A stretch of DNA of 64,000 nucleotides from an uncultured Gammaproteobacteria bacterium (GTDB lineage: Bacteria > Patescibacteriota > Microgenomatia > UBA10105 > UBA927). This document shows, piece after piece, positions 1 through 64,000 of this stretch. Under the pieces are notes generated by a model that saw only the letters and a program-made list of their open reading frames with translations, made no database searches and was not told the origin of the DNA. A program made the translations under genes and the position numbers. Position 1 is the stretch's first letter. Each line of letters opens with the position of its first letter. The stretch spans positions 1,117 to 65,116 of the forward strand of contig CAYNJY010000004.1 in assembly GCA_964397755.1 (NCBI GenBank), given 5' to 3'.

Positions 1-265
1 GTTGGCTGGGCCAAGGGAAAGCTGGTGATGAGTTCTTGGCACGAGACCTCCCGTTGGACCAAGACTGTTCGGACAATTTCCAATCTGGTTTTATTTCCTA
101 AAGCTTGAAAAATGTCTTCAAGGTTCTTCGCTATATTCATTGATTTATTGAAATATCTCGATAAATATAATGTATAGCCAGACCTCTGTCAAGAGGCGCA
201 GGAAAAAACGGGCAGAAAAAAATTCAAAAAAGAAGTGGCTCATCCGTTGCCGTAGAGGGTGACAG

Positions 266-1366
266 TTATTCCAGGTAATCCTTGAGCCTTTTGCTTCGGC
301 TGGGGTGACGTAATTTTCTCAAGGCTTTCGCTTCAATTTGGCGTATCCGCTCGCGGGTAACGCCAAACTGCACCCCAACTTCTTCGAGCGTCCTCGGCCG
401 ACCATCCTCAAGACCAAAGCGTAGGATGAGGACTCTCTTTTCGCGGTCAGAGAGGGTCGCAAGGACCTCCTCCATGTGCTCTTTGAGAAGCTGCCGAGAG
501 GTCTGGTCATACGGCGTCGGTCCGGGGTCTGAGATGAAATCTCCAAGGTGACTGTCTTCCTCGTCGCCGACTGGCGTCTCTAGGCTCGTGGGCTCCTGCG
601 ATACCTTCATGATTTCGCGAACCTTCGCAACGTCAATCTCCATCGCTTTTGCGATTTCCTCAGGAAGCGGCTCGCGGCCGAGTTCCTGCATGAGACGGCG
701 CGAAATTCGCGCGAAGCGGTTAATCGTCTCGACCATATGGACCGGAATTCTGATTGTGCGGGCCTGGTCGGCAATGGCGCGGGTGATGGCTTGCCTGATC
801 CACCAGGTGGCGTAGGTAGAAAACTTGTAGCCTTTTCGCCAGTCGTATTTCTCAACAGCTCGGATGAGCCCCTGGTTCCCCTCCTGAATAAGGTCGAGGA
901 GGCTCATGCCTCGACCGATATACTTTTTTGCAATCGAGACAACCAGTCGGAGGTTGCTTTCGGTAAGCTTCTTTTTCGCCTTCTTGTCTCCTTTTTCGTA
1001 GCGTTTCGCAAGGTAAATCTCGTCAGCGAAGATGAGAAGTGGAATCCGACCGATTTCCTTAAGATACATCCGGACAGGATCAGAGACGTTTTCTGCGCTA
1101 GCTCTGGCGAGTGCCTCTATCTCTTTTTCAAGATCAGCAATGCTTTTACTCGCTTCTTTTTCTATGTCCTGCGAGGTGGTCTCAAAGACGTCAATGCCCG
1201 CGCGGATGAGCTTGTCATAGAGCTCGTCAAGCTCGACGATGTGTTCCTCGGGCTTCGGGTAGATGGTGAGGATATCGTCTTGGGTGACGAAACCGTTTTC
1301 TTTTCCTTCTGTGAGAAGATCAGGGACCGTGGTAATGTGGCGGGTTTTCATATGCTTCACCGACAA
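266..1366 (-). CDS. rpoD: RNA polymerase primary sigma factor (sigma-70)
   Basis: 366 aa ORF. It carries the conserved sigma-70 region 2 ([24 protein letters not shown]) and region 4 ([25 protein letters not shown]). It lies directly downstream of dnaG, the classic arrangement. Confidence 0.9.
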
Positions 1367-1413
1367 CCTCTGAAGTATCCAGATGGTTTCGCTTGAAAAG
1401 CAGGCCCATTGTA

Positions 1414-3234
1414 TCAGAGGGAGGCGGTTTTTTCTAGCTTCGCAAGTTTCTCCGTCAGAACCCGAATCGTCTGTTGCAACACCTCCGAAGCGTTCTCGTC
1501 ATCCGCTGTTTGGAGCTTACTCGTCTCCTGTCGTATCTTCGACTTTATTGCAACGCGCTGAAACTCAACAAGCGCGGTGTTCCATTGCCGGACCATGAGC
1601 TCCTCAGCCGAGAGAAACTCGGCAATGTCCCAGAGGAACGCTTCGTCGATCGTCGGGAGAAGCTCTTTGGGTACGGTCCCGGTGAAATCTTTTATGAAAA
1701 ATGTGCTGTTCGTCAAAAGAAACGGTTGGAGCTCCTCAAGGGTTCGACGAACTGCTGGTTGGGATATGAGATCCGCACCTCCCTCCTCTAAAAACTCATC
1801 AAAAAACTCCCGCGTTTTCCCTTGCAAGATAAACGCGAGGAGGTATACTTCGAGCTTTTCCTGGCGGCTGCCGGCAGGCATCTGAAAGGAGACCTCGGCC
1901 GGTTTCACCCCGGGCGCGACCTTTACCCGCGCCACGCCGTCGCTCACAGTATCCTCCGAAACAGCGAGGCTTGTTGCGAGCTTCCGAATGTAGTGGCCCT
2001 GGACGACCGGATTTTCGATTTTAGAAAGGATCGGGAAGAGCTCTTCGCTCACCTTCTTCTTGCCAAAAGCAGTGGTTGCATCAAAACGCTTGGTTGCTGA
2101 CGTTATGAAGTAATCGTAGATAGGCACAGCCGTTTCAATTGCCTTTTTCAGAAGCCCGGGGCCCTCTCGCGCCGCTTCGTCCGGGTCTTTCCCCGCGGAA
2201 AGCTGTACCACTCGCATGTCAAAACCCGCTGCCTCGGCAATCTCGATGCCGCGCCGTGCTGCCGCATCGCCTGCCGGATCAACATCCAAGGCAAACGTCA
2301 GCCGTTCGGCAAAGCGCCGAAGGAGTCGCGCGTGACCTTCGGTGAGCGCCGACCCTTTTATGGCAACCGTGTTGCCGATGCCAGCTTGGAAGGAGGAAAT
2401 CACATCCATCTCGCCTTCCATAACCACCGCCTCACCGCTTTTTTGGATCGCGTCTTTGGTCACATCCAGACCGTAGAGGACGTTGCCTTTCACATAGACC
2501 GGCGTTTCAGAGGTGTTAATATATTTTGCTTCCTGTCGGACTTGTCCTAAGGAGCGAAGCGACGAAGGATCGAGAACTCTTCCGGCAAATCCGACGACGT
2601 TGCCACGGTGATCTTTCAGGGTAAACATGACTCTGCCGCGAAAACGGTCATAAAAAAGGTTCTTCGCTCTTGGTGCTCGGTTCATGGTTCTCATGACTAA
2701 GCCTGCTGTCTCCAAGAGTTCCTCATCATAACCCTTCTTCTTTAAAAATTTTAAGAGTCCGTCCCAGTCCTTTGGACTGTACCCTAGGGTGAATGTTTTT
2801 ATCGATGTATCAGAAATACCCCTACCCTTGAGATACAAACGTGCTTTCTCGCCGACGGCGTGCGTGGTGAGGAGGTAGTGGTAGTATTCGCTGGCCAAGT
2901 GGTTCACCTCGTAGAGCTCTTGTTTGAGCTTTGCCTGCGGGCTGTCTGCTGGCCTTCGTTCGAGCTTGACGCCCGCGCGGGCAGCAAGTGTTTCGAGGGC
3001 CTCCGGAAAATCCACATGCTCAAAGAGCATGACAAAGTCAAAGATCGACCCGCCGCGGCCGCAGCCAAAACAATGGAACGTCTGGCGATCCGGAGACACG
3101 ATAAAAGAAGGGGTTTTCTCCGCGTGGAACGGACACAACGCCTTAAAGTTGTGGCCGGCTTTTTTGAGCGCCACGCGCTCGCTGACAATCTCAACGATGT
3201 TGAGCCTCGCCTTGACGTCGTCAATGTCGCTCAT
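1414..3234 (-). CDS. dnaG: DNA primase
   Basis: 606 aa. N-terminal CHC2 zinc finger ([20 protein letters not shown]) followed by a TOPRIM region. Located upstream of rpoD. Confidence 0.9.
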
Positions 3235-3305
3235 CGTGAGGGGAGAATAGCACGAAAGAGAAAAAACGTCTAATGGACGCGACTCGTTGTCTCAGTGACC
3301 ATACT

Positions 3306-3536
3306 CTATCGCCATGTAGTGTTATACTTTCGGTGTTTCGACAATGGGGAGAGGGAAAGGGGCGCTGCTGTTCCATCACGATCAAGGAACCCGCCGGGGA
3401 GTGCCCACTTACCGGATTCGAGCAGATCGCCGACGCGCTTAATCAAGAGAAGCTTCCCGTGCTTTTCGACGATCGCGTGAGTAACGATATGCCGAAGCGA
3501 CGCTCTGTAGCCCTTTTCAAACGTACAAGTGATCAT
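3306..3536 (-). pseudogene. NUDIX hydrolase N-terminal fragment (probable remnant)
   Basis: 76 aa ORF with LLIKRVGDLLESGKWALPGGFLDRDG. This resembles the start of a NUDIX fold, but the Nudix box (REx2EE) is not completed before the stop. Confidence 0.25.
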
Positions 3537-3658
3537 ACATTTATGATACGCCTTTGTGGCTCCGAACGAGTACGACGGATAATGGTAACACGGTGACGAG
3601 TTTTGTATATTATACGAAAACGTGCTAATTTTTGTTTATTTTGGATCAGTCTTGTATC

Positions 3659-3747
3659 TGGCGGAGGATGTGGGACTCGAACCCACGATACCCTTGCGGG
3701 TAAACGCGCTCTCCAAGCGCGCGCCATAGCCACTAGGCGAATCCTCC
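3659..3747 (-). tRNA. tRNA-Ser (anticodon GGA)
   Basis: Cloverleaf read from the sequence. Acceptor stem GGAGGAT/ATCCTCC, anticodon loop TTGGAGA, long variable arm, T-arm GGGTTCGAGTCCC, encoded CCA. Confidence 0.8.
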
Positions 3748-3897
3748 ATTATCACGAGGCACATTCAGCTTCTCAAAGGCAACCGATAGTTGCCTTTTAA
3801 TATCTCTTTTCCCATCACTCGACTTTAAGTACTTCTCTCTTCGTAGAGCATCGTCCTTATATAAATATCCCTCATAGTGAATCAGTTGCGCTGGAAG

Positions 3898-4017
3898 CTA
3901 ACGTTTGGTTGATTCAACAATTCCTTTATTGTGTTCACCTACCCTTCGTTTCAAATCGTCAGAGTGTCCAATATAGAGATTACGATTTTTCAACAACAAA
4001 ATATACACGTAATGCAT
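3898..4017 (-). CDS. GIY-YIG nuclease family protein, truncated or frameshifted
   Basis: Internal Met begins MHYVYILLLKNRNLYIGHSDDLKRRVGEHNKG, a GIY-YIG motif as in the YhbQ/UPF0213 family. The frame stops after about 39 aa. The next frame continues in GIY-YIG-like sequence (QLIHYEGYLYKDDALRREKYLK...) down to the tRNA-Ser. Confidence 0.4.
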   Translation of the reverse strand: MHYVYILLLKNRNLYIGHSDDLKRRVGEHNKGIVESTKR

Positions 4018-4188
4018 AGAATTCAGTACGGGACGAACCCGTGCCGCCCCGAGTTCATCTCGGGGCGAACTCGCGCGTGCCTTGCGGCACATCTCTTCTC
4101 CAAAGAGACGCAATGGGCCAACTATGCGATCCCACCACTCGTTTGGATTATACCATTCTCGCTCGTCTTTCCGTGCTATACTGTGCTC

Positions 4189-5097
4189 ATGTCTTCCCGT
4201 ACGAAGGCCCTGCTTGCGATGACCCTCGCCACCCTCCTCTGGTCAACTGCAGGGCTTTCCAAAATCCTCGTCCTGGCGCTCGACCCTTTTACTGCCGGCT
4301 TTCTCCGGTTCTTTGTCGCATCGCTCGTTGTTCTTCCGTTTTTCTTACGAGAAAAACGGAAGCGGGGGACATTCGCCGACCTCATCCCGGTCGGGATTTT
4401 TTCTACGGTAAACGTCGCCTTGTACTTTTGGGGACTCTCCCTCTCAACAGCCAACGCCGCAGCGATCATCTACAGTGCCATGCCGCTCGTCGTTGCCATC
4501 CTTGCCAAACGAATAATTAAAGAAAATGTGACGCCCAAAAAACTCCTGGGCATACTCATCGGGTTTACCGGTGCGCTCTTTGTCGTCGTCCTTCCGCTCC
4601 TTGAAAAAGGTGCCGTGGTGTCCGGAAACCCTTTCGGGAATGTGCTTTTTGCCGTCGCGGTGTTGGCGTGGTCTTCGTATACGATCACATCCAGACAAGC
4701 GCTGAACCGGGGGTACTCGCCGCTCTCCGTGAGCGCAGTCTCCATACTCACCTCGTGTGCGGTCTTTTTCTTTCTTGCTCTCCCGCACTATAGCCCTCTC
4801 TATGTTTCAGTAATCCTTCAGCCCGCGATGTTCCTTCTCCTGCTCCACATCTCGATACTCGTTACCGTTGGGACATTCTTCCTCTACCAGTGGGCGCTAC
4901 AACACTCATCGGCCACAACCGTGTCGCTCTATATTTACTTTCTTCCGCCGATCTCGGTCGTCATCAACGTCATCTTTTTAGGGGAAAAAATTACGACGGG
5001 GTTCGTCATCGGTAGTGCCCTCGTTCTCCTTGGTGTGTTTCTGGCAACAGGAAGCAATCTTACCTCCGAAGTAAGGTCGTGGTTTCGGAGACGCTAG
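4189..5097 (+). CDS. DMT/EamA family transporter
   Basis: About 300 aa polytopic membrane protein with two EamA-like halves. Start moved to ATG 4189 (MSSRTKALLAMTLATLLWSTAG); the upstream extension in the ORF track is not membrane-like. Confidence 0.7.
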   Translation: MSSRTKALLAMTLATLLWSTAGLSKILVLALDPFTAGFLRFFVASLVVLPFFLREKRKRGTFADLIPVGIFSTVNVALYFWGLSLSTANAAAIIYSAMPLVVAILAKRIIKENVTPKKLLGILIGFTGALFVVVLPLLEKGAVVSGNPFGNVLFAVAVLAWSSYTITSRQALNRGYSPLSVSAVSILTSCAVFFFLALPHYSPLYVSVILQPAMFLLLLHISILVTVGTFFLYQWALQHSSATTVSLYIYFLPPISVVINVIFLGEKITTGFVIGSALVLLGVFLATGSNLTSEVRSWFRRR

Positions 5098-5102
5098 AGG
5101 CT

Positions 5103-5675
5103 TCACTTTGCAAACTCTTCGTGGAGCGTGTCGCGGATATTCTTCCACCAGTCTTGGGAGTTTGTTTTTACGAGATCTTGCGCAAGCGCAACCGCCTCGG
5201 GAATTCGGAGGCGCTTGATGTTCGCCTCAAGCCACTCGCCGGCATGGGTGTTGCCTTTTTCAATAAGGAGTTTGAGCTCAACGAGAAACGCGATCACGTT
5301 TGCTTCATAGACGATTTTCGCCTCGAGTGTTTCCCTCTTTTCGTAGGTATCAAGTGATGCAAGGAGTGTATCGTCAACGCCCCCAAAAATATCCCGGTTG
5401 GCTTTGCCCTGATCACGCGTCATATAGAACTTTGCGATTTTGTCAAGGTCCCCGGTCCGCGCCTCGTGGAAATCATGAAAGACCGCCATGGTAAGCACCG
5501 TCTCAAGATTAGCGTGAAGCTCGCGGCCCAAGAAGTACGCGATAACCGAGGTCATAAACGTGTGCTCGCCCACGCCTTCCTGGTTGTCCCCCAAAATCTG
5601 CCAGCCGGTCCGCAACATCCGCTTGACGACCGCCGCTTCATAAATGAGGTTGGTTGTGTTTTTTGTATTTTTCAT
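5103..5675 (-). CDS. HD-domain phosphohydrolase (YfbR-like 5'-deoxynucleotidase family)
   Basis: 190 aa with HD motif region (AVFHDFHEARTGDL) and upstream His (GEHTFMTSVIAYFLG). Confidence 0.7.
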   Translation of the reverse strand: MKNTKNTTNLIYEAAVVKRMLRTGWQILGDNQEGVGEHTFMTSVIAYFLGRELHANLETVLTMAVFHDFHEARTGDLDKIAKFYMTRDQGKANRDIFGGVDDTLLASLDTYEKRETLEAKIVYEANVIAFLVELKLLIEKGNTHAGEWLEANIKRLRIPEAVALAQDLVKTNSQDWWKNIRDTLHEEFAK

Positions 5676-5718
5676 ACTAAGGCGTTTACGCAGAAAGTTT
5701 TCGCAGAAAATTATTCTG

Positions 5719-5790
5719 CGCCTCTGACCAGAATCGAACTGGTATCACCGGCTTCGGAGGCCAGTACTCTATCCGTTAAGCTACAGAGGC
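5719..5790 (-). tRNA. tRNA-Arg (anticodon CCG)
   Basis: 72-nt cloverleaf. Acceptor GCCTCTG/CAGAGGC, anticodon loop CTCCGAA, T-arm CCAGTTCGATTCTGG. CCA is not encoded. Confidence 0.75.
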
Positions 5791-5930
5791 CTGATTCGGG
5801 CGAGAGGGCCGCGTTCTATCCATTGTCAGCCAGAGGCTGATCCGCCTTCGGCGGAAACTGCAGGAGCTGGGTAACGTTGTCTTGTATTATAGCTCCTACC
5901 TCCTACTCTCTGCTACACGTTGCCTTATCA

Positions 5931-6347
5931 TTATTGAATCTTCACTAGATCTCCGTCTAAAACAACAGGCTGCATGGCGTGCATTTCCGTCTTGTAGTCC
6001 GTGTCCGGCACCGGGTGGATGAGGAAAATCTTTTTCCCTAGCCAGAACGCGAGCCCCATCTCAAGGAACGTATTGCCGCCGATATAGCCTTCGGTGCCCT
6101 TTTTGTCGTAGTTAAGGACCAGAATTGCGTCTGATTTTTCAATTTTCCGAAAGTGCTCCCGGATGAAGTCGTACTCAATTTTGGCGGTGATGCGCTCTTC
6201 ATCGGTAGTGGGGTGGACGAAGCCTTGTGTGTCTATGAGCTCTAAGCTCTTTGGCACAAGGACTGTGAATCCTCTTGCTTCAAGCACTTTTTGCGCCTCT
6301 CGCATTTTTTCCTGAAACTGCATACTGCCGCAGATGGTGATAGTCAT
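5931..6347 (-). CDS. nucleoside 2-deoxyribosyltransferase-like protein (Rcl/DNPH1-like fold)
   Basis: 138 aa. The pattern ICGSMQF...AILVLNYDKKGTEGYIGGNTFLEMGLAFWLGKKIFLI fits the deoxyribosyltransferase-like Rossmann family. It sits next to an HD nucleotidase, consistent with nucleotide salvage. Confidence 0.5.
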   Translation of the reverse strand: MTITICGSMQFQEKMREAQKVLEARGFTVLVPKSLELIDTQGFVHPTTDEERITAKIEYDFIREHFRKIEKSDAILVLNYDKKGTEGYIGGNTFLEMGLAFWLGKKIFLIHPVPDTDYKTEMHAMQPVVLDGDLVKIQ

Positions 6348-6413
6348 AGGTTAAAAATACAGGTTTCAACCGACTATTTTGTGCTTCTTCAAAAAAGCCT
6401 GCCCTGCACTAGG

Positions 6414-6500
6414 CGGAAGGAGCGAGATTTGAACTCGCGTGGGCCTTGCGACCCCCAAGGTTTTCGAGACCTGGCCGTTTAACCACTCCGGCATCCTTCC
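6414..6500 (-). tRNA. tRNA-Ser (anticodon CGA)
   Basis: 87-nt tRNA with long variable arm. The anticodon loop CTCGAAA is identical to E. coli serU. T-arm GCGAGTTCAAATCTCGC. Confidence 0.75.
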
Positions 6501-6541
6501 TACATCAATCGCCCAAAACGGTGGGTTCTAGCCGGTTTATG

Positions 6542-6614
6542 CGCGCCCGAAAGGAGTCGAACCTTCAATCGCCAGGTCCGCAACCTGGTGCTCTATCCAT
6601 TAAGCTACGGGCGC
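6542..6614 (-). tRNA. tRNA-Arg (anticodon GCG as read)
   Basis: 73-nt cloverleaf. Acceptor GCGCCCG/CGGGCGC, anticodon stem CCAGG/CCTGG with loop TTGCGGA, T-arm GAAGGTTCGACTCCTTT. Confidence 0.75.
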
Positions 6615-7091
6615 ATGTAAATTGTTATCTCTAAAGATATCTGCGCAGGCGTATGCATACTGCATAATCTGCTCTTTGAGATATACGCTATTATACCGCA
6701 CAAAACATATTCCCCCAACATTCTTGCGAGATCTCTTCTCTTTGCTTCTTTTCTTCCTATAAGATTTATTAAACTGATTTTCTGGTATTTTCAGTAATTT
6801 AGACCAGTAACGTTTTGCATCTCTCTCCTTATGATACCAATGCAGATGAAGTGCTATCCTAAATTTTTTCTCATCAAGGTCGAAACTTCTTCTCAAAAGA
6901 GTAACAAATAATAAAGCCAGTTCCGGGTCTGTGTTCGCGAATCTCACCACGCCCCGGGTTTTGGTACCCTCTGCCCAATAGAGCAGAGAGAGTAAAATTC
7001 TCGAAATAGTTCGATTCTTACTGAGATTCAAGAAGCAAAACTTAAGAAGGCTTTTCGAGAGGGATTTTTTGGGTGAGCCAGTGGGCGGCAT
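6600..7091 (-). CDS. hypothetical protein, possibly a degenerate LAGLIDADG-type homing-endonuclease-like protein
   Basis: 163 aa, the same size as single-motif LAGLIDADG enzymes. ILLSLLYWAEGTKTRGVVRF resembles the LLYLAGFVDGDGSI helix-turn-strand with the acidic residue kept. The body is AT-rich (about 38 percent GC). Its last five codons and stop lie inside the 5' part of tRNA-Arg. Confidence 0.3.
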   Translation of the reverse strand: MPPTGSPKKSLSKSLLKFCFLNLSKNRTISRILLSLLYWAEGTKTRGVVRFANTDPELALLFVTLLRRSFDLDEKKFRIALHLHWYHKERDAKRYWSKLLKIPENQFNKSYRKKRSKEKRSRKNVGGICFVRYNSVYLKEQIMQYAYACADIFRDNNLHAPVA

Positions 7092-7560
7092 TGTCTACCC
7101 AATTTTTATCCGGCTCCTCACGGAACGGAACGTGGCGCTCAACAAATTCTCGTACATCATCTTTCTTTAGACTTCCCAGTAAAACAACGACTCGGGAAGA
7201 AAGAAGTGGCCGCAAAATGAGAAGCGACTGACTCCATTGTTCTTCAAACCAAAAATCAGCTATCTCCTCCCAACGATAAAAGTGCCCTGCACTTTCTATA
7301 CCGAGACTCGTAATCCTGTGCTTCACTTCTTCCGGGGGGACGGTTGATAACACGTAGACAAAAAAAACAAGAGATAGCATCGCAATAATGAGAGCGTATT
7401 CCCGGGCAAATACAAAGATCACAGAAAGGAAAAAAACTATAGCGGCGATGTTGGTGAAGTACTCGCGATTCCGTTTTTTAAAAAGGCGGGACGGAGAGAC
7501 CCACGAAAGGTATTCTTCCTCTCGCCTTTCCTCAATCTTTGGTGCAGCCGAAGTTTCCAT
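7042..7560 (-). CDS. hypothetical membrane protein
   Basis: About 172 aa from internal Met (METSAAPKIE...). It has two predicted TM helices then a soluble domain, with no recognisable motif. Confidence 0.4.
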   Translation of the reverse strand: METSAAPKIEERREEEYLSWVSPSRLFKKRNREYFTNIAAIVFFLSVIFVFAREYALIIAMLSLVFFVYVLSTVPPEEVKHRITSLGIESAGHFYRWEEIADFWFEEQWSQSLLILRPLLSSRVVVLLGSLKKDDVREFVERHVPFREEPDKNWVDNAAHWLTQKIPLEKPS

Positions 7561-7895
7561 ATTGAAGTCAGTATACACTAGGTCATTGCAGACGAAAAGA
7601 GGTCGCAGTGTCATGAGTCACGCGCCCGAAGCCGAATCTTTCTTCGTCCCGGCTTAGCCGGGACATTCTGGCGAAGGAGAGGAAATGGGAAATTATACTC
7701 GTACACTAAATTGTGCTTTCCAACCGATCTCTTCCTCTTATCAATTTTGTTTATGATACGCTTACTATGATAAAATTGCAGCCAAGACTTCATATGAGGT
7801 CTCAAACAAAACGGGTGTGGTTATACGATCAAAAGAAAATGAACGAGTATTTGCAGATAGTTACTACATATAACCCACGCTTGTTGAAAAATTTT

Positions 7896-7985
7896 GGAGG
7901 AGTCCGATAGTTGGTCAATTCGGGAGGTTTGCTAAACCTCTGAGCCGTAAGGCTCACGTGGGTTCGAATCCCACCTCCTCCGCCC
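7896..7985 (+). tRNA. tRNA-Ser (anticodon GCU)
   Basis: Acceptor GGAGGAG/CTCCTCC, anticodon loop TTGCTAA, long variable arm, T-arm GTGGGTTCGAATCCCAC, and a 3' CCA. Confidence 0.8.
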
Positions 7986-7986
7986 A

Positions 7987-8073
7987 GGAGGGTTGGCCGA
8001 GCGGTTCAAGGCGCTAGTCTTGAAAACTAGTGGGAGCAATCCCTCACAGGTTCGAATCCTGTACCCTCCGCCA
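7987..8073 (+). tRNA. tRNA-Ser (anticodon UGA)
   Basis: It starts one nucleotide after the preceding tRNA. Anticodon stem CTAGT/ACTAG with loop CTTGAAA, long variable arm, T-arm ACAGGTTCGAATCCTGT, encoded CCA. Confidence 0.8.
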
Positions 8074-8114
8074 GTTGGGAAATGAAAGAGTTGGCTCGCC
8101 AAAATCGAGGATAA

Positions 8115-8198
8115 TGTAGTCTCGTCAAGCCAAGCGTGCAGACGGTTGCCAAGATCGCCAAAGCGTTAAAAGTTTCTATAGCGGAATTATTAAGCTAA
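8115..8198 (+). pseudogene. C-terminal remnant of an XRE-family helix-turn-helix regulator
   Basis: A 27-codon frame, CSLVKPSVQTVAKIAKALKVSIAELLS-stop, matches the recognition-helix region of HTH_XRE proteins (..PSL.TLLKIAKALGVSLDELL). A TAA stop immediately precedes it in frame, so the N-terminal part is missing. Confidence 0.4.
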
Positions 8199-8220
8199 AA
8201 GAGCGTCAAGGGGATAAATT

Positions 8221-8658
8221 ATGAAAAGATTATTTAGAAGAATAGCCCTGCACCATACAATTCCCGAGTATCTTATTTTTGATGGACTTGGTTTTGGCTG
8301 GGCAGGCTACTTTGTTTGGCAACATCAATTAATTTGGGCATTAGCTTCTGTTATAGTTCTCCCGCTTATTGGAACCTTACTTGTGTTAAAGAAAGACGAA
8401 GAGGAATACGCCGAGACTCCTCTTGGAAGATTTGCGTTAAGCCATCTTGCTCCTTGGAGCGTTGTTTTCCATATTCTTGGTTATGCTGTTCTTATTTATA
8501 GCCTTTGGATGCATTCAGGATTTTACATATTTTTAGCTATTTCATTCATTCTTTTGGGACATCTTCGGGATAAAACTACGAAAACTGACCAGTCAATATC
8601 CCCTAAGATGGATAACAAGGGAATTGATACTGTGGTCTCAAGTGAGGAAAAGAATTAA
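8221..8658 (+). CDS. hypothetical membrane protein (AT-rich gene)
   Basis: 145 aa with 4 predicted TM helices. It is clearly more AT-rich than the surrounding genes, and it sits right after the tRNA-Ser pair and the XRE remnant. Confidence 0.5.
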   Translation: MKRLFRRIALHHTIPEYLIFDGLGFGWAGYFVWQHQLIWALASVIVLPLIGTLLVLKKDEEEYAETPLGRFALSHLAPWSVVFHILGYAVLIYSLWMHSGFYIFLAISFILLGHLRDKTTKTDQSISPKMDNKGIDTVVSSEEKN

Positions 8659-8797
8659 GGCAATGGTCGAGATCTAAGATTGATGTAAAGAATTATTGAA
8701 AGAATTTGCCGCCAAAGAGTAAAATCAGTTCGCCCCAGTAGCAGTCCCGCTTGGCGGGACGCTACGGGGTAAAGATATTTTTCAAACAGACACCGCT

Positions 8798-9442
8798 CTA
8801 ATCTCTACTTTTAATGACGAGTGCAATTCCTTTGTGGACGTTAATTGTTGCGCTTTTTCTCTTCAACTCATTGCTGATGCCTCGAGATGTGCCTCGTTTC
8901 AGTTGGATGCCAACTAACGGATAGGTAAATCCAGAAAGAGACACAGTTACAGATTGTGTATGTGGTAAAAGCGAAAGGTATCGATATTGTTGTTTTTTGT
9001 TTACGCGGTACGAATCCTTTACCAGGATTATTTCATTTCTCTCATCGACAATCGCTGCTTTAATTCCTTTACTCAAAAATTTTTCAAGCATGTGTACTGC
9101 AGCGATGGTGTGATCTAGACGAGTTCCGATACCGCCAAAAATAATTACCTCTTTCGGTTTGAGACGAAAGGAATAATCGACAGCGAGTTCAAGGTCGGTA
9201 GCGTCTTTCTGCGCTGAAAACATAAGCACCTTTTTTGCTTTCTTTTTAATAAGCAGTAGTTCTCTCTTTGTCACCGAATCAAAATCTCCGAGTGCAACAT
9301 CGGGAGTAAGTTTATTTTTGATAAGCCACCGCGCGCCTCGATCAACACCGATTATTTTTTGGGCACGTCTGATTTGGCGAATCAGGCTTTTGTCCAACAC
9401 TCCTCCAGCAATTATCGCAACAGTAAGTCCATTTTTTTTCAT
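8798..9442 (-). CDS. thiamine pyrophosphokinase
   Basis: 214 aa. It has the GDFDS motif (VALGDFDSV), the GGIGTRLDH region and a C-terminal thiamin-binding-like domain. Confidence 0.7.
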   Translation of the reverse strand: MKKNGLTVAIIAGGVLDKSLIRQIRRAQKIIGVDRGARWLIKNKLTPDVALGDFDSVTKRELLLIKKKAKKVLMFSAQKDATDLELAVDYSFRLKPKEVIIFGGIGTRLDHTIAAVHMLEKFLSKGIKAAIVDERNEIILVKDSYRVNKKQQYRYLSLLPHTQSVTVSLSGFTYPLVGIQLKRGTSRGISNELKRKSATINVHKGIALVIKSRD

Positions 9443-9445
9443 ATA

Positions 9446-10141
9446 CTACCGAGCCATGGTGACACCCCAGACAAATTGAGTACCACTTCTTTTCAAAACA
9501 TTGGCTGCCGATCGCATAGTTGCACCGGTCGTAAAGACATCATCAAATAAAAATACATTGTTCCATTGTTTCATTGCTACATTGTTAGCTGCAAAAACTT
9601 TTTCCATATTTTTAAGCCTCTCCTCCCTCTTCTTCACTTCGACTTGCGGAGTCGTTTTACGAACTCGATACAGCAAATCCGTTCGCATGGGAATCTGCAA
9701 TTGTTGGGCAATGAGCGCGCCCAATATTTCTGCCTGATTATAGCCTCTTTCTCGAAGACGAGTAGGATGAAGCGGAATGGGAATTAAAAAAGAGCTTAGG
9801 GGCTTAGTGCTTAGCAGCTTAGTAAGATCAACAAAAGAAGAGGAAGGAATAAGGGTAGTAAATTCTTGGGCGAGATCGTAGACGTAGCGGTATTTCAATG
9901 CTTTGACCGCCTTTCGAATACTGCCGTCATAGTGGAAAAAGCTTGTTAAACCATCGAGGCCGTAGCGGGTTCTACACCGCGGGTGCGTTGCGCCGCCAAT
10001 GGCAGGCCGCTCGCAGACCGGACAGATCGCCTCATTTCGTTCGATAACCCGAATAATTGAAGTACATCGTTGACAAAAATATTTCCCACCTTTTCCGCAC
10101 CCCAAACAGCGCTTCGGAAAAACAATATCAAGAATCTTCAC
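9446..10141 (-). CDS. comFC: ComF family protein (double zinc ribbon plus phosphoribosyltransferase domain)
   Basis: CxxC...CxxC pairs (RCLGCGK, CQRC, CPVCERP) and a PRTase motif (VFLFDDVFTTGATM). The start is moved to GTG 10141, which follows a strong AAGGAGG Shine-Dalgarno. The longer ORF in the track (to 10273) overlaps the tmRNA gene. Confidence 0.8.
   Translation of the reverse strand: MKILDIVFPKRCLGCGKGGKYFCQRCTSIIRVIERNEAICPVCERPAIGGATHPRCRTRYGLDGLTSFFHYDGSIRKAVKALKYRYVYDLAQEFTTLIPSSSFVDLTKLLSTKPLSSFLIPIPLHPTRLRERGYNQAEILGALIAQQLQIPMRTDLLYRVRKTTPQVEVKKREERLKNMEKVFAANNVAMKQWNNVFLFDDVFTTGATMRSAANVLKRSGTQFVWGVTMAR
9556..9592. repeat. CAATGNNN-type octamer repeat (reverse orientation) inside comFC
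   Basis: acattgttccattgtttcattgctacattgtt. It encodes NNVAMKQWNNV just before the PRTase motif. Confidence 0.75.
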
Positions 10142-10203
10142 AAAAAGACCTCCTTGTCTATTGTACAAGGAGGTGCTTGCACTGAGACACTCTTGTGTCG
10201 AAG

Positions 10204-10590
10204 TGGAGACGGAGAGGAGTGAGCTCTCGTCCAGAATGACGATCCCAACACATCTACAGGCGTAGTCAATCATTGTTGTCGTCTCTTCCTGATCCGATTG
10301 ACAGGAAAGAAAAGATCAAGACGTATTGTTCTTCGTCTTAATTGGAACGTCGAACCATTAAGACTGCATCCCGGCTTTGTTTACACCTCAAGAATGTCAC
10401 CGAGAAAACGTTCAAGAGATGGCCTTACGCCTCTGCAAAGAGATATGCTCTCGGTGCTCGAGATGCGTAAAAGGCTGCTTCAGCTTGTTCAGCATCAGCA
10501 TTTATTGGTTTGACGGTTGTTTAACGACCACCCATCAAGGTCGGCCTGCAGTGTTAAAGAGCATCACTCTGTCGAATCTTGTACGTCCCC
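10204..10590 (-). ncRNA. ssrA: tmRNA (ssrA)
   Basis: The minus-strand 5' end is GGGGACGTACAAGATTCGACAGAG, nearly identical to the Bacillus subtilis tmRNA 5' end (GGGGACGTTACGGATTCGACAGGG). The 3' end is GGAC-GAGAG-CTCACTC-CTCTC-CGTCTCC-A. This matches the B. subtilis tRNA-like domain architecture (GGAC GTGGG TTCGACT CCCAC CGTCTCC A) and pairs with the 5' GGGGACG. It lies immediately upstream of smpB on the same strand. Confidence 0.7.
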
Positions 10591-10595
10591 GTTGT

Positions 10596-11039
10596 TTATT
10601 TCACCTTCCCCCGAAACTCAACTTCCAGTTCTCTTCGCTGGTCTTCCCGCTTTATGGCCTCCCGCTTCTCGTACTTCTTTTTCCCACGGGCAAGACCAAT
10701 CTCAAGCTTGATCCGGGAGCCTCTAGTATACCAAGCAAGCGGAACCAAGGTCAAACTGGCTCCGTCGATCTTGCCCTTCAAACTCATTATTTCCTTTTTG
10801 TGCAAAAGAAGCTTCCGTGTCCGTTTGGGGTCGTAGCCCTCCGGACGCGCAAAGATGTAGGGAAATATCTGGGCATTGACGAGGTACGCTTCTGAACCGA
10901 TGACCCGCACAAACGATCCCTCTAAACTCGCGTGCCCGCCGCGCAGCGACTTGACCTCCTGACCGGTCAGGTGCACCCCTGCCTCGAGGCGATCAGTAAT
11001 CGTATAGTCATAGGTGGCTTTGCGATGTACGATTCTCAT
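10596..11039 (-). CDS. smpB: SsrA-binding protein
   Basis: Start at internal ATG 11039 (MRIVHRKATYDYTI...). The body and the basic C-terminal tail (KKKYEKREAIKREDQRRELE) are characteristic of SmpB. Confidence 0.9.
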   Translation of the reverse strand: MRIVHRKATYDYTITDRLEAGVHLTGQEVKSLRGGHASLEGSFVRVIGSEAYLVNAQIFPYIFARPEGYDPKRTRKLLLHKKEIMSLKGKIDGASLTLVPLAWYTRGSRIKLEIGLARGKKKYEKREAIKREDQRRELEVEFRGKVK

Positions 11040-11047
11040 GGTCGTTT

Positions 11048-12826
11048 CTACTTCAAGGTGAGTGCGTAGATCTTCCCCTCTGCAAGAAGGAGAATTTTCC
11101 GCTGTGCCTCTGAGACGACCATTTGGGTCGGAATGAGGCTCCCTTCCCACACGTACTGGGCCAGGTACAAGCCGTCTTTGTCAAGAACCACAATCCGCTT
11201 GTTCACGCGATCAAGGACATAGGCGTTCTTTGCGCTATCGCTCGTGTAGACGAACAGATCACCCCCAAACGCCGGCTCAACGCCTTTGGGTAGAAACGTC
11301 ACGTCTCTTCCCTGCACGAATCGCACAATTTTCCCGTCCGGCGTTCCCACCCATACTGATCCGTCAATTGCCATCCCTGTTGCCTTCGACAAATCCGGAA
11401 GCGTATCGGGATTGAGGTACTCGCGACGTTCGGAAAAACCGTTTTCTGTGGCAACGTACTTCCAAATACGACTTTTCTCTCTGTCCAGGAGGTAAAGATT
11501 GCCCCCGTACGAAACAACACTCGATATCGTACCCCACTCTGCGTCTTTCCGAACAATGTCTGCTACCACTTTGTTGTCGCTCGTTCGTATCTCATGAATG
11601 CCGCTCGGGACGAGGATGTAAATCTTGTCTCCGTGGGAGGCAACGGCCGTAGCACCGGACAACCGTTCTCCACTCAACACCACGGCGCCGCTTTTGTTAG
11701 AAACCGACACCGCATAGACTGCATTCACGGCGTAATCCACAATGCCAAGCATGTCTCCAGAAAGAGCAAAACCAGAAACGACGGCGCCTTTGCGCAGTAA
11801 GCTCACGTCATAAAACAGCTCTGGTTCTGTCTGTGTGATGTGCATTGCAGACGTCAGATTTGCCACGGCATCTTCGTAAAGCTCAATCACCTGTCTTCCC
11901 TCTTTGGACCGCTTCGGGACACTCAAAAGGAGTGGCGCGAGGGTCTCTTTTGCCATGGTGAGCCGTTCCCGGCCTTTCACTGGATTGAGATCCAGTATCG
12001 CCATGCCTTCATCGAAGGCGCGCTGCGCTCCGGTGAGCGCCTCGCGTACGAGCGTGTTTCTCTTTACCCCAACCTGTTTCTGAATACCCAAAACCACGCT
12101 CCCGATAAATAGTATTGTCGAGGCAAGTGCGATAAGGGCGTAGAGACTGAAGCGTAGAGGAAAAACGCTTCCAGTGCGCCTCCATAGAGCCCCAAACATA
12201 TCTCTTCTCCTCGCTGACTCCGGCGGTCGTGCTTGCGCAACAACTGTGTGTGCCACTGTCTCCTCTGCCGTTTCAATGGAGGAGACTTGGAATATGAGTG
12301 CCGCTCCGCCTTCGCCACCCTGTTTCCCATGGAGCAAAACGGTAAGCTTTTCCGCGACGTCCGCCGGCGGAAGATGGTCAAAGATGTGCCCTAGCTCATC
12401 CGTTGAAAGCGCCATAAGAAATCCTCGTGTAGCAAGAAGGAGACTGTCCCCTCCGGCTACGTTTCCCGAGATCTCTCCCATACCATCAACGAGGGTGGCT
12501 ATCTTCTCTCCGCGCTTAAGGTACACGCGCCCACTGCCACGAACCACGAGGTACAACACCGCGCCAACAGGAACAAGGAGCAGAAGTGAGCGCACCGAAC
12601 CATCTACCATGGAATCTGCAATAGCCGCAAGCCCTCCAAGACTTTTTGGAGGAAAGACGAGGAGTCGAGACAATTTTGTCAAAAGTCCCACACCGTGCTG
12701 ACGCGCAACAGGATCCTCCGTCTCAACCTCTAATACACCAAATGCTGCCGGTGATTGGAGTACCTGTCCCCAGACGGTCTCTGTCGAGTGTCCGACAACC
12801 GTTGCAATGACTGGCCGAATCTGCAT
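11048..12826 (-). CDS. hypothetical membrane-anchored protein with repeat-rich C-terminal domain
   Basis: Start at ATG 12826 (MQIRPVIATVV...). About 260 aa cytoplasmic region, one TM helix (LYALIALASTILFIGSVVLGI), then about 300 aa of beta-rich repeats (possible propeller). No motif recognised. Confidence 0.55.
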   Translation of the reverse strand: MQIRPVIATVVGHSTETVWGQVLQSPAAFGVLEVETEDPVARQHGVGLLTKLSRLLVFPPKSLGGLAAIADSMVDGSVRSLLLLVPVGAVLYLVVRGSGRVYLKRGEKIATLVDGMGEISGNVAGGDSLLLATRGFLMALSTDELGHIFDHLPPADVAEKLTVLLHGKQGGEGGAALIFQVSSIETAEETVAHTVVAQARPPESARRRDMFGALWRRTGSVFPLRFSLYALIALASTILFIGSVVLGIQKQVGVKRNTLVREALTGAQRAFDEGMAILDLNPVKGRERLTMAKETLAPLLLSVPKRSKEGRQVIELYEDAVANLTSAMHITQTEPELFYDVSLLRKGAVVSGFALSGDMLGIVDYAVNAVYAVSVSNKSGAVVLSGERLSGATAVASHGDKIYILVPSGIHEIRTSDNKVVADIVRKDAEWGTISSVVSYGGNLYLLDREKSRIWKYVATENGFSERREYLNPDTLPDLSKATGMAIDGSVWVGTPDGKIVRFVQGRDVTFLPKGVEPAFGGDLFVYTSDSAKNAYVLDRVNKRIVVLDKDGLYLAQYVWEGSLIPTQMVVSEAQRKILLLAEGKIYALTLK

Positions 12827-12878
12827 AGCAGCTGTAGCGTAGCACACTAGCCGTGAAAGCGCACGAGCATGGAGGAAC

Positions 12879-13091
12879 TTACAGAAGGACCGCTGCCAAG
12901 ACAAGAACGGCGATGGCTGCGATGAAGTGAGCAACGGTGAGCACCTTGAGTACCGGCTCAAAGGCATCTTCGAGTACGTTCTCCATGAGTTGCTCCTGTC
13001 GAATCATTACTGCCGCAAACAGGACATACAGGAGGAGTCCGATGAGGGCCAGCGTTTTTACGAATATCAGGATGGTTGCAGACAGTACCAT
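12879..13091 (-). CDS. small two-TM membrane protein
   Basis: 70 aa, two hydrophobic helices. It is packed tightly between the bPH-domain gene and the large membrane protein on the same strand. Confidence 0.4.
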   Translation of the reverse strand: MVLSATILIFVKTLALIGLLLYVLFAAVMIRQEQLMENVLEDAFEPVLKVLTVAHFIAAIAVLVLAAVLL

Positions 13092-13093
13092 AG

Positions 13094-13750
13094 TTACGGC
13101 GAGTTTTGTCTGCCTGCTTGGGCCGCAAGCTCTCCGATCGCTTGCACAACTTTCTCTGGATTTGGGACTCCAAGGAACTCAAAGTTCGGCAGTCCCCCTG
13201 CGGTCTGAACGTACACGTTGCCGTAGTTAAAAAGGGCCGAGAGAATGCCTCCTGACTTATAGGTGACATCCTGAATCTTTGTGAGTCGGGCTTCTGAAAA
13301 TTCTTTATACAGAAGGTTGATGAAATCGACATCGACAACTCTGTGGTTTGTTACAATGTAGATGTTAAAAAACCACCGGAGGAAACCAGTCAGTACAAGA
13401 CCAAAAGTTGCGACGTACCAGAAGAGCGTCCCTATAACGATGTAACTCGACGGCAGCTTTACAGGGAGAAGGGAGAATTTCAGAAAAAAGGGGAAGAGAA
13501 CTGATGGTGCAAATAAAAGGGTAAGGATAAGAACGGCACGTGGCACAAGGAAGATGACGTGCTGCCGAAGAAACAGAATTACTTCCTCCCCGCGCTCTTG
13601 CGTTTCAAACCGCACCCCCCCAGGGCTTACGGCGAAACAGGTGAGCGGCCCCATGGGGATTCGTGCTCTTTGCACCTCAGCGGTCACACCCTGTTTTTCT
13701 TTCTTTGCAACTGGCTTCTCCCGACGTGATGAGTCAAAGAGTGTCGGCAT
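13094..13750 (-). CDS. membrane protein with bacterial PH-like (bPH_2/YdbS-like) domain
   Basis: Two N-terminal TM helices followed by a domain ending VTNHRVVDVDFINLLYKEFSEARLTKIQDV..YKSGGILSALFNYGNVYVQTAGG, typical of the bPH_2 family. Start at ATG 13750 to avoid overlap with the upstream gene. Confidence 0.55.
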   Translation of the reverse strand: MPTLFDSSRREKPVAKKEKQGVTAEVQRARIPMGPLTCFAVSPGGVRFETQERGEEVILFLRQHVIFLVPRAVLILTLLFAPSVLFPFFLKFSLLPVKLPSSYIVIGTLFWYVATFGLVLTGFLRWFFNIYIVTNHRVVDVDFINLLYKEFSEARLTKIQDVTYKSGGILSALFNYGNVYVQTAGGLPNFEFLGVPNPEKVVQAIGELAAQAGRQNSP

Positions 13751-13763
13751 CGAGCATATTGTA

Positions 13764-15491
13764 CTACTTCCGTTCAATATTAAAAAGGCTGTTGCGGATC
13801 GATATGTAGCCTGGCGCACGAAGATTAAAGACTTGCTTAAAATCAGCTCCTGAGATAGTAGCACCCCCTCGATTGGTCTGCAGAATCACGCTTTCGGTAT
13901 ATCCGCCGCTGTTGTATGTAACTGAAATGGACGAAACAGACGAATATGCGCCACCGAGGCTGCTTGCCGCTTCGCGCATTTCGCTCATGGAATAGGGATT
14001 TCCTGAAGCACCGCCAATTGAGCAACTATTTATCGTTACCGGAAGTACCCTACTCTTGTCACCGCCTTGAGTTAAGACCACCCAGGCATTGAGGATATCC
14101 GCAAATTCCTCTCCTGTAAGCCACGGATGAGACCGACCGCACTTCCCTGAGGAGTTATAGTAGTCGGCGGTGTACCATCCTTTGTAAAACCAAGGGCTGC
14201 CCGCAATCTTTTCGTACGCGCCGTTTGTCCAGCATCCCTGATTCCCACAGGTTGTGTCCCACCCCATGGTCGAAAGGTACCCTCCGGTTGTCGAGGAATA
14301 GTAGCCAACAACGTCCTCAAGAATCTGGCCGCGCGTCTCCTCCACCGCAGACCGCCACTCTGCCGGAGGGCTATCAGCTTTTGATTTTGAAAACACCTGA
14401 CATGCTTGCGTCGTACAAATCGTCAAACCGCCCGTTTTGTAGCGCCAAGCATAGGTGCGAGCAGCCACGGCTTGCGCCTTGAGCGCTTCTTTCGGAAACG
14501 AGGAAGGCATCTCGGCAATCCCCATGAGGTAGAAGCTCTCAAACTCAAGGTTGCCGTAGCCAGAAACACTGATCGTGCCTCCGGTGTCCTTCTCCACCGG
14601 CTCTTTGCCGTAGTACGCGCGCAGAATATCCCGGTACCCCTGCCCACTCTCTGCCCTTCCTTTCGCGCCGTACTGACTCATGCCTTTTTTGTGCGTATAG
14701 GCGCCAAAGGAAAATCCTCCAAAAGCCGGCCGGAAGCCCGGATCGAATTCCGGCGAGGCGTTCGGGTCATCGGCAAGGGGAACATCACCCAAACTTGTGG
14801 TAAACGTGCCTGAGCGAGCATTTAAGATCGCCTGCTGCTGCGCGGTTAAGCTTGCGATGAAGCCAGATATTTTCGTTTGGTAGGCACGAGCCTCGCCAAC
14901 GAGCTTTCGCACACTGACCGCTCGCCGGTCGGTTTCTTCCCTGAGGTACGCGAGCGTCCCTTTTTCTTTCTCAAGCACCCTCTTTTTGCCCTCAAGAGTA
15001 TGCACCAGCACCGCAACCTGACTAATTGCCTTCTTGTCTTCGTTAATCACCGCTCTCTGGTAGGCAAACATCCGAACAACCGATCCGACATTCGTGCCAC
15101 TGAGAAACGGCGTGAGGGAACTAAAAGAGGAGGTTTTCCGGTAGAGCTGTCCGATGCGCCGGCTCGCAAGGAGAAGGAGGTTTCCGAGTTCGCGTTCGCC
15201 TGTATCTATTGCAGCTGACTTCCGTGACACATCAGCCTCAATGATTTTAATGCGATTTTGGAACGCAGTGATGTCGGCCTCCATCTTGCGAAGCGCGTCT
15301 TCGTGTGGCTTTTTTGCAACCTCCATTTGGTTCCACGCTTCCTGACACTTCCCTATTTTCTGCCGACATTCATCAACGCCACTGCAAGTTGGGTCGCACG
15401 TCTGAGCAGATACCACCGGTACCAGCTTGAAACAGAATACCGCGTTGATACAGACACTAAAAATGGCGAGTCCAACTACGTTTTTTCGCAT
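13764..15491 (-). CDS. SpoIID/LytB domain protein (secreted, with N-terminal coiled-coil region)
   Basis: Signal peptide, a long coiled-coil segment, then a SpoIID/LytB core (SGYGNLEFESFYLMGIAEMP...AQAVAARTYA). Confidence 0.75.
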   Translation of the reverse strand: MRKNVVGLAIFSVCINAVFCFKLVPVVSAQTCDPTCSGVDECRQKIGKCQEAWNQMEVAKKPHEDALRKMEADITAFQNRIKIIEADVSRKSAAIDTGERELGNLLLLASRRIGQLYRKTSSFSSLTPFLSGTNVGSVVRMFAYQRAVINEDKKAISQVAVLVHTLEGKKRVLEKEKGTLAYLREETDRRAVSVRKLVGEARAYQTKISGFIASLTAQQQAILNARSGTFTTSLGDVPLADDPNASPEFDPGFRPAFGGFSFGAYTHKKGMSQYGAKGRAESGQGYRDILRAYYGKEPVEKDTGGTISVSGYGNLEFESFYLMGIAEMPSSFPKEALKAQAVAARTYAWRYKTGGLTICTTQACQVFSKSKADSPPAEWRSAVEETRGQILEDVVGYYSSTTGGYLSTMGWDTTCGNQGCWTNGAYEKIAGSPWFYKGWYTADYYNSSGKCGRSHPWLTGEEFADILNAWVVLTQGGDKSRVLPVTINSCSIGGASGNPYSMSEMREAASSLGGAYSSVSSISVTYNSGGYTESVILQTNRGGATISGADFKQVFNLRAPGYISIRNSLFNIERK

Positions 15492-15569
15492 ATCCGGAAT
15501 TACTTCATTGTATCATCGGAGGCTACTCTTGCGCTTCCTTTTCTATACCCCTTTTGCTACACTATTTCT

Positions 15570-16352
15570 GTGAAAGATCTACTCCGCATTCTAGCAATCT
15601 TTATACTCTCTTTTTGGGTGTTCATGCATCCCACAGGAGCAGGGGCGGCGAGTTGTGGTGATATCATCTTGTCTCTAGACCCGCCGGCACCCGCACAGAA
15701 TCAAAACGTAGACGCAATTATCACCATTTCCAATAACGACAAACTGGAGCTCTACGTCGATGCTCGAAGTTCGACGAGCACATTGCGTCGTATAGTCCAA
15801 ACGGTTCTTTCCCGAAAAGTAAAAACGATACAGGGGCCGGTCACCAATCTCCGCGTCCCAATGGGTACACTGAAAAAAAGCGACTACGTGATGTGGCTTG
15901 AACGGTCAACGCTCTTTGGGCCGCTGCGAGCTGACCCGAATGTCTGCTCCCAAACGTTCACAGTGTCTGAAACAGGTGGTCAGGTTAGCTCTGAAATACT
16001 CCGCAATGTCTGTCGGACCGTGTCAGAGAAAGACGGAAAGAAAAAAACATGTGAAGAGTGCTTCTTAAACCGTGGCGGCGCATGGACCGCGCTCGGCTGC
16101 ATCGAGATAACACCGGACAAATTTATTCAAAAATTTCTCTCCTTCGGCGTGAGTGTCGGCGGGGGCATCGCGTTCCTCCTTGTTCTGTTCGGTGGCTTCC
16201 AGGTTCTCACGAGTGCCGGAAACCCGGAACGCTTGATCGCCGGGAAAGAGCTCGTCGGCGCAGCAATCTCCGGCCTTCTCCTTATCATCTTCTCGCTCTT
16301 TCTCCTCCGACTCGTTGGATTGACTATACTTGGGCTCCCCGGATTTGAGTAA
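15570..16352 (+). CDS. pilin-like protein with N-terminal Cys-containing ectodomain fused to a VirB2/TrbC-like two-helix pilin module
   Basis: Start at GTG 15570 gives a signal-peptide-like N-terminus. A roughly 170 aa domain with 6 Cys follows. The C-terminal 70 aa are FLLVLFGGFQVLTSAGNPERLIAGKELVGAAISGLLLIIFSLFLL, which has the same helix-GGxK loop-helix pattern as the pilin paralogs at 25.7-28.0 kb. Confidence 0.55.
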   Translation: MKDLLRILAIFILSFWVFMHPTGAGAASCGDIILSLDPPAPAQNQNVDAIITISNNDKLELYVDARSSTSTLRRIVQTVLSRKVKTIQGPVTNLRVPMGTLKKSDYVMWLERSTLFGPLRADPNVCSQTFTVSETGGQVSSEILRNVCRTVSEKDGKKKTCEECFLNRGGAWTALGCIEITPDKFIQKFLSFGVSVGGGIAFLLVLFGGFQVLTSAGNPERLIAGKELVGAAISGLLLIIFSLFLLRLVGLTILGLPGFE

Positions 16353-16353
16353 C

Positions 16354-16707
16354 ATGGTATCTATGAAAAACCTCCTTGCTCAGGCACTGACTCTTCCGGA
16401 TAACACCAAGCTCGTGTACCCAAACGAGTTTCAAGATTTCCAGACTCGCTTTCCATCTCTTGGGAGTATCCTGACCATGGCACTGCGATTTATCTTTGCC
16501 TTTGCCGGAATTGGGCTCCTCCTTATGATTCTCTCCTCTGGTTTTACACTCCTCACGAGCGGCGGGGACCCAAAAAAACTTGAGATGGGAAGAAACCGAA
16601 TCACCAATGCGATTGTTGGGTTTGTGATTATTTTCGTCGCGTTTTGGCTGACGCAACTTATGGGAATTATCTTTGGTATTGCCGAGATCGGTACAATCTT
16701 CAAGTAG
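16354..16707 (+). CDS. VirB2/TrbC-like T4SS pilin family protein (paralog 2)
   Basis: 117 aa. FAFAGIGLLLMILSSGFTLLTSGGDPKKLEMGRNRITNAIVGFVIIFVAFWLTQLMG, two hydrophobic helices flanking a conserved SGGD-KKL--RNRITN loop. Confidence 0.6.
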   Translation: MVSMKNLLAQALTLPDNTKLVYPNEFQDFQTRFPSLGSILTMALRFIFAFAGIGLLLMILSSGFTLLTSGGDPKKLEMGRNRITNAIVGFVIIFVAFWLTQLMGIIFGIAEIGTIFK

Positions 16708-16709
16708 CG

Positions 16710-17411
16710 CTAAGTCCCGAATCGCCGCTGTCGCCTGAAAAACTCCGCAATTACCTCATCAAGCTTCTCGGGGGTAAACTCCGGCATGTACCACGGAGGA
16801 AAAACAATTTCACTGTACTCGCTTTGCCAAAGAAGAAACCCGCTCAAACGCTGCTCGCCACCGGGACGAACGATGAGATCCGGATCGGGAATGCCTGCGG
16901 TGTCCAAGAGCGAAGAAAAGATTTGTTCGCTCAATTTGAAATTTGAAATTTGAAATTTGAAATTTCCGTGCAATCTTTGGATTGCACGGATGATCTCGTC
17001 TCTTCCGCCGTAGTTCAACGCAAACACTACCGTAATTTTTGTATTGTCCTTCGTTTGTTCAACCACCTTCTCAAGGGCATTTTTTATATCCGGCGCGAAC
17101 TTTGATATATCGCCTATTGCCAACACGCGCACACCTTTCTCATGAAGCCTTTGCCAGCGCTTCTGTATGACGTGTCGAAAGAGGCGCATGACTCCCTCCA
17201 CCTCCCTTTTGTCCCGCTGCCAATTCTCTGTTGACCAGGCCCAGAAGGTCATGAACTTAACGCCCCGCTTGGCGGCATACTCAATGAGGGGTTCTAAAAT
17301 TTTGTCCGTCACCCGCCGATGTCCTTCCAGAACCGGCAATCCCTGCTCCCGCGCCCACCGCCGATTGCCGTCCATGATGACGGCGATATGTTGAGGGATA
17401 TTTTTTCCCAT
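16710..17411 (-). CDS. uppS: undecaprenyl diphosphate synthase (cis-prenyltransferase)
   Basis: Conserved motifs HIAVIMDGNRRWA, FWAWSTENWQR and RPGGEQRLSGFLLWQSEYSE. It carries an in-frame insertion, NFKFQISNFKL, encoded by an (AAATTTC)n tandem repeat. Confidence 0.85.
   Translation of the reverse strand: MGKNIPQHIAVIMDGNRRWAREQGLPVLEGHRRVTDKILEPLIEYAAKRGVKFMTFWAWSTENWQRDKREVEGVMRLFRHVIQKRWQRLHEKGVRVLAIGDISKFAPDIKNALEKVVEQTKDNTKITVVFALNYGGRDEIIRAIQRLHGNFKFQISNFKLSEQIFSSLLDTAGIPDPDLIVRPGGEQRLSGFLLWQSEYSEIVFPPWYMPEFTPEKLDEVIAEFFRRQRRFGT
16932..16966. repeat. heptamer tandem repeat (GAAATTT)x4-5 inside uppS
   Basis: Plus strand reads caatttgaaatttgaaatttgaaatttgaaatttcc. The same unit in the same coding orientation recurs at 49165-49205. 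Confidence 0.85.
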
Positions 17412-17414
17412 ATC

Positions 17415-18398
17415 TTAAAATAGATGCTCTGTCGCAAGCCGTGCTCCTCGCGCTGGTTTGTTCACAATAATCTGCTGTACTCCATTAACTTCGCGTACTC
17501 TTTCTAAAACTTTCGTTTCATCCTTCGCTTCGCAAATAAGATGAACATTAGGGCCTGCGTCGATGGTGAAATATACCGGTATTCCTTCTTTTCTCCAATC
17601 ACCGGCCGCTTTCATAATTTTTTTGGTACCCTCGTTCCAGTACAGAAGAGGTGGATTCTGTGTTTGCATCACCTGATGCATAGAGAGCGCGTCTTCTTCA
17701 ATTGCCGGACCGAGGGTAGACAAATTTTTTCCTTCTAATCCTTGCGTAACTCGTTTAATACGGTCTGGTAATTCCTGTAATCGTTTCTCAAAAAAAGGAC
17801 TCGTGTGTATCCCATTGTGTCCGGCGGAAGACGAAACATCTTTTGCGTTATTTTCCACAATGACCAATATATCTCGCAGATCCCAGTGCGTTGAGGGAAA
17901 AAGCGAATACGCATACGAATCATCTGACGTTTCGCCTGTTTTCCACTCAACAAATCCATCGGGAATCGACCGGCACGCAGAACCGGATCCAACGCGAGCG
18001 AGAATTGTTAATTCTTTTTCAGAAAGTGTCAACCCTAATGCTGTAGTTGCAGCGACTGTGAGGGCGGCAAATCCAGACGCAGAGGATGCTGCACCCGAGG
18101 ATTTCGGAAATGAATTTTTTGTTGCAACCCGGGCAAACAAGTTCTTCTCTAATTTTTCTCGTATCACATCAAGCTGTCGAACTACTCGTGCAACTTCAGA
18201 ATCACTGAATCCCCCCTTTTCAAGAAGATCAACCCTGTCCTTTAATAAATCTTTTGAAAATTCAACAGTTGTTGTCGTCGTCGAAGCACTAAGATTCATC
18301 GAAATGGAAGTATTATGGGGAAGCCGAAGTTTTGCATCTTTTCGACCCCAATATTTGATAAACGCAATGTTTGCCGGAGCGATTGCTGTGGTTCTCAT
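17415..18398 (-). CDS. mvaD: diphosphomevalonate decarboxylase
   Basis: 327 aa, N-terminal APANIAFIKYWGRKD and a GHMP-kinase fold. It is the last gene of the mevalonate operon. Confidence 0.85.
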   Translation of the reverse strand: MRTTAIAPANIAFIKYWGRKDAKLRLPHNTSISMNLSASTTTTTVEFSKDLLKDRVDLLEKGGFSDSEVARVVRQLDVIREKLEKNLFARVATKNSFPKSSGAASSASGFAALTVAATTALGLTLSEKELTILARVGSGSACRSIPDGFVEWKTGETSDDSYAYSLFPSTHWDLRDILVIVENNAKDVSSSAGHNGIHTSPFFEKRLQELPDRIKRVTQGLEGKNLSTLGPAIEEDALSMHQVMQTQNPPLLYWNEGTKKIMKAAGDWRKEGIPVYFTIDAGPNVHLICEAKDETKVLERVREVNGVQQIIVNKPARGARLATEHLF

Positions 18399-19303
18399 AG
18401 TTCTATCCTCACCCCTTCTGCATTCGGACGGACATCTAGTGCCTGTCCGCCTGCTTGTTGTATTGCCTTGCTTATCTCTTCTCTCTTATCGCTTTTTGCA
18501 AGGGCAATCATGCAATCTCCGCCGCCTGCGCCAGAAAGTTTTGCCCCCCAAGCCCCGGCGCGCTTGGCAGCGCTGATTAAGTCCTCAAGCTTCTGTGTGC
18601 TGACACCCAGATCCCGCAAGTACTCCTGATTAAAATCCATAAGCTTCCCGAGCCGTTCCCAGTTTTGAGAAAGAAGCGCTTCTTTTCCGCTAGCCACAAG
18701 TTTTCCGACCCCTTGCATGATTCGATCTACTTTTTCCGGATATGCTTCTCTCTTTCTCCCAACGTCGCGCACAAGCTCAACAGTATCCGCTTTCACTCCT
18801 GTATAGCCAACAACAAGAGGAATGGTGCCTACCGCTAACGGCTCGGCGGTCTTCCTTGAACCCGTATAATATACTGTTCCTCCCCAGACTGCTGCTGCGA
18901 CATCAAATCCAGAACCAACTCCTTGCACGGAAAGCACTGCTCTGTAGGACAACTCAAAAAGCTCTCTTTGGCCAACTACTTTCTCATACAACATACTCAG
19001 AGCCTTGAGCGTTGCAACGGTCACTGCGGAAGAGGATCCAAAACCATAGCCGTTGAGCTGTCCTTGGGTCGTGATTCGAATGCCTCCATCTGTGCCCCAT
19101 GCCTTCTTGGCAACGCCGATCGCCGCGTCGATGAACCGCGTATCATGTACCTGCGGCGAGTTAATGATACTTTTGTATCCTTTACTCTTTTCAACTGTCA
19201 CTGAAAGCCTTTGATCAACCGCCGTCACAATGCACGGCTGTCCATAGACCACCGCGTGTTCCCCCATGAGCAGTAATTTCCCTGGAGCGGAAACCTTAAC
19301 CAT
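18395..19303 (-). CDS. mevalonate kinase (GHMP kinase family)
   Basis: 302 aa with N-terminal SAPGKLLLMGEHAVVYG and a GHMP glycine-rich motif (GYGFGSSSAVTVA). Confidence 0.75.
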   Translation of the reverse strand: MVKVSAPGKLLLMGEHAVVYGQPCIVTAVDQRLSVTVEKSKGYKSIINSPQVHDTRFIDAAIGVAKKAWGTDGGIRITTQGQLNGYGFGSSSAVTVATLKALSMLYEKVVGQRELFELSYRAVLSVQGVGSGFDVAAAVWGGTVYYTGSRKTAEPLAVGTIPLVVGYTGVKADTVELVRDVGRKREAYPEKVDRIMQGVGKLVASGKEALLSQNWERLGKLMDFNQEYLRDLGVSTQKLEDLISAAKRAGAWGAKLSGAGGGDCMIALAKSDKREEISKAIQQAGGQALDVRPNAEGVRIEL

Positions 19304-20306
19304 ACAAATGTCTCAATCCGACCAATAATTTTTTTCGTTTCTGTTCCAGCCGTATCCCCTCTTCTCCTAATTGGATCTCTTGCAAAGTATATCCGTGAGG
19401 CCGACAGACGGCTTCTACAATTTTGCGCTGCCGATGGTAGCAGAGGAGAAACCCTACCGGGCCGCTCCTGCCGCCCCCTCCGAGGATTTTGGCTGCACCT
19501 CCGGCCTTCTCAATTGAACGGATGAGAGGAATAACCCTCCGGCTCACCACGCCCATACCCTCGAGTGTTCGCAGGCCTTTACGGATAGCGCTCTTAAGTT
19601 TTTCTTCGTTCCCTTGTTTGAGCGCTGCTGTTACCCTTCTTACCTGCTCTTCATTTTCATTAAACAATTTCTCCATTTTTGATTTTTGATATTTGACTTT
19701 TGCTTTTACGTACGCCACCATCTCTCCGGTTGTCTCCTTGGGTCTTCCGGTATCAACGAGGAAAAAGTGGTCGAGCTCTGGCGGCAGTTTTATCGGCAGC
19801 TGCCAAAAACTTCGTAAAAATTCAAGTTCTTTCCGATACCAGAGAAACCCGCCGAAGGTTACCGCTGTATTATCTCCGCCGGACGGGTTGCCGTGCATTT
19901 TTTTCTCGACTTCATAGGCAAGCTGGTTGATGGCCACCGGGTTCCAGACTTTTTTTAGAAAATAGATGAGCGCTCCAACTGTCGCGACGGCCACTGCAGC
20001 CGAAGATCCCACGTGATATCCTGCCGGAATTTGAGATGAAACAGTAACTTTAAGCTTCGGCAAGCTCTCCAGCTTAAGGTGCTCGCGCACTTTCTCGACT
20101 GCATGCCGCACATAGTCCATCGACTCACTTGCTTCAATCAATAATGTGTTACTTGTTGATGGGTGCTTGTCCCGAGTCTTTCCGGGGGAGTGGGTAATGG
20201 TTACAAAGAGCCGCAGGTTTACGGCGGCGATGAGGGCCGGCTTGCCGTAGACCACCGCGTGTTCCCCCATTACATGAATTTTACCGGGAACGGAGACTGT
20301 TACCAT
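19296..20306 (-). CDS. second GHMP kinase of the mevalonate operon (probable phosphomevalonate kinase)
   Basis: 336 aa with VPGKIHVMGEHAVVYG and a GHMP motif (GYHVGSSAAVAVA). It is a paralog of the adjacent kinase. An oligo-repeat encodes KAKVKYQKSKM in frame. Confidence 0.65.
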   Translation of the reverse strand: MVTVSVPGKIHVMGEHAVVYGKPALIAAVNLRLFVTITHSPGKTRDKHPSTSNTLLIEASESMDYVRHAVEKVREHLKLESLPKLKVTVSSQIPAGYHVGSSAAVAVATVGALIYFLKKVWNPVAINQLAYEVEKKMHGNPSGGDNTAVTFGGFLWYRKELEFLRSFWQLPIKLPPELDHFFLVDTGRPKETTGEMVAYVKAKVKYQKSKMEKLFNENEEQVRRVTAALKQGNEEKLKSAIRKGLRTLEGMGVVSRRVIPLIRSIEKAGGAAKILGGGGRSGPVGFLLCYHRQRKIVEAVCRPHGYTLQEIQLGEEGIRLEQKRKKLLVGLRHLYG

Positions 20307-20337
20307 ACAACAACTGCAAATTTTAAAGTTTGAATTT

Positions 20338-20643
20338 TTAAGTACCCAATGGTTTCACCTTTATCCCATACGGAATCACCCCGTCAGGGTCAGGGTGCGT
20401 GACGCGGCGGATAACTGTCACCACCTTCATCCCAATACGTGATTTTTCCTCGGTCGGGTCGACCAGTTGTGCCATGATGCGTCCTCCTCCGCTAAGCGCC
20501 ACGATAACCACCGGGTACGGAGCTTGATCGCTAAATTCTGCCGGCGGTACGCGGACAATTGTCCACGAAATAATCTTCCCTTCCTTGCCGAGAAGGGCTG
20601 CTACTTTTTTCTGATTCCGCCAAATTTTGACCGGACTAAGCAT
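20338..20643 (-). CDS. DUF35-type OB-fold protein (thiolase/HMG-CoA synthase scaffold family)
   Basis: 101 aa OB-fold-like protein located between thiolase and the kinases. This is the position of the DUF35 scaffold in archaeal-type mevalonate operons. No zinc-ribbon part is present. Confidence 0.55.
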   Translation of the reverse strand: MLSPVKIWRNQKKVAALLGKEGKIISWTIVRVPPAEFSDQAPYPVVIVALSGGGRIMAQLVDPTEEKSRIGMKVVTVIRRVTHPDPDGVIPYGIKVKPLGT

Positions 20644-20650
20644 AGGGTAA

Positions 20651-21832
20651 TTACCTTTGTACTATGTGTACCACCGCTGTCGCGCCGCTGCCGCCGACAT
20701 TGTGCGCGAGGCCCACCCGCGCTCCTTTGACTTGACGGTTGCCCGCACGTCCTCGCAGCTGTTCAAACAGCTCAACGACTTGTTTGACTCCGGTTGCCCC
20801 CACCGGGTGTCCACACCCTTTGAGTCCTCCTGATGGATTCACAACCCGCTTCTTTGCTCTGCCGAGGGTCACTTCGCCTCGTGCGACCCCAGAAGCTGCT
20901 TCACCTTTTTTGTAAAAGCCAAGGTCCTCAAGAGCCAAGATTTCAGCAATGGTGAAACAGTCATGGAGCTCAACGACGTCGACGTCTTTTGTCCCGAGTC
21001 CAGCTTGTTCATATGCCCGCTTGGCTGCCTCCCGCGTTGCCTTAAGCTCTGTCAGGCTTTCTCTCTGCGCCAGCCCGAGAGTATCCGTCGCCACAGCAGA
21101 AGCAATAATTTTAACGGCTTTTTTGGTCATTGAAATTTGCTTGCCCTGAGTCTTACCGAAGGGGGATCTGTGATTTGCCGTCAGAATGACGGCTGCCGCT
21201 CCATCCGATATCGGCGAACAGTCCAGAAGCTTGAGGGGGTCGGCGACGCAGCTACTTTTCATAACGTGTTCCACGGTTAAGACCGTGCAAAACTGCGCGT
21301 TGGGGTTCAGCGAGGCATGAAAGTGGTTTTTGACCGCTACGGCCGCAAGCTCCTCTTCGCTCGTCCCGAATTCTCTCATGTGTACGTGAGCCAAAAGGGC
21401 GTAAAGCCCCGGAAATGTGGCGCCGGCGAGCCGCTCCTCGTCGCTTCCTGCGCCCATGAGGGCGGTGGCGACATCCTCGGGCTTGTGGTCCGTCATTTTC
21501 TCTACCCCCAAAACCGCCACCGTTTTGTACTGACCTGAAAGAATACTATTGATGGCTGTGTGAAGCGCCAGTCCGCCGGAAGCACACGCGCCTTCTACTT
21601 TAAATGCGGGAACAAGAAGTCCCAGTTCTTCGGCAAAAAACGCGCCCAAATGCTCCTGTCCGCCGAGCATGCCCGAGAGCATGTTGCCCACGAAAAGTGC
21701 TTCGATATCAGAAACTGATATCTCAGCATCGCCAAGCGCGTCGCTGACCGCTTGCCGCGCGAGCGTTCGGGGAGACACTCCCCAGAGCTCACCGAACTTC
21801 GTGGTTGCTGCACCGATTATTGAAACGTCCAT
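20651..21832 (-). CDS. acetyl-CoA acetyltransferase (thiolase)
   Basis: 393 aa. Active-site Cys regions (VEGACASGGLALH, GHPVGATG) and thiolase N- and C-terminal domains. Confidence 0.85.
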   Translation of the reverse strand: MDVSIIGAATTKFGELWGVSPRTLARQAVSDALGDAEISVSDIEALFVGNMLSGMLGGQEHLGAFFAEELGLLVPAFKVEGACASGGLALHTAINSILSGQYKTVAVLGVEKMTDHKPEDVATALMGAGSDEERLAGATFPGLYALLAHVHMREFGTSEEELAAVAVKNHFHASLNPNAQFCTVLTVEHVMKSSCVADPLKLLDCSPISDGAAAVILTANHRSPFGKTQGKQISMTKKAVKIIASAVATDTLGLAQRESLTELKATREAAKRAYEQAGLGTKDVDVVELHDCFTIAEILALEDLGFYKKGEAASGVARGEVTLGRAKKRVVNPSGGLKGCGHPVGATGVKQVVELFEQLRGRAGNRQVKGARVGLAHNVGGSGATAVVHIVQR

Positions 21833-21908
21833 AATCTATACATCTGCACATGGCAAATCTGCGTCAGTCATGTATTTGCTTATTTGTAGATTTGTTTATT
21901 TGTAGATT

Positions 21909-22952
21909 TTAAATCGTATGTGTCTGCTTCAAATACTGCACGTAATCAATGTACGTCTTGTCCTTCATCTGATCTCTCACCGTCATCTTTCTCGTCGTTC
22001 GTTGTTTGTTGTATGGTGTAAGTCCGCGGGTTGTTTCAAAAAGCAGCGCGTCGCTTCCGGCCCCCGACCCGTACGACACCATGAAAATTCTCTCGCCTGG
22101 TTTGGCAATATCGAGAACCGCGGCTAAACCGACCATTGACGATGCCGAGTAGGGGTTCCCAATCTGATCAACAACAAGTGATGGCGCGAGCTGTTCCATA
22201 GCAAATCCGAGTCGATCAGCAACAATCCGCGGAAATTTCCCATTCGGCATGTGGAACACGCAGTAGTCGATGTCTTGCGGTTTGATGTGGATCTTTTCAA
22301 AAAGGCGAAGCGCCGCCCCTGTAACGTGCGCAAAGTATGCCGGCTCTCCGGTAAAACGGCCCGCATGCGACGGGTAGCGGATCCCGTCGCGTCGCCAAAA
22401 ATCAGGCGTATCTGAGGAGTAGGATGTGTAAGCAAGAAGTTTTGCAACTACCTTTTCTTTTCCAAGGAGAAATGCTGCTCCTCCCGCTGCCGACGTGTAT
22501 TCAAGAACATCGTGGGGTTTGCTCTGCGCCGTATCGGATCCGATTGCAAGTCCGTACCGTGCCTGCCCGCTTGTGATGAACACTGCGATTGCCTGCATGC
22601 CAGCGGTACCAGCTTTGCAGGCAAATTCAAGATCCGCCGCCAGATAATTGTTTCCAATGCCTAAAAGCTCACCGACTATTGTCGACGTCGGGTTGACGGC
22701 ATAGGGATGGCTCTCTGACCCAACAAGTAAGGCTTCAATATCCGAGGGTTTACCCTTCCATGCCTGAAGACACCTCAAGGAAGCCTCAACGGCGATGGTG
22801 ACCGCGTCCTCGTCGTAGGCAGGAACAGCCTTCTCTGTGAGTCCTAAAGATCTGGTGACCTCGCCCGGATCCTTTCTCCACGCCGAGGCAATATCGGCGA
22901 CCTTGAGCCGATACTCTGGAATATAGATGCCGTAGGAAACAATGCCAACCAT
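21909..22952 (-). CDS. hydroxymethylglutaryl-CoA synthase
   Basis: Start at ATG 22952 (MVGIVSYGIYIP...). The HMGS-type condensing-enzyme fold carries the catalytic Cys region (AGSDALLFE..). The upstream extension in the ORF track is made of repeat sequence. Confidence 0.85.
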   Translation of the reverse strand: MVGIVSYGIYIPEYRLKVADIASAWRKDPGEVTRSLGLTEKAVPAYDEDAVTIAVEASLRCLQAWKGKPSDIEALLVGSESHPYAVNPTSTIVGELLGIGNNYLAADLEFACKAGTAGMQAIAVFITSGQARYGLAIGSDTAQSKPHDVLEYTSAAGGAAFLLGKEKVVAKLLAYTSYSSDTPDFWRRDGIRYPSHAGRFTGEPAYFAHVTGAALRLFEKIHIKPQDIDYCVFHMPNGKFPRIVADRLGFAMEQLAPSLVVDQIGNPYSASSMVGLAAVLDIAKPGERIFMVSYGSGAGSDALLFETTRGLTPYNKQRTTRKMTVRDQMKDKTYIDYVQYLKQTHTI

Positions 22953-22954
22953 AT

Positions 22955-22985
22955 GTTTCAAATCCCAAATCTCAAATCCCAATGT
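22955..22985. repeat. oligomer tandem repeat (CAAATCC-type x4) at the HMGR/HMGS junction
   Basis: caaatcccaaatctcaaatcccaatg. It spans the HMGR stop and the 20-nt gap before the HMGS start. Confidence 0.8.
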
Positions 22986-24153
22986 CCAAGCCTCGCGCCA
23001 AGCGCTGGTGTGCCGCTGCAAGCGTCCCTTCAGATAGCGAGGCCAGAAGCGATAGCTCACCGGCAAGCACTGCTCCTGCTACTATCTCTGCAAACCTCTC
23101 TGCGTTCTCTCCCTTGTTTCCTCCTGCAACACCCAGTATCTCAAGCGCTTCCTTCTGTGTCGCCAGCCCCGTCCCCCCGCCCACCGTCCCGACCATGAGA
23201 TTAGGAAGGTACACGCTCACATATACATCTTCATTTCTTCCGTTTTCCTTTCTTACGACTTCCATCGTCGTTATGCCAAGCGCTCCCTCGGCGACGTGCC
23301 CGGGATCCTGTCCAGTCGCAAGAAACAGCGCCGCGACAACGTTGGCGTATTGGGCGTTGAATCCCACCGACCCGCTCATGGCTGAACCGATCATACATTT
23401 AGCTAACCACACGTCAAAGATTTTCTGTGCAGAGGTTTTAAGAGTATGGCGAAGCACTGACGAAGGAAGTGTTACCTCAGCCCATACTTTGAACCCTCGC
23501 CCCTCAATCACATTGAGCCAGGATGGTTTTTTATCAACGTCAAAGTTTCCGGCTAAACTAACACAGCGCGCTCGGGTCTTTCGTTCAATTGTTCGAACAA
23601 TTGAACTCGTGGCGATGGTTGCCATATTCATCCCCATGGCATCCTGGGTATCAAAGACGAAGCGGACAAAGCAGTACCTTCCTACTCCCCGGGCGAGAAA
23701 TTTTTTGAGGGTTACGTGCGCTGAGGTCTTTTGGGCAATCTTTTGAAGCAGTTCGAAATGCTCCTCAAGAAAGTTGTTCAGTCGATCGTTTTGGGCTAGG
23801 TTGGCCAGCTTAAATACCACACCCCGGGTGGCTCCCACCCGGTAGCTGTCCACCACCGCCCCACCACTCTCGGTTATTGCTTTACACCCGCGGTTAACCG
23901 ACGCCACCAGCGCCCCTTCGGTGGTAGCCAAAGGAATAAAATAACTTTTAACTTTTACCTTTAAACTTTTGACTTGTAATGGGCCGGCGACTCCCATGGG
24001 AATCTGCGCCACGCCGATCATGTTCTCGCAGTTACGGGAGGCGGCAACCGACTCGTCAAGGGTGAAGGAGCCGGTGTTTTTTAAATCGACTTGTAACTCC
24101 TTTTCCAAAGCCTCTCTTCTTTCCTTAACGGTCTTCATGTCGCGTAGCTTCAT
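22972..24153 (-). CDS. hydroxymethylglutaryl-CoA reductase
   Basis: HMGR signature regions (EGRGFKV, DAMGMNM, GTVGG). Start assigned to MKLRDMK; the upstream MFHCQKLNVTMEQ stretch is encoded by repeat DNA. The last residues (LDIGI) are encoded by a CAAATCC-type repeat. Confidence 0.8.
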   Translation of the reverse strand: MKLRDMKTVKERREALEKELQVDLKNTGSFTLDESVAASRNCENMIGVAQIPMGVAGPLQVKSLKVKVKSYFIPLATTEGALVASVNRGCKAITESGGAVVDSYRVGATRGVVFKLANLAQNDRLNNFLEEHFELLQKIAQKTSAHVTLKKFLARGVGRYCFVRFVFDTQDAMGMNMATIATSSIVRTIERKTRARCVSLAGNFDVDKKPSWLNVIEGRGFKVWAEVTLPSSVLRHTLKTSAQKIFDVWLAKCMIGSAMSGSVGFNAQYANVVAALFLATGQDPGHVAEGALGITTMEVVRKENGRNEDVYVSVYLPNLMVGTVGGGTGLATQKEALEILGVAGGNKGENAERFAEIVAGAVLAGELSLLASLSEGTLAAAHQRLARGLDIGI

Positions 24154-24235
24154 GGTTTCATGGCTACATTGCTCCATGGTTACATTGAGTTTTTGACAAT
24201 GAAACAATGTGGCAATGGAACAATGTTGTACTAAA
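24150..24235. repeat. CAATGNNN-type octamer repeats at the HMGR start
   Basis: catggtttcatggctacattgctccatggttacattgagtttttgacaatgaaacaatgtggcaatggaacaatgttg. This is near-identical to the copies at 9556-9592 and 46850-46878. Confidence 0.75.
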
Positions 24236-24848
24236 GGAACGGCACTTTAAAGATCCCCCACCGGTACATGAGCCAGCTGTAGGCAGCAAGGACCGGCGCG
24301 GTGAGCCCCCACACGGCGACAATCCGCGGGAGATCGAGCTTCATACCGAAACGGAGCGTAAGGTACCCAAGGATAACTTTCCAATAAAACAGGGTCGCAG
24401 AAAACACAAGATAGAGCGTGCTAAACGCCACCCCAAGGGCACGCTCTGTCCGGGGCGGAGGCAGGACCACGTAGAGGAGCGATGTTGCCAGAAACCACGC
24501 AGTCGTCGGAACGAGCGTATACGCCCACGTAAGCGCGAGAGAAGTCGCTCCCCCTCTTCCGCCAAATAGCCGCGAAATCAAAGAGAGCATAGCGACAGCA
24601 ATAAGATAGCCAAGAGCTGCACCGGCGGACAAAAGAACAAACTGCTTCGTCAGAAGGAACGGCCGGAATGCCGCAGTTTTGACGATTGAGGCGAGCGCAA
24701 AGTAGGCTGCCAACATAGCACCAATGTAGACAAGCTCCCAGAGACTCCCTCGATCAACAATCCTGCGGTACGTTTCGTACGGCCGTACCACAAGGCCGAT
24801 TATATTTCGGCAAAAAGAAACCCCGGCGATGAGAAGGTGGTCAACCAT
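24231..24848 (-). CDS. hypothetical polytopic membrane protein (Yip1-like?)
   Basis: 205 aa with 5 predicted TM helices. No catalytic motif recognised. Confidence 0.45.
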   Translation of the reverse strand: MVDHLLIAGVSFCRNIIGLVVRPYETYRRIVDRGSLWELVYIGAMLAAYFALASIVKTAAFRPFLLTKQFVLLSAGAALGYLIAVAMLSLISRLFGGRGGATSLALTWAYTLVPTTAWFLATSLLYVVLPPPRTERALGVAFSTLYLVFSATLFYWKVILGYLTLRFGMKLDLPRIVAVWGLTAPVLAAYSWLMYRWGIFKVPFL

Positions 24849-24886
24849 ACAGTAGCGCGTGGTAAGATATTAGTCGGAGCTGAAGG

Positions 24887-25114
24887 CTAAAACCCGCGCT
24901 GGAGGATGGTCACAAGCAGGGTGATTGCCGACCCAACGAGGAGGTACAACCCGACGACGGTAACCAGGCTTACCAGAACCAGAAGCGGCCACGGCATGAC
25001 CTTGAGCCGGCGGGCTAGCTCCTTATAAAACGGCGTCAGCGGCCCGAGTGTCTGGGGCGGAAGGTCGGTGACCTCCTCCCAGCGTTTTACGAACTTTTGA
25101 TATGTTGTTGTCAT
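24887..25114 (-). CDS. small single-TM membrane protein co-transcribed with the ECF sigma factor (anti-sigma candidate)
   Basis: 75 aa. Its start overlaps the stop of the sigma gene (ATGA). One TM helix (LLVLVSLVTVVGLYLLVGSAI). Confidence 0.4.
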   Translation of the reverse strand: MTTTYQKFVKRWEEVTDLPPQTLGPLTPFYKELARRLKVMPWPLLVLVSLVTVVGLYLLVGSAITLLVTILQRGF

Positions 25115-25650
25115 GTTGATAAAAAAAGCTCCACGAAGGCCTTCCGTGCGCGGAAGAGCCGAGATTCGGCGCTTTTGAACGTGATGGACAGTTTTTTCGC
25201 AATATCCTCGACCGAGAAGTCTTCCAGGTACTTAAGTGTCAGAACGTTGCGGTAGATGGGGAGGAGGCGAGCTAAAACATGGCGAATTTTTTCTTTGAGT
25301 ATCATCACGTCAAACTCCTCTTCCGGGCTCACGATCGGCGAAACCAGTGATTCAAGCTGGGGGAACTGAGAAAACACCACGTGCTTGATCTTCTTCTTGC
25401 GGTAGAAATCGACAATCTTGTGCTGGCAGATGGAAAACAGAAACGTCTTGATGCTCGCGTTCCCGTGGAAATCGCGGATTGCCTCAAGAAACCCAAACAG
25501 CGTGTCTTGAAGAATTTCTTCGACGTCGTTGGGATTCTGTACCTTCGCGAGGAGAAGTCGCCGGAGAAGCGGCGTATATGTTCTGTAAAAAGCCGCTAGT
25601 GCCTGCCGGTCGCGCCGGAGTATGTTTCGAACGAGCTCGTCATCCTTCAT
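25111..25650 (-). CDS. ECF-type sigma-70 family RNA polymerase sigma factor
   Basis: Start at ATG 25650 (MKDDELV...). Region 2 (VEEILQDTLFGFLEAIRDFHGNASIKTFLFSICQHKIVDFYRKKK) and region 4 (FSVEDIAKKLSITFKSAESRLFRARKAF). It is divergent from the pilin array. Confidence 0.75.
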   Translation of the reverse strand: MKDDELVRNILRRDRQALAAFYRTYTPLLRRLLLAKVQNPNDVEEILQDTLFGFLEAIRDFHGNASIKTFLFSICQHKIVDFYRKKKIKHVVFSQFPQLESLVSPIVSPEEEFDVMILKEKIRHVLARLLPIYRNVLTLKYLEDFSVEDIAKKLSITFKSAESRLFRARKAFVELFLST

Positions 25651-25687
25651 GGAGGAGGTAGTGGAGACTATACCACGGGGAGGGCTC

Positions 25688-25722
25688 GTTGACAACCGCC
25701 CTGCCCCTCACATACACTGATC
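25688..25722 (+). promoter_or_regulatory. sigma-70-like promoter for pilin paralog 3 (leaderless candidate)
   Basis: TTGACA, an 18-nt spacer, TACACT, then ATG about 3 nt after the -10. The TTG used as start in the ORF track is the first triplet of the -35 TTGACA. Confidence 0.35.
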
Positions 25723-25724
25723 GT

Positions 25725-26027
25725 ATGGATGGCGTCAATCTCGGCGATCCGTTGGTCTTTTCTCCTGCTACATCTTTCCCCACATTTGGGGATTTTGTTG
25801 GAATCGTCATAAAGAACGCGTTTGTCGTCGCGGGACTGTTAAGCTTTATCATATTGATTTTGGGCGGTTTCCGACTTATAGTAGCTGGTGGAGACACGAA
25901 GAAGCTTGATCAGGCAAGGGGAGCAGTCAGCGGTGCTGTTACTGGTTTGATTCTTGTGGTCTCATCGTACTGGATTGTACAGATAGTTGAAGCGATTACC
26001 GGTCTCCCACTATTATCACCCAAGTAG
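25725..26027 (+). CDS. VirB2/TrbC-like T4SS pilin family protein (paralog 3)
   Basis: VVAGLLSFIILILGGFRLIVAGGDTKKLDQARGAVSGAVTGLILVVSSYWIVQIV. Start assigned to ATG 25725. Confidence 0.6.
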   Translation: MDGVNLGDPLVFSPATSFPTFGDFVGIVIKNAFVVAGLLSFIILILGGFRLIVAGGDTKKLDQARGAVSGAVTGLILVVSSYWIVQIVEAITGLPLLSPK

Positions 26028-26031
26028 CTAT

Positions 26032-26382
26032 ATGGACAAGAATGTTTCGGACTTATTTGGTACGATCACAAATCCGCTGAATCGCTACGGCGGCCTTGAC
26101 GAAGACGGGCTTATCTTATTCCTCACAAACATACTTCGCTTGGTGTTCGTCGCTGCGGGCGTGTACGCTTTCCTCAACATCATCGTTGCCGGCTTCCAGT
26201 TCATGAACGCAGACGGTGATAGCAAGGCCATTGCTACTGCCTGGAAACGCATCTGGCAATCGCTCGTGGGGCTCGTTCTCATTACTGGGTCGTTTGCTCT
26301 CGCTGCTGTTTTTGGCTATCTCATATTTGGCGACGCGGGCTTTATCCTCCGACCGCGCGTCTTTGGCCCGGGAGGAGAGTAA
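26032..26382 (+). CDS. VirB2/TrbC-like T4SS pilin family protein (paralog 4, divergent loop)
   Basis: FVAAGVYAFLNIIVAGFQFMNADGDSKAIATAWKRIWQSLVGLVLITGSFALAAVFG. Same two-helix topology. The loop is diverged. Confidence 0.55.
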   Translation: MDKNVSDLFGTITNPLNRYGGLDEDGLILFLTNILRLVFVAAGVYAFLNIIVAGFQFMNADGDSKAIATAWKRIWQSLVGLVLITGSFALAAVFGYLIFGDAGFILRPRVFGPGGE

Positions 26383-26387
26383 AGCAT

Positions 26388-26792
26388 ATGGCAACACCAA
26401 CTGGAACACCGATCGGAGAAATTTCAGGACCAGGGCTCGGACCGTTTGGGACAATTACGAAAGAACTCGCCTCTGGTGAAGCCGGCGGTGTTACCGGCCT
26501 CCAAAAAGTCTCAAACATCATCTCGGGCATTATCGGCATCTTAACAGTCGCCGCAGGTATTTGGTTCATGATCCAGTTTCTCATCGGGTCCTTCTACTGG
26601 ATCACCTCTGGTGGAGATAAAGGGAAGCTTCAAGAAGCGAAAAACAGAATCACGCACGCGTTTATCGGCCTCATTATCGTCATTGCCGGCTGGTCGATTA
26701 TCGCCCTCATGGGTAAATTCTTCAATTTTGATATCCTCCTTTCTGAGCCAAGAACGATTATCCGAGGTCTCTACCCTGGAGGAGGTCAGTAA
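26388..26792 (+). CDS. VirB2/TrbC-like T4SS pilin family protein (paralog 5)
   Basis: IIGILTVAAGIWFMIQFLIGSFYWITSGGDKGKLQEAKNRITHAFIGLIIVIAGWSIIALMG. ATG start. A 1-nt gap separates it from the next paralog. Confidence 0.65.
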   Translation: MATPTGTPIGEISGPGLGPFGTITKELASGEAGGVTGLQKVSNIISGIIGILTVAAGIWFMIQFLIGSFYWITSGGDKGKLQEAKNRITHAFIGLIIVIAGWSIIALMGKFFNFDILLSEPRTIIRGLYPGGGQ

Positions 26793-26793
26793 C

Positions 26794-27144
26794 ATGGAAC
26801 GAGCGCTCGCGGTGATTCGAAACCCCATTCTTCCACCCTCCCTTGGCGGCGGCACCGCGCCATCGGTTGAATCGGGTGGCAAGGGGGTGGGGCTTCTTAT
26901 CGGGAACATCATTGGTGGGCTTTTTATCTTTGGGTTTATCATTGCTTTTTTCTACCTTCTCACGGGCGCGTTCTTCTGGATTACGAGTGGCGGCGATAAG
27001 AACGGGTTGGAAAGTGCAAGAAACCGCATCATTCACTCCCTTGTTGGGCTTTTAATCCTCGCATCTGCCTGGGCGATGTTCTCACTGGTTGGGAAGTTTT
27101 TCGGTATAGATCTGCGGAACCTGCCGATCCCATCAATTAAATAA
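26794..27144 (+). CDS. VirB2/TrbC-like T4SS pilin family protein (paralog 6)
   Basis: Start at ATG 26794 (MERALAV...). FIFGFIIAFFYLLTGAFFWITSGGDKNGLESARNRIIHSLVGLLILASAWAMFSLVG. Confidence 0.65.
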   Translation: MERALAVIRNPILPPSLGGGTAPSVESGGKGVGLLIGNIIGGLFIFGFIIAFFYLLTGAFFWITSGGDKNGLESARNRIIHSLVGLLILASAWAMFSLVGKFFGIDLRNLPIPSIK

Positions 27145-27168
27145 ACCCCTATTGACAAGGCTCCTCTT

Positions 27169-27198
27169 GTTGCACAACAATGAATGGTAGCGTATAAT
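27169..27198 (+). promoter_or_regulatory. sigma-70 promoter upstream of pilin paralog 7
   Basis: TTGCAC, an 18-nt spacer, TATAAT, then GAGGAGG Shine-Dalgarno 7 nt before ATG 27224. Confidence 0.5.
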
Positions 27199-27223
27199 CA
27201 TTTTGTTTCACGAGGAGGACTCT

Positions 27224-27556
27224 ATGCATAAAGTGCTCGCACAGGCGAAAATTGAAATCAAGCAACCGTCTTCCATCAGAATCACTGAAATCGGACAACT
27301 CATTAGCGCGGTTGTCGGCACTCTTCTCATCGTTGCAGCCCTGTTGGCGTTCCTCTACCTCATTCTCGGAGGCATCAAGTGGATTACAAGCGGCGGAGAC
27401 AAAGCCGGCATGGAAGAAGCGCGCAATAAAATCACCCACGCAATCGTCGGACTTATTATCGTCGGCGCTGCCTGGGCCATCATGACGCTCATTCAAAACT
27501 TCCTCGGCGTCACGATCATTGGCGGAACCATTGAGTTTCCAAAGCCTTTTTTATAG
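27224..27556 (+). CDS. VirB2/TrbC-like T4SS pilin family protein (paralog 7)
   Basis: LLIVAALLAFLYLILGGIKWITSGGDKAGMEEARNKITHAIVGLIIVGAAWAIMTLI. Start at the SD-preceded ATG 27224. Confidence 0.65.
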   Translation: MHKVLAQAKIEIKQPSSIRITEIGQLISAVVGTLLIVAALLAFLYLILGGIKWITSGGDKAGMEEARNKITHAIVGLIIVGAAWAIMTLIQNFLGVTIIGGTIEFPKPFL

Positions 27557-27639
27557 GCAAAAACACTAAGGGACGTAAAAATCCTCGACGACAGCCGGGG
27601 ATTTTTGTTTTTCAGGAAATACCGTATACTCTACGTACC

Positions 27640-27969
27640 ATGATTCTCCCGCTTCTTTCCGTCATCCGGGCCGCGCCCCTCACGGATACGATCGAGGACG
27701 TTCCAACAATTCTCTCGTTCGAGTCGCTCTTCCGCAATATTGTTGGTGCCGTCGTTGCACTCTCTGGGATTGCGATTTTCATCATGCTCCTCGTCGGGGG
27801 CTTTACGTACCTCTTCTCCGGGGGTGACCAAAAAAAGCTCGAGCAAGCCCGTGGCACTATCACCAATGCTGTCGGCGGGCTTGTCATTATCGTCGCAGCC
27901 TACCTCATCCTTCAGACCATCAAGGCGTTCACCGGCGTTGACGTCACAATCTTTCGCATTCCTCGGTAA
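27640..27969 (+). CDS. VirB2/TrbC-like T4SS pilin family protein (paralog 8)
   Basis: VVALSGIAIFIMLLVGGFTYLFSGGDQKKLEQARGTITNAVGGLVIIVAAYLILQTI. Confidence 0.65.
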   Translation: MILPLLSVIRAAPLTDTIEDVPTILSFESLFRNIVGAVVALSGIAIFIMLLVGGFTYLFSGGDQKKLEQARGTITNAVGGLVIIVAAYLILQTIKAFTGVDVTIFRIPR

Positions 27970-27983
27970 CCCTACGGCGTGAT

Positions 27984-28012
27984 TGACGCAGGTGCGATTC
28001 GTAGCGCATAAT
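27984..28012 (+). promoter_or_regulatory. sigma-70 promoter upstream of the VirB6-like gene
   Basis: TTGACG, a 17-nt spacer, CATAAT, 14 nt before ATG 28026. Confidence 0.45.
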
Positions 28013-28025
28013 ACAAAGCGATACC

Positions 28026-29570
28026 ATGAAAAAACACTTTGTTCGTCTTAGTGCGTTCCTCCTCACGCTTCTTGTTGCGATCGGTCTCCTTTCTCGTCCG
28101 ACAATTGTTCGTGCCCAAGGCGCTCCTCCTAATTCTATTCAGAGCTGGTTTTCTCACACGGCGGCTAGCTTTATTCAAGATCTAGAAGCTGCACGCGCCG
28201 GCGGCATTGTGAAAGAAGCTGCAGACAGTTCAAGCATCATTAATCCGCAGCTTGTCCTTGCGTGCGAAATTCTCGGGTGCACCAATGATCTCACGCACCC
28301 GTTTGGGTACCAGCGGAGTCTCCTTGCGTTCGTCGACCGAACGGTTATTGCGATGTACGCAACACCGGTTGCGAGCACCCAGCTTTTCCTCGTTGACCTT
28401 GGAAAAAGCATCGGTCTCCTCCACCCGGCATACGCGCAGGGCGTCGGGTTCTCCGGACTTGAGCCGCTCCTTCCTATATGGAAGGCGTTTCGCAATATCG
28501 CTTACATCCTCCTTGCCATCATCCTCATCGCAGTCGGCTTCATGGTGATGCTGCGGAAGAAGATCGATCCGAAAACGGTGGTCACGGTACAAAATTCCCT
28601 TCCGCGCATCGTCGTTGCCCTTATTCTCATCACCTTCTCCTACGCAATCGTCGGACTCATGATTGACCTCATGTACCTCTCCATGCTGTTTCTCATCACG
28701 ATACTGGTCAACGCAAGCGGCGGGCTTCTCGGGAGTGATACTGCGGCAAAATACCTCGGCGGAGGATTCTGGAGTGCAGTTGGCGCGCTCTTTTCCGGAG
28801 GTATCCGCGCATTTGATGACTTTATCGCGCTTATTCCGAAGGGTGTGAGCGCAACAATTACGATTGTCCCTGGACTTCTCGCTGGCCTCTTTAGCGGAGG
28901 AAAACTGAGCGGCTTCATCACTGGCCTTGCTGCAGCACCCGCACTTTTTTTGCTTCTCATCGCCCTCGTCGTTCTCTTTGGCATAGTGCGGCTCCTGTTC
29001 ATGCTCATCGACGCCTACATCCATATCATTATCGCGCTTTTGACTGCGCCTATTCAACTTCTGTTTGATGCGATCCCGGGGGTCAACGCCTTTGGCGCGT
29101 GGTTCCGAAACCTCCTCTCCCGTCTCATCGTATTCCCGGTGACTGCCGCCATGCTCCTCATCGGCACGATTCTCACGCGCTATGAAAAAAATCCTGTCGG
29201 TATCCCTGGATTCGGGTCACAAAGCCCGGCGCTCTGGGGTCCGCCGTTTCTGACGAGCGATTCCGGCGTCCACGGCATGGCCGGGTTCATCGGCCTTGGC
29301 ATCCTCCTTTCGATCCCGATGATTGTCGCTGGGATTCAAAAAACACTCAAGGGCGAATCGATTATTCCCGGAGGCCCCGGCGCCATCTTCGGCCCAGCCG
29401 GTGCAGCATTCGGACAGCTTCTTCAGGTCGGCTACTATGGAACATTTATTACAAGCGCCTTCCGTCACAAGCAAGCAGAGAAGTCAGCCTACCAGCAGGT
29501 GCGCGAGGGAGCATCAAAAGGCATTGGGGTGCTCACAGGCGGCGGTGGAACGGGCGGTGGCGGACACTAA
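28026..29570 (+). CDS. VirB6/TrbL-like polytopic T4SS membrane protein
   Basis: 514 aa. Signal peptide, a roughly 130 aa N-terminal extracytoplasmic segment, then 7 or more TM helices with Gly-rich loops and a Gly-rich C-terminus. It is immediately downstream of the pilin array. Confidence 0.5.
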   Translation: MKKHFVRLSAFLLTLLVAIGLLSRPTIVRAQGAPPNSIQSWFSHTAASFIQDLEAARAGGIVKEAADSSSIINPQLVLACEILGCTNDLTHPFGYQRSLLAFVDRTVIAMYATPVASTQLFLVDLGKSIGLLHPAYAQGVGFSGLEPLLPIWKAFRNIAYILLAIILIAVGFMVMLRKKIDPKTVVTVQNSLPRIVVALILITFSYAIVGLMIDLMYLSMLFLITILVNASGGLLGSDTAAKYLGGGFWSAVGALFSGGIRAFDDFIALIPKGVSATITIVPGLLAGLFSGGKLSGFITGLAAAPALFLLLIALVVLFGIVRLLFMLIDAYIHIIIALLTAPIQLLFDAIPGVNAFGAWFRNLLSRLIVFPVTAAMLLIGTILTRYEKNPVGIPGFGSQSPALWGPPFLTSDSGVHGMAGFIGLGILLSIPMIVAGIQKTLKGESIIPGGPGAIFGPAGAAFGQLLQVGYYGTFITSAFRHKQAEKSAYQQVREGASKGIGVLTGGGGTGGGGH

Positions 29571-29583
29571 CACCATATTGACG

Positions 29584-32500
29584 TTAATGGCCGCCCTTTT
29601 TCTCTTCTTCTGCAATCGCTTTTTCCGCAGCCACCGCAATCGTCGCAGCCACAAGGACCCACCAATATTTGCGTGCCATTGCAAGCATTCGCCAGTTGAG
29701 CGTGGTTTTGAATTCCTTCCGCAGGTCATGGGCAAGCTCAGGTTTATCCGTGAACAACCCCATGTCCTCCATGGTATTGATGACCTCTTGAATCTTAAAC
29801 TCGTCCCACGCATTACCTTCAGAACCGGTGTAGCGGACTGAATACGAAATCGCCTGAGCGATCGAGTGCGGCCAGTGAGAGACCCGTTTTTCGGCGATGT
29901 TGTGCCACCTGCCATTGGTTAGTTTATTGAGAAGTTTATTGTCCTTCCAGTCCCGAGCATCAATTTCGTGGGCGTGCTTCATAAGCGTAGAAAGCCCGGG
30001 GACCCAACCAACGCTCCGCAGTGACCGGTGGCGGTTGAACTCGATGAACACCCGCGCGAGCTCCTTCATGACCGGTTCAGAAACTGGCGTGCCTACGTAG
30101 TTATTGATCGCGGCGCGAATTTTATAGAAGTGCTTAATCGTCTCTACCGGATCATTCGGCGACATAAGACTCGCTTCTGACATAAAGGCGAGGATCCCAT
30201 CCCTCGTCTCCATTTGATTGCCGATATCGCGAATCCTGCGGTGCATCGCAATCGAACCAAGTTGGAAAAAGTTTACGTCTTTCCAGTTAAAATCTGTTAG
30301 AGACAATGTGAGGGGCAATGCTTCGTTCGCGATCGCTTCGAGTATTGATTTATACTGGATGCCTTCGATCTTCGTATCTCTTCTTTTTGTAAGCTCTTCC
30401 TGCATGTCAACGAGTACGCCGCGGAGTGCCTCAAACCTTCCTTCAGGAACGCCTCTTGTTCGTAAAAATGGCACGATAACTGCGTCGAAATCTTCCTTTT
30501 TTGCAAGATCCATCTTCGCGAGGCTAAACCTCTTATCATCGTACAGCTTCACCTCGGCAAGTGAAAGAGCGCCTTGAAACGACCCCCATTCTTCCTTTGT
30601 AATTCCTCGTTTTTCAAGAATCCTACCCGTATCGTCGCGAAGAAGAGAGAGGAACTTCGATGGATTCCGGCGCATCATGCGCTCGAGAATACCCATCCTT
30701 CTGCCAGGACTTTTTTCTACTAGAAACTGAATGCTAAGCGCCTGATTTTCAAGCTGGGCTCCGTCGGGAAGTTTCTGCATCTCGAGGACTTTATTCCGAA
30801 CTTGCTCTGCCGCGCCTTTGTCTATCCTCCAGGCGCTCCCGTCCATTTGGCCGCCGCCTGAGAGGAATCCCGGTCCCAGAAGTTCGGTGAAGGAGATGCC
30901 GGTATTTTGCTCGGCAAACTCCATAACCTCCATGGCATAGCGCACCTCGGGATGCTTCTCTGTTTTGAATCGCTCCTTCCACTCTTTGGTCTGGGTGACT
31001 TTAAAGCCTCTCGGCGCTTCCTGTTTCTTCGTCATTCTGAGGTTTCTCCGGAGTATTCCGCGGGCGGTTTTGCCCATCTCGCCACCGATATTAAACCTAT
31101 GCGCGAATGCTTCTGGGTTAAAGATCCGAACCAAATCCTCAAACGCCGGCGCGCGCATGACGTCTTTTCCAGACGGCGCCGCAAACTCCGGGTACTCGTA
31201 GCGGGCTGGAGTAGACATGAAGGCGCTGATTGCCGCCATGCGACCGCTTCCGATCATGGCAGTTCGTGCCGCCCAGATAGCCATCCGAACCTTCCATTCT
31301 GGAGGATCCCCGTTTTCTCCCATTACCTCCCCCTTCATTTTACCCTCTGTTTTGAGATACTCGAGCAACCGCTCTCGAACTTCGATATCAATAGGCGACA
31401 GTCCGCGGGTTGCAATGAGTTCCTTGGTGTAACTCTCGTCCAGAGTCGCCTTCCGACGGCTGTAGAGTGTGTAGAGCTTGTTTGCACGCTCGAGCTCCTC
31501 CTGCTCAATCTCAGTAAGCGTCCCTCCTTTGTTGAGTTTTTCCACAAGTGCATCTCTGTATGCTCGTGTTTTTTCAAGAACAAGATACACCTCTGTGTAG
31601 CTGAGGACATCATCGTCCCAGAGGGAAACTCCTTCTGCCGCAAGATCCCGCTTTGCCTCAATCTCAAGCATCATTCTCTGCTCTTCGGTTGTCAGGGTGC
31701 CGTACGTGGTTTCTCCCGGCGTGGCGCCGGGAACTTCCTCTGCGTGTTTCTCTCGTAGAATCTTGAGTAAGTCCTCGCGGCTTATACGCCTCTTTTCATA
31801 GAGGGCTTTATTGGGGTTTTCTATAGCCTTTTTCCCGACTTTTTTCTCCGGTGGAGCTTTGCCGAAGAGCGGATTGTCTACCTCCTCCTTCAAAAATCGT
31901 ATAGCCTCTTGGTACTTGCCTTGCCTTTCGGCAAGCGTTTCGGCAACCACGTGTTCGTAGAGGCTCGCCGCGTAGTTTGAAAATTCGTAGTTTTTATAGA
32001 GGTGGTCAAGATCAGCTCCCGTGAGGAGCGCCATTGCTTTGAGCCGGTCCTTGACGTCGCCGGGGTTGTAGAGAAGCCCTTTGACTGCGTATTCGTAGGT
32101 ACCGCGACCATCCCAGTGCTTCTGGTAGAGCTCGTTGACTAGGTTGTACTCTGCGCCGTACTTCCACCGCAGGTACCGCTTAAACTCTTCAAACTTCTGC
32201 ATCTGTGGCAGGTCCGGGTGCGATTGCTCCTTTCCCAACCGGTAAATTTCGTCAATGAAGTTAAAGTACCAATCTGCCTCTCCGTCCGACCCGTTTCGTA
32301 TGTTTCTCACCTCATCCTCACCGAAATAATCTGAAAAAATATAATCTTCTTTTCCGATTCTCTCTGCCCGTTCGCGTTCAGCCTTCGGCGCTTGGCTGGC
32401 AATGTCGTCCCATCGGACGACGCGCTCCCCGAAGCGCTGTTTCCGACTACTTTCAAGCTGTGTCACGGAAGCATGCGCAGAAATTTCTTGGAGTATCTTG

Positions 32501-33237
32501 AGGCGCTTTCCTATTTCTTCCCGTACTATTGGGTCCTCGAACTGCTTCGCGCCGAGCTCCCGGATGCTTTGGATGTAGTGTTCAAGCTCTTTGGGATTCT
32601 GCGCTGCCTGCGCATCAAGGGTAAGCTCGCGTTTAATCTGCTGTATGCGGCCTCCGACCTCTGTGTCTTTCAATGGATCGATCTTATCGGCATACAGATT
32701 GTCAATCAGACCATCAAGACGGACTATGGGGGTGTCTAAAATTTCGTGGAATTCTGCTCTCAGCGTCGGCTGGTGTTCTGTGATTCTACGCAGGTACCGC
32801 GCAGCTTCCCTCCCTGCGGGGCTATGAATTTTTTCGTCTTCAATAATTGCCTTGAGTTTCTCCCCGACGCGGCGTAGGTACGCGGGGTCTACAAGGCGTG
32901 CCTCGTCAGCAGAAGCCATCTCTTCAACTGCCTCAAAAACGCGGAGGTTCCTTGGCTTCTCGCCGCCTAAAATTTTTCTCGCTGCTTCTGACGAACTTTC
33001 TGCAAGTTTCTTTGTAAGTTCCTCAAGTCTATCCGCAGGGATGTCGTGTTTCTCGGTTTTTCTCTTTGGCTTCTTGGCTTCCTCTTCTCCCCCCGGAGGT
33101 TTCTCGGGCTCTTTGGGTACTTCTGCCCCGGGCACCGCGGCATCTGCCGGCGGCTTCTCCGACGGAGGACCTCCAGCTCCGCCCCCAGCTTTTCCTCCCA
33201 GTGCACCCGGTCCTTTGAGTACTTCTTCACCAGCCAT
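29584..33237 (-). CDS. very large hypothetical protein (about 1217 aa) with disordered Gly/Pro/Glu/Lys-rich N-terminus and C-terminal TM anchor
   Basis: Start assigned to MAGEEVLKGPGALGGKAGGG. The body is predicted largely alpha-helical with no recognisable catalytic motif. The C-terminus is ...RKYWWVLVAATIAVAAEKAIAEEEKKGGH. It is convergent with the VirB6-like gene. Confidence 0.55.
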   Translation of the reverse strand: MAGEEVLKGPGALGGKAGGGAGGPPSEKPPADAAVPGAEVPKEPEKPPGGEEEAKKPKRKTEKHDIPADRLEELTKKLAESSSEAARKILGGEKPRNLRVFEAVEEMASADEARLVDPAYLRRVGEKLKAIIEDEKIHSPAGREAARYLRRITEHQPTLRAEFHEILDTPIVRLDGLIDNLYADKIDPLKDTEVGGRIQQIKRELTLDAQAAQNPKELEHYIQSIRELGAKQFEDPIVREEIGKRLKILQEISAHASVTQLESSRKQRFGERVVRWDDIASQAPKAERERAERIGKEDYIFSDYFGEDEVRNIRNGSDGEADWYFNFIDEIYRLGKEQSHPDLPQMQKFEEFKRYLRWKYGAEYNLVNELYQKHWDGRGTYEYAVKGLLYNPGDVKDRLKAMALLTGADLDHLYKNYEFSNYAASLYEHVVAETLAERQGKYQEAIRFLKEEVDNPLFGKAPPEKKVGKKAIENPNKALYEKRRISREDLLKILREKHAEEVPGATPGETTYGTLTTEEQRMMLEIEAKRDLAAEGVSLWDDDVLSYTEVYLVLEKTRAYRDALVEKLNKGGTLTEIEQEELERANKLYTLYSRRKATLDESYTKELIATRGLSPIDIEVRERLLEYLKTEGKMKGEVMGENGDPPEWKVRMAIWAARTAMIGSGRMAAISAFMSTPARYEYPEFAAPSGKDVMRAPAFEDLVRIFNPEAFAHRFNIGGEMGKTARGILRRNLRMTKKQEAPRGFKVTQTKEWKERFKTEKHPEVRYAMEVMEFAEQNTGISFTELLGPGFLSGGGQMDGSAWRIDKGAAEQVRNKVLEMQKLPDGAQLENQALSIQFLVEKSPGRRMGILERMMRRNPSKFLSLLRDDTGRILEKRGITKEEWGSFQGALSLAEVKLYDDKRFSLAKMDLAKKEDFDAVIVPFLRTRGVPEGRFEALRGVLVDMQEELTKRRDTKIEGIQYKSILEAIANEALPLTLSLTDFNWKDVNFFQLGSIAMHRRIRDIGNQMETRDGILAFMSEASLMSPNDPVETIKHFYKIRAAINNYVGTPVSEPVMKELARVFIEFNRHRSLRSVGWVPGLSTLMKHAHEIDARDWKDNKLLNKLTNGRWHNIAEKRVSHWPHSIAQAISYSVRYTGSEGNAWDEFKIQEVINTMEDMGLFTDKPELAHDLRKEFKTTLNWRMLAMARKYWWVLVAATIAVAAEKAIAEEEKKGGH

Positions 33238-33353
33238 AGAAAAATCGCGCCACTGTGACGCTCTCCTGACTATTCTACTGCCACGAAATGCCGGGCGCAA
33301 GCACAGAATACTAGTTGTCGTCAGCCTGTATTACATCACTTTAGAATCCCCGC

Positions 33354-34130
33354 CTAGGGGAGAAATGGGAGATGGTGTTTGAAGCTGTTCTTTTTTACCC
33401 ACGCTTTAACTTTCTCAACTACCCCATATGGGATTCTCTTCATGACAATCTCCTTCGTGGACTTTCTCTTATCGTAAAGAAGAAAAAGGATTTCATCGGC
33501 TTGCGCGTAGCTAAAGCCAAAGTCGCCTTCATCGGTCTGGCCCTCCCAGAGCCCGGCTGTGGGAGTCTTCTCTACAATTACTTCCGGAACACCTAGATAC
33601 CGTGCCAGTTGGTACACCTGGGTTTTGTAGAGCCCTCTCAGCGGTTCTACGTCGCTTGCCTCATCGCCAAAGCGGGTGTAATAACCGAGCATATGCTCAC
33701 TTTTATTCTCTGTACCGATAACCAGCGCGTGGCGCTTCTTTGCCTGATCAAAAAGGAGGGTCATCCGCACCCGGGCCATGATGTTTCCCCGCCGAACTCG
33801 ATCCATCGCAGGATCGCGACTCACCATCGGGTCAACGAAAGGCGCAATGTTAACCATAACAGCGTTTTCTACTGGAATCTCTAAAGACGTGATCACCGCC
33901 TGCGCGTCCTCCAAACCCTGTGGATTGAGGCCTTTATACGGAAGAAGCACGGGGCAGACGTTTCCCTTTCCGAGCGCACGAACGGCAAGCGCACAGGCCG
34001 TTGCCGAGTCGACGCCACCAGAGAGCGCAATCACCGCGCGAGAAAAACCCTCTTTCTCAAAAGAAGACGATAAAAAAGAAACGAGTTCGAGCATCGTTTT
34101 TTTGGTATCAACCTCCAGTAATTTCTTCAT
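33354..34130 (-). CDS. nadE: NH3-dependent NAD+ synthetase
   Basis: 258 aa with PP-loop SGGVDS (IALSGGVDSATACALAV) and the NadE fold. Confidence 0.85.
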   Translation of the reverse strand: MKKLLEVDTKKTMLELVSFLSSSFEKEGFSRAVIALSGGVDSATACALAVRALGKGNVCPVLLPYKGLNPQGLEDAQAVITSLEIPVENAVMVNIAPFVDPMVSRDPAMDRVRRGNIMARVRMTLLFDQAKKRHALVIGTENKSEHMLGYYTRFGDEASDVEPLRGLYKTQVYQLARYLGVPEVIVEKTPTAGLWEGQTDEGDFGFSYAQADEILFLLYDKRKSTKEIVMKRIPYGVVEKVKAWVKKNSFKHHLPFLP

Positions 34131-34148
34131 AGCTTTTCAATCTGGAAT

Positions 34149-34706
34149 TTACGTGTAGAGTCCGTGTTTCTCGATATACGCCGCTACGTCTTTCGGCACG
34201 AACTGGTCGACGGAAAATCCCCTAGCAACGCGCTCGCGGATCTTTGTGGAGGAGATGTCGGTTGTCATAAGAAGCTCGTGGGTGAGAAGCGTCATGTTGG
34301 GGTACAGGGGCTTATTGGGATAGCCCTGCCGCGGAAACACAACGAAGGGAAGCTTCTTAACAAGCTCCTCCCAGTGGCCCCACTCATGAAATCGCGGCAG
34401 CCAGTCGCTCCCGATGACGAATCGGTATTCGTGTTCTTTCGGCAGATACGGAAGAAGGCTGATGGTACTCCCGTCAAGTTTGTGATCTATCTCGATCGTC
34501 GAGACGCGCGCGCGCGGAAGCGAAAGGAGCCTGACCATTGCTCGGCGATGGGAAGTCTCCGCGACTCCTGGTTTCGGCGGGTTCTGGCCGTAGCTTGGGA
34601 GAAACCACAGTTCGTCAGCGTCAGAGAAATCGAGAACTTGCCGTGCGATGAGGACGTGGCCCAGGTGCGGTGGGTTAAAGACCCCCCCAAAAAGAGCTAG
34701 TTTCAT
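34149..34706 (-). CDS. nadD: nicotinate-nucleotide adenylyltransferase
   Basis: 185 aa with GGVFNPPHLGHVLIA (the HxGH motif) and a C-terminal ISSTKIR motif. Confidence 0.85.
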   Translation of the reverse strand: MKLALFGGVFNPPHLGHVLIARQVLDFSDADELWFLPSYGQNPPKPGVAETSHRRAMVRLLSLPRARVSTIEIDHKLDGSTISLLPYLPKEHEYRFVIGSDWLPRFHEWGHWEELVKKLPFVVFPRQGYPNKPLYPNMTLLTHELLMTTDISSTKIRERVARGFSVDQFVPKDVAAYIEKHGLYT

Positions 34707-34775
34707 ACGTTGCCTATTATAATTCGTGAAAAGAAAAATTGGTAGTTTTCACGATTCTGATGCGCTTTTTTATAC

Positions 34776-34804
34776 TTGATGCCAGCGGTATAACCTTCTA
34801 CAAT
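34776..34804 (+). promoter_or_regulatory. sigma-70 promoter upstream of the T4SS-like operon
   Basis: TTGATG, a 17-nt spacer, TACAAT, about 40 nt upstream of ATG 34844. Confidence 0.4.
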
Positions 34805-34843
34805 ACTTTCTGCGGCTCTCAGTGTATACTTTGCTATCAACGA

Positions 34844-35950
34844 ATGATGAACACGCGACCTATGGAGCAACACCCAGTACCACAAAATGTCACAACGTTC
34901 CAGTTTCGCCTTGTTGGCGACATGACCATCAAGCAGTTTGGGTATCTTGCCGCCGGGGCGATCCTCGCATTCGTAAGTTACAAGTTGCCGCTTCCTTTAT
35001 TCTTTACGTGGCCGCTGACGAGCTTCTTTACCTTTTTAGGCATTGGATTTGCCTTTGTCCCGATCGAAGAGCGACCGATGGACGTCTGGGTTTTTTCATT
35101 TCTCCGAAGTGTCTACAGTCCCACGCAGTACGTGTGGCAACCGCGGCCGGTAGCCCACGTACAGGAACCTCCGAAACCTCCGAACGGTAACGGCCGTAAA
35201 CAGGCCTATCCTTCCCCTGTGTCAAAAGAAGCCTCACTGATGTCAAAGCTTTTTGATGCCTTTGGCATGCCCGCGCGTAAGCCCGAAACTTCCCCACGCG
35301 TTCTGCCGACCCAACAAAAACAGGAGGTCCCCTCGCCTGCCGAGCTTGCGGCTCTTGCCGGTCGCATATCCCAGCTTCAGCATGAGGTTGAAACAAAACA
35401 TAAAACAGAAGATCGGCTCCTTGAGCTTCAATCGCAGCTCACCGCTCTGCTTGCCGACAAGAAGCGGCTTGAGGACAGACTCATGTCTCTCGGGCACGCG
35501 CAAAGCGCACAAACATCACCGTTATCAAAACCAGCCCCTACCTTACCGGTAAACACTCCGGGTGCGACAGTCAAGGTTATTGGTCCGGCACAAGCGCCGC
35601 GTATTGGCATACCAAAACTTACAACTGTGCCAAACGTGCCTTCTGGCATCATCAAAGACAATCAGGGGAACTTTCTCCCCGGAGTCATTGTGACAATTCG
35701 GGATGCGGAGGGGATTCCTCTTCGGGCGCTCAAGACGAATAAACTCGGACAGTTTGCAGCATCCACTCCACTCACCAACGGAACCTACACTGTAGAGGTT
35801 GAGGATCCGCGCGCTCGCTATGTCTTTGACCGCGCGCAGATACCGCTCTCTGGCGCGGTCGTGCCCGCGCTTGAAATAACAGCAATAAGCCAGAAAGAAA
35901 TTTCCCGGCAAAAACTTGCACAGCAAATATTCGGCGACCAAAACATATAG
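34844..35950 (+). CDS. T4SS-associated membrane protein (two-TM N-domain, Pro-rich linker, coiled coil, C-terminal beta-rich domain)
   Basis: Start at ATG 34844. FQFRLVGDMTIKQFGYLAAGAILAFV plus a second TM helix, then a coiled coil (LQHEVETKHKTEDRLLELQSQLTALLADKKRLEDRL), then about 130 aa C-terminal. It is directly upstream of VirB4, the position of VirB3/VirB8-like components. Confidence 0.45.
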   Translation: MMNTRPMEQHPVPQNVTTFQFRLVGDMTIKQFGYLAAGAILAFVSYKLPLPLFFTWPLTSFFTFLGIGFAFVPIEERPMDVWVFSFLRSVYSPTQYVWQPRPVAHVQEPPKPPNGNGRKQAYPSPVSKEASLMSKLFDAFGMPARKPETSPRVLPTQQKQEVPSPAELAALAGRISQLQHEVETKHKTEDRLLELQSQLTALLADKKRLEDRLMSLGHAQSAQTSPLSKPAPTLPVNTPGATVKVIGPAQAPRIGIPKLTTVPNVPSGIIKDNQGNFLPGVIVTIRDAEGIPLRALKTNKLGQFAASTPLTNGTYTVEVEDPRARYVFDRAQIPLSGAVVPALEITAISQKEISRQKLAQQIFGDQNI

Positions 35951-35953
35951 CCC

Positions 35954-36643
35954 ATGACAGACCCAGTCGCTCCCATAAAAGATTCTACGCAAATGTTTAC
36001 AGAAATTGAGGACGTGAAAGACGGCGTCATCCTTTTCATAGATGGTTCAGCTGCAATGATTGTGTCTGTCTCTGCGGTAAACTTTGGCCTGCTCTCAGAG
36101 AGAGAGCAGGACGCGATTATCTATGCATACGCCGGGTTTCTAAATTCCCTCTCGTTCCCAATCCAGATCCTTGTTCGCACCCAGCAGAAAGACGTCACGG
36201 CATACCTTCGCTCCCTTGAGGAGCAACAAGAACGGCAGAAAAATCCGAAGCTTGTGGGGAGTATCAAGGCGTACCGCGCTTTCATCGCAACAACCGTGAA
36301 GGAAAAAGACGTGCTTGATAAAAAATTCTACATCGTGATTCCTTTTTCTAACCTTGAACTCGGCGCTGCGCCGTCACTTCTCTTTGGCACGACGAAGAAA
36401 CGCGGCCTTCCCTACCCGAAACCGTATATCTGGGAAAAGGCAAAAACGGCTCTCTCTCCCAAGAGAGACCACGTCATTCGGATTCTCGCGCGCGTCGGGC
36501 TTCGCTCGACGGCTATGACGGACGAGCTCATCGTCCGACTCTTTTTTGGCATATACAACCCAGGGAGCCCAGCACCCGTCCTTCCTTTAGATACCATCCA
36601 GCCGCACAAGCTCGTGTCGGGCGCACCGACTATGCTGCCGTAG
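35954..36643 (+). CDS. VirB4-like ATPase, N-terminal segment separated by an in-frame TAG
   Basis: 229 aa. It is in the same frame as the downstream ATPase ORF, interrupted only by TAG 36641-36643 followed by 5 sense codons. Confidence 0.5.
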   Translation: MTDPVAPIKDSTQMFTEIEDVKDGVILFIDGSAAMIVSVSAVNFGLLSEREQDAIIYAYAGFLNSLSFPIQILVRTQQKDVTAYLRSLEEQQERQKNPKLVGSIKAYRAFIATTVKEKDVLDKKFYIVIPFSNLELGAAPSLLFGTTKKRGLPYPKPYIWEKAKTALSPKRDHVIRILARVGLRSTAMTDELIVRLFFGIYNPGSPAPVLPLDTIQPHKLVSGAPTMLP

Positions 36644-36658
36644 AAGAACGCCCTGCCT

Positions 36659-38557
36659 ATGAACCTTTCGTCAATGATTCAACAATTTCTCCGGCCCCCT
36701 GCCGCCGATCCTACGATACAAACGCCGCCCGGGCGACTCATGACACCGACTGATATTGTTGCACCGCCAGCAATTGAGGTGGACTTCGATCACCTTAAAA
36801 TCGGCGAGTGGCACTATCGAACCCTCTTTGTGGCGGGGTATCCTCGATTTGTCAGCTCAAATTGGCTTGAACCACTCATCTCCTTTGGTCATACGCTCGA
36901 TATTTCAATGTTTATCTACCCTGCTCGCTCAGGGGAAATCCTCGACAACCTCAAGCGGAAAGTCGGCGAGATGGAAGCGACAATTCAGTCTGATCTCAAA
37001 CGCGGCAAAACCATAGAACCGTCGGTTCAAATTGCACTCGAGGACGCCCTCACACTGCAACAGGACCTCGCCAAAGGAGCGCAGCGCTTCTTTCAATTCG
37101 GCCTCTACATTACCATCCCAGCAAAAACAAAAGAAGATCTCGACAAGACAACGAAGCAGATAGAGGCTACTCTCGGATCCCTCCTTGTCGTAAGCAAGAA
37201 AGCGACGCTACAAATGGAAGAAGGCTTCAAAACGACGCTTCCGATTGGAAAAGACCGGCTCCTCGTGACGCGGAATATGGATACGACCTCCCTTGCGGCC
37301 ACCTTCCCTTTCACGACCTCAGAGCTCTCCGCCAACGAGGGCATCCTTTACGGCATTAACACCGGCAACGACAGCCTCATTGTGTTTGACCGCTTCTCTT
37401 TGGAAAACGCCAACGCGGTCGTCTTCGGCAAATCGGGCTCGGGAAAATCGTACCTGATCAAGCTGGAAATTATGCGCAGCCTCATGTTTGATACCGACGT
37501 CATTGTGATCGACCCTGAAAATGAGTATGAAGCGCTGACCTACGCCCTTGGCGGCGAGTATGTTCGCTTTCATTTCGGGGCGGCCACAAAAATCAACCCG
37601 TTTGATCTCGCCATTCTGACAGGAAAAACGCGAGACGACGAAAACGAGCTCAACCAAAAAATACTCTCTCTCCACGGCTTCTTTCGCGTTGTCATGGGCG
37701 CGCTTACCCCGACAGAGGACGCTCTCCTCGATCGCGCACTCGTGCTTTCATATAAACAGAAAGGGATGACCCCTGATCCTACGACGCAAAAGGCTGAGCC
37801 GCCCCTCATGGAAGATCTCTACAAGGTGCTCGTCGGCATGGAAGATCCCGTCGCACGATCTCTCGCAGACCGGATCGAAAAGTTTGTCAAAGGAAGCTTG
37901 GTTGGCATTTTTGACGAGCAGACAAACATAGAGATACGAAATCAGCTCACTGTTTTCTCTATTCGGGATCTTGAAAATGAGCTCCGCCCCATTGCGATGC
38001 ACCTAATACTCGATTTTATATCGAACAAAATTCGGCGTGACACCAAAACGCGGCTCCTTGTCGTTGACGAGGCGTGGTACCTCATGAAATTTCCAGACTC
38101 TGCACAGTTTCTGAACTCAATCGCAAAGCGAGCGAGAAAATATTTCCTGGGCCTGACAACCATTACACAGGATGTCGAGGATTTTCTCGCGGTCGATCTT
38201 GGAAAAACGATTATTCAAAACAGCAGTCTTCAAATTCTCCTCAAACAGTCGCCTGCGGCAATCGACACGGTCGCAAATCTTTTCTACCTGTCAGAGGGAG
38301 AGAAAAGGCTCCTCTTGTCTGCGGGCGTCGGCCAGGGCCTCTTTTTTGCCGGTCCAGCCCACGCATCGATGCGCGTCGTTGCAAGCCCGGAGGAACACGC
38401 GCTGGCTACCACCCATCCGAAAGACATCTATGAGAATGCGGGGCCGGGAGGAAGGGATATCCCCCATCTCCCAGAGCAACGCCCAGGCGTATCTACCAAT
38501 CGGCCGGTATTCACTGTTGAGCCAGTGCAGAAAGAGACCCCCTCGTCCGATGTGTAA
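36659..38557 (+). CDS. VirB4/TrbE-like T4SS ATPase (C-terminal segment with Walker motifs)
   Basis: Walker A VVFGKSGSGKSY, Walker B RLLVVDEAWYLM. Together with the upstream segment the length is about 860 aa, typical for VirB4. Confidence 0.75.
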   Translation: MNLSSMIQQFLRPPAADPTIQTPPGRLMTPTDIVAPPAIEVDFDHLKIGEWHYRTLFVAGYPRFVSSNWLEPLISFGHTLDISMFIYPARSGEILDNLKRKVGEMEATIQSDLKRGKTIEPSVQIALEDALTLQQDLAKGAQRFFQFGLYITIPAKTKEDLDKTTKQIEATLGSLLVVSKKATLQMEEGFKTTLPIGKDRLLVTRNMDTTSLAATFPFTTSELSANEGILYGINTGNDSLIVFDRFSLENANAVVFGKSGSGKSYLIKLEIMRSLMFDTDVIVIDPENEYEALTYALGGEYVRFHFGAATKINPFDLAILTGKTRDDENELNQKILSLHGFFRVVMGALTPTEDALLDRALVLSYKQKGMTPDPTTQKAEPPLMEDLYKVLVGMEDPVARSLADRIEKFVKGSLVGIFDEQTNIEIRNQLTVFSIRDLENELRPIAMHLILDFISNKIRRDTKTRLLVVDEAWYLMKFPDSAQFLNSIAKRARKYFLGLTTITQDVEDFLAVDLGKTIIQNSSLQILLKQSPAAIDTVANLFYLSEGEKRLLLSAGVGQGLFFAGPAHASMRVVASPEEHALATTHPKDIYENAGPGGRDIPHLPEQRPGVSTNRPVFTVEPVQKETPSSDV

Positions 38558-38576
38558 TTTGTCACGCTAAACACGT

Positions 38577-40805
38577 ATGGAAGCGGAATCACTGCTCCTT
38601 CTTGATTTTCTTGAACGCATAGTCCAAGAGCTAGCGAAGGAGAAGGGCGTCCCGGTAAGCGCAGCCCGGGCATATATCGAGAGCCAACAGTACCCGTTTC
38701 TCCGTCAGTTTCTGTCCGCGAGAAAGGAGGGGCTGATCCAGTCATTTCTCGCGGGGGACCGCGCGTTTACCAATGCGCTTCTTCGGCTTCTCCGCGAGGC
38801 GCGCATGAGCGTCCGTGAGCAACTAACGGCATTCCAAAAAGAAAAACCAGATACGCCACTTTCACCCCAAGAGGTCGTCCAGAGGGCCCTCTACTGGCAG
38901 GAGGCTCAGAAAACTATCGCCCACGCGCAAGAAAACTACCTTCTCGCTGCGCGCGGAAAGCGTAGGCAGCGCGTTCACGATCTTATAGCCCGATGGGTGT
39001 CCGAACAAAAAAACGAAACCCTCTCATCTTCCCTCCCCGACCTTATTCGTCAAGCAGACAGCGCGCTCGGGAAGCAGAATCAATACGGCGATGTTCTCTA
39101 CACGGTAAGCTCGCTCCTTCGCGCGCGTAAAGAAACGCAACCGTTCTTTGAGAAAAATCCAGATCTTTTAAGAGATATCGCCCTCCGGGTTCCTCCGCCT
39201 CGTGAAGAAACCCAGCTTGCCAAATCAGCCTCTATGCTTCAGCTGTCTCTTGGTGCGGCTCTTGTTTCCTCTCCGCTCCTCACCAGGGCGGATTACCTTG
39301 CCGGGCTTCTAGTCCAAGGCGTCGACGTCAGTCGGACTCTCTCCATTGTGAGAGTTCTCGAAGCGCTCGACTCTCCGTTACCGCTTGATGAGCTCCTCTC
39401 CTGCGGCCGCGTGTTTCGGTCTCTCTCAAAAAGCCCAATCCAGAAAACCTTTGCGCCACTTGCTGATTCTGTTTTCCTCCGACTGCCGAGAGGGACCAGG
39501 CGCGCTATCCTCGAGAAGGTGGTTGGTCGGTCGCTTGAACACGCGCTCGATTACCTTCAGCGATCGCTCGGCGCTGCCATTATCAACACCCCGGCATACC
39601 AGTCGCTTCTTGTCACACAAAACACTCTCTTGGGCGGCCCTCCTCTCTCGCTTGCCCTGTCCGGATTCTCCAAGTTTACGGGTGACATTTTTACGACAAT
39701 CTTTCGTGGACCAAACGAGGCTGCCATTCTGTATTTTGAGGCGTCTCGAAGATCTATCGGTCAAGGAAGTCCGCTGGGCCTCTCGCCTCTTCTCTCCGGC
39801 TCCCTTGCACTCTCTTTCCCAACCCTCTATAAAACGTACTTCGATCCTGTATCTGGTCGGTGGGCAGTCGGAACGCAATCGTCTCTTCGGAGGATCGCTG
39901 CTTTTGGCTCGGGCGCAGCTTCGCGCGCAGGGCGTGGCTTGTTCGGTTTCGCATCCCGCATCCTCGGCACAGGGCTCCTTGCGATCGGCGCACTCCTCCA
40001 AGCTGGGTTTGGCGGTCTCATTAGCGCTCTCTCCGGGGGCAAAGTCTCACTCTCTCTTCGTCAAGCCATTCACGGAATTTTTCCTCCAACAAAGCTTACA
40101 GATGACCTTCCGAAGCTTATCTCGGTATCAACGACGATCGCCATAGTCCTTCTTTTTGTCCTCCCGACATTTTTTAACCCCTCGTTTACTTCCTGGCTCA
40201 GCAAAACGAGCGCACTCCTGGTGAGTCTTGCGAGCCCAGAGGCACAGGGGGGGCCAGTCCCAAAATACCCCCAGGCACCCTGTGTTCCAACGAGCCAGGG
40301 ATTGTGCAGGTGGCCAACCGCTGGATGCATCTCTCAGGGACCATACAGCCCGTGGCCAGGATCCCATAGAGGAGGAGCTGCCAACGCGATCGACATCTCG
40401 GCCTCAAGCGGAACGACGGTCACCTCAACAATACAAGGGCGCGTCGAGGCGGTCTATGCTCGGTGTTTTGATAACTCAGGATACCGAGGGAACACCTGTG
40501 GCGGCGGCTACGGCAACTATGTTGTCGTCATATCGAGCGATGGAACTATCCGACTCCTCTACGGTCACCTCTCGCGCCGAGGACTCCCGAGGCCCGGTGC
40601 GCTCGTCTCTCTCGGAGCCCCCCTTGGAAACGTTGATCAAACTGGCAATTCGAGCGGGCCACACCTTCACTACCAACTCGACAGCGCACAACACATAAAC
40701 AGCAGGCTCCCGTTCCCGGTTCCCTCTTGTATCGGAAAGGCCCTTTGTGATGCAGCCATCCGTCTCCAATCGAAAGGAAAATACACATGCAACGTAAAAC
40801 CATAG
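38577..40805 (+). CDS. transmembrane M23-family peptidoglycan endopeptidase with large N-terminal cytoplasmic domain
   Basis: 742 aa. About 480 aa N-terminal domain of unknown function, two TM helices, then an M23 domain (GSHRGGAANAIDIS ... GNSSGPHLHYQLD). Confidence 0.7.
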   Translation: MEAESLLLLDFLERIVQELAKEKGVPVSAARAYIESQQYPFLRQFLSARKEGLIQSFLAGDRAFTNALLRLLREARMSVREQLTAFQKEKPDTPLSPQEVVQRALYWQEAQKTIAHAQENYLLAARGKRRQRVHDLIARWVSEQKNETLSSSLPDLIRQADSALGKQNQYGDVLYTVSSLLRARKETQPFFEKNPDLLRDIALRVPPPREETQLAKSASMLQLSLGAALVSSPLLTRADYLAGLLVQGVDVSRTLSIVRVLEALDSPLPLDELLSCGRVFRSLSKSPIQKTFAPLADSVFLRLPRGTRRAILEKVVGRSLEHALDYLQRSLGAAIINTPAYQSLLVTQNTLLGGPPLSLALSGFSKFTGDIFTTIFRGPNEAAILYFEASRRSIGQGSPLGLSPLLSGSLALSFPTLYKTYFDPVSGRWAVGTQSSLRRIAAFGSGAASRAGRGLFGFASRILGTGLLAIGALLQAGFGGLISALSGGKVSLSLRQAIHGIFPPTKLTDDLPKLISVSTTIAIVLLFVLPTFFNPSFTSWLSKTSALLVSLASPEAQGGPVPKYPQAPCVPTSQGLCRWPTAGCISQGPYSPWPGSHRGGAANAIDISASSGTTVTSTIQGRVEAVYARCFDNSGYRGNTCGGGYGNYVVVISSDGTIRLLYGHLSRRGLPRPGALVSLGAPLGNVDQTGNSSGPHLHYQLDSAQHINSRLPFPVPSCIGKALCDAAIRLQSKGKYTCNVKP

Positions 40806-41737
40806 TACTATTTCTCTTTCTCATCGTCCTCGTCTCGGCGATTGTCGGTGAGTACCTTTCTCGAAAAACAGTAGGCACGAAGCCGCCATCTCAGGAGGAA
40901 CAACGCTCTCTTCCTCGGCCTGTATCGACGGAAGATTTCGTGCCGACAGCGCCTCGCGACGTTACCTTCTCTCCCCTTCCTCAACCACAACAGCCCCCAC
41001 GGGAATACACGACCTTTCACGCCTCCTTCTCTTATAGTCCTGTCGCGCTTACGGAAAGGCTCGCGTCGGACATGGGCCTTGCGCTAACCCAAGCTCAAGA
41101 CGAGGGGGGCCTCAGATTCAGGCAGTGGGAGTCAACTCCCACCTCTCTCTCGCTCATGATCGATGGTGGAATCGCTTCTCTTTCGCTGCAGAACGAGGCA
41201 ACGGGTGCAGGGGCCACGTCAGTAAGCGTCGAGCAGGCGTTCCAATACTTCCTCGTTCGATTTCTCCCTCCAGTTGCTCACGTGCCCAAGGCACTCATAA
41301 AAAGGGAGGAAACCCCGGAGGGCTTTCTTTTCCTTGCCTACCAGTTTCTTATCCGGGACGCGCCGATGCTTCTTGCCAACTATGATCCCGTGTCGCTCGC
41401 GGTCCAGCTAGACGGGAGCGGAGCCGTGCGATCGCTCTCTCTTGTTTTTCCTCCGGACCAAACGGTAGCACAGGAGCAAAGGCTGTCTCTGACGCCCCAA
41501 GAGATCGAAGGTGGCCTCAACGACAATCGCGGGCTCCTCATCTACTCGCTTGATTCGGAAGATAACCCGTACGGATCAACGCCCGTCTTCAACCATGTCT
41601 CGGTGCGGGGAACGACACTCGCCTACCTCCTTAATCCCGACGCAAAGCTCCTTCTTCCTGTTTACCTCATCGATGGTGTTGGCGAATCTGAAGAAAAATT
41701 ACAAGTCGTCCGCTACCTTATCCGGGCAACACACTAG
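40787..41737 (+). CDS. hypothetical membrane-anchored protein (last gene of the T4SS-like operon)
   Basis: 316 aa. N-terminal TM helix (IVLFLFLIVLVSAIVG), then an extracytoplasmic domain. It overlaps the upstream gene by 19 nt. Confidence 0.45.
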   Translation: MQRKTIVLFLFLIVLVSAIVGEYLSRKTVGTKPPSQEEQRSLPRPVSTEDFVPTAPRDVTFSPLPQPQQPPREYTTFHASFSYSPVALTERLASDMGLALTQAQDEGGLRFRQWESTPTSLSLMIDGGIASLSLQNEATGAGATSVSVEQAFQYFLVRFLPPVAHVPKALIKREETPEGFLFLAYQFLIRDAPMLLANYDPVSLAVQLDGSGAVRSLSLVFPPDQTVAQEQRLSLTPQEIEGGLNDNRGLLIYSLDSEDNPYGSTPVFNHVSVRGTTLAYLLNPDAKLLLPVYLIDGVGESEEKLQVVRYLIRATH

Positions 41738-41851
41738 GGCCTTTTAAAAACTTCCTCCACAAGGCCAAAAGCTTTGCGGGTGAGGTGGGTAGGGGCAAAG
41801 CCCAAAGCCCCTAGGGGAAGGGCCGCGAGAGCAAGGGGGCTACGGTGATTT

Positions 41852-42958
41852 CTATGTTTGGACGCGAACAGGCATGATTATGTGGAGAAAAGAGGCGTCT
41901 TTCACTGGTTTAAAAACACCCGGGTTCAGCGACCCAGTCATCTCAAAAAGAAATTCCTCGTCTGAAAAATTCGCAAGAAAATCAAGAAGAAACCTGCTGT
42001 TAAATGCAATCTCCCCTCCTTCTCCATCAATCTTTGCAGACATCGTCGCGCTCCCCCCTCCAACGAGGGGCGCGTTTGCGCTGACCGTAAGCTTCTGTCC
42101 CTCAAGCGCGAGGCGGACAATGTTTGCGTTGTCGCGGGCAAACACCGAAGCAGACCTGGTTGCCCTTGTAAACGACTCCCTGTCCAAAAGGGCGCGCGTC
42201 GTAAAGCTCTTTGGAATAATTTTTTCGTACTTTGGAAACTCGCCGTCGAGAAGCCTCGTGGTAAGACGTGTGTCCCCTATCGTAAATTCAAGCTGGTTGT
42301 CTTTTGCAAATACGGCGTGGGCTTCTTTTTCTTCTTTCTCTTCCTGAGCAACGCGGATGAGCTCTTGAAGAGCGCGGGCTGGAATCACCATGTCGGGAAT
42401 GGTTTTCGTGGAAACTTCAACCCGTCCGACAGAGAGCCTGTACCCGTCAGTTGCAGCAAGAATAAGGGCGTCTTTTTCCCCGTGCAGCTTGGCACCGGTT
42501 AGTATTGGTCTCCCCTCGTCTGTTGCCGCAGCGAACGCCACTCGTGAAAGCGCTCCCACAAAGACGTCTTTATCGAGCGTGATTTCTGTTCCTCTGCCTG
42601 CCGGGGGAACTGGTGGGAACTCTGTTGCTGGAAGTGTTGGGAAAGCAGCAGTAAACCCTTCGCATTCAAGCCGAAACTCCTCTTTTATCAACGACACGTG
42701 CACGGTTCCGGCTGGAAGAGACGACACAAATTCACTGAGCGTCTTTGCCGGAACACACACGTCCCCTTCTTTTTCTACTTTCGCCCCTATCCACGTAGAT
42801 TCTGTCGTTTCTAGGTTTGTTGCGGTTATGTAAACACCGTCTTTCGTTGCCTGAAGGAGAAAGTTTTGAACGACCGGAAGCTGGGGGCGGGAGGGGATTG
42901 TCCTCCCTGTTCTTGTTATTGCCCGAAGGAAATTTTCTTGTAAGAGAGAGGCTTTCAT
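41852..42958 (-). CDS. dnaN: DNA polymerase III beta sliding clamp
   Basis: 368 aa with three-domain clamp architecture. It is immediately downstream of dnaA. Confidence 0.9.
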   Translation of the reverse strand: MKASLLQENFLRAITRTGRTIPSRPQLPVVQNFLLQATKDGVYITATNLETTESTWIGAKVEKEGDVCVPAKTLSEFVSSLPAGTVHVSLIKEEFRLECEGFTAAFPTLPATEFPPVPPAGRGTEITLDKDVFVGALSRVAFAAATDEGRPILTGAKLHGEKDALILAATDGYRLSVGRVEVSTKTIPDMVIPARALQELIRVAQEEKEEKEAHAVFAKDNQLEFTIGDTRLTTRLLDGEFPKYEKIIPKSFTTRALLDRESFTRATRSASVFARDNANIVRLALEGQKLTVSANAPLVGGGSATMSAKIDGEGGEIAFNSRFLLDFLANFSDEEFLFEMTGSLNPGVFKPVKDASFLHIIMPVRVQT

Positions 42959-43135
42959 GTGTATATACCTAGTTGTAGTAGAAGAGGCCAGCGTGGAGAA
43001 GTGTATTGCTTTTTGTTCCGGGTGTCAACGGCGGAGGTTTTGAGGTTTTTAGAGAGGGGAAAAAGGTGGGTTTTTATGTGGAAAAGGATGTGGATAAAAA
43101 GGAAAAAATTGTGGAAAAGTGGATAACCCCAGTTT
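42959..43135. promoter_or_regulatory. DnaA-box cluster in the dnaA-dnaN intergenic region (origin element)
   Basis: Perfect box TGTGGATAA at 43089-43097, near-perfect GTGGATAAC at 43119-43127, TTATGTCCACA at about 43133-43143. AT-rich flanks. Confidence 0.55.
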
Positions 43136-44503
43136 TTATGTCCACAGCTGTTGTTTTATCCCCTCAACGGCGTTCCTGAGGTTTTCGTTTGTTGCTAATT
43201 CTGCAGTAATTGTTTCAACGCCGTGCATAATGGTCGTGTGGTCTCTCCCCCCGAGAAGCCCCCCGATATCATCGAGGGTCATCCCGAGCTCGGTTTTACA
43301 AAGATACATAAACACCTGTCGCGGCCGGGCAATGGGCCGGTCTCTCTTTGGTCCCTTCATGGTTGTTGTTTTAAGACCAAAAACACTTGCAACGGCGGTT
43401 AAAACCTCGTGGGCATCAACGCGGCGCGCCCTGTTGGCTGGATCACGTACCGCCACCCCTTTTGTGTTGAGCAGGATGGACACAAGGTGCTCGTCAATGT
43501 TTTGGCCTCGCGCCGCTGATTCGGTGCTGAGTCGGCGCAGAAAGCCCTCAATCGCGCGCGTGTCAGTAATGTTTGCTGCGATGAGCCGTGCGGCGCCTGG
43601 GGGGACAGAGAGGCCGAGTGCTTTTGATTTGATGTTAATAATTGCAGCGCGTAGCTCAAAATCCGGGGGGGAAATGTCGGCGGCTAAGCCTCCTTCAAAG
43701 CGAGAGCGCAGGCGATCTTCAAGCTTGCTTATTTCTGACGGCGAGCGATCAGATGTGAGAATAATTTGGCCTCCTTCACGGAGAACAGCGTTAAACGTGT
43801 GAAAAAACTCTTCCTGGGCGGTTTGCTTACCGGCGATGAATTGAACGTCGTCAACCATGAGCAGCCGCGCGCTTCGATATTTCTGTTTAAACAGGCGTGC
43901 AGATTTTGTTTGAATTGCCTCAATAATCTCGTTTAAAAATTCCTCTCCCATACAGTAGACGATCCGGGTAGACTGCCGTTTTTCGAGAAGCGCATTTGCA
44001 ACCGCCTGCATGAGGTGTGTTTTTCCCACACCAACGCCCCCGTAGAGAAACAGCGGGTTGTAAGCGGTACCCGGGCTTTTTGCTACGGCTGTAGCAGCAG
44101 CGTACGCGAGTTGGTTGGTTGTGGAGACGGCAAAATTGTCAAACGTGAGGTTTTCCTGTAAGTGGAGCCGGCGAGCGGCCGAGGATATCTCCTCTTGAGG
44201 AGAGCGGATGGCCGTTTCAAAAAGGGGACCAGGAGGTTTTTGGGAAGCGTCGTCTTTTTTTGGAGAGACGATAAAAAGCAAGCTTGTATTTTGTTTCGTT
44301 CGGGCATCAAGAAGGGTCTTAACGAGGCCGTAGTAGCGAGTTTCAACAAGCGTTCGCATGAGAGGGCTTGTACAACCAATGGTCGCCACACGAGACGCAA
44401 GCGAGATAAGTCTTGTGTGGGCAAAGTGGGTTTGATAGGTGGGTTTGGTTACCGACAGCTCAATTTCTGCCAAAACCGCTTTCCATAATTGGTGCAGGTC
44501 CAT
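43136..44503 (-). CDS. dnaA: chromosomal replication initiator protein
   Basis: Start at ATG 44503 (MDLHQLWKAVL...). AAA+ Walker A GGVGVGKTHL, a C-terminal DNA-binding domain and the DnaA signature. Confidence 0.9.
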   Translation of the reverse strand: MDLHQLWKAVLAEIELSVTKPTYQTHFAHTRLISLASRVATIGCTSPLMRTLVETRYYGLVKTLLDARTKQNTSLLFIVSPKKDDASQKPPGPLFETAIRSPQEEISSAARRLHLQENLTFDNFAVSTTNQLAYAAATAVAKSPGTAYNPLFLYGGVGVGKTHLMQAVANALLEKRQSTRIVYCMGEEFLNEIIEAIQTKSARLFKQKYRSARLLMVDDVQFIAGKQTAQEEFFHTFNAVLREGGQIILTSDRSPSEISKLEDRLRSRFEGGLAADISPPDFELRAAIINIKSKALGLSVPPGAARLIAANITDTRAIEGFLRRLSTESAARGQNIDEHLVSILLNTKGVAVRDPANRARRVDAHEVLTAVASVFGLKTTTMKGPKRDRPIARPRQVFMYLCKTELGMTLDDIGGLLGGRDHTTIMHGVETITAELATNENLRNAVEGIKQQLWT

Positions 44504-44738
44504 AGGTAAACTAGTAAGGCAGGGAGTTGGGGTGGGGATAAACCGTCCACATAGTAGATAAGATATCCACACCTGTCAAGGGGCGACCGACCAGCAGGAG
44601 ATACTTCATCACCCCCATATACATCTTTTTCATATGGCTTCTTTTTGGCGTGTTTGCTGTTGTCCATAATTGTATTGGCCTATTTTATCCTTGTCAGTTT
44701 TGATACGGCTTGAGAAGGGAGTATAGTCCCCCCGCTCT
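44504..44738. promoter_or_regulatory. candidate oriC segment upstream of dnaA (DnaA boxes plus AT-rich stretch)
   Basis: ATATCCACA at about 44563-44571, the reverse complement of GGGGATAAA, TTGTCCATA, and an AT-rich segment ttttcatatggcttctttttgg. Confidence 0.5.
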
Positions 44739-45374
44739 ATGGTAAAAGCGATTATTTTTGACCTTGACGGCGTCATTGTTTTATCTGATCAGGGGCAATT
44801 TACGGTGCTCCAACGGGTATTTCGTCAGAAAGGATTACCTCTTCCAAAAAGCAAGTTCCCCCAGCTCATCGGCCGCACAACACACAAATTTTTGGAGAAA
44901 CTCAAGCCGCGACCCACAAAGCCGCTCGTTGAGGAAATTTATGAATCATACACCAAGGAATTTAAGGGACATCTTTTGAAATACATTAAACCCGTACCTC
45001 CTACAATTAAATTCATAGCTGGTTACAAAGGAGCACCGAAGGTAGCACCTGCCTCCATGAGTTTGATGAAAACGATTGCGGAAGTAACTCGCCATCTCAA
45101 AATTTTTAAAAAATTCGACCGTATTGTTTCTCGTGATGAGATCACCAAGCACAAACCAGATCCGGAAATTTATCTTCGTACGGCGAAAAAATTGGGGGTG
45201 AAACCGAGCGAACGTGCGGTGGTTGAGGATTCAGTGGTTGGGGTCCAAGCTGCTCGCCGAGCTAGCATGCAGTGCTACGTATTCTTAAATGGCATAAATA
45301 AGCGTTCACAATTTTCCCGGTTGAAGGTGAGCGGGTTTATTCGAACGCTCTCCGATTACAAACGAATTCTATAA
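44739..45374 (+). CDS. HAD-superfamily hydrolase (beta-phosphoglucomutase-like)
   Basis: FDLDGV motif I at the N-terminus, and motif IV EDSVVGVQAA. Confidence 0.7.
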   Translation: MVKAIIFDLDGVIVLSDQGQFTVLQRVFRQKGLPLPKSKFPQLIGRTTHKFLEKLKPRPTKPLVEEIYESYTKEFKGHLLKYIKPVPPTIKFIAGYKGAPKVAPASMSLMKTIAEVTRHLKIFKKFDRIVSRDEITKHKPDPEIYLRTAKKLGVKPSERAVVEDSVVGVQAARRASMQCYVFLNGINKRSQFSRLKVSGFIRTLSDYKRIL

Positions 45375-45497
45375 CTTTTTCCGTCTTGGCCTGACGGGCT
45401 GTGGTTTATTGAGTTTCTTAAGCGGCTTGCTGAAAAGTTTGGTATTTTTCAACCCCTGCTTTGCTGCCGAGCGCGACAGGCGCCCGCTCGTCATCTT

Positions 45498-46301
45498 TCA
45501 CCGCCCTATAAAATATTTCGCCACTTTCCGGGTGTGCTTGAGGACATGAGGAAGGACTTTTGGTGCGCAGGCAATATGGCCGGATTCGGTAAAGAGCGGA
45601 TAGTCGCGACCAAGGAAGTCCGTCACGACTCCACCCGCCTCTCTTATGATATGGATTCCTGCGGCAAAATCCCAAACTGAGGGATAGATCGCAAGCATCC
45701 CTTGAAAATTCCCTTTTGCAACCTGGCCGAGCATGTACGCTTCACCGGCGGACATATGAAGGAATCTCACTTCGAGCGAGAGAGGCGGCGCGAGCTTAAA
45801 CATGGCAAGTTTGCGCTTGCGGATGCTCTGATCAAAGCCGATGATGCTCTTTTCCCACGGCAAATCTTTAACACGGATTGGTTTTTTGCCGGCAAACGCG
45901 CCTTTGCCCTTTTCCGCCCAGAGGATTTCTTTTGTGTCAGCCATGTATAAAGCACCGGAAACTACCTCGCCGTCTACAGCGTACGCGACCGAGACGGTAT
46001 AAAACGGCAGGCCGGCAGCAAAGGAGATCGTGCCATCAATCGGATCGACGATCCAGAGGCGCGCATGTTTCTTGGGGTCGATTGTGGGGCTGGTTTCTTC
46101 CGAGAGGATAGCGTCGGCGGGGAAGGAGCGGTGGATGATCTGGATAATGAGTTTTTCTGATCGGATGTCTACTTCGGTAACGATGTCAGGGTGGACACCC
46201 TCCTCCTTCACCGTTTCCCTGTGGGGTCGGCGGATTGCCGAAGCGAGGTATTTCCCTGTCTGACTGGCTGCTTCAGTCGCCACCTGCGTTGGTTTGAGCA
46301 T
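45498..46301 (-). CDS. inositol monophosphatase family protein
   Basis: Start at ATG 46301. It has the WIVDPIDGT metal-binding motif and an IMPase-family C-terminal region. Confidence 0.75.
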
Positions 46302-46373
46302 AAGGGATTCCTCAATACTACCAAAATTCCCTCTGTCTTGTTGCACTCGTCCTTTTTTGTGTATACTAAGGCC

Positions 46374-46511
46374 ATGCCCAAACGCACGTATCAGCCCCAA
46401 AAGTTAAAGCGCCAAAGGAAACACGGTTTTCGTGCCCGCATGAGTACCAGAAACGGCCGCAAGGTGCTTAAGCGCCGAAGATTTAGCGGTCGTCAGCGGC
46501 TGACTGTTTAG
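46374..46511 (+). CDS. rpmH: 50S ribosomal protein L34
   Basis: [45 protein letters not shown]. The start is inside a longer ORF in the track. Confidence 0.9.
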
Positions 46512-46514
46512 TTC

Positions 46515-46871
46515 ATGCTCCCCAAGCCCTACCGACTTCCGGCTCCTGGTATAAGAAATGTTTTACTTAGCACGCTTCGTGTCGCGGATAGAACCACGCA
46601 GTTGATTTATGTGCGCAACAGCCGTGCCGTTTCCCGCTTTGCGATCATTGCTTCAGCGAAAGCAGACAAACGAGCCGCTGGCCGCAACCGCATCAAGCGT
46701 CTTGTTCGCGAATCCATACGGCTGCTTCTCCCTCGCCTAACGCCCGGGTGGGATACGGTCATTGTGGCGAGACAGCCGTTCGGCGATGTGAGTCAACCGC
46801 ACGTGCAAAGAAACCTCGAAGAACTCCTTCGCCGTGCGCACCTTTTTCACAATGGAACAAGGGAACAATGA
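46515..46871 (+). CDS. rnpA: ribonuclease P protein component
   Basis: 118 aa basic protein in the rpmH-rnpA position. Its C-terminal residues are encoded by a CAATG-type repeat. Confidence 0.85.
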   Translation: MLPKPYRLPAPGIRNVLLSTLRVADRTTQLIYVRNSRAVSRFAIIASAKADKRAAGRNRIKRLVRESIRLLLPRLTPGWDTVIVARQPFGDVSQPHVQRNLEELLRRAHLFHNGTREQ

Positions 46872-47110
46872 AACACTTCATCCTTGCCGCTATCCGCTTC
46901 TACCAGCGCCACCTCTCGTTTGAAAGCGGGATCCTGAAGTTCCTATTCCTCACGGACCGCGCGTGCCGGTATTCGCCAACATGCAGCGAGTATATGTATC
47001 AGGCGGTCAGCCGCTATGGTATAATGACCGGATTGTGGCTGGGGACCAAGCGTGTTCTCCGCTGTCACCCATGGGCGGCTGGCGGCCATGACCCCGTGCC
47101 AGCGAGGTAA
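46868..47110 (+). CDS. yidD: membrane protein insertion efficiency factor
   Basis: Start at ATG 46868 (MKHFILAAIRFYQRHLS). Conserved CRYSPTCSEY and RCHPW motifs. Confidence 0.85.
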   Translation: MKHFILAAIRFYQRHLSFESGILKFLFLTDRACRYSPTCSEYMYQAVSRYGIMTGLWLGTKRVLRCHPWAAGGHDPVPAR

Positions 47111-47113
47111 ACC

Positions 47114-47866
47114 ATGCAGCAACTCTTTTTCCAATTTATCCTCATGATCTACCACACGGTCGCGTTCCAAAACCTGGGCACTACCATTATTGTCCTTGCG
47201 GCGCTTTCGCGGATACTTCTCTACCCGGTCATCAAGCAGCAACTGGCCTTGAGTAAAAAGATGGCCGACATTAAACCCCACCTCGACGCAGTGAAAGAGA
47301 GACACAAAGGAGACAAAGCGAAGCTCCAACGGGCGCAGATGGAGCTTTTTAAACAGCACGGCGTCAACCCGGCCGCGGGGTGTCTGCCGAGCATCGTTCA
47401 GATTGTGGTGCTCTTTGGTCTTCTTGGCGCGATCAATCAGATTCTTACGAAAGGGGTAAACATCAACACGGTTTTCTGGGTGTGGGACATGGCGAAACCC
47501 GATGCGATACGGATTGCCGGCTCTCCGATACTGCTTCCGGGGGTTCTCGTTATGCTAGCGGCCGCGACGCAGTATATCCAGATGAAAATGATGATGCCTA
47601 CCGCCCCGAAAGTTCGAAAAGAAGACAAGCCGGCCGAGAGAAAAGAAAAAAAAGACTTCCAGGAAAGTTTTGCCGACGCGCAAAGTTCAACGATGTGGAT
47701 GTTTCCGCTCATGTTTCTGCTCTTTGGTACGCAGTGGCCGTCGGGGCTTGCGCTCTACTGGTCGGTCAGCAGTGTCCTTGCCATAGTTCAGCAGTACCAG
47801 GTTTCTGGACCCGGCGGGCTGGAGCCCGTAGTGCACTTCTTGAAAAACAAGAAGGCGGACGTATAA
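47114..47866 (+). CDS. yidC: membrane protein insertase YidC (short form)
   Basis: 250 aa. It has the conserved GCLP motif and a 5-TM core. Confidence 0.85.
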   Translation: MQQLFFQFILMIYHTVAFQNLGTTIIVLAALSRILLYPVIKQQLALSKKMADIKPHLDAVKERHKGDKAKLQRAQMELFKQHGVNPAAGCLPSIVQIVVLFGLLGAINQILTKGVNINTVFWVWDMAKPDAIRIAGSPILLPGVLVMLAAATQYIQMKMMMPTAPKVRKEDKPAERKEKKDFQESFADAQSSTMWMFPLMFLLFGTQWPSGLALYWSVSSVLAIVQQYQVSGPGGLEPVVHFLKNKKADV

Positions 47867-48336
47867 TGTGGACTAATTCTATGGAAGCGGCGGAGACAGC
47901 AAAGAGTTTAACCCAGGACCTTCTCGCCCGACTGGCTATCGACGCGAGCGTCGATAGCACGATGGACGAAACCGGCGCACTGCGTGTCCACATTGAGACA
48001 GAAGAAACAGGTCTTCTTATCGGCACCCACGGCAGGACCCTTGAGAGTTTTCAGATTCTCCTCGCCATCATGGTGTCGAAAGAGATCGGGAGTTGGGTGA
48101 AGGTCTATGTCAACGTCGGTGATTACCGCGAGAAGCGAGAAGAGGCGCTCATGCACGTGGCCCAGCGAGCTGCCGAGCGCGCGCTTGCGCTCGGCAGACC
48201 CGTTGAGCTGACCCGCCTCTCCCCGTCCGAGCGGCGCGTCATCCACCTCACGCTTTCCGGCGATGACCGGGTAGCGACAGAGTCAGTTGGTGAAGGCGAC
48301 GGACGCGTCCTCATCGTCAAGCCGAAGGCGCTATAA
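47866..48336 (+). CDS. Jag/KhpB-like RNA-binding protein (KH and R3H domains)
   Basis: Start ATG 47866 overlaps the yidC stop (TAATG). LLIGTHGRTLESFQ KH-like segment and a C-terminal R3H segment (RLSPSERRVIHLTL). Confidence 0.75.
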   Translation: MWTNSMEAAETAKSLTQDLLARLAIDASVDSTMDETGALRVHIETEETGLLIGTHGRTLESFQILLAIMVSKEIGSWVKVYVNVGDYREKREEALMHVAQRAAERALALGRPVELTRLSPSERRVIHLTLSGDDRVATESVGEGDGRVLIVKPKAL

Positions 48337-48344
48337 TAGCGCTA

Positions 48345-49691
48345 GTGATGTACCACCGTTTCTTTTTTGCGTTACTCCTAATTTTTCTGCCGACCCAACT
48401 GGGTCTTCACTTCTGGCCCGACTGGGCGATGGTATTGGGGAGAAGAGTGGACTACCTCGCGCCCACAATATTTTTGACTGACCTTCTTGTTTTTTTGACC
48501 GTCGGATGTTGGTTGGCATCGAGGGTTGTCCAGTGGGTGCGAGGAAATCCCAAATCCCAAATCCCAATTTCCAAACAAATCCTAAAGATCAAAAGTCAAA
48601 TGTTTCAAACAAAACGCCTGTGGTTGGTGGGAGTGACAGCATCGGTAGTTATGAATGTGTTTATTGCAACAAATCCGCCGGTTGCGATGTATACATTGGT
48701 GAAAGTTTCGGAGCTTCTGATGGTTGGGTGGTATATTGTGAAGACGAAGCCGAACTTTTCGCTTGTCGCTTTTTGCTTATCGCTCGGGGTTTTGTATTCA
48801 TCGCTTCTTGCCATTGCGCAGTTTGCGCTGCAGCATTCCGTCGGCGGGGCATTCTGGTTTTTGGGTGAGCGGACGTTTTCGGCGGATACTCCGGGCATTG
48901 CGCACATTCCCCTTTCTTGGTCATTGAGGCCCTACGCCACCTTCCCTCACCCGAATGTGCTCGGCGGATATCTCGCGGCAACACTGCCGCTCATAACCGC
49001 TCAATTGTTGCACTGTCACATTGCCACAGTGTCAAAAAATAGGAAAGAAAAAAATCCTAGGTGGCAGAAAATCTACTACGGCTTAGTTGTGCTTTTCGGA
49101 ATGGCAGCGCTCATGTTGTCTTTTAGTCGGAGTGCGATCGTGGTTGGAGCACTCGCAACCGTGGCAACGGTTGCGAATTTCAAATTTCAAATTTCAAATT
49201 TCAAATTGTTGCCAACTATTTTTCTTGTGGGTTTTTTTGCCGCCCTCCTTATCACCTATCACCTATCACGTATCACTCCCAACGAAGAATCTGTTGTGGT
49301 TCGTCAACAGCTCAACGCAGCTGCCATAAAACTTTGGTCTAGCTCCCCCCTTTTTGGCGTCGGGCTAGGAAACTTCTTGGTGCGGTTGCCGGACGTTCTC
49401 CCATCTCGCGAGGTGTACTTTCTTCAGCCCGTGCACAATATCTACCTCCTGGTTCTATCGGAAACAGGGAGTGTGGGTTTAGCGCTTTTTTTTCTGTTAG
49501 TCTGGCGTAGCACGAGGAAATCTGTTCATTCTCCTTGTATCACTTTTCTTCTCCTCGGTCTCGTCGACCACTACCCGCTCACCCTCCAGCAGGGACAGCT
49601 GCTGTTCACCGTTCTCCTTGCCCTCTCGTATACCCCTCGTTCTTCTCTGCCCCCTAGTCTCAAACTCTCTCATGCTACAATGACGCCATGA
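48345..49691 (+). CDS. O-antigen ligase-like (Wzy_C/WaaL family) membrane protein
   Basis: 448 aa polytopic protein with the ligase-domain pattern (LSFSRSAIVVG ... FGVGLGNF). It carries two in-frame oligo-repeat insertions (PKSQIPISKQILKIKSQ and ANFKFQISNFKLL). Confidence 0.65.
   Translation: MMYHRFFFALLLIFLPTQLGLHFWPDWAMVLGRRVDYLAPTIFLTDLLVFLTVGCWLASRVVQWVRGNPKSQIPISKQILKIKSQMFQTKRLWLVGVTASVVMNVFIATNPPVAMYTLVKVSELLMVGWYIVKTKPNFSLVAFCLSLGVLYSSLLAIAQFALQHSVGGAFWFLGERTFSADTPGIAHIPLSWSLRPYATFPHPNVLGGYLAATLPLITAQLLHCHIATVSKNRKEKNPRWQKIYYGLVVLFGMAALMLSFSRSAIVVGALATVATVANFKFQISNFKLLPTIFLVGFFAALLITYHLSRITPNEESVVVRQQLNAAAIKLWSSSPLFGVGLGNFLVRLPDVLPSREVYFLQPVHNIYLLVLSETGSVGLALFFLLVWRSTRKSVHSPCITFLLLGLVDHYPLTLQQGQLLFTVLLALSYTPRSSLPPSLKLSHATMTP
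48537..48600. repeat. composite oligomer tandem repeat (CCCAAAT units then TCAAAAG/TCAAATG units) inside the ligase-like gene
   Basis: cccaaatcccaaatcccaatttccaaacaaatcctaaagatcaaaagtcaaatg. Confidence 0.8.
49165..49205. repeat. heptamer tandem repeat (AATTTCA)x4-5 inside the ligase-like gene
   Basis: gcgaatttcaaatttcaaatttcaaatttcaaattg. The unit and coding orientation are identical to the uppS repeat and encode NFKFQISNFKL in both proteins. Confidence 0.85.
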
Positions 49692-50944
49692 TGGTAGAAA
49701 CGATCCTTGGAAGCCCCATTCGCCGTCTCATCGTACGCAACACAATTGCCCAGCTTGGCACAAAACTCGTCAGCGCCGGGGCAGTATTTTTTATCAGCAT
49801 ACTTGTTGCCAGCCGCGCCGGCGCCTCGGGCTACGGAGATTTCACAAAAATTACGACCTACGCGTCGTTCTTTTTTTTGGCAGCAGATTTTGGTCTCAAT
49901 GCGGTGATGCTTCAGAAAAAAGATACTCGGGCGTGGTGGCAGACTCTTTTTACGGTCCGCACAGCGGGCAGCGTGTTTCTTGTTGGCGGTGCCATTCTCC
50001 TTCTCGGACTTTTTCCCAGAGGGACAACCGATGGCTATACTCCCCTTGTTCGGACAGGTATTGCCCTTTTCGCCCCGACGATTTTTTTCCAGTCCCTTCT
50101 CACTACCGCAAACGCGGCGTTTCAACGAGAGCTTCGCTACGACTACGCAACAGCCGCCGTGAGTGTCGGCGCTGTTGTCTCGATACTTCTTGCGTTCTTT
50201 CTCATGAGACAGACAGCCGTACCGGCCGCTTTTGCCGGAAGCCTCTCGATCCTCGCGGGAAGTTTTGTTATGGCAACTGTCAGTATCGCCATCGCGCGGA
50301 GGCTTGTCGGAACACTGCGGTTTTCTTGGAACTGGCGGCAGATGCGCGAGCTCATTGCCTCTTCGACGCCTCTTGGAATCACGCTCCTTTTTACGATTGT
50401 TCTCTCTCATGCAGATAGCGTCATTCTGACCTTGTTTCGCGCGACAAACGAGGTCGGCATCTACGGGCTTGCGTACAAAGTATTTGAGGTGCCGCTCGTG
50501 ATCCCGACGTTTGTCATGAACGCCACGTATCCGCTCCTTCTCAAAGCGCGGAGCGACCGTCGCCGGATGCTAAGAATTTTGCGTCAAACGGCTCTTTTTT
50601 TGGGCGCAGGGTCCGTTCTTGCCGCCGTCGCTACGTGGTTTGGTGCTCCCCTTTTGCCGCTCATCCGCGGAGATTTTTCTGCGAGTATTCGTCCCCTTCG
50701 GATTCTCTCGCTGTCTTTTCCTCTCTTTTTTATCTCGGCTGTCGCGATGTGGGGGGTTATTGCTCTTCAAAAGCAGGCAGCACTCCTCTGGATTTACGGC
50801 GCGGCGATGGCGGCGAACGTCGTTCTCAATCTTCTCTTCGTTTCGAAGTTTGGATACCTCGCTTCAGCGTGGATTACTCTTGTAACAGAGGCCATTGTGC
50901 TGGTTGCGCTGCTGGGGCGTCTTTTAAAAACAAAACAAACATGA
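49688..50944 (+). CDS. polysaccharide biosynthesis flippase-like transporter (MOP/Wzx family)
   Basis: 418 aa with 12-14 TM helices. It overlaps its neighbours by 4 nt on both sides. Confidence 0.7.
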   Translation: MMVETILGSPIRRLIVRNTIAQLGTKLVSAGAVFFISILVASRAGASGYGDFTKITTYASFFFLAADFGLNAVMLQKKDTRAWWQTLFTVRTAGSVFLVGGAILLLGLFPRGTTDGYTPLVRTGIALFAPTIFFQSLLTTANAAFQRELRYDYATAAVSVGAVVSILLAFFLMRQTAVPAAFAGSLSILAGSFVMATVSIAIARRLVGTLRFSWNWRQMRELIASSTPLGITLLFTIVLSHADSVILTLFRATNEVGIYGLAYKVFEVPLVIPTFVMNATYPLLLKARSDRRRMLRILRQTALFLGAGSVLAAVATWFGAPLLPLIRGDFSASIRPLRILSLSFPLFFISAVAMWGVIALQKQAALLWIYGAAMAANVVLNLLFVSKFGYLASAWITLVTEAIVLVALLGRLLKTKQT

Positions 50945-51369
50945 ACATTGTGGTTCATACCGATGGTGGCGCTCGGGGAAACCCCGGCCCTGCCGCAGTC
51001 GGCGTGGTCATAGAACTATCACATACGGTCATTGAATTTGGGAAAAGGATCGGGGAGGCGACGAACAATGTCGCCGAGTATACCGCGGTGATTGAGGCCT
51101 TACGACACATCAAAGATGAAAGACCACGTAGTGATTTAAACCCGAAAGAAAAAATCGAGATTGATTTTTATGTAGACTCCAACCTCGTGGTGCAACAACT
51201 CAATGGGCGATTTAAGGTAAAGGACCCAACACTGCGGGAGCTTTTAGTAAAGGTTCGTTTGCTTGAGGCGGAGATAGGGGGAGAGGTGCGATACGCTGTC
51301 GTCTCCCGAGAGGAAAATAGCCGCGCGGACTTCCTCGTTAACCAAGCCCTCGACGACAAAAGTTACTAG
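50941..51369 (+). CDS. rnhA: ribonuclease HI
   Basis: Start at ATG 50941 (MNIVVHTDGGARGNPGPAAVG). It carries the RNase H active-site pattern. Confidence 0.85.
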   Translation: MNIVVHTDGGARGNPGPAAVGVVIELSHTVIEFGKRIGEATNNVAEYTAVIEALRHIKDERPRSDLNPKEKIEIDFYVDSNLVVQQLNGRFKVKDPTLRELLVKVRLLEAEIGGEVRYAVVSREENSRADFLVNQALDDKSY

Positions 51370-51512
51370 TTTTTTGGTTACATAGTTACGTACCAGGCGG
51401 TCATTCACCGGCTCACGAGGCGTGTTAGGGGAAGCGCGAGGTGTAATAATCAAAAATCCGTTGTTTTCGGCCAGCCTTTCTGCCATAATACAATCACGCA
51501 AACGCCGCGTTT

Positions 51513-54011
51513 GTGCGACGAGACATCCTCTGTATGTCGCCTGCTGAACACCAACTTGTCCGCGACACATCTGAAGACTTTCCGGTGGTACTTCTTGAGG
51601 CAGAGGACGAAACGGAGACGCATATCCTTCGGGAATTTCTTTCGGCTCACGGGTGTGAGGTGGTTACGCGCGCCGTCGACAAAAAACCAGTCAGGTATCA
51701 TATCGTCTGCGGTACGTATCACTTCGTGAATAAAATTTTTTCTGCCACCTCCGCCTCTTCAGAAAAAGAATTTGCAATTATCTACGGGGGGGCGCCGGAA
51801 GACGGGTATCTCTTTCCTGACCGCAAAACAAAAATAGTATTGATTGATCCACAACCACTTACGCCGGGTCTCGCCAGAGATATTTTTGAGTTTTTCTTTA
51901 CCGGAAAAGGAAAAATTCATAACTCCCGAAAACATCACACGTTTGACATGAAGCAGTTTAGACAGCCAGAACAGGCAAAACGTGAGGAGGAGACCCCCGA
52001 TGAAACTCGCGTCGAACTCCTCCTCAACGAACTATACAACAAGAAAAAAAAACAGGCACCTCTCCCCTTTTTAAAACCGAACCTCCGCGTCCTTGCGGTT
52101 GGACTTGCGATTTTTCTTCCGCTCTTGTACCTCGGTCTCTTGGGTATCGGGATTGGCTCGTACGCCGCGAGCGCTCGCCTTCTTGTGTCTGGGAAAGTGC
52201 GGCTGGGAGCGACCTTTCTCGCAATGGGTAACGGGGGAGTTGCCGGAGCGCGGTGGCTTCTTGGCGCAGCATCCTTCGTATCCCCCCCGAGCTTCTTCGA
52301 CGGGTTTGTGAAGAATCAAGAGAGGGTGCTTGTTTTTCTTCGCCGTATCGGCGAGACAGAGAACCGCGCGATTGCGCTCTTTTCACTGTCGCAAGAGGGG
52401 CTTGCGGGCTTCGTCTCTCCGAAGCAAACGACGACCAACCCCGTACCGACGGTTGCCCGGATGAACGCTCTCCGGTCGGAAGTTGACGCGATGTATACAG
52501 AGCTTTCTCTCCTCCAGGGAGACCTTGACGGCCTACTTAGAGATCGACCATTTCCGATTTCCATAGGCCCACTAGGCAAGGCGCTTGTTGATTTCAAACG
52601 CCAGGCCTCAATTGTGCGCCAGGGAGTAGAGACCGCGAATCACCTCCTTGGGTTGTATCCGCATGTTGCTGGGGTGCGTGAGGGTCAGGAGTACCTTGTA
52701 CTTTTTCAAAACAGCATGGAGCTCCGGCCCACCGGTGGATTTATCGGCAGCCTCATGGCGGTGCGTTTGGTGGATGGGGTTATCGGTGAAATGAAGATAG
52801 AGGATGTCTACGTCGTTGACGGACAGCTTCGGGGGCACGTTGACCCGCCGCAAGCGATCCGAGAACTCTTGGGTCAAGAACATTGGTATCTCAGGGATAG
52901 CAACTGGGACCCAGACTTTTCGGAAAGCGGGAGAATGGCTGCATGGTTTTACAAAAAAGAGACAGATCGCGACACGAGCGGCGTCATCGGTATAAGCCTG
53001 CCGCTCATCCTGCGCCTTCTTCGGTTTACCGGACCGATCGAACTCGTTGACTACGGTGATCGAATTTCAGCAGACAATTTTTTTGCAAAGTCAGTCGTGT
53101 ATACCAACAAGGATTTTTTTCCTGGGTCGACGCAAAAGAAAGATTTTTTAGGAAGTTTAGCAACCGCGCTCCTCGATCGCATCACTCATTTGAAGGAAGA
53201 CGAGTCAATTCAGCTCTTACGGGAGCTCATGAGTGGACTTGCGTCTCGGGATATCCAGTTGTATTTCCAAGACCAAAATCTCCAAGCGCTCGTTACTCGC
53301 TACGGGTGGTCGGGGAGTCTGCCGACTGCTGAGACGGTATGTCAGGGTGACGGTGCGCGGTGCTATCCAGATTTCGTTTCTGTCGTTGAGGCGAATCTGG
53401 GCGTCAATAAAGCAAACTATTTTGTATCGAGAAACGTTCTCGATACGGTTTCTATCTCTGCCGCCGGCGATGTTTCACGTCAGCTCGTCCTGTCATACAA
53501 GAATGATGCGGCCGTAGACGCAGGCATTACCGGAGGTTTGTACAAAGTATACACACGAGTCTATTTGCCGAACGACGCGAGAAGGATTCAGGTACAGGTC
53601 GATAACTTCACTCTTCCCTTTCGAGACACGCGAAAAAAGGAACCATCACCCTTGCCATACGCTGAGCTTTCGGCTGTCAGCGGAGAGTCTGTTGCTGTCG
53701 GCGTTGCATTCGAGGTCCAGCCGCAGGCGGAGCGCGCCATTGACGTCACGTACGAACGGGGCCGCCCCTTGTTCTCCGAGGAGCGCGATTCGACGTACCG
53801 CCTTTTTATAAGGAGACAAGCCGGATTTATGAACACATCATGGAGAACGGTCCTTCGCTACCCGATATTTTGGAAGGTGGAGTCGTTGGGAGGAAGCGCA
53901 GGAGGGGCCATACACGAACAGAACGCGTTCCTTGCAAAAGACGCGCAACGCACGTACAATACAACTCTTGAGCGCGACGCAACAATCGCGCTTACATTTG
54001 TTAAGCCATGA
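51513..54011 (+). CDS. DUF4012-like large membrane-anchored protein
   Basis: 832 aa. A TM helix at about residue 190, then the characteristic LVLFQNSMELRPTGGFIGS motif of the DUF4012 family. The start codon is uncertain. Confidence 0.5.
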   Translation: MRRDILCMSPAEHQLVRDTSEDFPVVLLEAEDETETHILREFLSAHGCEVVTRAVDKKPVRYHIVCGTYHFVNKIFSATSASSEKEFAIIYGGAPEDGYLFPDRKTKIVLIDPQPLTPGLARDIFEFFFTGKGKIHNSRKHHTFDMKQFRQPEQAKREEETPDETRVELLLNELYNKKKKQAPLPFLKPNLRVLAVGLAIFLPLLYLGLLGIGIGSYAASARLLVSGKVRLGATFLAMGNGGVAGARWLLGAASFVSPPSFFDGFVKNQERVLVFLRRIGETENRAIALFSLSQEGLAGFVSPKQTTTNPVPTVARMNALRSEVDAMYTELSLLQGDLDGLLRDRPFPISIGPLGKALVDFKRQASIVRQGVETANHLLGLYPHVAGVREGQEYLVLFQNSMELRPTGGFIGSLMAVRLVDGVIGEMKIEDVYVVDGQLRGHVDPPQAIRELLGQEHWYLRDSNWDPDFSESGRMAAWFYKKETDRDTSGVIGISLPLILRLLRFTGPIELVDYGDRISADNFFAKSVVYTNKDFFPGSTQKKDFLGSLATALLDRITHLKEDESIQLLRELMSGLASRDIQLYFQDQNLQALVTRYGWSGSLPTAETVCQGDGARCYPDFVSVVEANLGVNKANYFVSRNVLDTVSISAAGDVSRQLVLSYKNDAAVDAGITGGLYKVYTRVYLPNDARRIQVQVDNFTLPFRDTRKKEPSPLPYAELSAVSGESVAVGVAFEVQPQAERAIDVTYERGRPLFSEERDSTYRLFIRRQAGFMNTSWRTVLRYPIFWKVESLGGSAGGAIHEQNAFLAKDAQRTYNTTLERDATIALTFVKP

Positions 54012-54730
54012 AAAAACACACGCTCAAAGCAGAGAAACGCTCTGTCGTTGGTCGAAAAGTGAAACAGCTGCGCGCTGGTGGTCAGGTGCCGGCAACCGTT
54101 TACGGGAAGAAAGTATCCAGCACGTCAGTGTCGGTACAAGCCTCTGATTTTGCAAAAGTTTACGGCGAGGCAGGAGAAACTGGTTTGGTAGAGCTTTCCG
54201 TTGCCGGCGATGTCCGCCCGGTCCTTATCCACAGCGTGCAGAAACACCCAGTCCATGGGAACATCCTCCATGTAGAATTTTTTCAGGTTGACCTCAAAGA
54301 AAAGGTGCGCGCTAAAGTGCCGATAGAATTCATTGGTGAGTCTCCGGCTGTGGTTAATAAGCAGGGCGTCCTCTTGACCCTCCTCACAGAACTTGAGGTA
54401 GAAGCCTTCCCGACTGACCTCCCAGAAAAATTTTTTCTTGACGTATCAACACTTGCCGCCGTTAACCAAGAGTTCAAGGTGGCTGACGCGAAGGTACCAT
54501 CAGGAGTAACACTCGTGACCGACGTGAGCCTTCCCGTTGTGAAAGTTGGAGCGCTGGTCAGCAAAGAGGCGGAAGAACAGGCAGCGGTAGAAGCTGCTGC
54601 GGCGGCAGCAGCCACCCCGGCCGAGGGGGAGGTAGCTCCCGCAGGAGGAGAAGCGCCAGCAGAAGGAGCGAAGAATGAAGGAAAAGCAGAGGAAGCAAAG
54701 AAAGAAGAGCAGGAACAAAAACAAGGTTAA
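54008..54730 (+). CDS. rplY: 50S ribosomal protein L25 (general stress protein Ctc form)
   Basis: N-terminal L25 domain (VGRKVKQLRAGGQVPATVYG) and a C-terminal Ala/Glu-rich extension. Confidence 0.85.
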   Translation: MKKHTLKAEKRSVVGRKVKQLRAGGQVPATVYGKKVSSTSVSVQASDFAKVYGEAGETGLVELSVAGDVRPVLIHSVQKHPVHGNILHVEFFQVDLKEKVRAKVPIEFIGESPAVVNKQGVLLTLLTELEVEAFPTDLPEKFFLDVSTLAAVNQEFKVADAKVPSGVTLVTDVSLPVVKVGALVSKEAEEQAAVEAAAAAAATPAEGEVAPAGGEAPAEGAKNEGKAEEAKKEEQEQKQG

Positions 54731-55299
54731 AGAGAAAGCTCCTTAAGAAGCGACAGTGCGAGCGCATCATCCGACCCGAGTTGTACGGCTTGAGTAAGGT
54801 ACTGTCTTGCTTCGGATAGCTTCCCTAGCTGGTAGGCGGCAGCTCCTGCCCGAACGTAGCCAGGTACGTACGTTGGTTTCTCCCGAACGACAGACTCCCA
54901 GTATTCATACGCCTTGGCGATTTGGAGCGGCTCACGCTCCCATTGAGTAAGCAACTCAAATGGAGGAGCTGACGCGCCAAGGACAGGCTGATCAGTCAAT
55001 GACTCCACGCGCGACAAGCCCTCCTCTGCGAGGAGAAGTTCTCGCCTGGCAAGATAGAGAAGTCCTTTCTGAAAGAGGGTAGCGGCGTATTCGACGTGGG
55101 GCTCCCTCGCGTACGGTTCGCGAAGCACACCCATCCGTTTGGCCATGAACGGATCAACGGAGGAAGAGCGTACGCGGACGTTGATCGCGATGAGGAGCGC
55201 GAGGCAGAGCCAGAGGATAAGTCTTCCAAGGTTGGATACGCGCTTGTTTGAAAGGAGTGCGGAGAAAATTCGGGGATACTGCGGGAATTCTAGCTTCAT
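54727..55299 (-). CDS. TPR-repeat protein with N-terminal membrane anchor
   Basis: 190 aa. One TM helix then TPR-like helical repeats (AKAYEYWESVVREKP ... AAAYQLGKLSEARQYLTQAV). Confidence 0.5.
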   Translation of the reverse strand: MKLEFPQYPRIFSALLSNKRVSNLGRLILWLCLALLIAINVRVRSSSVDPFMAKRMGVLREPYAREPHVEYAATLFQKGLLYLARRELLLAEEGLSRVESLTDQPVLGASAPPFELLTQWEREPLQIAKAYEYWESVVREKPTYVPGYVRAGAAAYQLGKLSEARQYLTQAVQLGSDDALALSLLKELSL

Positions 55300-55322
55300 C
55301 CTATGATATAGTGTAGGAAGCT

Positions 55323-56060
55323 ATGACAGGAAGCGCAAGAGGTGAATCTGTTGAGGCGCGAAAAGCAAGGACACGGAAGGTAATTGAATGTCTCAAGAGG
55401 GAATACCCACGAGCGAGAATCATACTCCGCTACGGCAATCCCTGGGAGCTTCTGGTGGCAGTCGTCCTTTCCGCCCAGTGCACCGATAGCGTGGTTAACC
55501 GCGTTACGGAGAAGCTGTTTGCCACATACAAAACCCTTGAAGACTACGTGAATGCGCAACCACACGAATTTGAGCAAGACATTAAGTCCACAGGCTTCTT
55601 TCGCAGTAAAGCCAAGAACATTCTCGCCGCGGCAAAGCTTGTCAAAGGAAAATTCGGCGGCAAAGTGCCTCAAACAATGCTTGAGCTCGTCACTCTTCCT
55701 GGCGTGGCGCGTAAAACCGCCAACATCATCCTCGGCAACGCCTTTGGCGTGGTCGAGGGGATTGCGGTTGACACCCACGTCCTGCGCCTCAGTCAGCGCC
55801 TGCGATTGGTCGATCTTGGTACGATTGGGGGGAAGAAACTCATTGTTTTTAAAAGGGGCCCCCTGCAAAAGAATCCTGATTTCACCAAAGACGCCGATCC
55901 GGTCAAAATAGAACAGCAGCTTATGGATGTCGTTCCCCGAATTGACTGGTTTAAGCTCACCTACCTCCTTATCGACCACGGCCGGGCAGTGTGTCGCGCC
56001 CAAAATCCCAACTGCGCCTCATGTGTCCTCAACAGGCTCTGTCCCGCTTCGCGGGTGTAG
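55323..56060 (+). CDS. nth: endonuclease III
   Basis: HhH-GPD motif (LPGVARKTANIIL), catalytic Asp region, and a C-terminal 4Fe-4S cluster ligand pattern (CRAQNPNCASCVLNRLC). Confidence 0.9.
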   Translation: MTGSARGESVEARKARTRKVIECLKREYPRARIILRYGNPWELLVAVVLSAQCTDSVVNRVTEKLFATYKTLEDYVNAQPHEFEQDIKSTGFFRSKAKNILAAAKLVKGKFGGKVPQTMLELVTLPGVARKTANIILGNAFGVVEGIAVDTHVLRLSQRLRLVDLGTIGGKKLIVFKRGPLQKNPDFTKDADPVKIEQQLMDVVPRIDWFKLTYLLIDHGRAVCRAQNPNCASCVLNRLCPASRV

Positions 56061-56063
56061 CAT

Positions 56064-56926
56064 ATGTGGATACCTCTTGCTTTGACGACCGCGGTAGTCA
56101 CCTCGATCAATTGGGTGATCTTTAAGCACCTGACGCGCCGGACGCACTATACCATCGTTGCCCTGGGGCAGATGATCGCAGCCTTGCCGTTTCAGGCGCT
56201 TATTGTTTTTTTTTGGTATCGACCGATGGCGCTTGAGCCGATGTTCTGGGTAGGAATGCTCGGGAGTGGACTCCTCAATATTGTGACAACAATTCTTTCT
56301 TTTAAGACCTTAATTATGGAAGATATCTCGTTCCTCGCGCCGATTGCGGCGTTCAATCCGCTCCTTGTCACCTTCGTTTCCAGCCTCACCCTCAAGGAGT
56401 ATCCGAGTGTTACCGGGATAGTGGGGATAGTACTTATTGGGCTTGGGGCGTCTCTGCTTGGTCGAGAAGGGAAAGAGCGGCCCCATGTTTCTCTTCTTCG
56501 GCTGTTTGGCAGAAAGAGCGTCCGGTATATGCTTGTCGTCTACGCATCTGGGCGCTGACGCCTACATTGGAAAAGCTCGCGCTCGCCAACTCAGTTCCGC
56601 CAAACCCACCTCTTCTCTCCTTGGGAAGCGGGAGCATCATCCTTTTCGGGCTGCTTCCGGTGGTTGCAAGGAGAACCAGGAGCCAAGTTTCCAAGCTTTG
56701 GAGTATTGCGCCGGTTGTGCTTGTTACTGGCCTTCTTGCGACACTCTCCCAAATTGCCGCCTTCACCGCGTTCACCTTGACCAACGTCGGCTACGCGACC
56801 GCGGTGTTTAAGCTGAATATGCTCTTTACCATTCTCCTTGCGCACGCGTTCCTCAAGGAGAGAGTTACGGCCCGACTTCCCGCTACGATTTTCATGTTCA
56901 CTGGCGTTCTCCTTCTTGCCGCGTGA
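56064..56926 (+). pseudogene. DMT/EamA transporter split into two frames (frameshift or authentic split)
   Basis: ORFs 56064-56558 (5 TM, EamA half 1) and 56567-56926 (EamA half 2) sum to about 283 aa, the size of one DMT protein. They lie in different frames separated by about 10 nt. Confidence 0.4.
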
Positions 56927-56952
56927 GCCTCTACCATGTCAGATGTGGGGTC

Positions 56953-57537
56953 TCACCTGGCCGTAGCAACGACGTTTCTTCGAAGAAGGAGCATTGCGAC
57001 GAAAGCCCAGTTCGCACAGACAAGGTACACAGGATAGAGAGCTGTGACGAGTGATACTTTCTCCAAAGCAAAAAAGGCGATAAGAAACTTGAGACCGCTT
57101 ATTGCATAGGTGATGAGTGTCTCCTCGTGGGGTTTGACGTACGATTTGCGGAAGGTTGGAAAAAACCCAAGCGCATCAACAAGGGTAATGAGGATGACGG
57201 AGAGAAGCGGACCTTTGGTGAGAAACCAGAGCGCAAGGGCACTACCGGCACCAATCAAGCTCCACCAGTCGGAGCGAGTAATCGTTCGTTCACCCCGGGA
57301 AGTCCCAAGGAAAAATATTGCGGTGCAGGCAATAGCGGTGAACCCGGTCACCCATGCGCCGGAACCAGCACCCCCAGACAGCTGACCGAAGAATCCTATG
57401 GTTGTGATGGCAGCCCACACGAGCCAGGAGAACGCGTGGGGTTTCGTGCGGCCGGCAAAAACGTCGCGGAAGTAGGGGATGTAGGAAAAGAGGGCAATCA
57501 CTGTTGCGAGCGAGCCGAAGAACACCTTAAGGTTCAT
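56953..57537 (-). CDS. hypothetical polytopic membrane protein
   Basis: Start at ATG 57537 (MNLKVFFGSL...). 6 predicted TM helices. Confidence 0.45.
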   Translation of the reverse strand: MNLKVFFGSLATVIALFSYIPYFRDVFAGRTKPHAFSWLVWAAITTIGFFGQLSGGAGSGAWVTGFTAIACTAIFFLGTSRGERTITRSDWWSLIGAGSALALWFLTKGPLLSVILITLVDALGFFPTFRKSYVKPHEETLITYAISGLKFLIAFFALEKVSLVTALYPVYLVCANWAFVAMLLLRRNVVATAR

Positions 57538-57553
57538 ACGCGTACGCTCTATC

Positions 57554-57967
57554 TTACCACCCGCGCTCGGAGAAGAATACTCCTTTTTGGTACGCCTCAA
57601 TTGCGGCGCGAATATAGAGGACAGTGTCTCGTGGGAGTTGGCTCAATGGGAACCATCGCAAGTCGTCGCACTTTTCCGGCTCGCAGATAGAAGGCGTTCC
57701 GTTCCACGACGATACATGGAAGAAAAAATCCATGCGGATGTCAAACTCTTTTCGGTGCATGACGTGGACAAGGGTTAGGCTCGAGGGCTTGAGAGAAAGG
57801 CCTACCTCCTCCCGCACCTCGCGGCATAAAGAGTCGGTCAGCGACTCATCCTCCTCAACGTGTCCTGCCGGCAGGCTGTACATGCCGTCCGCGTAGCCGG
57901 TGTTTCTGCGCCGGGCGAGAAGAATCTTCTTGTTCTTGATGAAGAAAGGGTAGCAGGAGGCAATCAT
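57554..57967 (-). CDS. NUDIX hydrolase
   Basis: Nudix box GHVEEDESLTDSLCREVREEVGL. Start assigned to MIASCYPFF. Confidence 0.75.
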   Translation of the reverse strand: MIASCYPFFIKNKKILLARRRNTGYADGMYSLPAGHVEEDESLTDSLCREVREEVGLSLKPSSLTLVHVMHRKEFDIRMDFFFHVSSWNGTPSICEPEKCDDLRWFPLSQLPRDTVLYIRAAIEAYQKGVFFSERGW

Positions 57968-58072
57968 TTTGAATCGAGCTCGAGGGTTTCTCATGTGTCT
58001 GTTTATACCACAAAGAGAGTTTTGGAGGCGAGGCGTTTGCACAAATGCCTAAAATGGTGGAAAATAGGCATT

Positions 58073-58837
58073 ATGGAGGACGTGTTCCTGCGGCTGCCGT
58101 TTGCCGGCGATTACCCAATAAGCCTGGGTTTCGGAAGTAGCCCGAGCGACTCAACCCTTGGCCAGAAGTTCCAGGAATGGGGCATCGCCGGCCACCACGG
58201 GATTGACTTCGCCCTGCCGGTGGGCACACCGATTCTCGCTTCTGATTTTGGTACAGTGTTGCAAGTTGGTGACGATGGAGACTGGGGGATCTCAATCAGG
58301 CTTTCCCACTCGTGGGGGGAGAGTATCTTCGGCCACCTGTCACAAGCTCTGGTTGCTACAGGGCAGGCGGTTGCCAAAGGAGAGCTTCTCGGATACTCCG
58401 GGCAGACTGGCGCCGCGGTCGGTCCGCACCTCCACTTTGGCATCCGGCCGGAGAGCTATGACCTAAACAACGGCTACCTCGGCTATGTAGATCCGACGCC
58501 ATTTTTTAGTCAATCACAAGAGGCGATAGGCTCGCCAGTTACCCAAGCGGCCGAGGAGGGAGGAGTAGCGCCGGTGGGCCTCGGCGAGGGATCAGGCGAC
58601 AGACTTAGACGCCTCCGAAATCGAGCGCTTGAAGTGCGTAGAGAGAAGCGGGAGGAGATTCTTTCCGAAATAGTCGAGCTTGCGCGTGAGAATCCGGTCA
58701 CAAGCGGAATGCTTCAGAAGACGTTTCGTATCTCGCGACAAACCGCGACCAACTACCTTGCCGCGCTTGTGGGAGAAGGACGCCTTGTCCGAAGTGGGAA
58801 AAATCGAGGGGCGCGCTACAACGCCCCGAAATCGTAG
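58073..58837 (+). CDS. M23-family peptidase with C-terminal winged-helix-like domain
   Basis: The M23 core has HHGIDFA, the GDDGDW region and GPHLHFGI. The C-terminal 70 aa (ILSEIVELARENPVTSGMLQKTFRISRQTATNYLAALVGEGRLVRSG) look like a wHTH. Start assigned to ATG 58073. Confidence 0.65.
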   Translation: MEDVFLRLPFAGDYPISLGFGSSPSDSTLGQKFQEWGIAGHHGIDFALPVGTPILASDFGTVLQVGDDGDWGISIRLSHSWGESIFGHLSQALVATGQAVAKGELLGYSGQTGAAVGPHLHFGIRPESYDLNNGYLGYVDPTPFFSQSQEAIGSPVTQAAEEGGVAPVGLGEGSGDRLRRLRNRALEVRREKREEILSEIVELARENPVTSGMLQKTFRISRQTATNYLAALVGEGRLVRSGKNRGARYNAPKS

Positions 58838-58887
58838 ACAAAGAGCACCAATTGCCCACAGGCGTGAAGTGTGGTATCCTTCGGCCT

Positions 58888-59553
58888 ATGCCGAAAACAA
58901 AACGGTCAAAGAAGTCAAAAGCGCTCCGCGTCAAACTTCCACCAACTGCTCCTGAGGGCGTGATGCCAAGCTTTCAGAATGCCCCCAAAACAAAGTCCTG
59001 GAAAGTCCCAGTCTTCCTCGTGGTGCTTCTCGTTCTCCTTGTTGCGGCGCGAAAAGGGTGGATCGTTTCCGCAGTTGTCAACGGCCGGCCGATCTTTAGC
59101 TGGCAGCTCAATAACGTCCTCGTGTCGCGCTTTGGCAAACAGACGCTTGAGGGCATGGTTGGCGAAACACTCATCGTTCAGGAAGCGCGAAAAGCCGGTG
59201 TCCGCGTCATTCAGGCGGATATTGACGCGAAAGCGAGCGAGTTTACCCAGAGCCTCGGCTCGGGAGTCAACCTCGACGACCTCCTGCGGCTCCAGGGGAT
59301 GACGAAAGAAGACTTTGAAAATCAAATCCTCGTGCAGCTCACCATTGAAAAGCTCCTCAGCCGTGATCTCGTTATTACCGAGAGCGACATAGACACCTTC
59401 ATCGCCACCAACCGTGCGCGTTTAACGGCAACGACAGAAGCCGCACTTCGCGACGAAGCGCGCCAGACAATCACCGCAGACTTCGTCGGCGAAAAGATCC
59501 AGACGTGGTTCACCGAGCTCAAAGCCAAAGCCAAAATCCTCAGATTGCTGTGA
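58888..59553 (+). CDS. SurA N-terminal domain-like periplasmic chaperone-like protein (no PPIase domain)
   Basis: N-terminal TM or signal anchor, then a SurA_N-like helical domain (QADIDAKASEFTQ ... DFENQILVQLTIEKLL). Confidence 0.45.
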   Translation: MPKTKRSKKSKALRVKLPPTAPEGVMPSFQNAPKTKSWKVPVFLVVLLVLLVAARKGWIVSAVVNGRPIFSWQLNNVLVSRFGKQTLEGMVGETLIVQEARKAGVRVIQADIDAKASEFTQSLGSGVNLDDLLRLQGMTKEDFENQILVQLTIEKLLSRDLVITESDIDTFIATNRARLTATTEAALRDEARQTITADFVGEKIQTWFTELKAKAKILRLL

Positions 59554-59628
59554 AGACCTGTCCTTCGGAAAGACTCAGGACTTCGGAATGCTTACGCATT
59601 CCTCCGGCACTGACGTACAATGTACACC

Positions 59629-60687
59629 ATGTCTGCATGGCGTAGACTGCTCGATAAGCCTGAGCTTTGGGAGCGCTACTTTATCCGGGAAAAGGTTGTT
59701 AAGGCGATCCGCTCCTTTTTTGACGAGGGCGGTTTCCGTGAAGTAGAGACGCCGCTTCTTATTTCTCACCCGCCGGCAGAAAGCTACCTTGATGTGTTTG
59801 AAACAACGCTGTTTGACCGGAATCGCAAACCGACGAAGGCCTACCTCTCAACCTCTCCGGAAGTTTCACTCAAGAAACTCATGGTTGCAGGGCTCGGCAA
59901 CTGCTACAGTCTCACCAAAAGCTTTCGCAACATGGAGATCTACGGGAAGCTCCATAACCCGGAATTCACCATCCTCGAATGGTACCGCGTTGGTGTCGAC
60001 TATAAAAAAATCATGTCCGACTGCGAGAAGCTGCTCAATCGGATCGCCCGCTCTCTTTCTCAACCTGGGTTTGTCCTTGAATACCAAGGGCGGCGGGTGG
60101 ACCTTACCCCTCCATGGGAACGGTTGACGGTGGCCGAGGCATGTGCCACATGGGCGCACGTAGACCTTGAAGAATTTTTTGACATAGACGCTGCCCGACG
60201 AATTGCCAAGGGGAAAGGCTATAACGTCGAGGCGAAGACCACGTGGGGAGAACTCTTTCATCAAATATTTCTCAACGAAGTCGAGCCAAAGTTGGGGAGG
60301 GGACGGCCTACCATTCTGTACGAGTTTCCGGGATCCATGGCGGCTCTGGCGCGAAAGAAACCTTCTGACCCGCGTTTCGCCGAGCGCTTCGAGTTTTACA
60401 TCGAGGGCTTGGAGCTGGGCGACTGCTACAGCGAGCTCACCGACGCGAGAGAACAAGAGGAGCGGTTCAAAAAAGAGCTTGCCGAAGTAAAAAGACTAGG
60501 CAAGACAGCCTACGATTTTGATCACGACTTTATCGAAGCGCTCAAAGTCGGGTTGCCAGAGTGTAGCGGGATAGCTGTGGGCGTTGACCGGCTGGTGATG
60601 CTCTTTGCCGATGTTACCGACATTGCCGATACCCTGTTTTTTCCGGCAAAGGAGTTGTTTAGCAACAAGAAGAACGATGGTACGTAA
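59629..60687 (+). CDS. epmA: EF-P lysine aminoacylase (class II lysyl-tRNA synthetase paralog)
   Basis: Class II aaRS catalytic core lacking an anticodon-binding domain (FREVETPLL motif 1, motif 2 region, GIAVGVDRLVML motif 3). It is immediately upstream of efp. Confidence 0.8.
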   Translation: MSAWRRLLDKPELWERYFIREKVVKAIRSFFDEGGFREVETPLLISHPPAESYLDVFETTLFDRNRKPTKAYLSTSPEVSLKKLMVAGLGNCYSLTKSFRNMEIYGKLHNPEFTILEWYRVGVDYKKIMSDCEKLLNRIARSLSQPGFVLEYQGRRVDLTPPWERLTVAEACATWAHVDLEEFFDIDAARRIAKGKGYNVEAKTTWGELFHQIFLNEVEPKLGRGRPTILYEFPGSMAALARKKPSDPRFAERFEFYIEGLELGDCYSELTDAREQEERFKKELAEVKRLGKTAYDFDHDFIEALKVGLPECSGIAVGVDRLVMLFADVTDIADTLFFPAKELFSNKKNDGT

Positions 60688-60868
60688 GGAATGCTTTGTA
60701 GGCCAAGAGGAACGCGACAAAAAGAAGCGCTGATCCGAGAATCACTGCGGCAAAATATCCGGCAGAAAGGTTTACCAGCACATCAGCAACCGTCTGAAAA
60801 AAAGGAGTGGATCTATACGAACCATTATGCGATAATACAGGTGTCCCGTGCGGGATATTTTTATTGTT

Positions 60869-61432
60869 ATGGCAACGATTACTACAGCAAATTTCAGAAA
60901 AGGCATATGTATTGAGTTTAAAGATGAGCCGCACCAGATACTGGAGATGCAATTTGTGAATCCCGGGAAGGGCTCTGCCTTTATCCGCACTCGCCTCAAG
61001 TCTCTCAAAACCGGCCGGGTGCAGGAGTTTACCTTCAAGTCCGGCGAGTCAGTCGAGGAGGTGCCGGTTGTGACCCGCGAGATGCAGTACCTCTACCAAG
61101 AAGGGGACACGTACGTGTTTATGGACAACCGGACCTATGAGCAGTATGGACTTGTGGAAGGCCTACTCGAGGATTACGCACAGTACCTCAAACCGAACGA
61201 CACGTATCAAATTCTGCTTCACGGTGAAGAAGCTGTCGGCATCCGCTTCCCCAAAAAAGTCCGCCTGGCGGTCACCGAGGCCGAGGAGGGCAGCCGCGGC
61301 GATACGGTTTCTGGAGCCACCAAGATCGTGACCATTGAAACAGGCCTCAAGGTAACCGTGCCCTTGTTTATCAAAAAGGGAGAGGTGATAGCAATCGACA
61401 CCGAAACCGGCGAGTACCTAGAGAGAGCGTAG
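60869..61432 (+). CDS. efp: elongation factor P
   Basis: Start at ATG 60869 (MATITTANFRKG). It has the conserved modification-loop lysine in NPGKGSAF. Three-domain EF-P length (187 aa). Confidence 0.9.
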   Translation: MATITTANFRKGICIEFKDEPHQILEMQFVNPGKGSAFIRTRLKSLKTGRVQEFTFKSGESVEEVPVVTREMQYLYQEGDTYVFMDNRTYEQYGLVEGLLEDYAQYLKPNDTYQILLHGEEAVGIRFPKKVRLAVTEAEEGSRGDTVSGATKIVTIETGLKVTVPLFIKKGEVIAIDTETGEYLERA

Positions 61433-61522
61433 AACCCCCAAGCGACAAAGACACGCCATAGCGTGGATTTGTCGCTTTCGTGGATGCGGTGGTTGTGGGC
61501 ACGAGATTGTATAATTGGCTGG

Positions 61523-62305
61523 ATGCGCAAGCTCCTTACTTTTTTGGCAATCTTTCTTGTTGGTTTTGGGACAAGTCAACTCATTTCTTTCTTCCGTACC
61601 CCCGGAATCAGGCTGTTAAACAAATCGGTGGAGGTTACCAAAGAAGCAACCGCAACCAGCGTGCTCACCGATAAAGCACGTGAAGAAGCTCGTGTAAGCC
61701 GCGTCATTGATGGGGATACGATCGAGCTTGAGGGTGGACGCAAGGTTCGCTACATCGGCATTGATACGCCCGAGGTGGTGGATCCGCGAAAACCTGTTGA
61801 GTGCTTTGGGAAAGAGGCGAAAGAAGAGAATAGACGACTGGTAGACGGGAGGACAGTAAAACTTGAAAAGGACGTATCCGAGATTGATCGCTACGGACGG
61901 TTACTTCGATATATCTACATTGGCGATGTGATGATCAATGAAGCACTAGTTCGAAATGGTTTTGCCCACGCGTCGAGCTACCCGCCGGACGTGAAGAACC
62001 AAGAGCGACTCTTTGCTGCCGAGCGAGAAGCGCGGGAGAATAATCGCGGGTTGTGGGGAGGATGTACTTCTTCAACAATACAACAATTTAACAATGTAAC
62101 AATTTCACCAACAGTAGTAGGCGGTAGTTCATCAGATTGTAGTATCAAGGGTAATATTAGCTCAAAGGGAGAAAAGATCTACCACCTTCCCGGCTGCGGA
62201 TCGTATAACAAGACGGCAATCGATGAATCCAAAGGCGAACGCTGGTTTTGCATAGAGGGCGAAGCCCTCTCCGCCGGCTGGCGCAAAGCCAAAAACTGCC
62301 CGTAG
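61523..62305 (+). CDS. thermonuclease (SNase-like) with C-terminal Cys-containing domain
   Basis: Signal anchor, then an SNase core ([24 protein letters not shown] ... [11 protein letters not shown] ... [18 protein letters not shown]), then a C-terminal domain with 4 Cys ([20 protein letters not shown]...[19 protein letters not shown]). Confidence 0.8.
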
Positions 62306-62356
62306 TGACACTAATGAGAGTTGACAGTTATGAGGTGCGGGTGAAAGAATAAAAAC

Positions 62357-63238
62357 ATGGACGACCCACTGCACACAGAAAAGAACGTTACGCAGGGACA
62401 ATTGCAGCCAAGCCCACAAGAGCAAACGCCAGAGGGCATAGCGATTGAGGAAACGCCGATCGTCGAAGACGCTCCGCCAGCCCCGATTGAATCGGGGCCA
62501 GGACGCCCGCGCAAAGGATCGTTCATAGCATTCATCGAGACACTTCTCATTCTCGGTATTCTTTTTACGTTCGGCGTGTGGATTGGCATGGTATTGCCGG
62601 ATTACCTCTCGCGTTTTACGACAGAAGAAGCAGTTCCTCCACCACCACGCGCGAGCGTGACAGTAGCCCCGACACCGACGCCAGAGCCGCCCCAATGGAA
62701 AATTTACCGGGTCATAAGCGGTACAACGAAACTCCCGGTTGAGGGAATTTCCTACCAGTTGCCATCGAGCATGCTCGAGCCTGTCTGTGATGGAGCAAGT
62801 TGCGCGTCGCAGGGCACGTACCTTCCCGGCGGCAGCCGCCTTACCGTTGCGGCGCGTGGGAGCGGCCAGCTTCTCCCTGACTATCGCGGTCGGGTTGTAA
62901 GCGACCTTCGCGGTCAGGCCTTCACCGTAGGCCAGAGGCTCGTTTCCGGCAGGCCGGCTGTTGAGTTCTCAGGCGATTTTAGCGGCGCGACGGTGAGCGG
63001 GTACAGCTTCTCAAAGATGCGGGGCGTCATGGTAGAACTGAACGAGAACGCGTCGGTGGAGATCAATCATTTTACGCCGCTTGGCGTCACGGCGAACTTC
63101 GTTGCGGATGAGGTGCTCTTTGATGAAATTCTCGCTAAAGTCGTTGTCACAACCGTGGGTCCCGTGATTCCAGCAGGCACGAGCGAAAAAGGGATCGAGC
63201 CATCAACGCCCTCCGGCTCATCGGAGTCACTTCGCTAA
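62357..63238 (+). CDS. hypothetical membrane-anchored protein
   Basis: Pro/Glu-rich N-terminus, one TM helix, a Pro-rich linker, then a beta-rich domain. No motif recognised. Confidence 0.45.
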   Translation: MDDPLHTEKNVTQGQLQPSPQEQTPEGIAIEETPIVEDAPPAPIESGPGRPRKGSFIAFIETLLILGILFTFGVWIGMVLPDYLSRFTTEEAVPPPPRASVTVAPTPTPEPPQWKIYRVISGTTKLPVEGISYQLPSSMLEPVCDGASCASQGTYLPGGSRLTVAARGSGQLLPDYRGRVVSDLRGQAFTVGQRLVSGRPAVEFSGDFSGATVSGYSFSKMRGVMVELNENASVEINHFTPLGVTANFVADEVLFDEILAKVVVTTVGPVIPAGTSEKGIEPSTPSGSSESLR

Positions 63239-64000
63239 TGAAGTCGTCGCCGGCCACGAGGAGACGATGAGGGGGTCAGTGTGTTGGCGCGGCAAGCTGC
63301 TCCAGAGTTCTTCCGTTAGAAAGGGCATAAACGGGTGGAGGAGTTTGAGGATTGTTAAGAATACGTGCCGAAGAACCGCCAGAGCTTGCACGTCTCCCTC
63401 TTTAAATCTATCTTTGTTTTTTTCCAGATGGACGTCGGCGAGGGTATGCCAGGTAAAGTCGTAGATTTTTTGCGCCGCGTCAGAGAAGTGGTAACTCTCC
63501 ATGTCCTTCGTCACTCCACTAGCGAGCATGTTGAGCTCTGAAATTATTCTTTTATCGTTTGGATTTTTTAGCGTTTTATGCATCTTTTCATCATACATTT
63601 GAGTTTTGACATTTGAGTTTTGAGCTCGCAGATTCATCTCGATGAATCTGCCAATGTTCCAGAGTTTATTGGCAAAATTCCTCATCCCTCGGATTTTATC
63701 TTCCGATAGCGACTGGTCGTTGCCCGCGGCAGTGCCGTAGACGAGCGCAATCCGGAGCGCATCGGCGCCGTATTTATCGATCATCTCCAGGGGATTGACC
63801 ACATTGCCTTTGCTTTTGCTCATTTTCTGTCCCTTGGCATCGCGGACAAGTCCATGAAGATAAACCGTTCGGAATGGCACATCGCCAGTCATGTAGAGGC
63901 CGAGCATGATCATCCGGCACACCCACCAGGGGAGGATATCGTACCCTGTCTCCATGACGGAGGTGGGATAGAAGTAATCAAAATCCGTCCCCGTGGTTTT
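63227..64000 (-). CDS. valS: valyl-tRNA synthetase (3' part; the gene continues beyond the window end)
   Basis: KMSKS motif (GQKMSKSKGNVVNP), then a ValRS-type anticodon-binding region and C-terminal helices. An oligo-repeat encodes in-frame residues near 63590-63625. Confidence 0.8.
   Translation of the reverse strand, partial: KTTGTDFDYFYPTSVMETGYDILPWWVCRMIMLGLYMTGDVPFRTVYLHGLVRDAKGQKMSKSKGNVVNPLEMIDKYGADALRIALVYGTAAGNDQSLSEDKIRGMRNFANKLWNIGRFIEMNLRAQNSNVKTQMYDEKMHKTLKNPNDKRIISELNMLASGVTKDMESYHFSDAAQKIYDFTWHTLADVHLEKNKDRFKEGDVQALAVLRHVFLTILKLLHPFMPFLTEELWSSLPRQHTDPLIVSSWPATTSLAK

Follow-up and report, generated by a model that had tools for sequence, protein, structure and literature searches.

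How do tandem repeats of 7 or 8 nucleotides come to lie inside the conserved genes of a minimal genome, and are they copies of a mobile element or products of a process acting in place? Repeat units whose length is not divisible by three are usually expected to be kept out of genes or to serve as frame-shifting switches, yet here they stand stably within essential enzymes. We analyzed a stretch of 64,000 nucleotides (the window), whose host we assigned to Candidatus Gottesmanbacteria (CPR). Tandem arrays were called with TRF, requiring at least three copies. This yielded 17 non-redundant arrays of 3.1–5.4 copies, ten of period 7 and seven of period 8:

9554–9587, minus strand: comFC, near the C-terminus; 8-nt ACAATGNN, 4.2 copies; in frame, ANNVAMKQWNNV
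9792–9823, minus strand: comFC, second array; 8-nt GAGCTTAG-type, 4 copies; in frame, TKLLSTKPLSS
16933–16965, minus strand: uppS (16710–17411); AAATTTC in the sense direction, 4.7 copies, perfect; in frame, NFKFQISNFKL
18471–18494, minus strand: GHMP kinase (18395–19303); AGATAAG-type, 3.4 copies, imperfect; in frame, KSDKREEIS
19675–19707, minus strand: mevalonate-kinase-like GHMP kinase (19296–20306); CAAAAAT-type, 4.7 copies; in frame, VKAKVKYQKSKM
21873–21909, unstranded: spacer from the HMG-CoA synthase stop to the thiolase start, which it fills; 8/16-nt CTACAAAT/AAACAAAT
22959–22982, unstranded: across the HMG-CoA reductase stop (22972–22974), upstream of the HMG-CoA synthase start; CAAATCC, 3.4 copies
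23942–23979, minus strand: HMG-CoA reductase, between the conserved PMGVAGP and IPLAT; AAAGTTA-type, 5.4 copies; in frame, LQVKSLKVKVKSY
24147–24185, minus strand: HMG-CoA reductase leader, 3' arm of a hairpin; 8-nt [A/C]ATGNNNC, 4.9 copies
24196–24225, unstranded: Yip1/HMG-CoA reductase spacer, inverted partner of 24147–24185; 8-nt ACAATGNN, 3.8 copies on the plus strand, antisense to the operon
46849–46875, plus strand: rnpA stop (46871) and yidD start region; 8-nt ACAATGNN, 3.4 copies
48545–48575, plus strand: Wzy_C/O-antigen-ligase-like gene (48345–49691), variable loop; AAATCCC, 4.4 copies; in frame, GNPKSQIPISK
48755–48784, plus strand: same ligase-like gene, membrane segment; CTTTTCG-type, 4.3 copies, imperfect; NFSLVAFCLSL; weak or decayed
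49176–49207, plus strand: same ligase-like gene; AATTTCA, 4.6 copies, perfect; in frame, NFKFQISNFKL
49250–49276, plus strand: same ligase-like gene; TATCACC, 3.9 copies; in frame, LITYHLSRIT
62073–62103, plus strand: staphylococcal-nuclease-like gene (61463–62305), just past the SNase domain; 8-nt CAACAATN, 3.9 copies; in frame
63595–63624, minus strand: class I aminoacyl-tRNA synthetase gene (63227 to the window end); 7/14-nt CAAAACT CAAATGT; in frame, AQNSNVKTQMY

The redundant TRF output comprises 11 rows of period 7 and eight of period 8, relative to about 0.08–0.1 per period in 50 block shuffles of the window, and three exact period-7 runs of 21 nt or more were observed (expected, 0.00). 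No array with three or more copies was called in the window at periods 3, 6 or 9. As an empirical null we used 23 related CPR loci (322 kb) from array-free relatives, and they contained zero arrays of this kind. The window arrays present the features of simple-sequence repeats (SSRs), with head-to-tail units of at most 11 nt in excess over the composition-based expectation. We ruled out an assembly artefact because the arrays are shorter than one read and recur in independent assemblies.

A sequence-only reading of this DNA had already listed 12 array sites, ten of which we recovered (those starting at 9554, 16933, 19675, 21873, 22959, 24147 together with 24196, 46849, 48545, 49176 and 63595). 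At 21873 the array is real, but its period is 8/16 nt and not the 7 nt that had been proposed. The two remaining sites are not arrays: positions 20306–20340 hold merely a degenerate run (TRF score < 30), and the site placed in the pilin promoter (about 27176–27190) does not repeat in tandem. Six arrays are additional to that list (9792, 18471, 23942, 48755, 49250 and 62073). The arrays had further been described as lying in frame within genes. This is true of every in-gene array but covers only 12 of the 17, the other five being at gene junctions or in spacers.

For comparison, we used related loci totaling 814 kb (about 20 kb from each genome, designated L001, L002 and so on), which contain 151 arrays of period 7 or 8. 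A protein scan with the single UppS query returned only two close relatives (L001 and L002) and many Streptomyces, and an exact look-up of the window UppS among public contigs gave no match. Arrays of the same AATTTGA unit also turned up by chance in the contig scan with the UppS query, in one Staskawiczbacteria and one Paludibacteraceae locus.

The perfect arrays of uppS and of the ligase-like gene are reverse-complementary over 33/33 nt and, as the sequence-only reading had recognized, both encode NFKFQISNFKL; the ligase-like ortholog P0130 presents the same peptide at the same loop. An identical 33-nt array in two unrelated genes could indicate that a very small element, mobile or templated, has been copied to these places; it would insert into genes (in frame where tolerated) and into spacers. 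The shared peptide and orientation had also been pointed out. They are, however, automatic consequences of the unit: in frame, (AATTTCA)n can only give NFKFQIS in one rotation or another, and in the opposite orientation it has a TGA. Successive copies of a 7-nt unit pass through all three reading frames; therefore only stop-free orientations and steps of three units (7 residues) survive, a given unit always yields the same heptapeptide, and each homogenised base change alters several residues. The three-frame reading and this filter on stops and steps account for the shared NFKFQISNFKL. In a genome holding some hundreds of arrays, with a skewed choice of units, one coincident pair among 17 arrays would also be expected without any element.

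The same filter can be followed over the coding arrays. Of 67 coding arrays, 54 have a unit that is stop-free in the sense direction (57% expected) and 25 one that is stop-free in the antisense direction. In L075, the copy that would yield an in-frame TAA is mutated. Most coding heptamer arrays present 4.x copies (37/53; mode 33 nt), whereas spacer arrays are spread over 3.x, 4.x and 7–8 copies (coding versus spacer, P = 0.003; Fisher test). Two of the units, AAATTTC and CCCAAAT, have the X_XXY_YYZ shape of a slippery heptamer; all in-gene arrays are nonetheless in frame.

We then compared orthologous sites, beginning with UppS. On the plus strand, 16933–16965 is a perfect array of 4.7 copies of AATTTGA, which uppS (minus strand) reads as GNFKFQISNFKL. 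The segment had been interpreted as a loop 7 residues longer than that of E. coli UppS, which proved wrong: the window protein and E. coli 1jp3 match in length (226 versus 226 residues) and align one to one, and in M. luteus 1f75 the counterpart of the array segment is AERYKSGEISLDEISET, save for a one-residue gap in the query. The window UppS is 7 residues longer only than a short form common in many CPR orthologs. Ortholog loop lengths peak at 19 and 26 residues, and the alignment of orthologs that had been proposed as a check revealed that they differ at the place of the array by exactly 7 residues (3 × 7 nt); for an 8-nt unit, a difference of 8 residues between orthologs was seen. The idea of a tolerated surface loop is consistent with the predicted structure, in which the array falls between two helices, in a non-regular stretch of lower confidence. 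This UppS loop carries in-frame palindromic inserts in other CPR lineages.

The UppS array is identical over 33/33 nt in L001, L033 and L072, while their UppS proteins are only 71–76% identical to that of the window, and therefore it is no recent insertion here. The same extra residues in unrelated lineages had been named as evidence for an ancestral feature; what we found comes close to this, the carriers being related lineages. Such identity in four genomes, with flanks about 75% identical, needs either a favored unit or selection, whether for the peptide or for the DNA itself. Across genomes the UppS units vary while staying in register with one another (AATTTCA, AATTGAA, AGTTTAA and ATTCCAA), and the array runs into the conserved flank (...AATTG AGC).

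The other conserved enzymes present a similar picture. The array segment of mevalonate kinase is equally long in all genomes compared and is built from different units: CAAAAAT-like in the window, five perfect copies of GTCAAAT in L033, 4.3 perfect copies of AGAGCAA in L002, TCAAATC in L034 and AAAGATG in L001. At the HMG-CoA reductase hairpin, the units are AAAGTTA, AAAGTTT, AAAGTCA (four perfect copies), AAAGTTC, AAAATCA, CGAATCA, CGAATAC and the 8-mer GTGCGTCA. The ends of the arrays fall within conserved flank codons (CTC AAA GT... and ...AAA AGT TAT TAT). Orthologs of the other GHMP kinase are also of equal length at 18471–18494. Several coding arrays, including those of both kinases, replace a segment and do not add one. 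Arrays of similar length that are internally homogeneous and differ in their units, as found at three independent orthologous sites (UppS, mevalonate kinase and HMG-CoA reductase), amount to concerted evolution in place. A strict length quantum was considered for the HMG-CoA reductase site and rejected, as its lengths of 9, 12, 13, 14, 15 and 17 residues are not multiples of 7; the 7-residue step is clear for UppS only.

These observations bear directly on the mobile element. Several features do recall one: three to six ACAATGNN arrays are specific to the window genome, units are common to different sites of one genome, the palindromic inserts of other CPR lineages occupy the same UppS loop, a whole 120-nt leader with two arrays is duplicated upstream of two genes in L034, and (AATTTCA)n is present in 34 IMG/VR contigs ranging from 22 to 67% GC (in these viral contigs, its copy number decays from 3 to 5 copies, with no sharp peak at 4.6). 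However, the copies share the unit alone: their flanks differ (save one base, the shared AATTG end), and neither terminal inverted repeats nor target duplications accompany them. A total of 108 distinct units were counted among the 151 arrays, and the units found at one orthologous site are set apart by a few homogenised positions and extend into the conserved codons that flank them, while the two kinase arrays replace a segment in orthologs of constant length. We consider copies of an element improbable on this evidence. What stands of the earlier proposal is that unit families are shared more between non-homologous sites of one genome than between genomes.

We therefore favor, as the probable explanation, that the arrays are resident simple-sequence repeats of 7–8-nt units, which arise and are homogenised in place and are then filtered by selection. 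At the level of the arrays, the evidence consists of their statistics, the filtering by frame and stop codons, the lineage-specific homogeneous units at orthologous sites, the 7-residue step and the stability at the species level. The mechanism would be out-of-register copying, by slipped-strand mispairing or template switching during replication or repair, which would both create and homogenise the arrays. Seeding would be local, from flank codons, and the copying process would have an intrinsic step of 7–8 nt. Selection would then filter the products, leaving spacer arrays largely free. To survive within a gene, an array would have to consist of a unit that is stop-free in all three sense frames (or have the offending copy mutated), change its length by three units (21 or 24 nt, i.e., 7 or 8 residues), and sit in a permissive loop, hairpin or terminus. 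Two observations go beyond simple slippage: the within-genome sharing of unit families between non-homologous sites is not predicted by independent local slippage, and ordinary slippage would not add three units in one jump where fewer than two copies were present.

Stability at the species level also bears on whether the arrays are contingency loci, which would switch genes through changes in copy number. This is conceivable in principle, given that a change by a single unit would shift the frame and that one host is a surface-polysaccharide ligase-like gene with four arrays. But the hosts are mainly housekeeping genes (UppS, HMG-CoA reductase, mevalonate kinase, aminoacyl-tRNA synthetase and RNase P protein) and every coding array is in frame. 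In a limited sample of about 45 members of ten 90%-identity clusters, no variants of array length were found; L002 and L070 (98.8% identical) align without gaps, and L034 and L035 are identical. Phase variation is largely refuted already by these data, and we regard it as very improbable. That no copy-number polymorphism was detected at 90% identity or above also speaks against resident repeats, whose turnover is inferred.

Across the 814 kb of related loci, arrays of at least three copies present a sharp period spectrum: 112 have period 7 and 39 have period 8, and no other period exceeds 13 arrays. Heptanucleotide units therefore predominate. The period of 7–8 nt is intrinsic, as periods 3, 6 and 9 would be harmless in genes and yet are rare. 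Array density is 3–4 times higher in non-coding DNA, and array length clusters around 30–33 nt in genes and spacers alike. Pairs of units within one mismatch of each other are more frequent within than between genomes, both for period 7 (16% versus 7.7%) and for period 8 (23% versus 5%; permutation P < 0.0005), and genomes present cores of their own: ACAATG in the window, GCGTCA in L002, AGGGGAA in L100 and AAGTAACC in L075. Arrays are also present or absent among close relatives. The locus L033 contains 0.79 arrays per kb, and 6 kb of its close relative L071 contain none; nine loci, each about 20 kb long, are array-free, where the probability of zero arrays in 20.6 kb at 0.27 per kb is 0.004. 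This pattern, which is read on a single-gene neighbor-joining tree, points to a genome-wide determinant.

Such a determinant could be a lineage-specific, trans-acting activity that writes or homogenises arrays of 7–8 nt with a genome-preferred core; candidates would be a nuclease, recombinase or polymerase with a stagger or footprint of 7–8 nt, or a lost suppressor of slippage. The arrays would then be a mark of this activity and not of common errors in replication. The sharp period spectrum, the clustered lengths, the genome-specific cores and the on/off pattern would all be expected from it. On the other hand, no candidate gene was found in the roughly 20 kb per genome, differences in base composition between genomes may inflate the similarity of units within a genome, the on/off pattern depends on that one tree, and repeats of this class are known from many phyla that are unrelated, for which no shared factor has been reported (PMC4679880, PMC4692102). 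We consider this activity rather unlikely. The broader form of the proposal is equally doubtful: in array-rich CPR, a trans-acting duplicator or converter of 7–8 nt (or a lost suppressor) with a genome-specific core would leave arrays of about 30 nt at all permissive places (protein loops, gene starts and spacer hairpins), and an enzyme of this kind would also have left the heptamers known since 1990 from cyanobacteria, Xanthomonas, Beggiatoaceae and Bacteroidetes.

The CAATG family of 8-mers is real, as the sequence-only reading had claimed: 12 pattern matches were found at six places versus 0.08 expected, and the arrays at 9555–9585 and 24196–24226 match at 84% over 31 nt. The ACAATGNN 8-mers were found at up to six places in the window and in 0/149 other loci. 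In 8-mer arrays, a core of 5–6 nt is conserved and two or three positions vary between neighboring copies, a pattern that simple homogenisation would not leave. The CAATG core was tried as a genome motif resembling an uptake sequence and rejected, as it is not overrepresented outside arrays (ACAATG ranks about 1290th among 4096 hexamers).

Arrays adjoin start codons, and in the HMG-CoA reductase leader the last of five ATGs is the start codon supported by homology. Neighboring spacer arrays form inverted pairs in 16 of 19 informative cases (P = 0.004). In the window as in L033 and L034, the Yip1/HMG-CoA reductase spacer is a hairpin of arrays, built from three different units, and the spacer RNA of the window has a predicted fold of −26.4 kcal/mol (z = −3.3). 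Together with the nucleotide identity of the UppS array in four genomes and the richness of coding-array residues in K, S, Q and N, this could mean that arrays are retained for their use, as hydrophilic or disordered linkers in genes and as RNA or DNA hairpins or translation leaders in spacers. Selection on peptides, however, explains neither the 7–8-nt period of the DNA nor perfect DNA repeats; many related genomes lack arrays at the same sites, and units vary freely at one site. Usefulness may account for the retention of spacer hairpins, not for the origin of coding arrays, and as a general explanation it has little likelihood.

Resident repeats evolving in place offer a concrete picture of a mutational process that writes new peptide segments into conserved proteins: arrays are translated in all three frames and loops are reshaped by steps of 7 or 8 residues. 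Such segments should consequently not be taken as functional insertions. Closely related CPR genomes, some array-bearing and others array-free, are about 1 Mb in size, which makes it practical to test the heptamer preference by gene association; if a trans-acting writer is at work, these array-rich and array-free genomes are the material for identifying the enzyme.

The window arrays fall into one broad class with the heptanucleotide long SSRs and the STRR-type repeats of cyanobacteria, Xanthomonas, Beggiatoaceae and Bacteroidetes; no earlier report of heptamer arrays in Patescibacteria was found in the literature searched. Long SSRs with units of 5–11 nt (Mrazek, Guo and Shah 2007) are, as related in PMC4679880 and PMC4692102, predominantly heptanucleotides with a scattered phylogeny and are relatively depleted in genes, and an origin by polymerase slippage was proposed for them. 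As far as that account goes, the window arrays are likewise tandem and head-to-tail, dominated by heptamers, patchy among lineages and rarer in genes, and they differ by their CPR host, by a prominent 8-nt class and by lying mostly within housekeeping genes, the latter because the genome is about 90% coding.

The cyanobacterial STRR were reportedly described by Mazel in 1990 as heptanucleotide tandem repeats dispersed round the genome, and Vioque is said to have found them in 1997 inside the RNase P RNA gene as well. Their canonical units in cyanobacterial hosts are CCCCAGT, TTGGTCA and CAACAGT, all of which are absent from our 25 commonest units and from the units listed per locus. Our arrays resemble STRR in being heptanucleotide, dispersed in the genome and present in conserved genes, where STRR lie occasionally; here, units are different and far more diverse (108/151), arrays are short with about 4–5 copies, the phylum is another and in-frame translation is the rule. 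The Rickettsia palindromic elements, reportedly described by Ogata in 2000 as 100–150 nt of conserved sequence with inverted symmetry lying in frame in genes, are also short extra DNA translated in conserved proteins at permissive surface sites. Unlike them, our arrays have no element identity beyond the 7–8-nt unit. More generally, the full-length shared sequence and defined ends of miniature elements (MITE, RPE, SDR) are lacking, with the exception of the L034 leader, nor do filled sites carry sequence foreign to the empty site, as units continue into conserved flank codons and several segments are constant in length.

The TAACTGA heptamers of Beggiatoaceae, Cyanobacteria and some Bacteroidetes occur in sets of 2–6, often directly upstream of starts; stop codons set their tolerated orientation in ORFs, and they are shared across phyla without a known vehicle (MacGregor 2015, PMC4679880). 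Our arrays similarly adjoin start codons and are oriented in genes by stop codons, but they comprise many units and many in-gene arrays in place of one dominant, mostly intergenic unit. The UppS orthologs with ISYQLSVIRQ were considered as carriers of the Beggiatoa unit; the DNA of the one concerned (L150) is mainly AGCTATC with one AGTTATC, which we retain as a related unit outside the dominant family. The GGGNATC heptamers of Xanthomonas and Nostoc prefer about four units, lie near ORF ends and are G-rich and quadruplex-forming (Rehm 2015, PMC4692102), and paired inverted arrays were reported for Xanthomonas (PMC4692102). Our arrays share the preference for about four units, the inverted pairs and the location near ORF ends. 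In contrast to the G-rich GGGNATC, they are mostly A/T-rich (45% A on the sense strand), and therefore quadruplex formation cannot explain the similar copy number. Finally, Borg genomes contain perfect DNA tandem repeats in ORFs that create new loop or disordered segments, turn over rapidly and differ in abundance between genomes, with in-ORF units all divisible by three (Schoelmerich 2023, PMC9879509). Our arrays are also DNA tandem repeats that create loop peptides in ORFs with genome-specific abundance, but their units are of 7 or 8 nt and remain in frame only through three-unit steps. Heptanucleotide simple repeats of bacteria are thus already known, and what is new is their unusual setting in CPR genes.

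The window contains 17 non-redundant tandem arrays of at least three copies, ten with a period of 7 nt and seven with a period of 8 nt (TRF), and none with three copies at periods 3, 6 or 9. There are 11 redundant TRF rows for period 7 and 8 for period 8, whereas 50 block shuffles gave ~0.08-0.1 for each period; three exact runs of period 7 reach 21 nt or more (0.00 expected). Related array-free CPR DNA represents a stronger null than shuffles: zero such period-7/8 arrays are present in 23 related CPR loci that each span 6 kb or more (322 kb in total). Ten of the twelve sites named by the sequence-only reading hold, whereas 20306-20340 presents only a degenerate run and ~27176-27190 no array; six arrays had been overlooked (9792 in comFC, 18471 in a GHMP kinase, 23942 in HMG-CoA reductase, 48755, 49250 and 62073 in a staphylococcal-nuclease-like gene). 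Twelve of the 17 arrays lie within coding sequence and five at junctions or spacers (21873, 22959, 24147, 24196 and 46849); array density is 3-4 times higher in non-coding DNA, which makes up ~8-13% of the window (P = 0.017; P = 0.011 in the related locus L033). Ten arrays cluster in 9.5-24.2 kb and five in 46.8-49.3 kb, and the stretches 25000-46800 (~21 kb) and 49300-62000 (~13 kb) are array-free.

The host of the window is Candidatus Gottesmanbacteria (Microgenomates, CPR). The best hits of its UppS and ligase-like proteins are 100% identical to them, the named relatives are Gottesmanbacteria or Patescibacteria, and its gene content includes the mevalonate operon, comFC, tmRNA, dnaA (43136-44572) and rnpA, with a GC-skew minimum near 44-46 kb. 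The replication origin was placed near 44.6-46.5 kb based on dnaA (-), rnpA-yidD (+) and the cumulative GC-skew minimum (region 43136-46871), and the flanking genes are directed away on either side. The longest ORF call of comFC (9446-10273) overlaps the tmRNA gene (10201-10590) by ~70 nt, so the real comFC start must be downstream of 10201. Two other local similarities were observed. The 5' ends of the adjacent GHMP-kinase genes (19235-19307 and 20238-20310) are 78% identical over 73 nt and look like paralogous N-termini. A 28-nt TCACCCACGCAATCGTCGGACTTATTAT-like motif is present in four copies in consecutive small genes (26650-28663), with 71-86% identity relative to the reference copy. One or more of these genes match T4SS_pilin, and the motif probably corresponds to a segment conserved among pilin-like paralogs.

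Two of the arrays are reverse-complementary over 33/33 nt:

16710-17411, - strand: uppS (Pfam Prenyltransf, E = 1.6e-70)
16933-16965, + strand reading: AATTTGA x4.7 without mismatch, within uppS, translated in sense as GNFKFQISNFKL
49176-49207, + strand: AATTTCA x4.6, inside the Wzy_C/O-antigen-ligase-like gene (48345-49691, +), peptide NFKFQISNFKL

The uppS-neighbourhood synteny is kept in the related loci L001, L002, L033 and L034 and in many metagenome loci. The sequence-only reading had proposed aligning the host genes with their orthologs; at mevalonate kinase, HMG-CoA reductase and UppS, this alignment revealed shared array sites with lineage-specific units:

Units at orthologous array sites (L-numbers are related loci)
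Mevalonate kinase: window CAAAAAT-like; L033 GTCAAAT x5 perfect; L002 AGAGCAA x4.3 perfect; L034 TCAAATC-like; L001 AAAGATG
HMG-CoA reductase: window AAAGTTA; L075 AAAGTTT; L098 AAAGTCA x4 perfect; L105 AAAGTTC; L034 AAAATCA/AAGATCA; L033 CGAATCA; L001 CGAATAC; L002 the 8-mer GTGCGTCA
UppS, in register: window, L001, L033 and L072 AATTTCA; L034 AATTGAA; L075 AGTTTAA; L092 ATTCCAA

The mevalonate kinase segment is of equal length across genomes, with a different heptamer in each. The HMG-CoA reductase site sits between P[ML]G[VI]AGP and [IV]P[LM]AT, where array-free genomes carry LRIEKSEYY or LKILGKYSKGDYF; its arrays open within conserved CTC AAA GT... codons and close within ...AAA AGT TAT TAT. 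The UppS arrays of all listed genomes finish in A[A/G]TTG or a close variant. Units that are homogeneous per genome, different between genomes, in the same register and continuous with their flanks are the hallmark of a resident array undergoing concerted evolution, and not of an element inserted repeatedly.

The sequence-only reading had interpreted the arrays as copies of a mobile or templated element rather than slippage products. Outside the repeated unit, however, arrays share one base at most, and 108 distinct units were found among 151 arrays. What stands of this interpretation is unit sharing within genomes: units with at most one mismatch represent 16% of within-genome and 7.7% of between-genome pairs for period 7, and 23% and 5% for period 8 (permutation P < 0.0005 for both periods, base composition being only partly controlled). 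Moreover, ACAATGNN 8-mers occur at six places of the window (0.08 expected) and in 0/149 other loci, and genome-specific families comprise three GCGTCA-core arrays in L002, three AGGGGAA in L100 and three AAGTAACC in L075. Independent slippage accounts neither for this sharing nor for the combination, in the 8-mers, of a conserved core and variable positions. We rejected a motif explanation of the CAATG core, which shows no enrichment as a singleton. Palindromic in-frame inserts are found in other CPR lineages at the same UppS loop (L100, L108, L115, L117, L120, L126 and L130) and in the same loops of ligase orthologs (P0134, P0148, P0161 and P0169), such as GTCATCCCCGCGAAAGCGGGGATCC, encoding VIPAKAGIQ, and GAGGACAGTCCTC...GAGGACTGTCCTC; such inserts look like small palindromic elements of the selfish kind that are translated as parts of genes.

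Since 3 x 7 nt equals 21 nt, three copies of a heptamer expose the unit to every reading frame and encode a heptapeptide. In-frame (AATTTCA)n always encodes a rotation of NFKFQIS, and the reverse orientation, TGAAATT, contains a stop codon. The peptide is indeed identical in uppS and the ligase-like gene, as previously noted; the unit alone dictates both peptide and orientation. Of the 67 coding arrays of related loci, classed as coding by an ORF-length rule, 54 have a sense unit without a stop in any frame (57% expected) but only 25 have an antisense unit of this kind; the encoded residues are chiefly K, S, Q, N, I and F. Coding arrays whose unit has a cyclic stop are broken at the offending copy: in L075, AAAGTTT AAAGTTT AAAGTTA escapes GTT TAA. 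The UppS array is identical over 33/33 nt in four genomes with flanks ~75% identical (0.75^33 = 7.5e-5). Three-frame reading leaves no homogenized change silent and can account for this identity, which could equally result from a favoured unit. The rotations A_AAT_TTC and C_CCA_AAT of two perfect units (16933-16965 and 48545-48575) match the X_XXY_YYZ shape of -1 frameshift sites; speculatively, tandem slippery sites could make out-of-frame copy-number intermediates leaky.

The variable segment of UppS peaks at 19 residues (n = 38, plus 13 at 18) and 26 residues (n = 23) across 121 sequences, a step of 7, and two close sequences whose unit is 8 nt long are 8 residues apart in length. No universal 7-residue step was found, as lengths at the HMG-CoA reductase site range from 9 to 17 residues. 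The UppS loop had been described as ~7 residues longer than in E. coli, which is not the case: the window protein aligns residue for residue with E. coli UppS (1jp3; 226 vs 226), and the aligned counterpart of the array segment in M. luteus UppS (1f75) is AERYKSGEISLDEISET, bar a one-residue gap in the query. The array form thus matches the canonical length, and it is the short CPR form that falls below it. An AlphaFold model (mean pLDDT 85) shows residues 150-161, largely devoid of regular secondary structure, connecting helices 136-149 and 162-167; the mean pLDDT of residues 151-160 is 68. Heptamer arrays in coding DNA present 4.x copies in 37/53 cases (mode 33 nt), whereas those in spacers have either 3.x or 4.x copies and in some cases 7-8 (Fisher P = 0.003; classes outside the window assigned by ORF length).

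Adjacent same-period spacer arrays are more often inverted than direct (16 vs 3; P = 0.004; all loci). The Yip1/HMG-CoA reductase spacer consists of two inverted arrays forming a predicted hairpin (window 24147-24225, L033 2699-2809, L034 3352-3468), and its unit is different in each of the three genomes: CATTGNNN facing NNNCAATG in the window (RNA -26.4 kcal/mol, z = -3.3), AAGCTCA facing TTTGAGA in L033 and AATTTTC facing AAATTGA in L034. The HMG-CoA reductase start is the last of five ATGs spaced by 8 nt inside an array (24140-24190, -; copies AATGTAAC CATGGAGC AATGTAGC CATGAAAC CATGAAGC); successive ATGs are in different frames, and the second, in frame, would add 8 residues. In L034, the ~120-nt two-array leader is duplicated (93-94% identity; 3352-3472 and 5640-5762) directly 5' of the HMG-CoA reductase and thiolase start codons, and may represent a small dispersed regulatory cassette.

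Across 85 related loci (814 kb), period 7 (n = 112) and period 8 (n = 39) dominate, with at most 13 arrays for each other period. The trait is patchily distributed: array-rich loci contain 0.3-0.8 arrays per kb, and nine loci of ~20 kb, the length representing each related genome, contain none (at a density of 0.27 per kb, the probability that 20.6 kb are array-free is 0.004). Both states interleave on the UppS tree, also inside the Gottesmanbacteria-like clade (single-gene neighbour-joining). AATTTGA x4.4 arrays, with the unit of the window, were also observed in a Staskawiczbacteria locus (L004, 6506-6536 and 6611-6642) and a Paludibacteraceae (Bacteroidota) locus (L006, 13481-13511 and 13423-13453). 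The AGAGCAA unit is common to L006 and L002, another instance of a unit shared across phyla. (AATTTCA) arrays of at least three copies occur in 34 IMG/VR contigs (L036-L069) with GC-contents of 22% to 67%, some very array-dense (L039: 12 arrays in 6.5 kb, 67% GC).

The arrays are not hypervariable switches. Array-bearing proteins clustered at 90% identity (ten clusters, ~45 members) include no array-length variants, since their lengths differ through start-codon calls alone; the comparison of L002 with L070 (98.8% identical) is gap-free, and L034 is identical to L035. The best-supported interpretation is that arrays would arise and become homogeneous in place through out-of-register copying with an intrinsic 7-8-nt step, and that selection for frame, absence of stops and permissive sites would then filter the products; the copying chemistry is the part that we infer. 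According to PMC4679880, Mrazek and colleagues proposed a polymerase footprint of ~7 nt. As to the copying route, we can only speculate on flap misprocessing, microhomology-dependent recombination or staggered cutting followed by fill-in.

A full-text literature search found no published description of such 7-8-nt repeats in Patescibacteria. We group the arrays with the heptanucleotide long SSRs and the STRR-type repeats (PMC4679880, PMC4692102), from which they differ in host lineage, in the share found in frame within housekeeping genes, in having conserved array sites whose units are lineage-specific and in the presence of an 8-nt class. They also differ from Borg repeats: inside ORFs, the length of every Borg unit is a multiple of three, whereas the units described here are 7 or 8 nt long.

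Follow-up and report, generated by a model that had tools for sequence, protein, structure and literature searches.

Eight two-helix pilin-family paralogs beside an origin-proximal, monoderm-type T4SS in a Gottesmanbacteria-like genome

A 64,000-nt stretch of DNA from an uncultured bacterium (the window) encodes eight homologous two-helix hairpin proteins of the T4SS pilin family PF18895: six in a tandem array (B1–B6) and two in a separate pair (A1 and A2). The genome is Gottesmanbacteria-like (Microgenomatia) and belongs to the ultrasmall Patescibacteria. We read the locus as the pilin complement of a chromosomal, origin-proximal, monoderm-type (MPF-FATA-derived) T4SS typical of Patescibacteria, with the pilus assembly roles proposed below, and give this reading a probability of about 70%. 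Because divergent pilins beside origin-proximal T4SS genes were published for Patescibacteria in 2023–2025 (PMC12102498 and PMC10633639), the locus is a well-preserved instance of a system already described. It adds to the known arrays a six-position orthology across 55 loci, a candidate major subunit (B5) and a candidate adhesin class (A1).

Eight homologous hairpin proteins

Gene coordinates were taken from the ORF list and start-codon analysis. The eight pilin genes and the 514-aa gene that follows the array all lie on the + strand, and B1–B6 and the 514-aa gene have identical lengths in independent gene calls on the identical public contig.

15570–16352, +: A1, 260 aa, GTG start; Sec-type signal peptide, beta-sandwich ectodomain, Cys-stabilised helical module, C-terminal two-helix pilin core
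16354–16707, +: A2, short pilin paralog immediately 3′ of A1, 117 aa; PF18895 35.8 bits (above the gathering score), two TM segments
25725–26027, +: B1, pilin of the position-1 orthologue group, 100 aa; PF18895 E 7.6e-5
26032–26382, +: B2, position-2 pilin, 116 aa; PF18895 E 3.4e-5
26388–26792, +: B3, position-3 pilin, 134 aa; PF18895 31.2 bits
26794–27144, +: B4, position-4 pilin, 116 aa; PF18895 E 6.4e-4
27224–27556, +: B5, position-5 pilin, 110 aa; PF18895 42 bits
27640–27969, +: B6, position-6 pilin, 109 aa; PF18895 41.4 bits

All eight proteins have two hydrophobic segments of about 20–35 residues each around a loop such as TSGGDKAGMEEARNKITH; the loop of B2 (NADGDSKAIATAWKR) is the most divergent. 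The first-pass annotation had proposed two hydrophobic helices with a conserved loop, low identity between paralogs and, in one of them, fusion to a Cys-containing ectodomain, and all three proposals hold: two TM segments and the loop are found in each protein, pairwise identity is 18–40%, and the A1 ectodomain is Cys-rich and a beta-sandwich in the AlphaFold2 model. Most pairs are connected by BLASTP at E values of 1e-4 to 1e-21, and the outliers, B2 and A1, are linked to the rest via A2 and B1. PF18895 (Pfam) is matched by all eight (E 1e-10 to 1e-3), above its gathering score by four (B3, B5, B6 and A2), and by 144 of 146 orthologues. An HMM built from the eight paralogs, run on the window translated in six frames, recovered exactly eight matches; the next best had E = 1.5.

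The A1–A2 pair lies between SpoIID and UppS, a placement kept in loci L083, L084 and L071, and the conserved A1–A2 loci carry differing ectodomains. A1 is a candidate adhesin pilin because its class couples a signal peptide and a hypervariable, Cys-rich ectodomain to a pilin core that is conserved.

Six array positions are ancient orthologue groups

We compared the array across 55 related loci drawn from 55 species-representative genomes, one locus per genome. In all 55, the VirB6-like gene is preceded by exactly six pilin ORFs, and nearest neighbours lie at the same array position in 329 of 330 cases, with identities of 48–68% within a position versus 24–44% between positions; the median for the VirB6-like protein is 41%. 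The window follows the same pattern: B1 has a mean identity of 46% to position-1 genes elsewhere and 28–30% to other positions, and B2, B3, B4 and B6 have 56%, 49%, 49% and 53% identity, respectively, to their own classes. B5 is the most conserved paralog (72% to the position-5 class), and identity within that class reaches 80% in TM1, 90% in the loop and 84% in TM2. The N- and C-terminal tails are the least conserved pilin segments in the related loci.

The six positions are thus ancient orthologue groups, fixed in order and copy number. Such conservation points to roles that are fixed and non-redundant, and speaks against a rapidly varying hairpin core. Variable surface display, an explanation first offered for the multiplicity of genes, does not fit a six-gene array of this kind; variability instead centres on the A1 ectodomain and, to a milder degree, on the short tails at the N and C termini.

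Separately conserved promoter arrangements

Sequence inspection, a promoter scan and RNA folding located the following signals.

25689–25718, +: promoter-like site TTGACA-18-TACACT (scan and sequence), ending 6 nt before the B1 ATG in a leaderless arrangement
27152–27218, +: B5 promoter region and RBS, comprising TTGACA, TTGCACAACAAT, TATAAT (27193–27198) and GAGGAGG (27212–27218)
27570–27613, +: terminator-like hairpin followed by a U run, 3′ of B5; RNA fold −15.5 kcal/mol, z = −2.2
27625–27630, +: −10-like TATACT (sequence), 9 nt before the B6 ATG, near-leaderless
27983–28012, +: promoter-like site TTGACG-18-CATAAT (scan), before the 514-aa gene

Within 27152–27198 the scan returned two overlapping promoter-like sites, TTGACA-18-AACAAT and TGCACA-16-TATAAT; the B3 ATG is preceded at 8 nt by GGGAGGAG, and GGAGGAGG lies upstream of the B4 ATG. 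In the related loci, a TAnnnT box, mostly TACACT, stands 5–10 nt upstream of the position-1 ATG (43 of 55), and position 5 is preceded by TTGACA (47 of 55), TTGCRNNA (41 of 55) and TAYAMT (49 of 55). Both the −35/−10 pair with GAGGAGG before B5 and the apparent leaderless promoter before B1, each picked out at first pass, are arrangements kept in dozens of related species. Similar hairpins with T runs trail position 5 in several loci (for example L027, L029 and L035), and a GATAAT or TATAAT box lies a few nucleotides, mainly 6–9, upstream of the position-6 ATG in most loci listed. The promoter arrangements before positions 1, 5 and 6 are separately conserved.

B5 has 1251 homologues, part of them labelled 'pilin' by NCBI. 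As the paralog with the highest conservation, and one served by a conserved promoter, RBS and terminator of its own, B5 is our candidate major subunit, an assignment drawn from conservation and expression signals.

T4SS neighbourhood

The following genes lie beside or near the array.

25111–25650, −: ECF-type sigma factor, divergent from the array; Sigma70_r2 and r4_2, 179 aa called on the identical contig
28026–29570, +: polytopic 514-aa membrane protein with a VirB6-like fold (two methods)
34739–35950, +: PrgI (VirB3-like) family protein with a C-terminal Ig-like domain; PF12666 27.2 bits (gathering score 27), CarboxypepD_reg
35954–36643, +: conserved 229-aa protein between the PrgI-like gene and VirB4; 63% median identity, 38 loci
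36659–38557, +: VirB4 ATPase, monoderm type; P-loop_TraG, AAA_10, CagE_TrbE_VirB; PDB 4ag5 (VirB4-like) E 2.8e-45
38577–40805, +: 742-aa protein with an M23 peptidase domain; Peptidase_M23 E 6.4e-15

The sigma factor gene adjoins the array in 57 loci and its product is a possible regulator of it. That the array leads into a VirB6-like gene, as first suggested, is upheld by two methods that gave a VirB6-like fold; the model is of moderate confidence (pLDDT 65) with non-significant Foldseek E-values, and hhalign of the 514-aa protein against PrgH was negative. This protein is the presumed assembly platform. The PrgI-like gene, kept in 42 loci, belongs to a PrgI/VirB3-VirB4-hydrolase operon; Pfam and PDB searches with the 229-aa protein gave no match. 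By its position, analogous to that of PrgK/VirB1, the 742-aa protein is a candidate T4SS cell-wall hydrolase. Further downstream, dnaN and dnaA (41.9–44.6 kb) coincide with the cumulative GC-skew minimum. No VirD4 coupling protein or relaxase domain was found in any scanned ORF of the window.

Relation to known pilins

Sequence links between the eight paralogs and proven pilins are weak. Membership of the classical TrbC/VirB2 family (PF04956), as initially assigned, fails: B6 is the only window paralog to match, below threshold (E 3.9e-4), and 2 of 146 relatives do so. A comparison of PDB sequences with the family profile found no pilin. The best NCBIfam match for seven of the eight proteins, aligned over the hairpin, is NF045849, the Mbov_0395 family of pilin-like conjugal transfer proteins of Mycoplasma ICEs and thus a monoderm ICE family; with scores of 20–31 bits, none reaches the family cut-off of 40, so no more than a remote relationship is indicated.

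The TrbC/VirB2/TraA pilins of Gram-negative T4SSs share with the proteins here two hydrophobic helices, a short loop and linkage to VirB6 and VirB4, and their loop faces the cytoplasm and later the lumen. By contrast, seven of eight window proteins fail to match the PF04956 HMM, as do 144 of 146 relatives; the B-type pilins have no long, cleaved leader such as those of VirB2, TrbC and TraA; the paralogs are many; and the organism is monoderm, without the VirB7/9/10 outer-membrane complex.

Another parallel is PrgF/PrgH of Enterococcus pCF10. PrgF is a VirB2-like pilin that has been modelled on a PrgH/VirB6 pentamer with its loop D/D/R directed toward the lumen (bioRxiv 10.64898/2025.12.18.695078). 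It is likewise a small two-TM hairpin with a short loop of acidic and basic residues (D37/D38/R40, compared with GGD..R/K here), encoded just upstream of a VirB6-like gene, and the order prgH-prgI-VirB4-hydrolase corresponds to the VirB3-like, VirB4 and hydrolase order of the window. However, no sequence homology was detectable (hhalign of the pilin family against PrgF, 2.9% probability; PrgF against PF18895, no match), and pCF10 has one pilin gene rather than eight and conjugates DNA with a coupling protein and relaxase, neither of which is in this window.

Proposed assembly and alternatives

By analogy with these systems, we infer that the proteins assemble a pilus. The hairpins would insert with both termini outside the cell and the loop (GGD..K/R) on the cytoplasmic side, a topology that the signal peptide and Cys-rich (presumably disulfide-bonded) ectodomain of A1 would fix. 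VirB4 would pull the hairpins from the membrane for polymerisation on an oligomer of the VirB6-like protein, and the product may be a pilus or a cell-wall-spanning conduit with the loop lining the lumen, as in VirB2 pili and the PrgF model. B5, being the most conserved, apparently monocistronic and equipped with a strong promoter and Shine–Dalgarno site, would be the bulk subunit; B1–B4, B6 and A2 would be less abundant, each holding a fixed role that the others do not share, for example in initiation, at the tip or as an adaptor; and the filament would display, through A1, a lineage-specific ectodomain that probably recognises the host cell. Such a machine would serve the epibiotic lifestyle, through host-cell contact or exchange, and not conjugation. 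To our knowledge, a filament has been seen for no Patescibacteria T4SS.

Elsewhere in the family, fused proteins carry 2–17 tandem pilin domains (P0361, for example, has a signal peptide and six domains), which is awkward for simple one-at-a-time subunit addition. Such polypeptides would fit a ring of fixed stoichiometry better than a polymer of open-ended length, as would be the case if the hairpins were membrane-embedded or wall-spanning channel subunits, such as a short hetero-oligomeric collar on the VirB6-like protein, with no extended pilus. Monoderm T4SSs were long believed pilus-free (bioRxiv 10.64898/2025.12.18.695078), and the number six recurs in this array, TM7x and Southlakia. Yet PrgF, the nearest analogue in function that has experimental support, is described in the same preprint as a pilus-like polymer that forms a lumen; published arrays of 2–11 genes (PMC12102498) mean that there is no universal stoichiometry; and the strongly expressed look of B5 would suggest a bulk subunit. 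We consider a pilus-free channel improbable. Scarcely credible is the idea that the paralogs are holin-like or unrelated small membrane peptides resembling pilins: a marginal match of B5 to Phage_holin_3_6 (E = 0.065) stands against PHROGs families matched by none of nine proteins, the absence of phage or lysis genes nearby, strict synteny with VirB6-like, PrgI and VirB4 genes across genomes and the PF18895 matches of 144 of 146 relatives, which together effectively refute it.

The paralogs might also be a repertoire of alternative pilins, each paralog or transcription unit forming its own homopolymer or being swapped to suit host surfaces or evade recognition, an idea put forward to explain the VirB2 paralogs of Bartonella and Anaplasma, and suggested, with host-range versatility, for Patescibacteria (PMC12102498). 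At least three separate promoter arrangements inside the array, the low within-array identity (18–40%) and the hypervariable A1 ectodomain favour it, as do the poorly conserved tails, which would be exposed on such filaments. But six copies stand in fixed order in 55 loci, with positions about as conserved as the VirB6-like protein, and such positional orthology is what conserved, non-redundant roles leave behind, rather than a variation cassette prone to turnover; redundancy is also hard to square with the series of predicted pilins reported as essential in Southlakia (PMC10633639). Bartonella and Anaplasma similarly have several divergent VirB2 copies per T4SS (cited in PMC12102498), which are interpreted as antigenic or host-range variation, whereas the groups here are ancient, fixed orthologues. 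We judge a repertoire unlikely.

Published Patescibacteria arrays

Eight pilin genes had at first seemed unusual, a view overtaken by the literature. One survey reports 441 Patescibacteria arrays of 2–11 divergent VirB2-like pilin genes, with a mean identity of 25% and enrichment in Microgenomatia, and T4SS genes that are often near dnaA and mostly without a relaxase (PMC12102498); in Southlakia, six pilins, taken as a series, are reported essential (PMC10633639; PMC12857230). The arrays of Southlakia epibionticum (SEML1_0006-0019), TM7x and the survey resemble ours in their tandem, divergent, two-helix PF18895 pilins, in their place beside a chromosomal, relaxase-free, monoderm-type T4SS near dnaA, in a within-array identity of about 25%, in six genes per array and in Microgenomatia enrichment. 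The accessible portions of these sources carry no description of a fixed 6+2 complement, of strict positional orthology in Gottesmanbacteria-like genomes, of a dedicated position-5 promoter or of a pilin class with a signal peptide and variable ectodomain. The survey also describes VirB6 homologues as scarce in Microgenomatia (PMC12102498), whereas here a protein with a VirB6-like fold is encoded directly 3′ of the array.

Eight divergent pilin paralogs at two loci

Six consecutive, co-directional small genes (B1–B6) lie directly upstream of a gene for a 514-aa polytopic membrane protein, and two further paralogs (A1 and A2) form a separate pair. Their boundaries, taken from the ORF list, the sequence and a start-codon survey, are:

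15570–16352, + strand: A1, pilin paralog with an ectodomain
16354–16707, + strand: A2, pilin paralog
25725–26027, + strand: B1
26032–26382, + strand: B2
26388–26792, + strand: B3
26794–27144, + strand: B4
27224–27556, + strand: B5
27640–27969, + strand: B6
28026–29570, + strand: 514-aa membrane protein with a VirB6-like fold

The products annotated on an identical public contig agree for the array (100, 116, 134, 116, 110, 109 and 514 aa). Hydropathy profiles place a short loop between two hydrophobic segments in each of the eight small proteins, and an AlphaFold2 model of A1 has helices at residues 182–215 and 219–254, in line with the two transmembrane (TM) helices and short conserved loop of Pfam family PF18895. 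The loop sequence TSGGD.K.L..ARN+I is followed almost exactly by B3, B4, B5 and A2; the loops of B2 (NADGDSKAIATAWKR) and A1 (TSAGNPERLIAGKEL) depart from it most. The paralogs are 18–40% identical in pairwise comparison, with BLASTP E values of 1e-4 to 1e-21 for most pairs, and a hidden Markov model (HMM) built from the eight recovers those eight alone from the six-frame translation of the window.

All eight proteins match PF18895 ("T4SS_pilin"), and B3 (31.2 bits), B5 (42.0 bits), B6 (41.4 bits) and A2 (35.8 bits) exceed its gathering score of 26.6 bits. The other four (B1, B2, B4 and A1) stay short of it at 19–24 bits (E = 3e-5 to 1e-3); BLASTP links them to the rest, as do orthologues, of which 144 out of 146 match the family at E < 0.01. 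By these profile matches the pilins are members of PF18895, a very large family for which a profile search returned 72,057 clusters (50% identity) at E ≤ 0.001. Open reading frames, hydropathy, BLASTP, the HMM and PF18895 thus bear out the six-plus-two hairpin-loop paralogs described in the first-pass annotation. Its assignment to pilin families stands for PF18895 and falls for TrbC/VirB2 (PF04956, gathering score 27.9 bits), which is matched by B6 alone, below the gathering score (21.0 bits, E = 3.9e-4), and by just 2 of 146 relatives at E < 0.01. No VirB2, TraA or TrwL chain came up when PDB sequences were searched with the family profile, whose matches there were limited to a de novo designed protein and viral glycoproteins. 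The best NCBIfam match of seven of the eight proteins is NF045849, a Mycoplasma ICE pilin-like family; all these matches are sub-threshold and give no more than a hint that the pilin family belongs to monoderm systems by origin and was not acquired from diderm ones. In 72,556 plasmids searched by tblastn with B6, the matches were two from Bacillales, neither of them significant. PF26067, present in the precomputed annotation of some position-5 orthologues, was not recovered on a Pfam scan of three such orthologues.

The possibility that the paralogs are holins, also raised at first pass, was rejected because PHROGs gave no match; the only Pfam match to phage holins was marginal (E = 0.065), and neither phage genes nor a lysis context was found nearby.

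A fixed set of orthologous positions across related genomes

Several lines of evidence indicate that the 6+2 pilin complement is an old, stable feature of the lineage and not a recent expansion. First, the comparison across related genomes proposed in the first-pass annotation gave a nearly constant copy number. Species-representative genomes scanned with the alignment of the 514-aa protein yielded 80 loci, mostly from Gottesmanbacteria metagenome-assembled genomes (MAGs), at 35–52% identity. Of the loci whose upstream flank is available, nearly all (55) have exactly six pilin ORFs immediately 5′ of the VirB6-like gene; a few lineages have two (L065, L068, L069 and L072) or eight (L071).

Second, the positions in the array are orthologue groups. 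Mean identity between genomes at the same position is 48, 57, 51, 49, 68 and 51% for positions 1–6, against 24–44% between positions, and for 329 of 330 pilins the nearest neighbour in a different genome sits at the matching position. Within related loci, the paralogs are on average 30% and at most 55% identical. B1–B6 fall into positions 1–6, and A1 and A2 lie outside all six groups. In each class, conservation is lowest in the N- and C-terminal tails (33–59%) and highest in the helices and loop, reaching 80% in TM1, 90% in the loop and 84% in TM2 at position 5.

Third, the surroundings are syntenic: the order HMGR–Yip1–orf75–sigma / pilins–VirB6-like / 1238-aa gene–NadD / PrgI–orf229–VirB4 is kept in 33–57 loci. 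The separate pair is also in place: two other full-context genomes have A1–A2 flanked by SpoIID and UppS and upstream of the mevalonate genes, and in L071 the pair is beside SpoIID.

A1 carries a signal peptide and a variable ectodomain

Homologues of A1 (213 proteins of 143–370 aa) align in four parts: a Sec-type signal peptide at the N-terminus; a Cys-rich stretch, near-absent in some proteins and about 250 aa long in others, that can hardly be aligned; the motif C..C...AWTAxGCI, almost without variation; and a very conserved hairpin (GIAGGIAFLLILFGGFQILTSAGNPE.LNAGKEL...). The ectodomain of A1 in the window is common to only about six homologues, at about 40% identity. Unlike this class, the B-type proteins have 20–48 mostly polar residues ahead of TM1 and lack a hydrophobic leader; TrbC/VirB2 pilins have a long one at the N-terminus, which signal peptidase removes. 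The signal peptide of A1 precedes a Cys-rich domain that is presumably disulfide-bonded, an arrangement that would put the N-terminus of A1 helix 1 outside the cell, and homology to A1 would then give the whole family the N-out, loop-in, C-out topology of VirB2.

The public start of A1 is an ATG at 15624 (P0241, 242 aa), which leaves out the Sec signal peptide. A GTG at 15570 restores this canonical signal peptide, which is present in all aligned homologues; a TACACT box 6 nt 5′ of this GTG has the geometry seen before B1.

Conserved expression signals within the array

Upstream of B5, the window contains TTGACA (27152), TTGCACAACAAT (27170), TATAAT (27193) and GAGGAGG (27212). The series TTGACA..TTGCGCAA.AAT..TATAAT with GGAGG recurs upstream of position 5 in 41–49 of 55 species, in the form TTGACA, about 12–14 nt, TTGCGCAA(C)AAT, about 11 nt, TATAAT in the intergenic regions between positions 4 and 5 of loci L001–L078. 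A hairpin followed by a U run lies 3′ of B5 (−15.5 kcal/mol, z = −2.2) and has counterparts in several other loci. At position 1, a TAnnnT box, usually TACACT, sits 5–10 nt 5′ of the ATG in 43 of 55 loci, usually after TTGAC-N17 among the loci listed, a leaderless arrangement; in the window, the promoter-like site is at 25689–25718 and the B1 ATG at 25725. Position 6 has a GATAAT or TATAAT box a few nucleotides, mostly 6–9, before its ATG and no Shine-Dalgarno site in most loci listed. Judged from nucleotide conservation across related loci, the independent promoters proposed earlier for two paralogs, one of them leaderless, are likely to be genuine.

The position-5 promoter region is kept at the nucleotide level though the VirB6-like proteins are just ~41% identical between species. 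TTGCGCAA is a perfect 8-bp palindrome and may serve as an operator as well as a −35 box. A regulon sharing this element has no support in the window, because TTGCRCAA occurs there without mismatch only once, at 27170.

Position-1 and position-5 pilins, otherwise about 28% identical, have the N-terminal sequence M-E-K/R-V-F-A-Q in common (L001–L078), with window counterparts in B5 (MHKVLAQA, 27224–27247) and A2 (..NLLAQA, 16354–16400). It resembles an AxA-Q signal-peptidase site, without a hydrophobic leader, and could be a processing or recognition signal.

A type IV secretion neighbourhood beside the probable replication origin

The genes flanking the array include:

17415–24207, − strand: mevalonate pathway
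24231–25650, − strand: ECF-type sigma factor, 75-aa single-TM protein and Yip1-family protein
29584–33300, − strand: 1238-aa protein
35954–36643, + strand: 229-aa protein
41852–44572: dnaN and dnaA

Divergent from the array and upstream of it are the sigma factor, the 75-aa membrane protein and the Yip1-family protein, followed by the complete mevalonate pathway. Downstream, the 514-aa gene faces the convergent 1238-aa gene, whose product has no family, followed by NadE and NadD. Beyond these lies an operon for PrgI (VirB3-like), the conserved 229-aa protein, VirB4 and a 742-aa M23 peptidase. VirB4, 8.7 kb downstream, has the monoderm VirB4 structure 4ag5 as its best PDB match (E = 2.8e-45). 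No VirD4-type coupling protein or relaxase domain was found in any ORF scanned in the window. Because dnaN and dnaA directly follow the T4SS operon and the cumulative GC-skew minimum falls there (turn near 42–44 kb), the T4SS adjoins the probable replication origin; the pilin and T4SS region as a whole lies no more than about 17 kb away, in keeping with the published survey's account of Microgenomatia.

Several neighbours are noteworthy in their own right. The sigma factor, the 75-aa protein (anti-sigma-like by position) and the Yip1-family protein adjoin the array in 55–57 related loci, and the −35-like hexamers of two divergent promoters, one on the sigma side and one on the array side, overlap at 25689–25695; a regulatory link from sigma factor to pilin array is plausible. 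The 1238-aa protein has a single C-terminal hydrophobic segment and no Pfam match, is kept at its position in 34 related loci (median identity 43%) and may be a T4SS-associated component or substrate. The soluble-looking 229-aa protein, with neither a Pfam nor a PDB sequence match, is among the most conserved products of the neighbourhood after VirB4 (median identity 63% in 38 loci, against 73% for VirB4). The mevalonate genes encode HMG-CoA reductase and synthase, thiolase and three GHMP kinases/decarboxylase; together with UppS they lie between the two pilin loci and are syntenic in related genomes.

The 514-aa protein itself has no Pfam or NCBIfam match at E ≤ 0.1, including PF04610 (TrbL/VirB6). 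Its family profile finds nothing among PDB sequences, all 703 of its homologues lack a precomputed Pfam domain, and an hhalign comparison with PrgH, which itself matches PF04610, is non-significant. An AlphaFold2 model built with 28 homologues is moderately confident (pLDDT 65 overall, 70–90 in the helical membrane core) and predicts a VirB6-type polytopic helical fold. We accept the protein as VirB6-like by predicted fold and position, not by family HMM. According to the published survey, VirB6 homologues are scarce in Microgenomatia, which is put down to extreme divergence (PMC12102498); the 514-aa family is a good and concrete candidate to fill that gap.

Comparison with described systems

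The survey by Quinonero-Coronel et al. (2025) covers PF18895 and PF04956 across 3,035 genomes, defines an array as at least two pilin genes in tandem or one gene apart, and reports pilin identities of 25% on average and 54% at most (PMC12102498). The window, with six consecutive genes and a separate pair, fits that definition, and its 18–40% identities are similarly low. The same survey describes arrays with a Patescibacteria-clade VirB4 and other MPF-FATA-type components, often near dnaA and without a relaxase, in genomes in which T4SS genes commonly lie near dnaA and dnaN; the window has a like composition, its VirB4 placed by the PDB match to a monoderm VirB4. Wang et al. contrast such systems with those of Gram-positive conjugation, coupling protein and relaxase being absent, and describe the Patescibacteria T4SS as the only T4SS shown to be essential for the growth of its bearer (PMC10633639). 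A 2025 review restates the survey and speculates on a pilus conduit (PMC12857230). The kind of feature flagged at first pass has therefore already been published, and eight pilins are unusual only by comparison with classical T4SSs (PMC12102498, PMC10633639). The earlier interpretation, a T4SS pilin array with a VirB6-like neighbour, is otherwise mostly right.

A closer parallel comes from pCF10. A December 2025 preprint reports PrgF as an essential VirB2-like protein; in its model, a PrgH/VirB6 pentamer carries a PrgF pilus whose lumen is lined by loop residues D37, D38 and R40 (bioRxiv 10.64898/2025.12.18.695078). The pCF10 order is prgF–prgG–prgH–prgI–VirB4–hydrolase, and the window likewise has two-TM proteins upstream of a VirB6-like gene, then VirB3-like, VirB4 and hydrolase genes. 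The two systems resemble each other in architecture, loop chemistry and gene order, without detectable homology of the pilins: the hhalign probability is 2.9%, the short alignment falling on the loop, and PrgF has no PF18895 match.

A possible division of labour among the pilins

The locus is not a new phenomenon; as a clean and strongly conserved case, it puts the question of what pilin arrays do more sharply. Its contribution is threefold: the orthologue groups are fixed, two pilins stand out as candidates for the major subunit and for an adhesin, and the 514-aa protein is a candidate for a divergent VirB6. Any model of assembly can start from established family membership, topology constraints, genetic linkage, orthology structure and conserved expression signals. 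In the model that we favour, VirB4 would polymerise membrane-inserted hairpins on the VirB6-like platform into a lumen-forming filament or wall-spanning conduit. B5, the position-5 candidate, would be its bulk subunit, the remaining array members and A2 would have fixed accessory roles, and A1, whose class is a candidate host-recognition or adhesin pilin, would present a lineage-specific recognition domain. The system would serve host interaction, not conjugation.

The main rival is that the paralogs build alternative or variable pili, which draws some support from their separate promoters and variable tails. Against it stand the fixed copy number and the orthology by position, which point to non-redundant subunits and not to variation cassettes. 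A non-filament collar of hairpins stays alive as a second alternative, favoured by the existence of fused poly-pilins, which are hard to fit to simple subunit-by-subunit pilus growth. These poly-pilins, from outside the window, are the top matches of the profile search, single polypeptides with 2–17 pilin domains (P0361, P0363, P0365 and P0368). P0361 has a signal peptide and six complete tandem hairpins; P0363 also has six, and its cluster includes a member from a Candidatus Andersenbacteria MAG. We found no mention of them in the papers cited here.

Returning to the heteromeric filament, we tentatively combine three proposals, to which we jointly give a probability of only about 0.3. The Gottesmanbacteria-type T4SS would be an obligately heteromeric filament drawn from a fixed set of eight ancient pilin orthologue groups, with B5 as bulk subunit and an A1-class hairpin mounting a hypervariable, presumably disulfide-bonded ectodomain for host recognition; the 514-aa family would be the "missing", highly divergent Microgenomatia VirB6; and the tandem poly-pilins of other Patescibacteria, with up to 17 hairpins per chain, would be covalently linked versions of the same heteropolymer. 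If so, this T4SS pilus would have a division of labour comparable to that of type IV pili, with their minor pilins and tip adhesin, and undescribed for any T4SS.

Host lineage of the related loci

The named homologues and loci belong to Candidatus Gottesmanbacteria, Woesebacteria and Microgenomates MAGs, hosts within the Patescibacteria. Many MAG records with a Gottesmanbacteria-type locus (L002, L008, L009, L011 and others) bear the title "uncultured Gammaproteobacteria bacterium", and Woesearchaeota and Bacteroidales appear in one title each; such names are probably placeholders or errors in the taxonomy as deposited.

Follow-up and report, generated by a model that had tools for sequence, protein, structure and literature searches.

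The T4SS of Patescibacteria is often encoded near dnaA (PMC12102498), and in Southlakia, the sole species amenable to genetics, where it lacks a relaxase, both the system and its pilin arrays are essential, the former for epibiotic growth (PMC10633639). The cargo and the basis of host range of these systems are not known (PMC12102498, PMC12857230). Extended VirB6 proteins, represented by the Rickettsiales paralogues and by SEML1_0011 and SEML1_0013 of Southlakia epibionticum, place a large helical hydrophilic mass on the membrane beside the T4SS channel; their genes adjoin a VirB2-like pilin array and are among the most variable genes of T4SS loci between strains (PMC3556328, PMC10633639, PMC12857230). 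The two VirB6-like proteins of Southlakia measure about 1000–1090 aa, carry ARM-repeat-like hydrophilic domains and were both scored essential (PMC10633639). T4CPs that lack a TMD or depend on a partner need a membrane protein encoded alongside, examples being TraJ/TraI of pIP501 and TraJ of the R27-type TraG-TraJ pairs (PMC7434980). The locus described here encodes a giant protein that invites comparison with each of these.

The window, i.e. the whole 64-kb stretch of DNA that was analysed, contains as its longest ORF an uninterrupted reading frame on the minus strand (29584..33237), which extends from an ATG at 33237 to a stop codon at 29584-29586 and encodes 1217 aa, in agreement with the initial annotation of this gene as the largest one. 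The start codon is backed by homologues beginning MA.EEL, many relatives are full-length, and the gene is real. Convergent to it on the plus strand lies the gene for a 514-aa polytopic membrane protein (28026..29570), in which a signal/TM segment, a stretch of about 130 aa and some seven further hydrophobic segments (two of them marginal; counted above the KD threshold) are followed by a 75-aa tail ending GGGGTGGGGH. It has no Pfam match and is designated VirB6-like by topology only. The convergent arrangement had been recognised correctly, but the distance between the stop codons is 13 nt (29571–29583) rather than 14, which is the coordinate difference. Upstream of the VirB6-like gene and on the same strand, three small genes for predicted two-TM proteins (26611-27144, 27203-27556 and 27640-27969; block 26611..27969) were detected by hydropathy. 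The first of these gave Pfam T4SS_pilin at E 6e-4 (20.2 bits, under the 26.6-bit cutoff) and the NCBIfam Mbov_0395 pilin-like model at 18.8 bits (under the 40-bit cutoff); the products of the other two appear pilin-like by topology and homologues, and the syntenic small genes of relatives have precomputed T4SS_pilin matches.

On the other side, the giant gene is preceded on its own strand by genes for NAD synthase (33354-34130; Pfam NAD_synthase, 1.5e-70) and an NMN/NaMN adenylyltransferase-like protein (34149-34706; Pfam CTP_transf_like, 4.4e-20). A divergent T4SS operon follows on the plus strand (34739..41737), whose gene order is kept in relatives and which, according to Pfam and NCBIfam, encodes a PrgI/VirB3-like protein (34739-35950), a TrsD/TraC-like protein (35954-36643), the VirB4 ATPase (36659-38557) and an M23 peptidase protein (38577-40805), ending with a 316-aa unknown gene (40787-41737). 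The genes dnaN and dnaA are located at 41852-44572. No T4CP gene was found within the 64 kb of the window genome, and no RNA element or tRNA in the region of the giant gene.

The giant protein had been called an orphan, which does not hold: it has 41 homologues at 42–47% identity (one a 100% identical copy), and a profile search of 1.84 billion proteins returned 104 cluster representatives, nearly all of them full-length (about 1150–1590 aa). All named members belong to Candidatus Gottesmanbacteria, Microgenomates or Patescibacteria, and the family is uncharacterised and confined to Gottesmanbacteria-type ultra-small bacteria. UniProt A0A0G1GXD1 (GenBank KKT38873.1; Candidatus Gottesmanbacteria, 'Uncharacterized protein') falls in the 90%-identity cluster of P0055, a protein 30% identical to that of the window, which aligned almost end to end with the family profile (E 7e-190); the entry is unannotated and carries no attached function or structure. 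Distant members lay beyond the word-indexed homologue search, started either from the alignment or from a distant-member query, and a first genome scan with a single-protein query gave no match. The initial annotation had seen no recognisable catalytic or binding motif, and Pfam-A, NCBIfam, PHROGs and PADLOC yielded no significant match, the lone NCBIfam hit scoring 13 bits against a cutoff of 269. Likewise, no family hits are on record for seven relatives, and the longest members and the class B proteins described below showed neither meaningful family hits nor domain fusions.

Several identities could be rejected. A conjugative relaxase (HUH, Rep_trans, PD-(D/E)xK and HD types were considered) is not indicated by any Pfam or NCBIfam profile match, and the structural model is all-alpha where an alpha/beta fold would be expected. 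The protein is not itself a VirB6/TrbL protein, including extended VirB6, for which at least five TM helices were the criterion, as it has one hydrophobic segment only and no Pfam match. A mobile-element or phage origin was discarded, since tblastn gave no hit in PLSDB plasmids or GenBank phages and no relative was found in IMG/VR.

The architecture predicted from the initial annotation was largely borne out. Residues 1–90 (32968..33237, minus strand as for all segments of the protein) form a low-complexity Gly/Pro/Glu/Lys/Ala stretch, in which E/A/G/K/P account for 72% and which is the least conserved part of the family (conservation 0.18–0.27). It is followed by a helical N-module (residues 91–334; 32236..32967), a class-specific central body (residues 335–933; 30439..32235), a C-module that is weakly conserved between classes (residues 934–1188; 29674..30438) and a tail-anchor-like segment (residues 1189–1217; 29587..29673). 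The most conserved class-A motifs reside in the central body, e.g. AFEDLVRIFNPEAFAHRFNIGGEMG at 698–722 and GISFTELLGPGF at 780–804; invariant class-A residues are E700, R704, F715, G722 and R804 in the central body and R1000, D1004 and P1080 in the C-module. With the low-complexity N-terminus trimmed off, AlphaFold produced a confident model (pLDDT 89.5, pTM 0.82), consisting almost entirely of alpha-helix, once 60-odd distant members had been added to the alignment of close homologues; an earlier model from 41 close homologues only (pLDDT 62), with generic solenoid matches, was discarded. Using the confident model, Foldseek found no neighbour in the PDB (best E 0.028, TM at most 0.13) or in BFVD (best E 0.025). 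Searching the PDB by phmmer and profile gave nothing credible either, the best sequence match being a designed helical repeat (E 0.002) on the low-complexity N-terminus. Among the solved structures searched by sequence and Foldseek, none resembles the giant protein. A solenoid or internal-repeat organisation was also rejected, as no segment-against-segment hhalign comparison exceeded a probability of 7%. That the family is real and conserved, keeps one full-length architecture and has a confident all-alpha model without repeats speaks for a partner of the secretion machine, the reading that we develop below.

The sole hydrophobic segment comprises residues 1191–1204 and ends 13 residues before the C-terminus. 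It is embedded in the family-wide motif RK-YWWVLVAATIAVAA-EKAIAEEEKKGGH, i.e. a hydrophobic segment followed by a charged tail, and neither an N-terminal signal peptide nor an internal TM segment was seen in this protein or in the 63 relatives compared with it. One short C-terminal segment and no signal peptide would suit a tail-anchored protein. A net positive charge marks the N-flank of 61 of 63 members. Hydrophobicity is borderline: the KD19 maximum is 1.41 and the uncharged run has 14 residues here (family range 14–19, median 17), and a segment this short counts against an anchored partner. Among the 25-aa windows of the family, the C-terminal tail ranks second in conservation, which argues for a sequence-specific contact and not for a generic anchor.

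Next to secretion genes, the giant gene is an invariable tenant. A large ORF converges on the VirB6-like gene in 48 of the 48 related loci keeping the latter; it has at least 1000 codons in 46 of them, and the remaining two contain truncated or fragmented copies. The stop-to-stop spacing has a median of 19 nt (range −4 to 211). The pairing is kept where a class-I aminoacyl-tRNA synthetase gene replaces the T4CP-NMNAT-NADsyn genes upstream, and also in loci L021 and L022, where toxin-antitoxin genes are inserted beside the giant gene. This tight convergent pairing, surviving upstream changes, favours a partner role. In addition, a (Gly)n-His end is common to the giant and the VirB6-like protein in one subgroup, while neither protein has it in other subgroups. 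A bidirectional terminator hairpin across both stop codons was considered as the source of the shared Gly-rich/His and Glu/Lys tails and rejected: a hairpin spanning both stops can be drawn, yet it is no better than in shuffled sequences (z about −1), and the shared tails are kept where the gene ends lie more than 130 nt apart.

Adjacency is nevertheless weaker evidence than it looks, because the whole block of about 25 kb, including genes for a sigma factor, Yip1, the mevalonate pathway, NMNAT, NAD synthase and dnaN/dnaA, is syntenic across all relatives. Against a partner role, adjacency and co-variation could reflect linkage and co-transfer instead of function. The giant might accordingly be an envelope-associated or cytoplasmic protein unrelated to secretion that happens to lie in a conserved, origin-near block prone to recombination and insertion. 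The toxin-antitoxin insertions in L021 and L022 attest to local plasticity, neither homology nor fold ties the protein to any T4SS component, and no homologue can be detected in most T4SS loci of Patescibacteria (PMC12102498). We consider this reading unlikely, as the pairing with the VirB6-like gene outlives changes of upstream context, the divergence of the giant co-varies with that of the VirB6-like and pilin proteins more than with other neighbours, and the (Gly)n-His tail is shared by the two proteins in the same subgroup only. Pairwise divergence of the giant indeed correlates with that of the VirB6-like protein (rho 0.65) and the pilin (rho 0.62), but less with VirB4 (rho 0.40) and least with the T4CP (rho 0.15). 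The proposed linkage to secretion genes thus stands as adjacency and convergence in every related locus examined, together with co-variation, which is a further point in favour of a partner; what weakens it is the synteny of the entire block. The giant ORF is present in all related loci that keep the VirB6-like gene, but most Patescibacteria T4SS loci, e.g. those of Saccharimonadia, lack a detectable homologue, so that secretion genes without a giant, which would tell against linkage, occur at the class level only. For this reason the protein counts as an addition of this lineage and does not belong to the core of the T4SS.

In nearly all relatives with upstream sequence, a T4CP gene precedes the giant gene on the same strand, with no other gene between them in L018 and L048; two distant loci, which begin with the tRNA synthetase gene, depart from this pattern. 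Since the T4CP of this clade (DUF8128 plus TrwB-type NTPase) has no convincing TM segment, the giant could serve as a membrane tether or adaptor of a TMD-less coupling ATPase, with precedents in TraJ/TraI of pIP501 and the TraG-TraJ pairs (PMC7434980), where the gene of a membrane-anchored protein adjoins that of the coupling ATPase. We regard such a role as very unlikely. The known partners have about 200 aa, so that the giant, at 1200 aa, is about six times larger, and it is hypervariable whereas the T4CP is 64–95% conserved. Moreover, the two do not co-vary, the correlation with T4CP divergence being the weakest of all; the window keeps the giant gene with no T4CP gene beside it; and homologous T4CPs of other lineages stand alone, with no giant ORF as neighbour.

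The most distinctive property of the giant is its variability. No other gene of the locus varies nearly as much: the giant has a mean normalised similarity of 0.19, compared with 0.72–0.75 for the ATPases. Genomes with 92–95% identical VirB4 and T4CP carry giant copies that are 24–27% identical or undetectable by BLASTP, and in one case a copy of a different class. There is no nucleotide similarity across the giant gene, while its flanks are 76–81% identical. Comparison of L016 with L028 revealed a mosaic, with 87% identity in the first 40 aa, a drop to 13–57% in the body and a return to 75% at the end. Class B slot proteins share with class A only the N- and C-terminal modules: hhalign aligned the N-module (query 56–334) at 98.3% probability (E 2e-14), HMM matches to class B proteins being limited to positions ~3–344, and the C-module (934–1209 vs 944–1237) at 78.6% probability (E 1.7e-5). 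No similarity between the classes was detected by hhalign in the central body (335–933).

Conserved ends with a class-specific centre, and alleles apparently replaced between close relatives, recall polymorphic effectors and toxins, in which a conserved delivery module is joined to a variable activity module. The giant could be polymorphic T4SS cargo, an effector or host-specificity factor whose ends are recognised, which is exported independently of Sec, enters the membrane of the host (or its own outer membrane) by the C-terminal helix and acts on the host through its variable centre. Consistent with such a role are the divergence described above, the missing signal peptide and the conserved acidic/basic C-terminal tail, as well as the depletion of cysteine (0 of 1217 residues here; 0.10% in the family vs 0.63% in neighbouring genes). 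That nearly all relatives with upstream sequence have the T4CP gene ahead of the giant gene, in the same orientation, would fit as well, given that coupling-protein genes often adjoin the gene of their substrate (PMC12102498), and for extended VirB6 it has been proposed that hydrophilic domains protrude into or enter target cells (PMC3556328). However, each locus has exactly one giant gene, always in the same place, which sets it apart from typical effector repertoires. Between some related pairs the divergence is unremarkable, e.g. L004 and L012, whose giant proteins are 83% identical, equal to HMGS. Neither a known toxin or enzyme domain nor an immunity-like gene next to the giant was found, the divergence of the giant does not track the T4CP, which the window genome lacks within 64 kb, and a substrate of 1200 aa for a monoderm T4SS has no verified precedent. 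Altogether we judge cargo to be rather unlikely. A polymorphic toxin system proper was rejected: the modular pattern is there, but classes A and B contain no toxin domain and the downstream gene encodes the convergent VirB6-like protein and not an immunity protein. In further distinction from polymorphic toxins, both ends of the giant are conserved and not the N-terminus only, and the variable part amounts to about 600 helical residues. In its most far-reaching form, the protein would be the cargo or host-specificity determinant of this lineage's T4SS, a polymorphic new fold of ~1200 residues that is recognised by its ends, delivered to or presented at the host and anchored in the host membrane, its class-switching centre deciding which hosts can be exploited; this we hold to be improbable.

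The explanation that we favour, with tentative confidence that falls short of even, is that the giant is a tail-anchored partner, particular to this lineage, of the T4SS of Patescibacteria. The analysis establishes the gene, its family, architecture, linkage and hypervariability, whereas topology, physical association and role are inferred as follows. Lacking a signal peptide, the protein would be fixed to the membrane of the cell that makes it through one C-terminal helix, with the N-terminus inside and the short acidic tail outside, and we therefore propose that the body lies on the cytoplasmic face. This would place about 1,100 non-repetitive alpha-helical residues beside the VirB6-like channel protein. 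Docking on the machine may fall to the conserved ends (N-module, ~56–334; C-module plus tail, ~934–1217), while the central ~600 residues, of which at least two classes without apparent relationship exist and which diverge or get replaced between close relatives, may provide an activity specific to the lineage or the host, e.g. cargo selection or gating. Functionally, the giant would resemble the hydrophilic domains of extended VirB6, with which it shares the proximity to pilin genes and the variability between strains, but encoded as a separate tail-anchored polypeptide: the hydrophilic mass carries one C-terminal helix instead of extending a polytopic protein, and a distinct 514-aa polytopic VirB6-like protein is encoded opposite. 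The two were compared by sequence and description, not by fold, and no sequence similarity to extended VirB6 proteins was detected, the profile search giving only relatives of the same architecture; this counts against the partner role, as does the window genome with no T4CP gene. In a resident cytoplasmic subunit, with ATPase partners that are 92–95% conserved, such extreme variability would also be out of the ordinary. Of the suggestion that the protein is a substrate or structural partner, the idea that the gene belongs with the secretion genes has gained support, but the evidence does not separate substrate from partner.

Taken together, the giant is a previously undescribed protein of one large uncultivated lineage, an invariable tenant of its T4SS locus whose fold is predicted with confidence, and the most rapidly diversifying and replaced gene there, co-varying with the channel-like and pilin genes. 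This combination, together with the fact that no solved structure searched resembles it, fits a host-facing machine part or cargo and makes the protein a candidate factor in the dealings of these bacteria with their hosts. It also illustrates that T4SS gene lists compiled from known profiles miss lineage-specific components.

The gene at 29584..33237, read from the minus strand and encoding 1217 amino acids from an ATG codon, is the longest ORF in the window, in line with the initial annotation, which had called it the largest gene. An alternative TTG-initiated reading extends to 33300, but this start is unlikely because homologues begin at the equivalent of the ATG, residues M1, A2, E4, E5 and L6 being invariant or nearly so in the alignment. 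The composition of residues 1–90, of which 72% are Glu, Ala, Gly, Lys or Pro, bore out the proposed low-complexity Gly/Pro/Glu/Lys tract. The protein contains no cysteine, and its family has 0.10% Cys as compared to 0.63% in neighbouring genes. A terminator-like hairpin (GCGTCACAGTGGCGC then GATTTTTCT; 33247–33261, minus strand) directly precedes the ATG; it may serve as an attenuator or to terminate transcription of the NAD genes upstream. The sequence AGGAGA is found 24 nt before the start codon.

[quoted passage not shown] According to PMC12102498, this system is MPF-FATA-like with TrsD, PrgI and arrays of VirB2-like pilins, lacks a relaxase and is often located near dnaA, while VirB6 is hardly recognisable in Microgenomatia. 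In Southlakia epibionticum the T4SS is essential for epibiotic growth (PMC10633639; PMC12857230). The plus-strand gene converging on the giant gene (28026–29570) encodes 514 aa, comprising a signal/TM segment, ~130 residues, about seven more hydrophobic segments (counted above a KD threshold, two of them marginal) and a 75-residue tail; as it has no Pfam match, it is designated VirB6-like by topology and position only. Upstream of it are three small two-TM genes, the first with weak, sub-threshold pilin-profile matches and the other two resembling pilins in their topology and through the homologues found in relatives. On the other side, NAD synthase and an NMNAT-like gene (33354–34706) share the strand of the giant gene. 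The T4SS locus here, like that of most relatives, harbours the genes for the last two enzymes of NAD synthesis (NMNAT/NaMNAT-like and NAD synthase). The operon divergent from these genes encodes PrgI/VirB3-like, TrsD/TraC-like, VirB4 and M23-peptidase proteins and a 316-aa protein of unknown type (Pfam, NCBIfam), and is followed by dnaN and dnaA (41852–44572). The far side carries a sigma factor of ECF type, a Yip1 protein and the mevalonate pathway. The mevalonate set (16710–24207), whose synteny with the T4SS block extends to all relatives, comprises thiolase, HMG-CoA synthase (HMGS), HMG-CoA reductase, two GHMP kinases, diphosphomevalonate decarboxylase and also undecaprenyl-diphosphate synthase. 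Clustered at 3659–8073 and 10201–10590 are six genes for tRNAs (four Ser, two Arg) and one for tmRNA.

Loci from 17 GTDB species share one layout: PrgI, TrsD-like, VirB4 and M23 genes run divergently from NMNAT and the giant gene, which converges on the VirB6-like gene preceded by the pilins; sigma factor, Yip1 and mevalonate genes come after the pilins. The layout is kept in relatives whose giant proteins are down to 18–27% identical, and in these the coupling ATPase (T4CP; DUF8128 + TrwB-type) heads the operon that ends with the giant gene. A metagenome scan seeded with this ATPase yielded 80 further loci. The 23 metagenome loci of this type that extend 6 kb or more downstream all have an ORF of 1066–1297 aa in the slot before the VirB6-like gene. 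Of the 48 loci with a VirB6-like gene, 46 have an ORF of 1000 aa or more converging on it within 400 nt, the remaining two having truncated or fragmented copies; the two stops are a median of 19 nt apart (range −4 to 211). The initial annotation had set the protein beside the secretion machinery as a possible substrate or structural partner. Linkage supports an association with the secretion genes in these loci, but this does not extend to most Patescibacteria T4SS loci, in which no homologue is detectable, and the protein is therefore a lineage-specific addition.

The pairing persists where a class-I tRNA synthetase replaces the upstream genes (L025, L026) and despite inserted toxin-antitoxin genes (L021, L022). 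The latter (L021, 1842–2542; L022, 7911–9241 and 15270–15813; MazE/PIN, HepT/MNT-like, an HTH protein, YafQ) sit immediately before the giant gene or separate the VirB6-like gene from the pilins, marking the spot as an insertion hot spot. Since synteny in all these genomes extends over the whole block, adjacency by itself is no proof of function. A role outside secretion, exerted by a protein that happens to be encoded within a recombination hot spot, is rather unlikely.

No T4CP gene was found in the 64 kb of the window by tblastn, and its PrgI-like/NMNAT interval (34707–34738) measures 32 nt and is free of such a gene. With a single exception, related loci spanning this interval have the T4CP gene there, at 64–95% identity to the reference copy; in the exception, L018, T4CP is present and NMNAT absent. 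In relatives, NMNAT and NAD synthase come between T4CP and the giant gene, all on a single strand; L018 and L048 lack both, and L060 has them inverted. Homologues of the T4CP in other lineages (52–60% identity) reside in unrelated contexts without a giant neighbour. Unlike canonical VirD4/TrwB, the T4CP has no convincing transmembrane segment in L016, L018, L019, L022, L023 and others. The giant protein could be imagined as a tether for the TM-less T4CP of this clade, a role for which there is a precedent (PMC7434980); we regard this as quite improbable.

Considered an orphan at first, the protein turned out to have many relatives. A word-indexed search retrieved 41 equally long proteins, among them a copy with 100% identity, the others being 42–47% identical, and a family profile gave 104 matches among 1.84 billion cluster representatives, 82 of them below 1e-30. 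Nearly all matches are full-length (~1150–1590 aa), shorter ones covering part of the profile may be fragments, and none of the 104 presents the family as a domain in another architecture. Named members belong to Candidatus Gottesmanbacteria, Microgenomates, one Woesebacteria label or "Patescibacteria group"; UniProt A0A0G1GXD1 is annotated "Uncharacterized protein". Among 63 diverse members E700, R704, F715, G722, R804, R1000, D1004 and P1080 are invariant besides the start Met. The conservation profile places the conserved core in the C-terminal half, with the top 25-residue windows at 698–722 and in the tail (1189–1213).

In agreement with the earlier view that the body is helical and has no recognisable motif, no significant match was obtained in Pfam, NCBIfam, PHROGs or PADLOC, nor any match in PDB sequence searches with the single sequence and two profiles. 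AlphaFold produced a poor model from close homologues only (pLDDT 62), and with 83 diverse sequences an almost wholly helical one with few hairpins and a long terminal helix (pLDDT 89.5, pTM 0.82). Foldseek searches with this model found nothing significant in the PDB (best E 0.028, TM at most 0.13) or BFVD. Internal repeats were not found by repeat analysis, nor were added domains in longer family members. The protein is thus without a curated family and without a structural neighbour in the libraries searched.

The predicted single C-terminal hydrophobic segment with charged tail was recovered as the lone hydropathy peak, RK-YWWVLVAATIAVAA-EKAIAEEEKKGGH (KD19 1.41). None of the 63 members has a signal peptide or an internal TM segment, and all end in the pattern [RK][RK]-YWWV.P.ATIA.A-(3–5 residues)-EEEKK...H, with an uncharged run of 14–19 residues and, in 61/63, a net positive N-flank. 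As judged from sequence, the C-terminus is consistent with a tail anchor, N-terminus inside and C-terminus outside. The segment is nonetheless short, and its sequence is conserved to an unusual degree, which makes a specific helix-helix contact or a recognition signal just as probable as a simple anchor. The stops do converge as first described, with a spacing of 13 rather than 14 nt between the giant stop (29584–29586) and the VirB6-like stop (29568–29570). In the subgroup of the window (loci L001–L015 and L017) both proteins end in (Gly)n-His (29541–29570, 29584–29598), and in other subgroups neither does. A hairpin across both stops was rejected as the cause of these tails, as z is about −1 and the tails are kept with long spacers.

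The main new result is the hypervariability of the giant protein. Across all loci, neighbours are equally distant from the window (VirB4 70–77%, HMGS 61–73%, VirB6-like 34–49% identity), whereas the giant protein is 44–51% identical in one subgroup, 32% in L016 and 22–27% in the remaining loci. Between L016 and L019, identity is 94% for VirB4, 94% for T4CP and 96% for HMGS, and 27% for the giant proteins. Nucleotide similarity is lost from just upstream of the giant gene to ~770 nt into the VirB6-like gene, with flanks at 76–81%, and divergence is maximal at the giant gene (NMNAT 83, NAD synthase 70, giant protein 27, VirB6-like 54, pilins 68–94). Likewise, in four genomes with T4CPs 92–95% identical, the giant copies are 27%, 24% or undetectably similar to that of L019. 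The rate is not uniformly high: between L004 and L012 the giant protein is 83% identical, equal to HMGS, which points to allele replacement rather than to a clock that is steadily fast. Averaged over the loci, normalised similarity rises from the slot protein (0.19) through VirB6-like (0.33), PrgI (0.44), pilin (0.64) and T4CP (0.72) to VirB4 (0.75). When distance matrices are compared, that of the slot protein agrees most closely with VirB6-like (rho 0.65) and pilin (0.62) and least with T4CP (0.15). Next to the giant gene in variability within the locus ranks that of the M23-peptidase protein downstream of VirB4 (38577–40805), which is 23–40% identical to relatives, mostly in partial alignments, and 52–55% identical between genomes with VirB4 93–95% identical.

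Between L016 and L028 identity is 87% over the first 40 residues, 13–57% along the body and 75% in the final part. Of the 23 slot proteins from metagenomes, ten (L027, L031–L033, L044, L051, L057, L062, L066, L089; 1066–1297 aa, with tail-anchor-like ends) form a second class, B, in which the match to the HMM of the window protein's family (class A) is confined to positions ~3–344. They occupy the same slot, between NAD synthase/T4CP and the VirB6-like gene, likewise end in a hydrophobic stretch and charged tail, and have no significant Pfam match. Profile-profile comparison of both classes aligned the N-module (56–334; probability 98.3%, E 2e-14) and, weakly, the C-module (934–1209; probability 78.6%, E 1.7e-5), and revealed no similarity over 335–933.

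Such hypervariability would also fit a polymorphic cargo of the T4SS, the main rival, as would the cysteine depletion, the lack of any Sec signal, the conservation of the C-terminal tail and, in relatives, the upstream position of the T4CP gene; however, the gene is single-copy at a fixed position, no toxin or immunity signature was found and the protein does not co-vary with T4CP. We consider this explanation rather unlikely. In the best-supported reading, which we favour tentatively, the protein would be anchored by its tail, face the cytoplasm and act as a partner of the T4SS membrane platform. While the T4SS of Patescibacteria is already known, this giant component or associate goes unmentioned in the searched text of two studies cataloguing these systems (PMC12102498, PMC10633639), and its family is uncharacterised. 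As such a partner, the giant protein may play a part similar to that of the hydrophilic domains in extended VirB6 proteins: its conserved ends would dock on the T4SS machine, and its replaceable centre would supply a lineage- or host-specific function.
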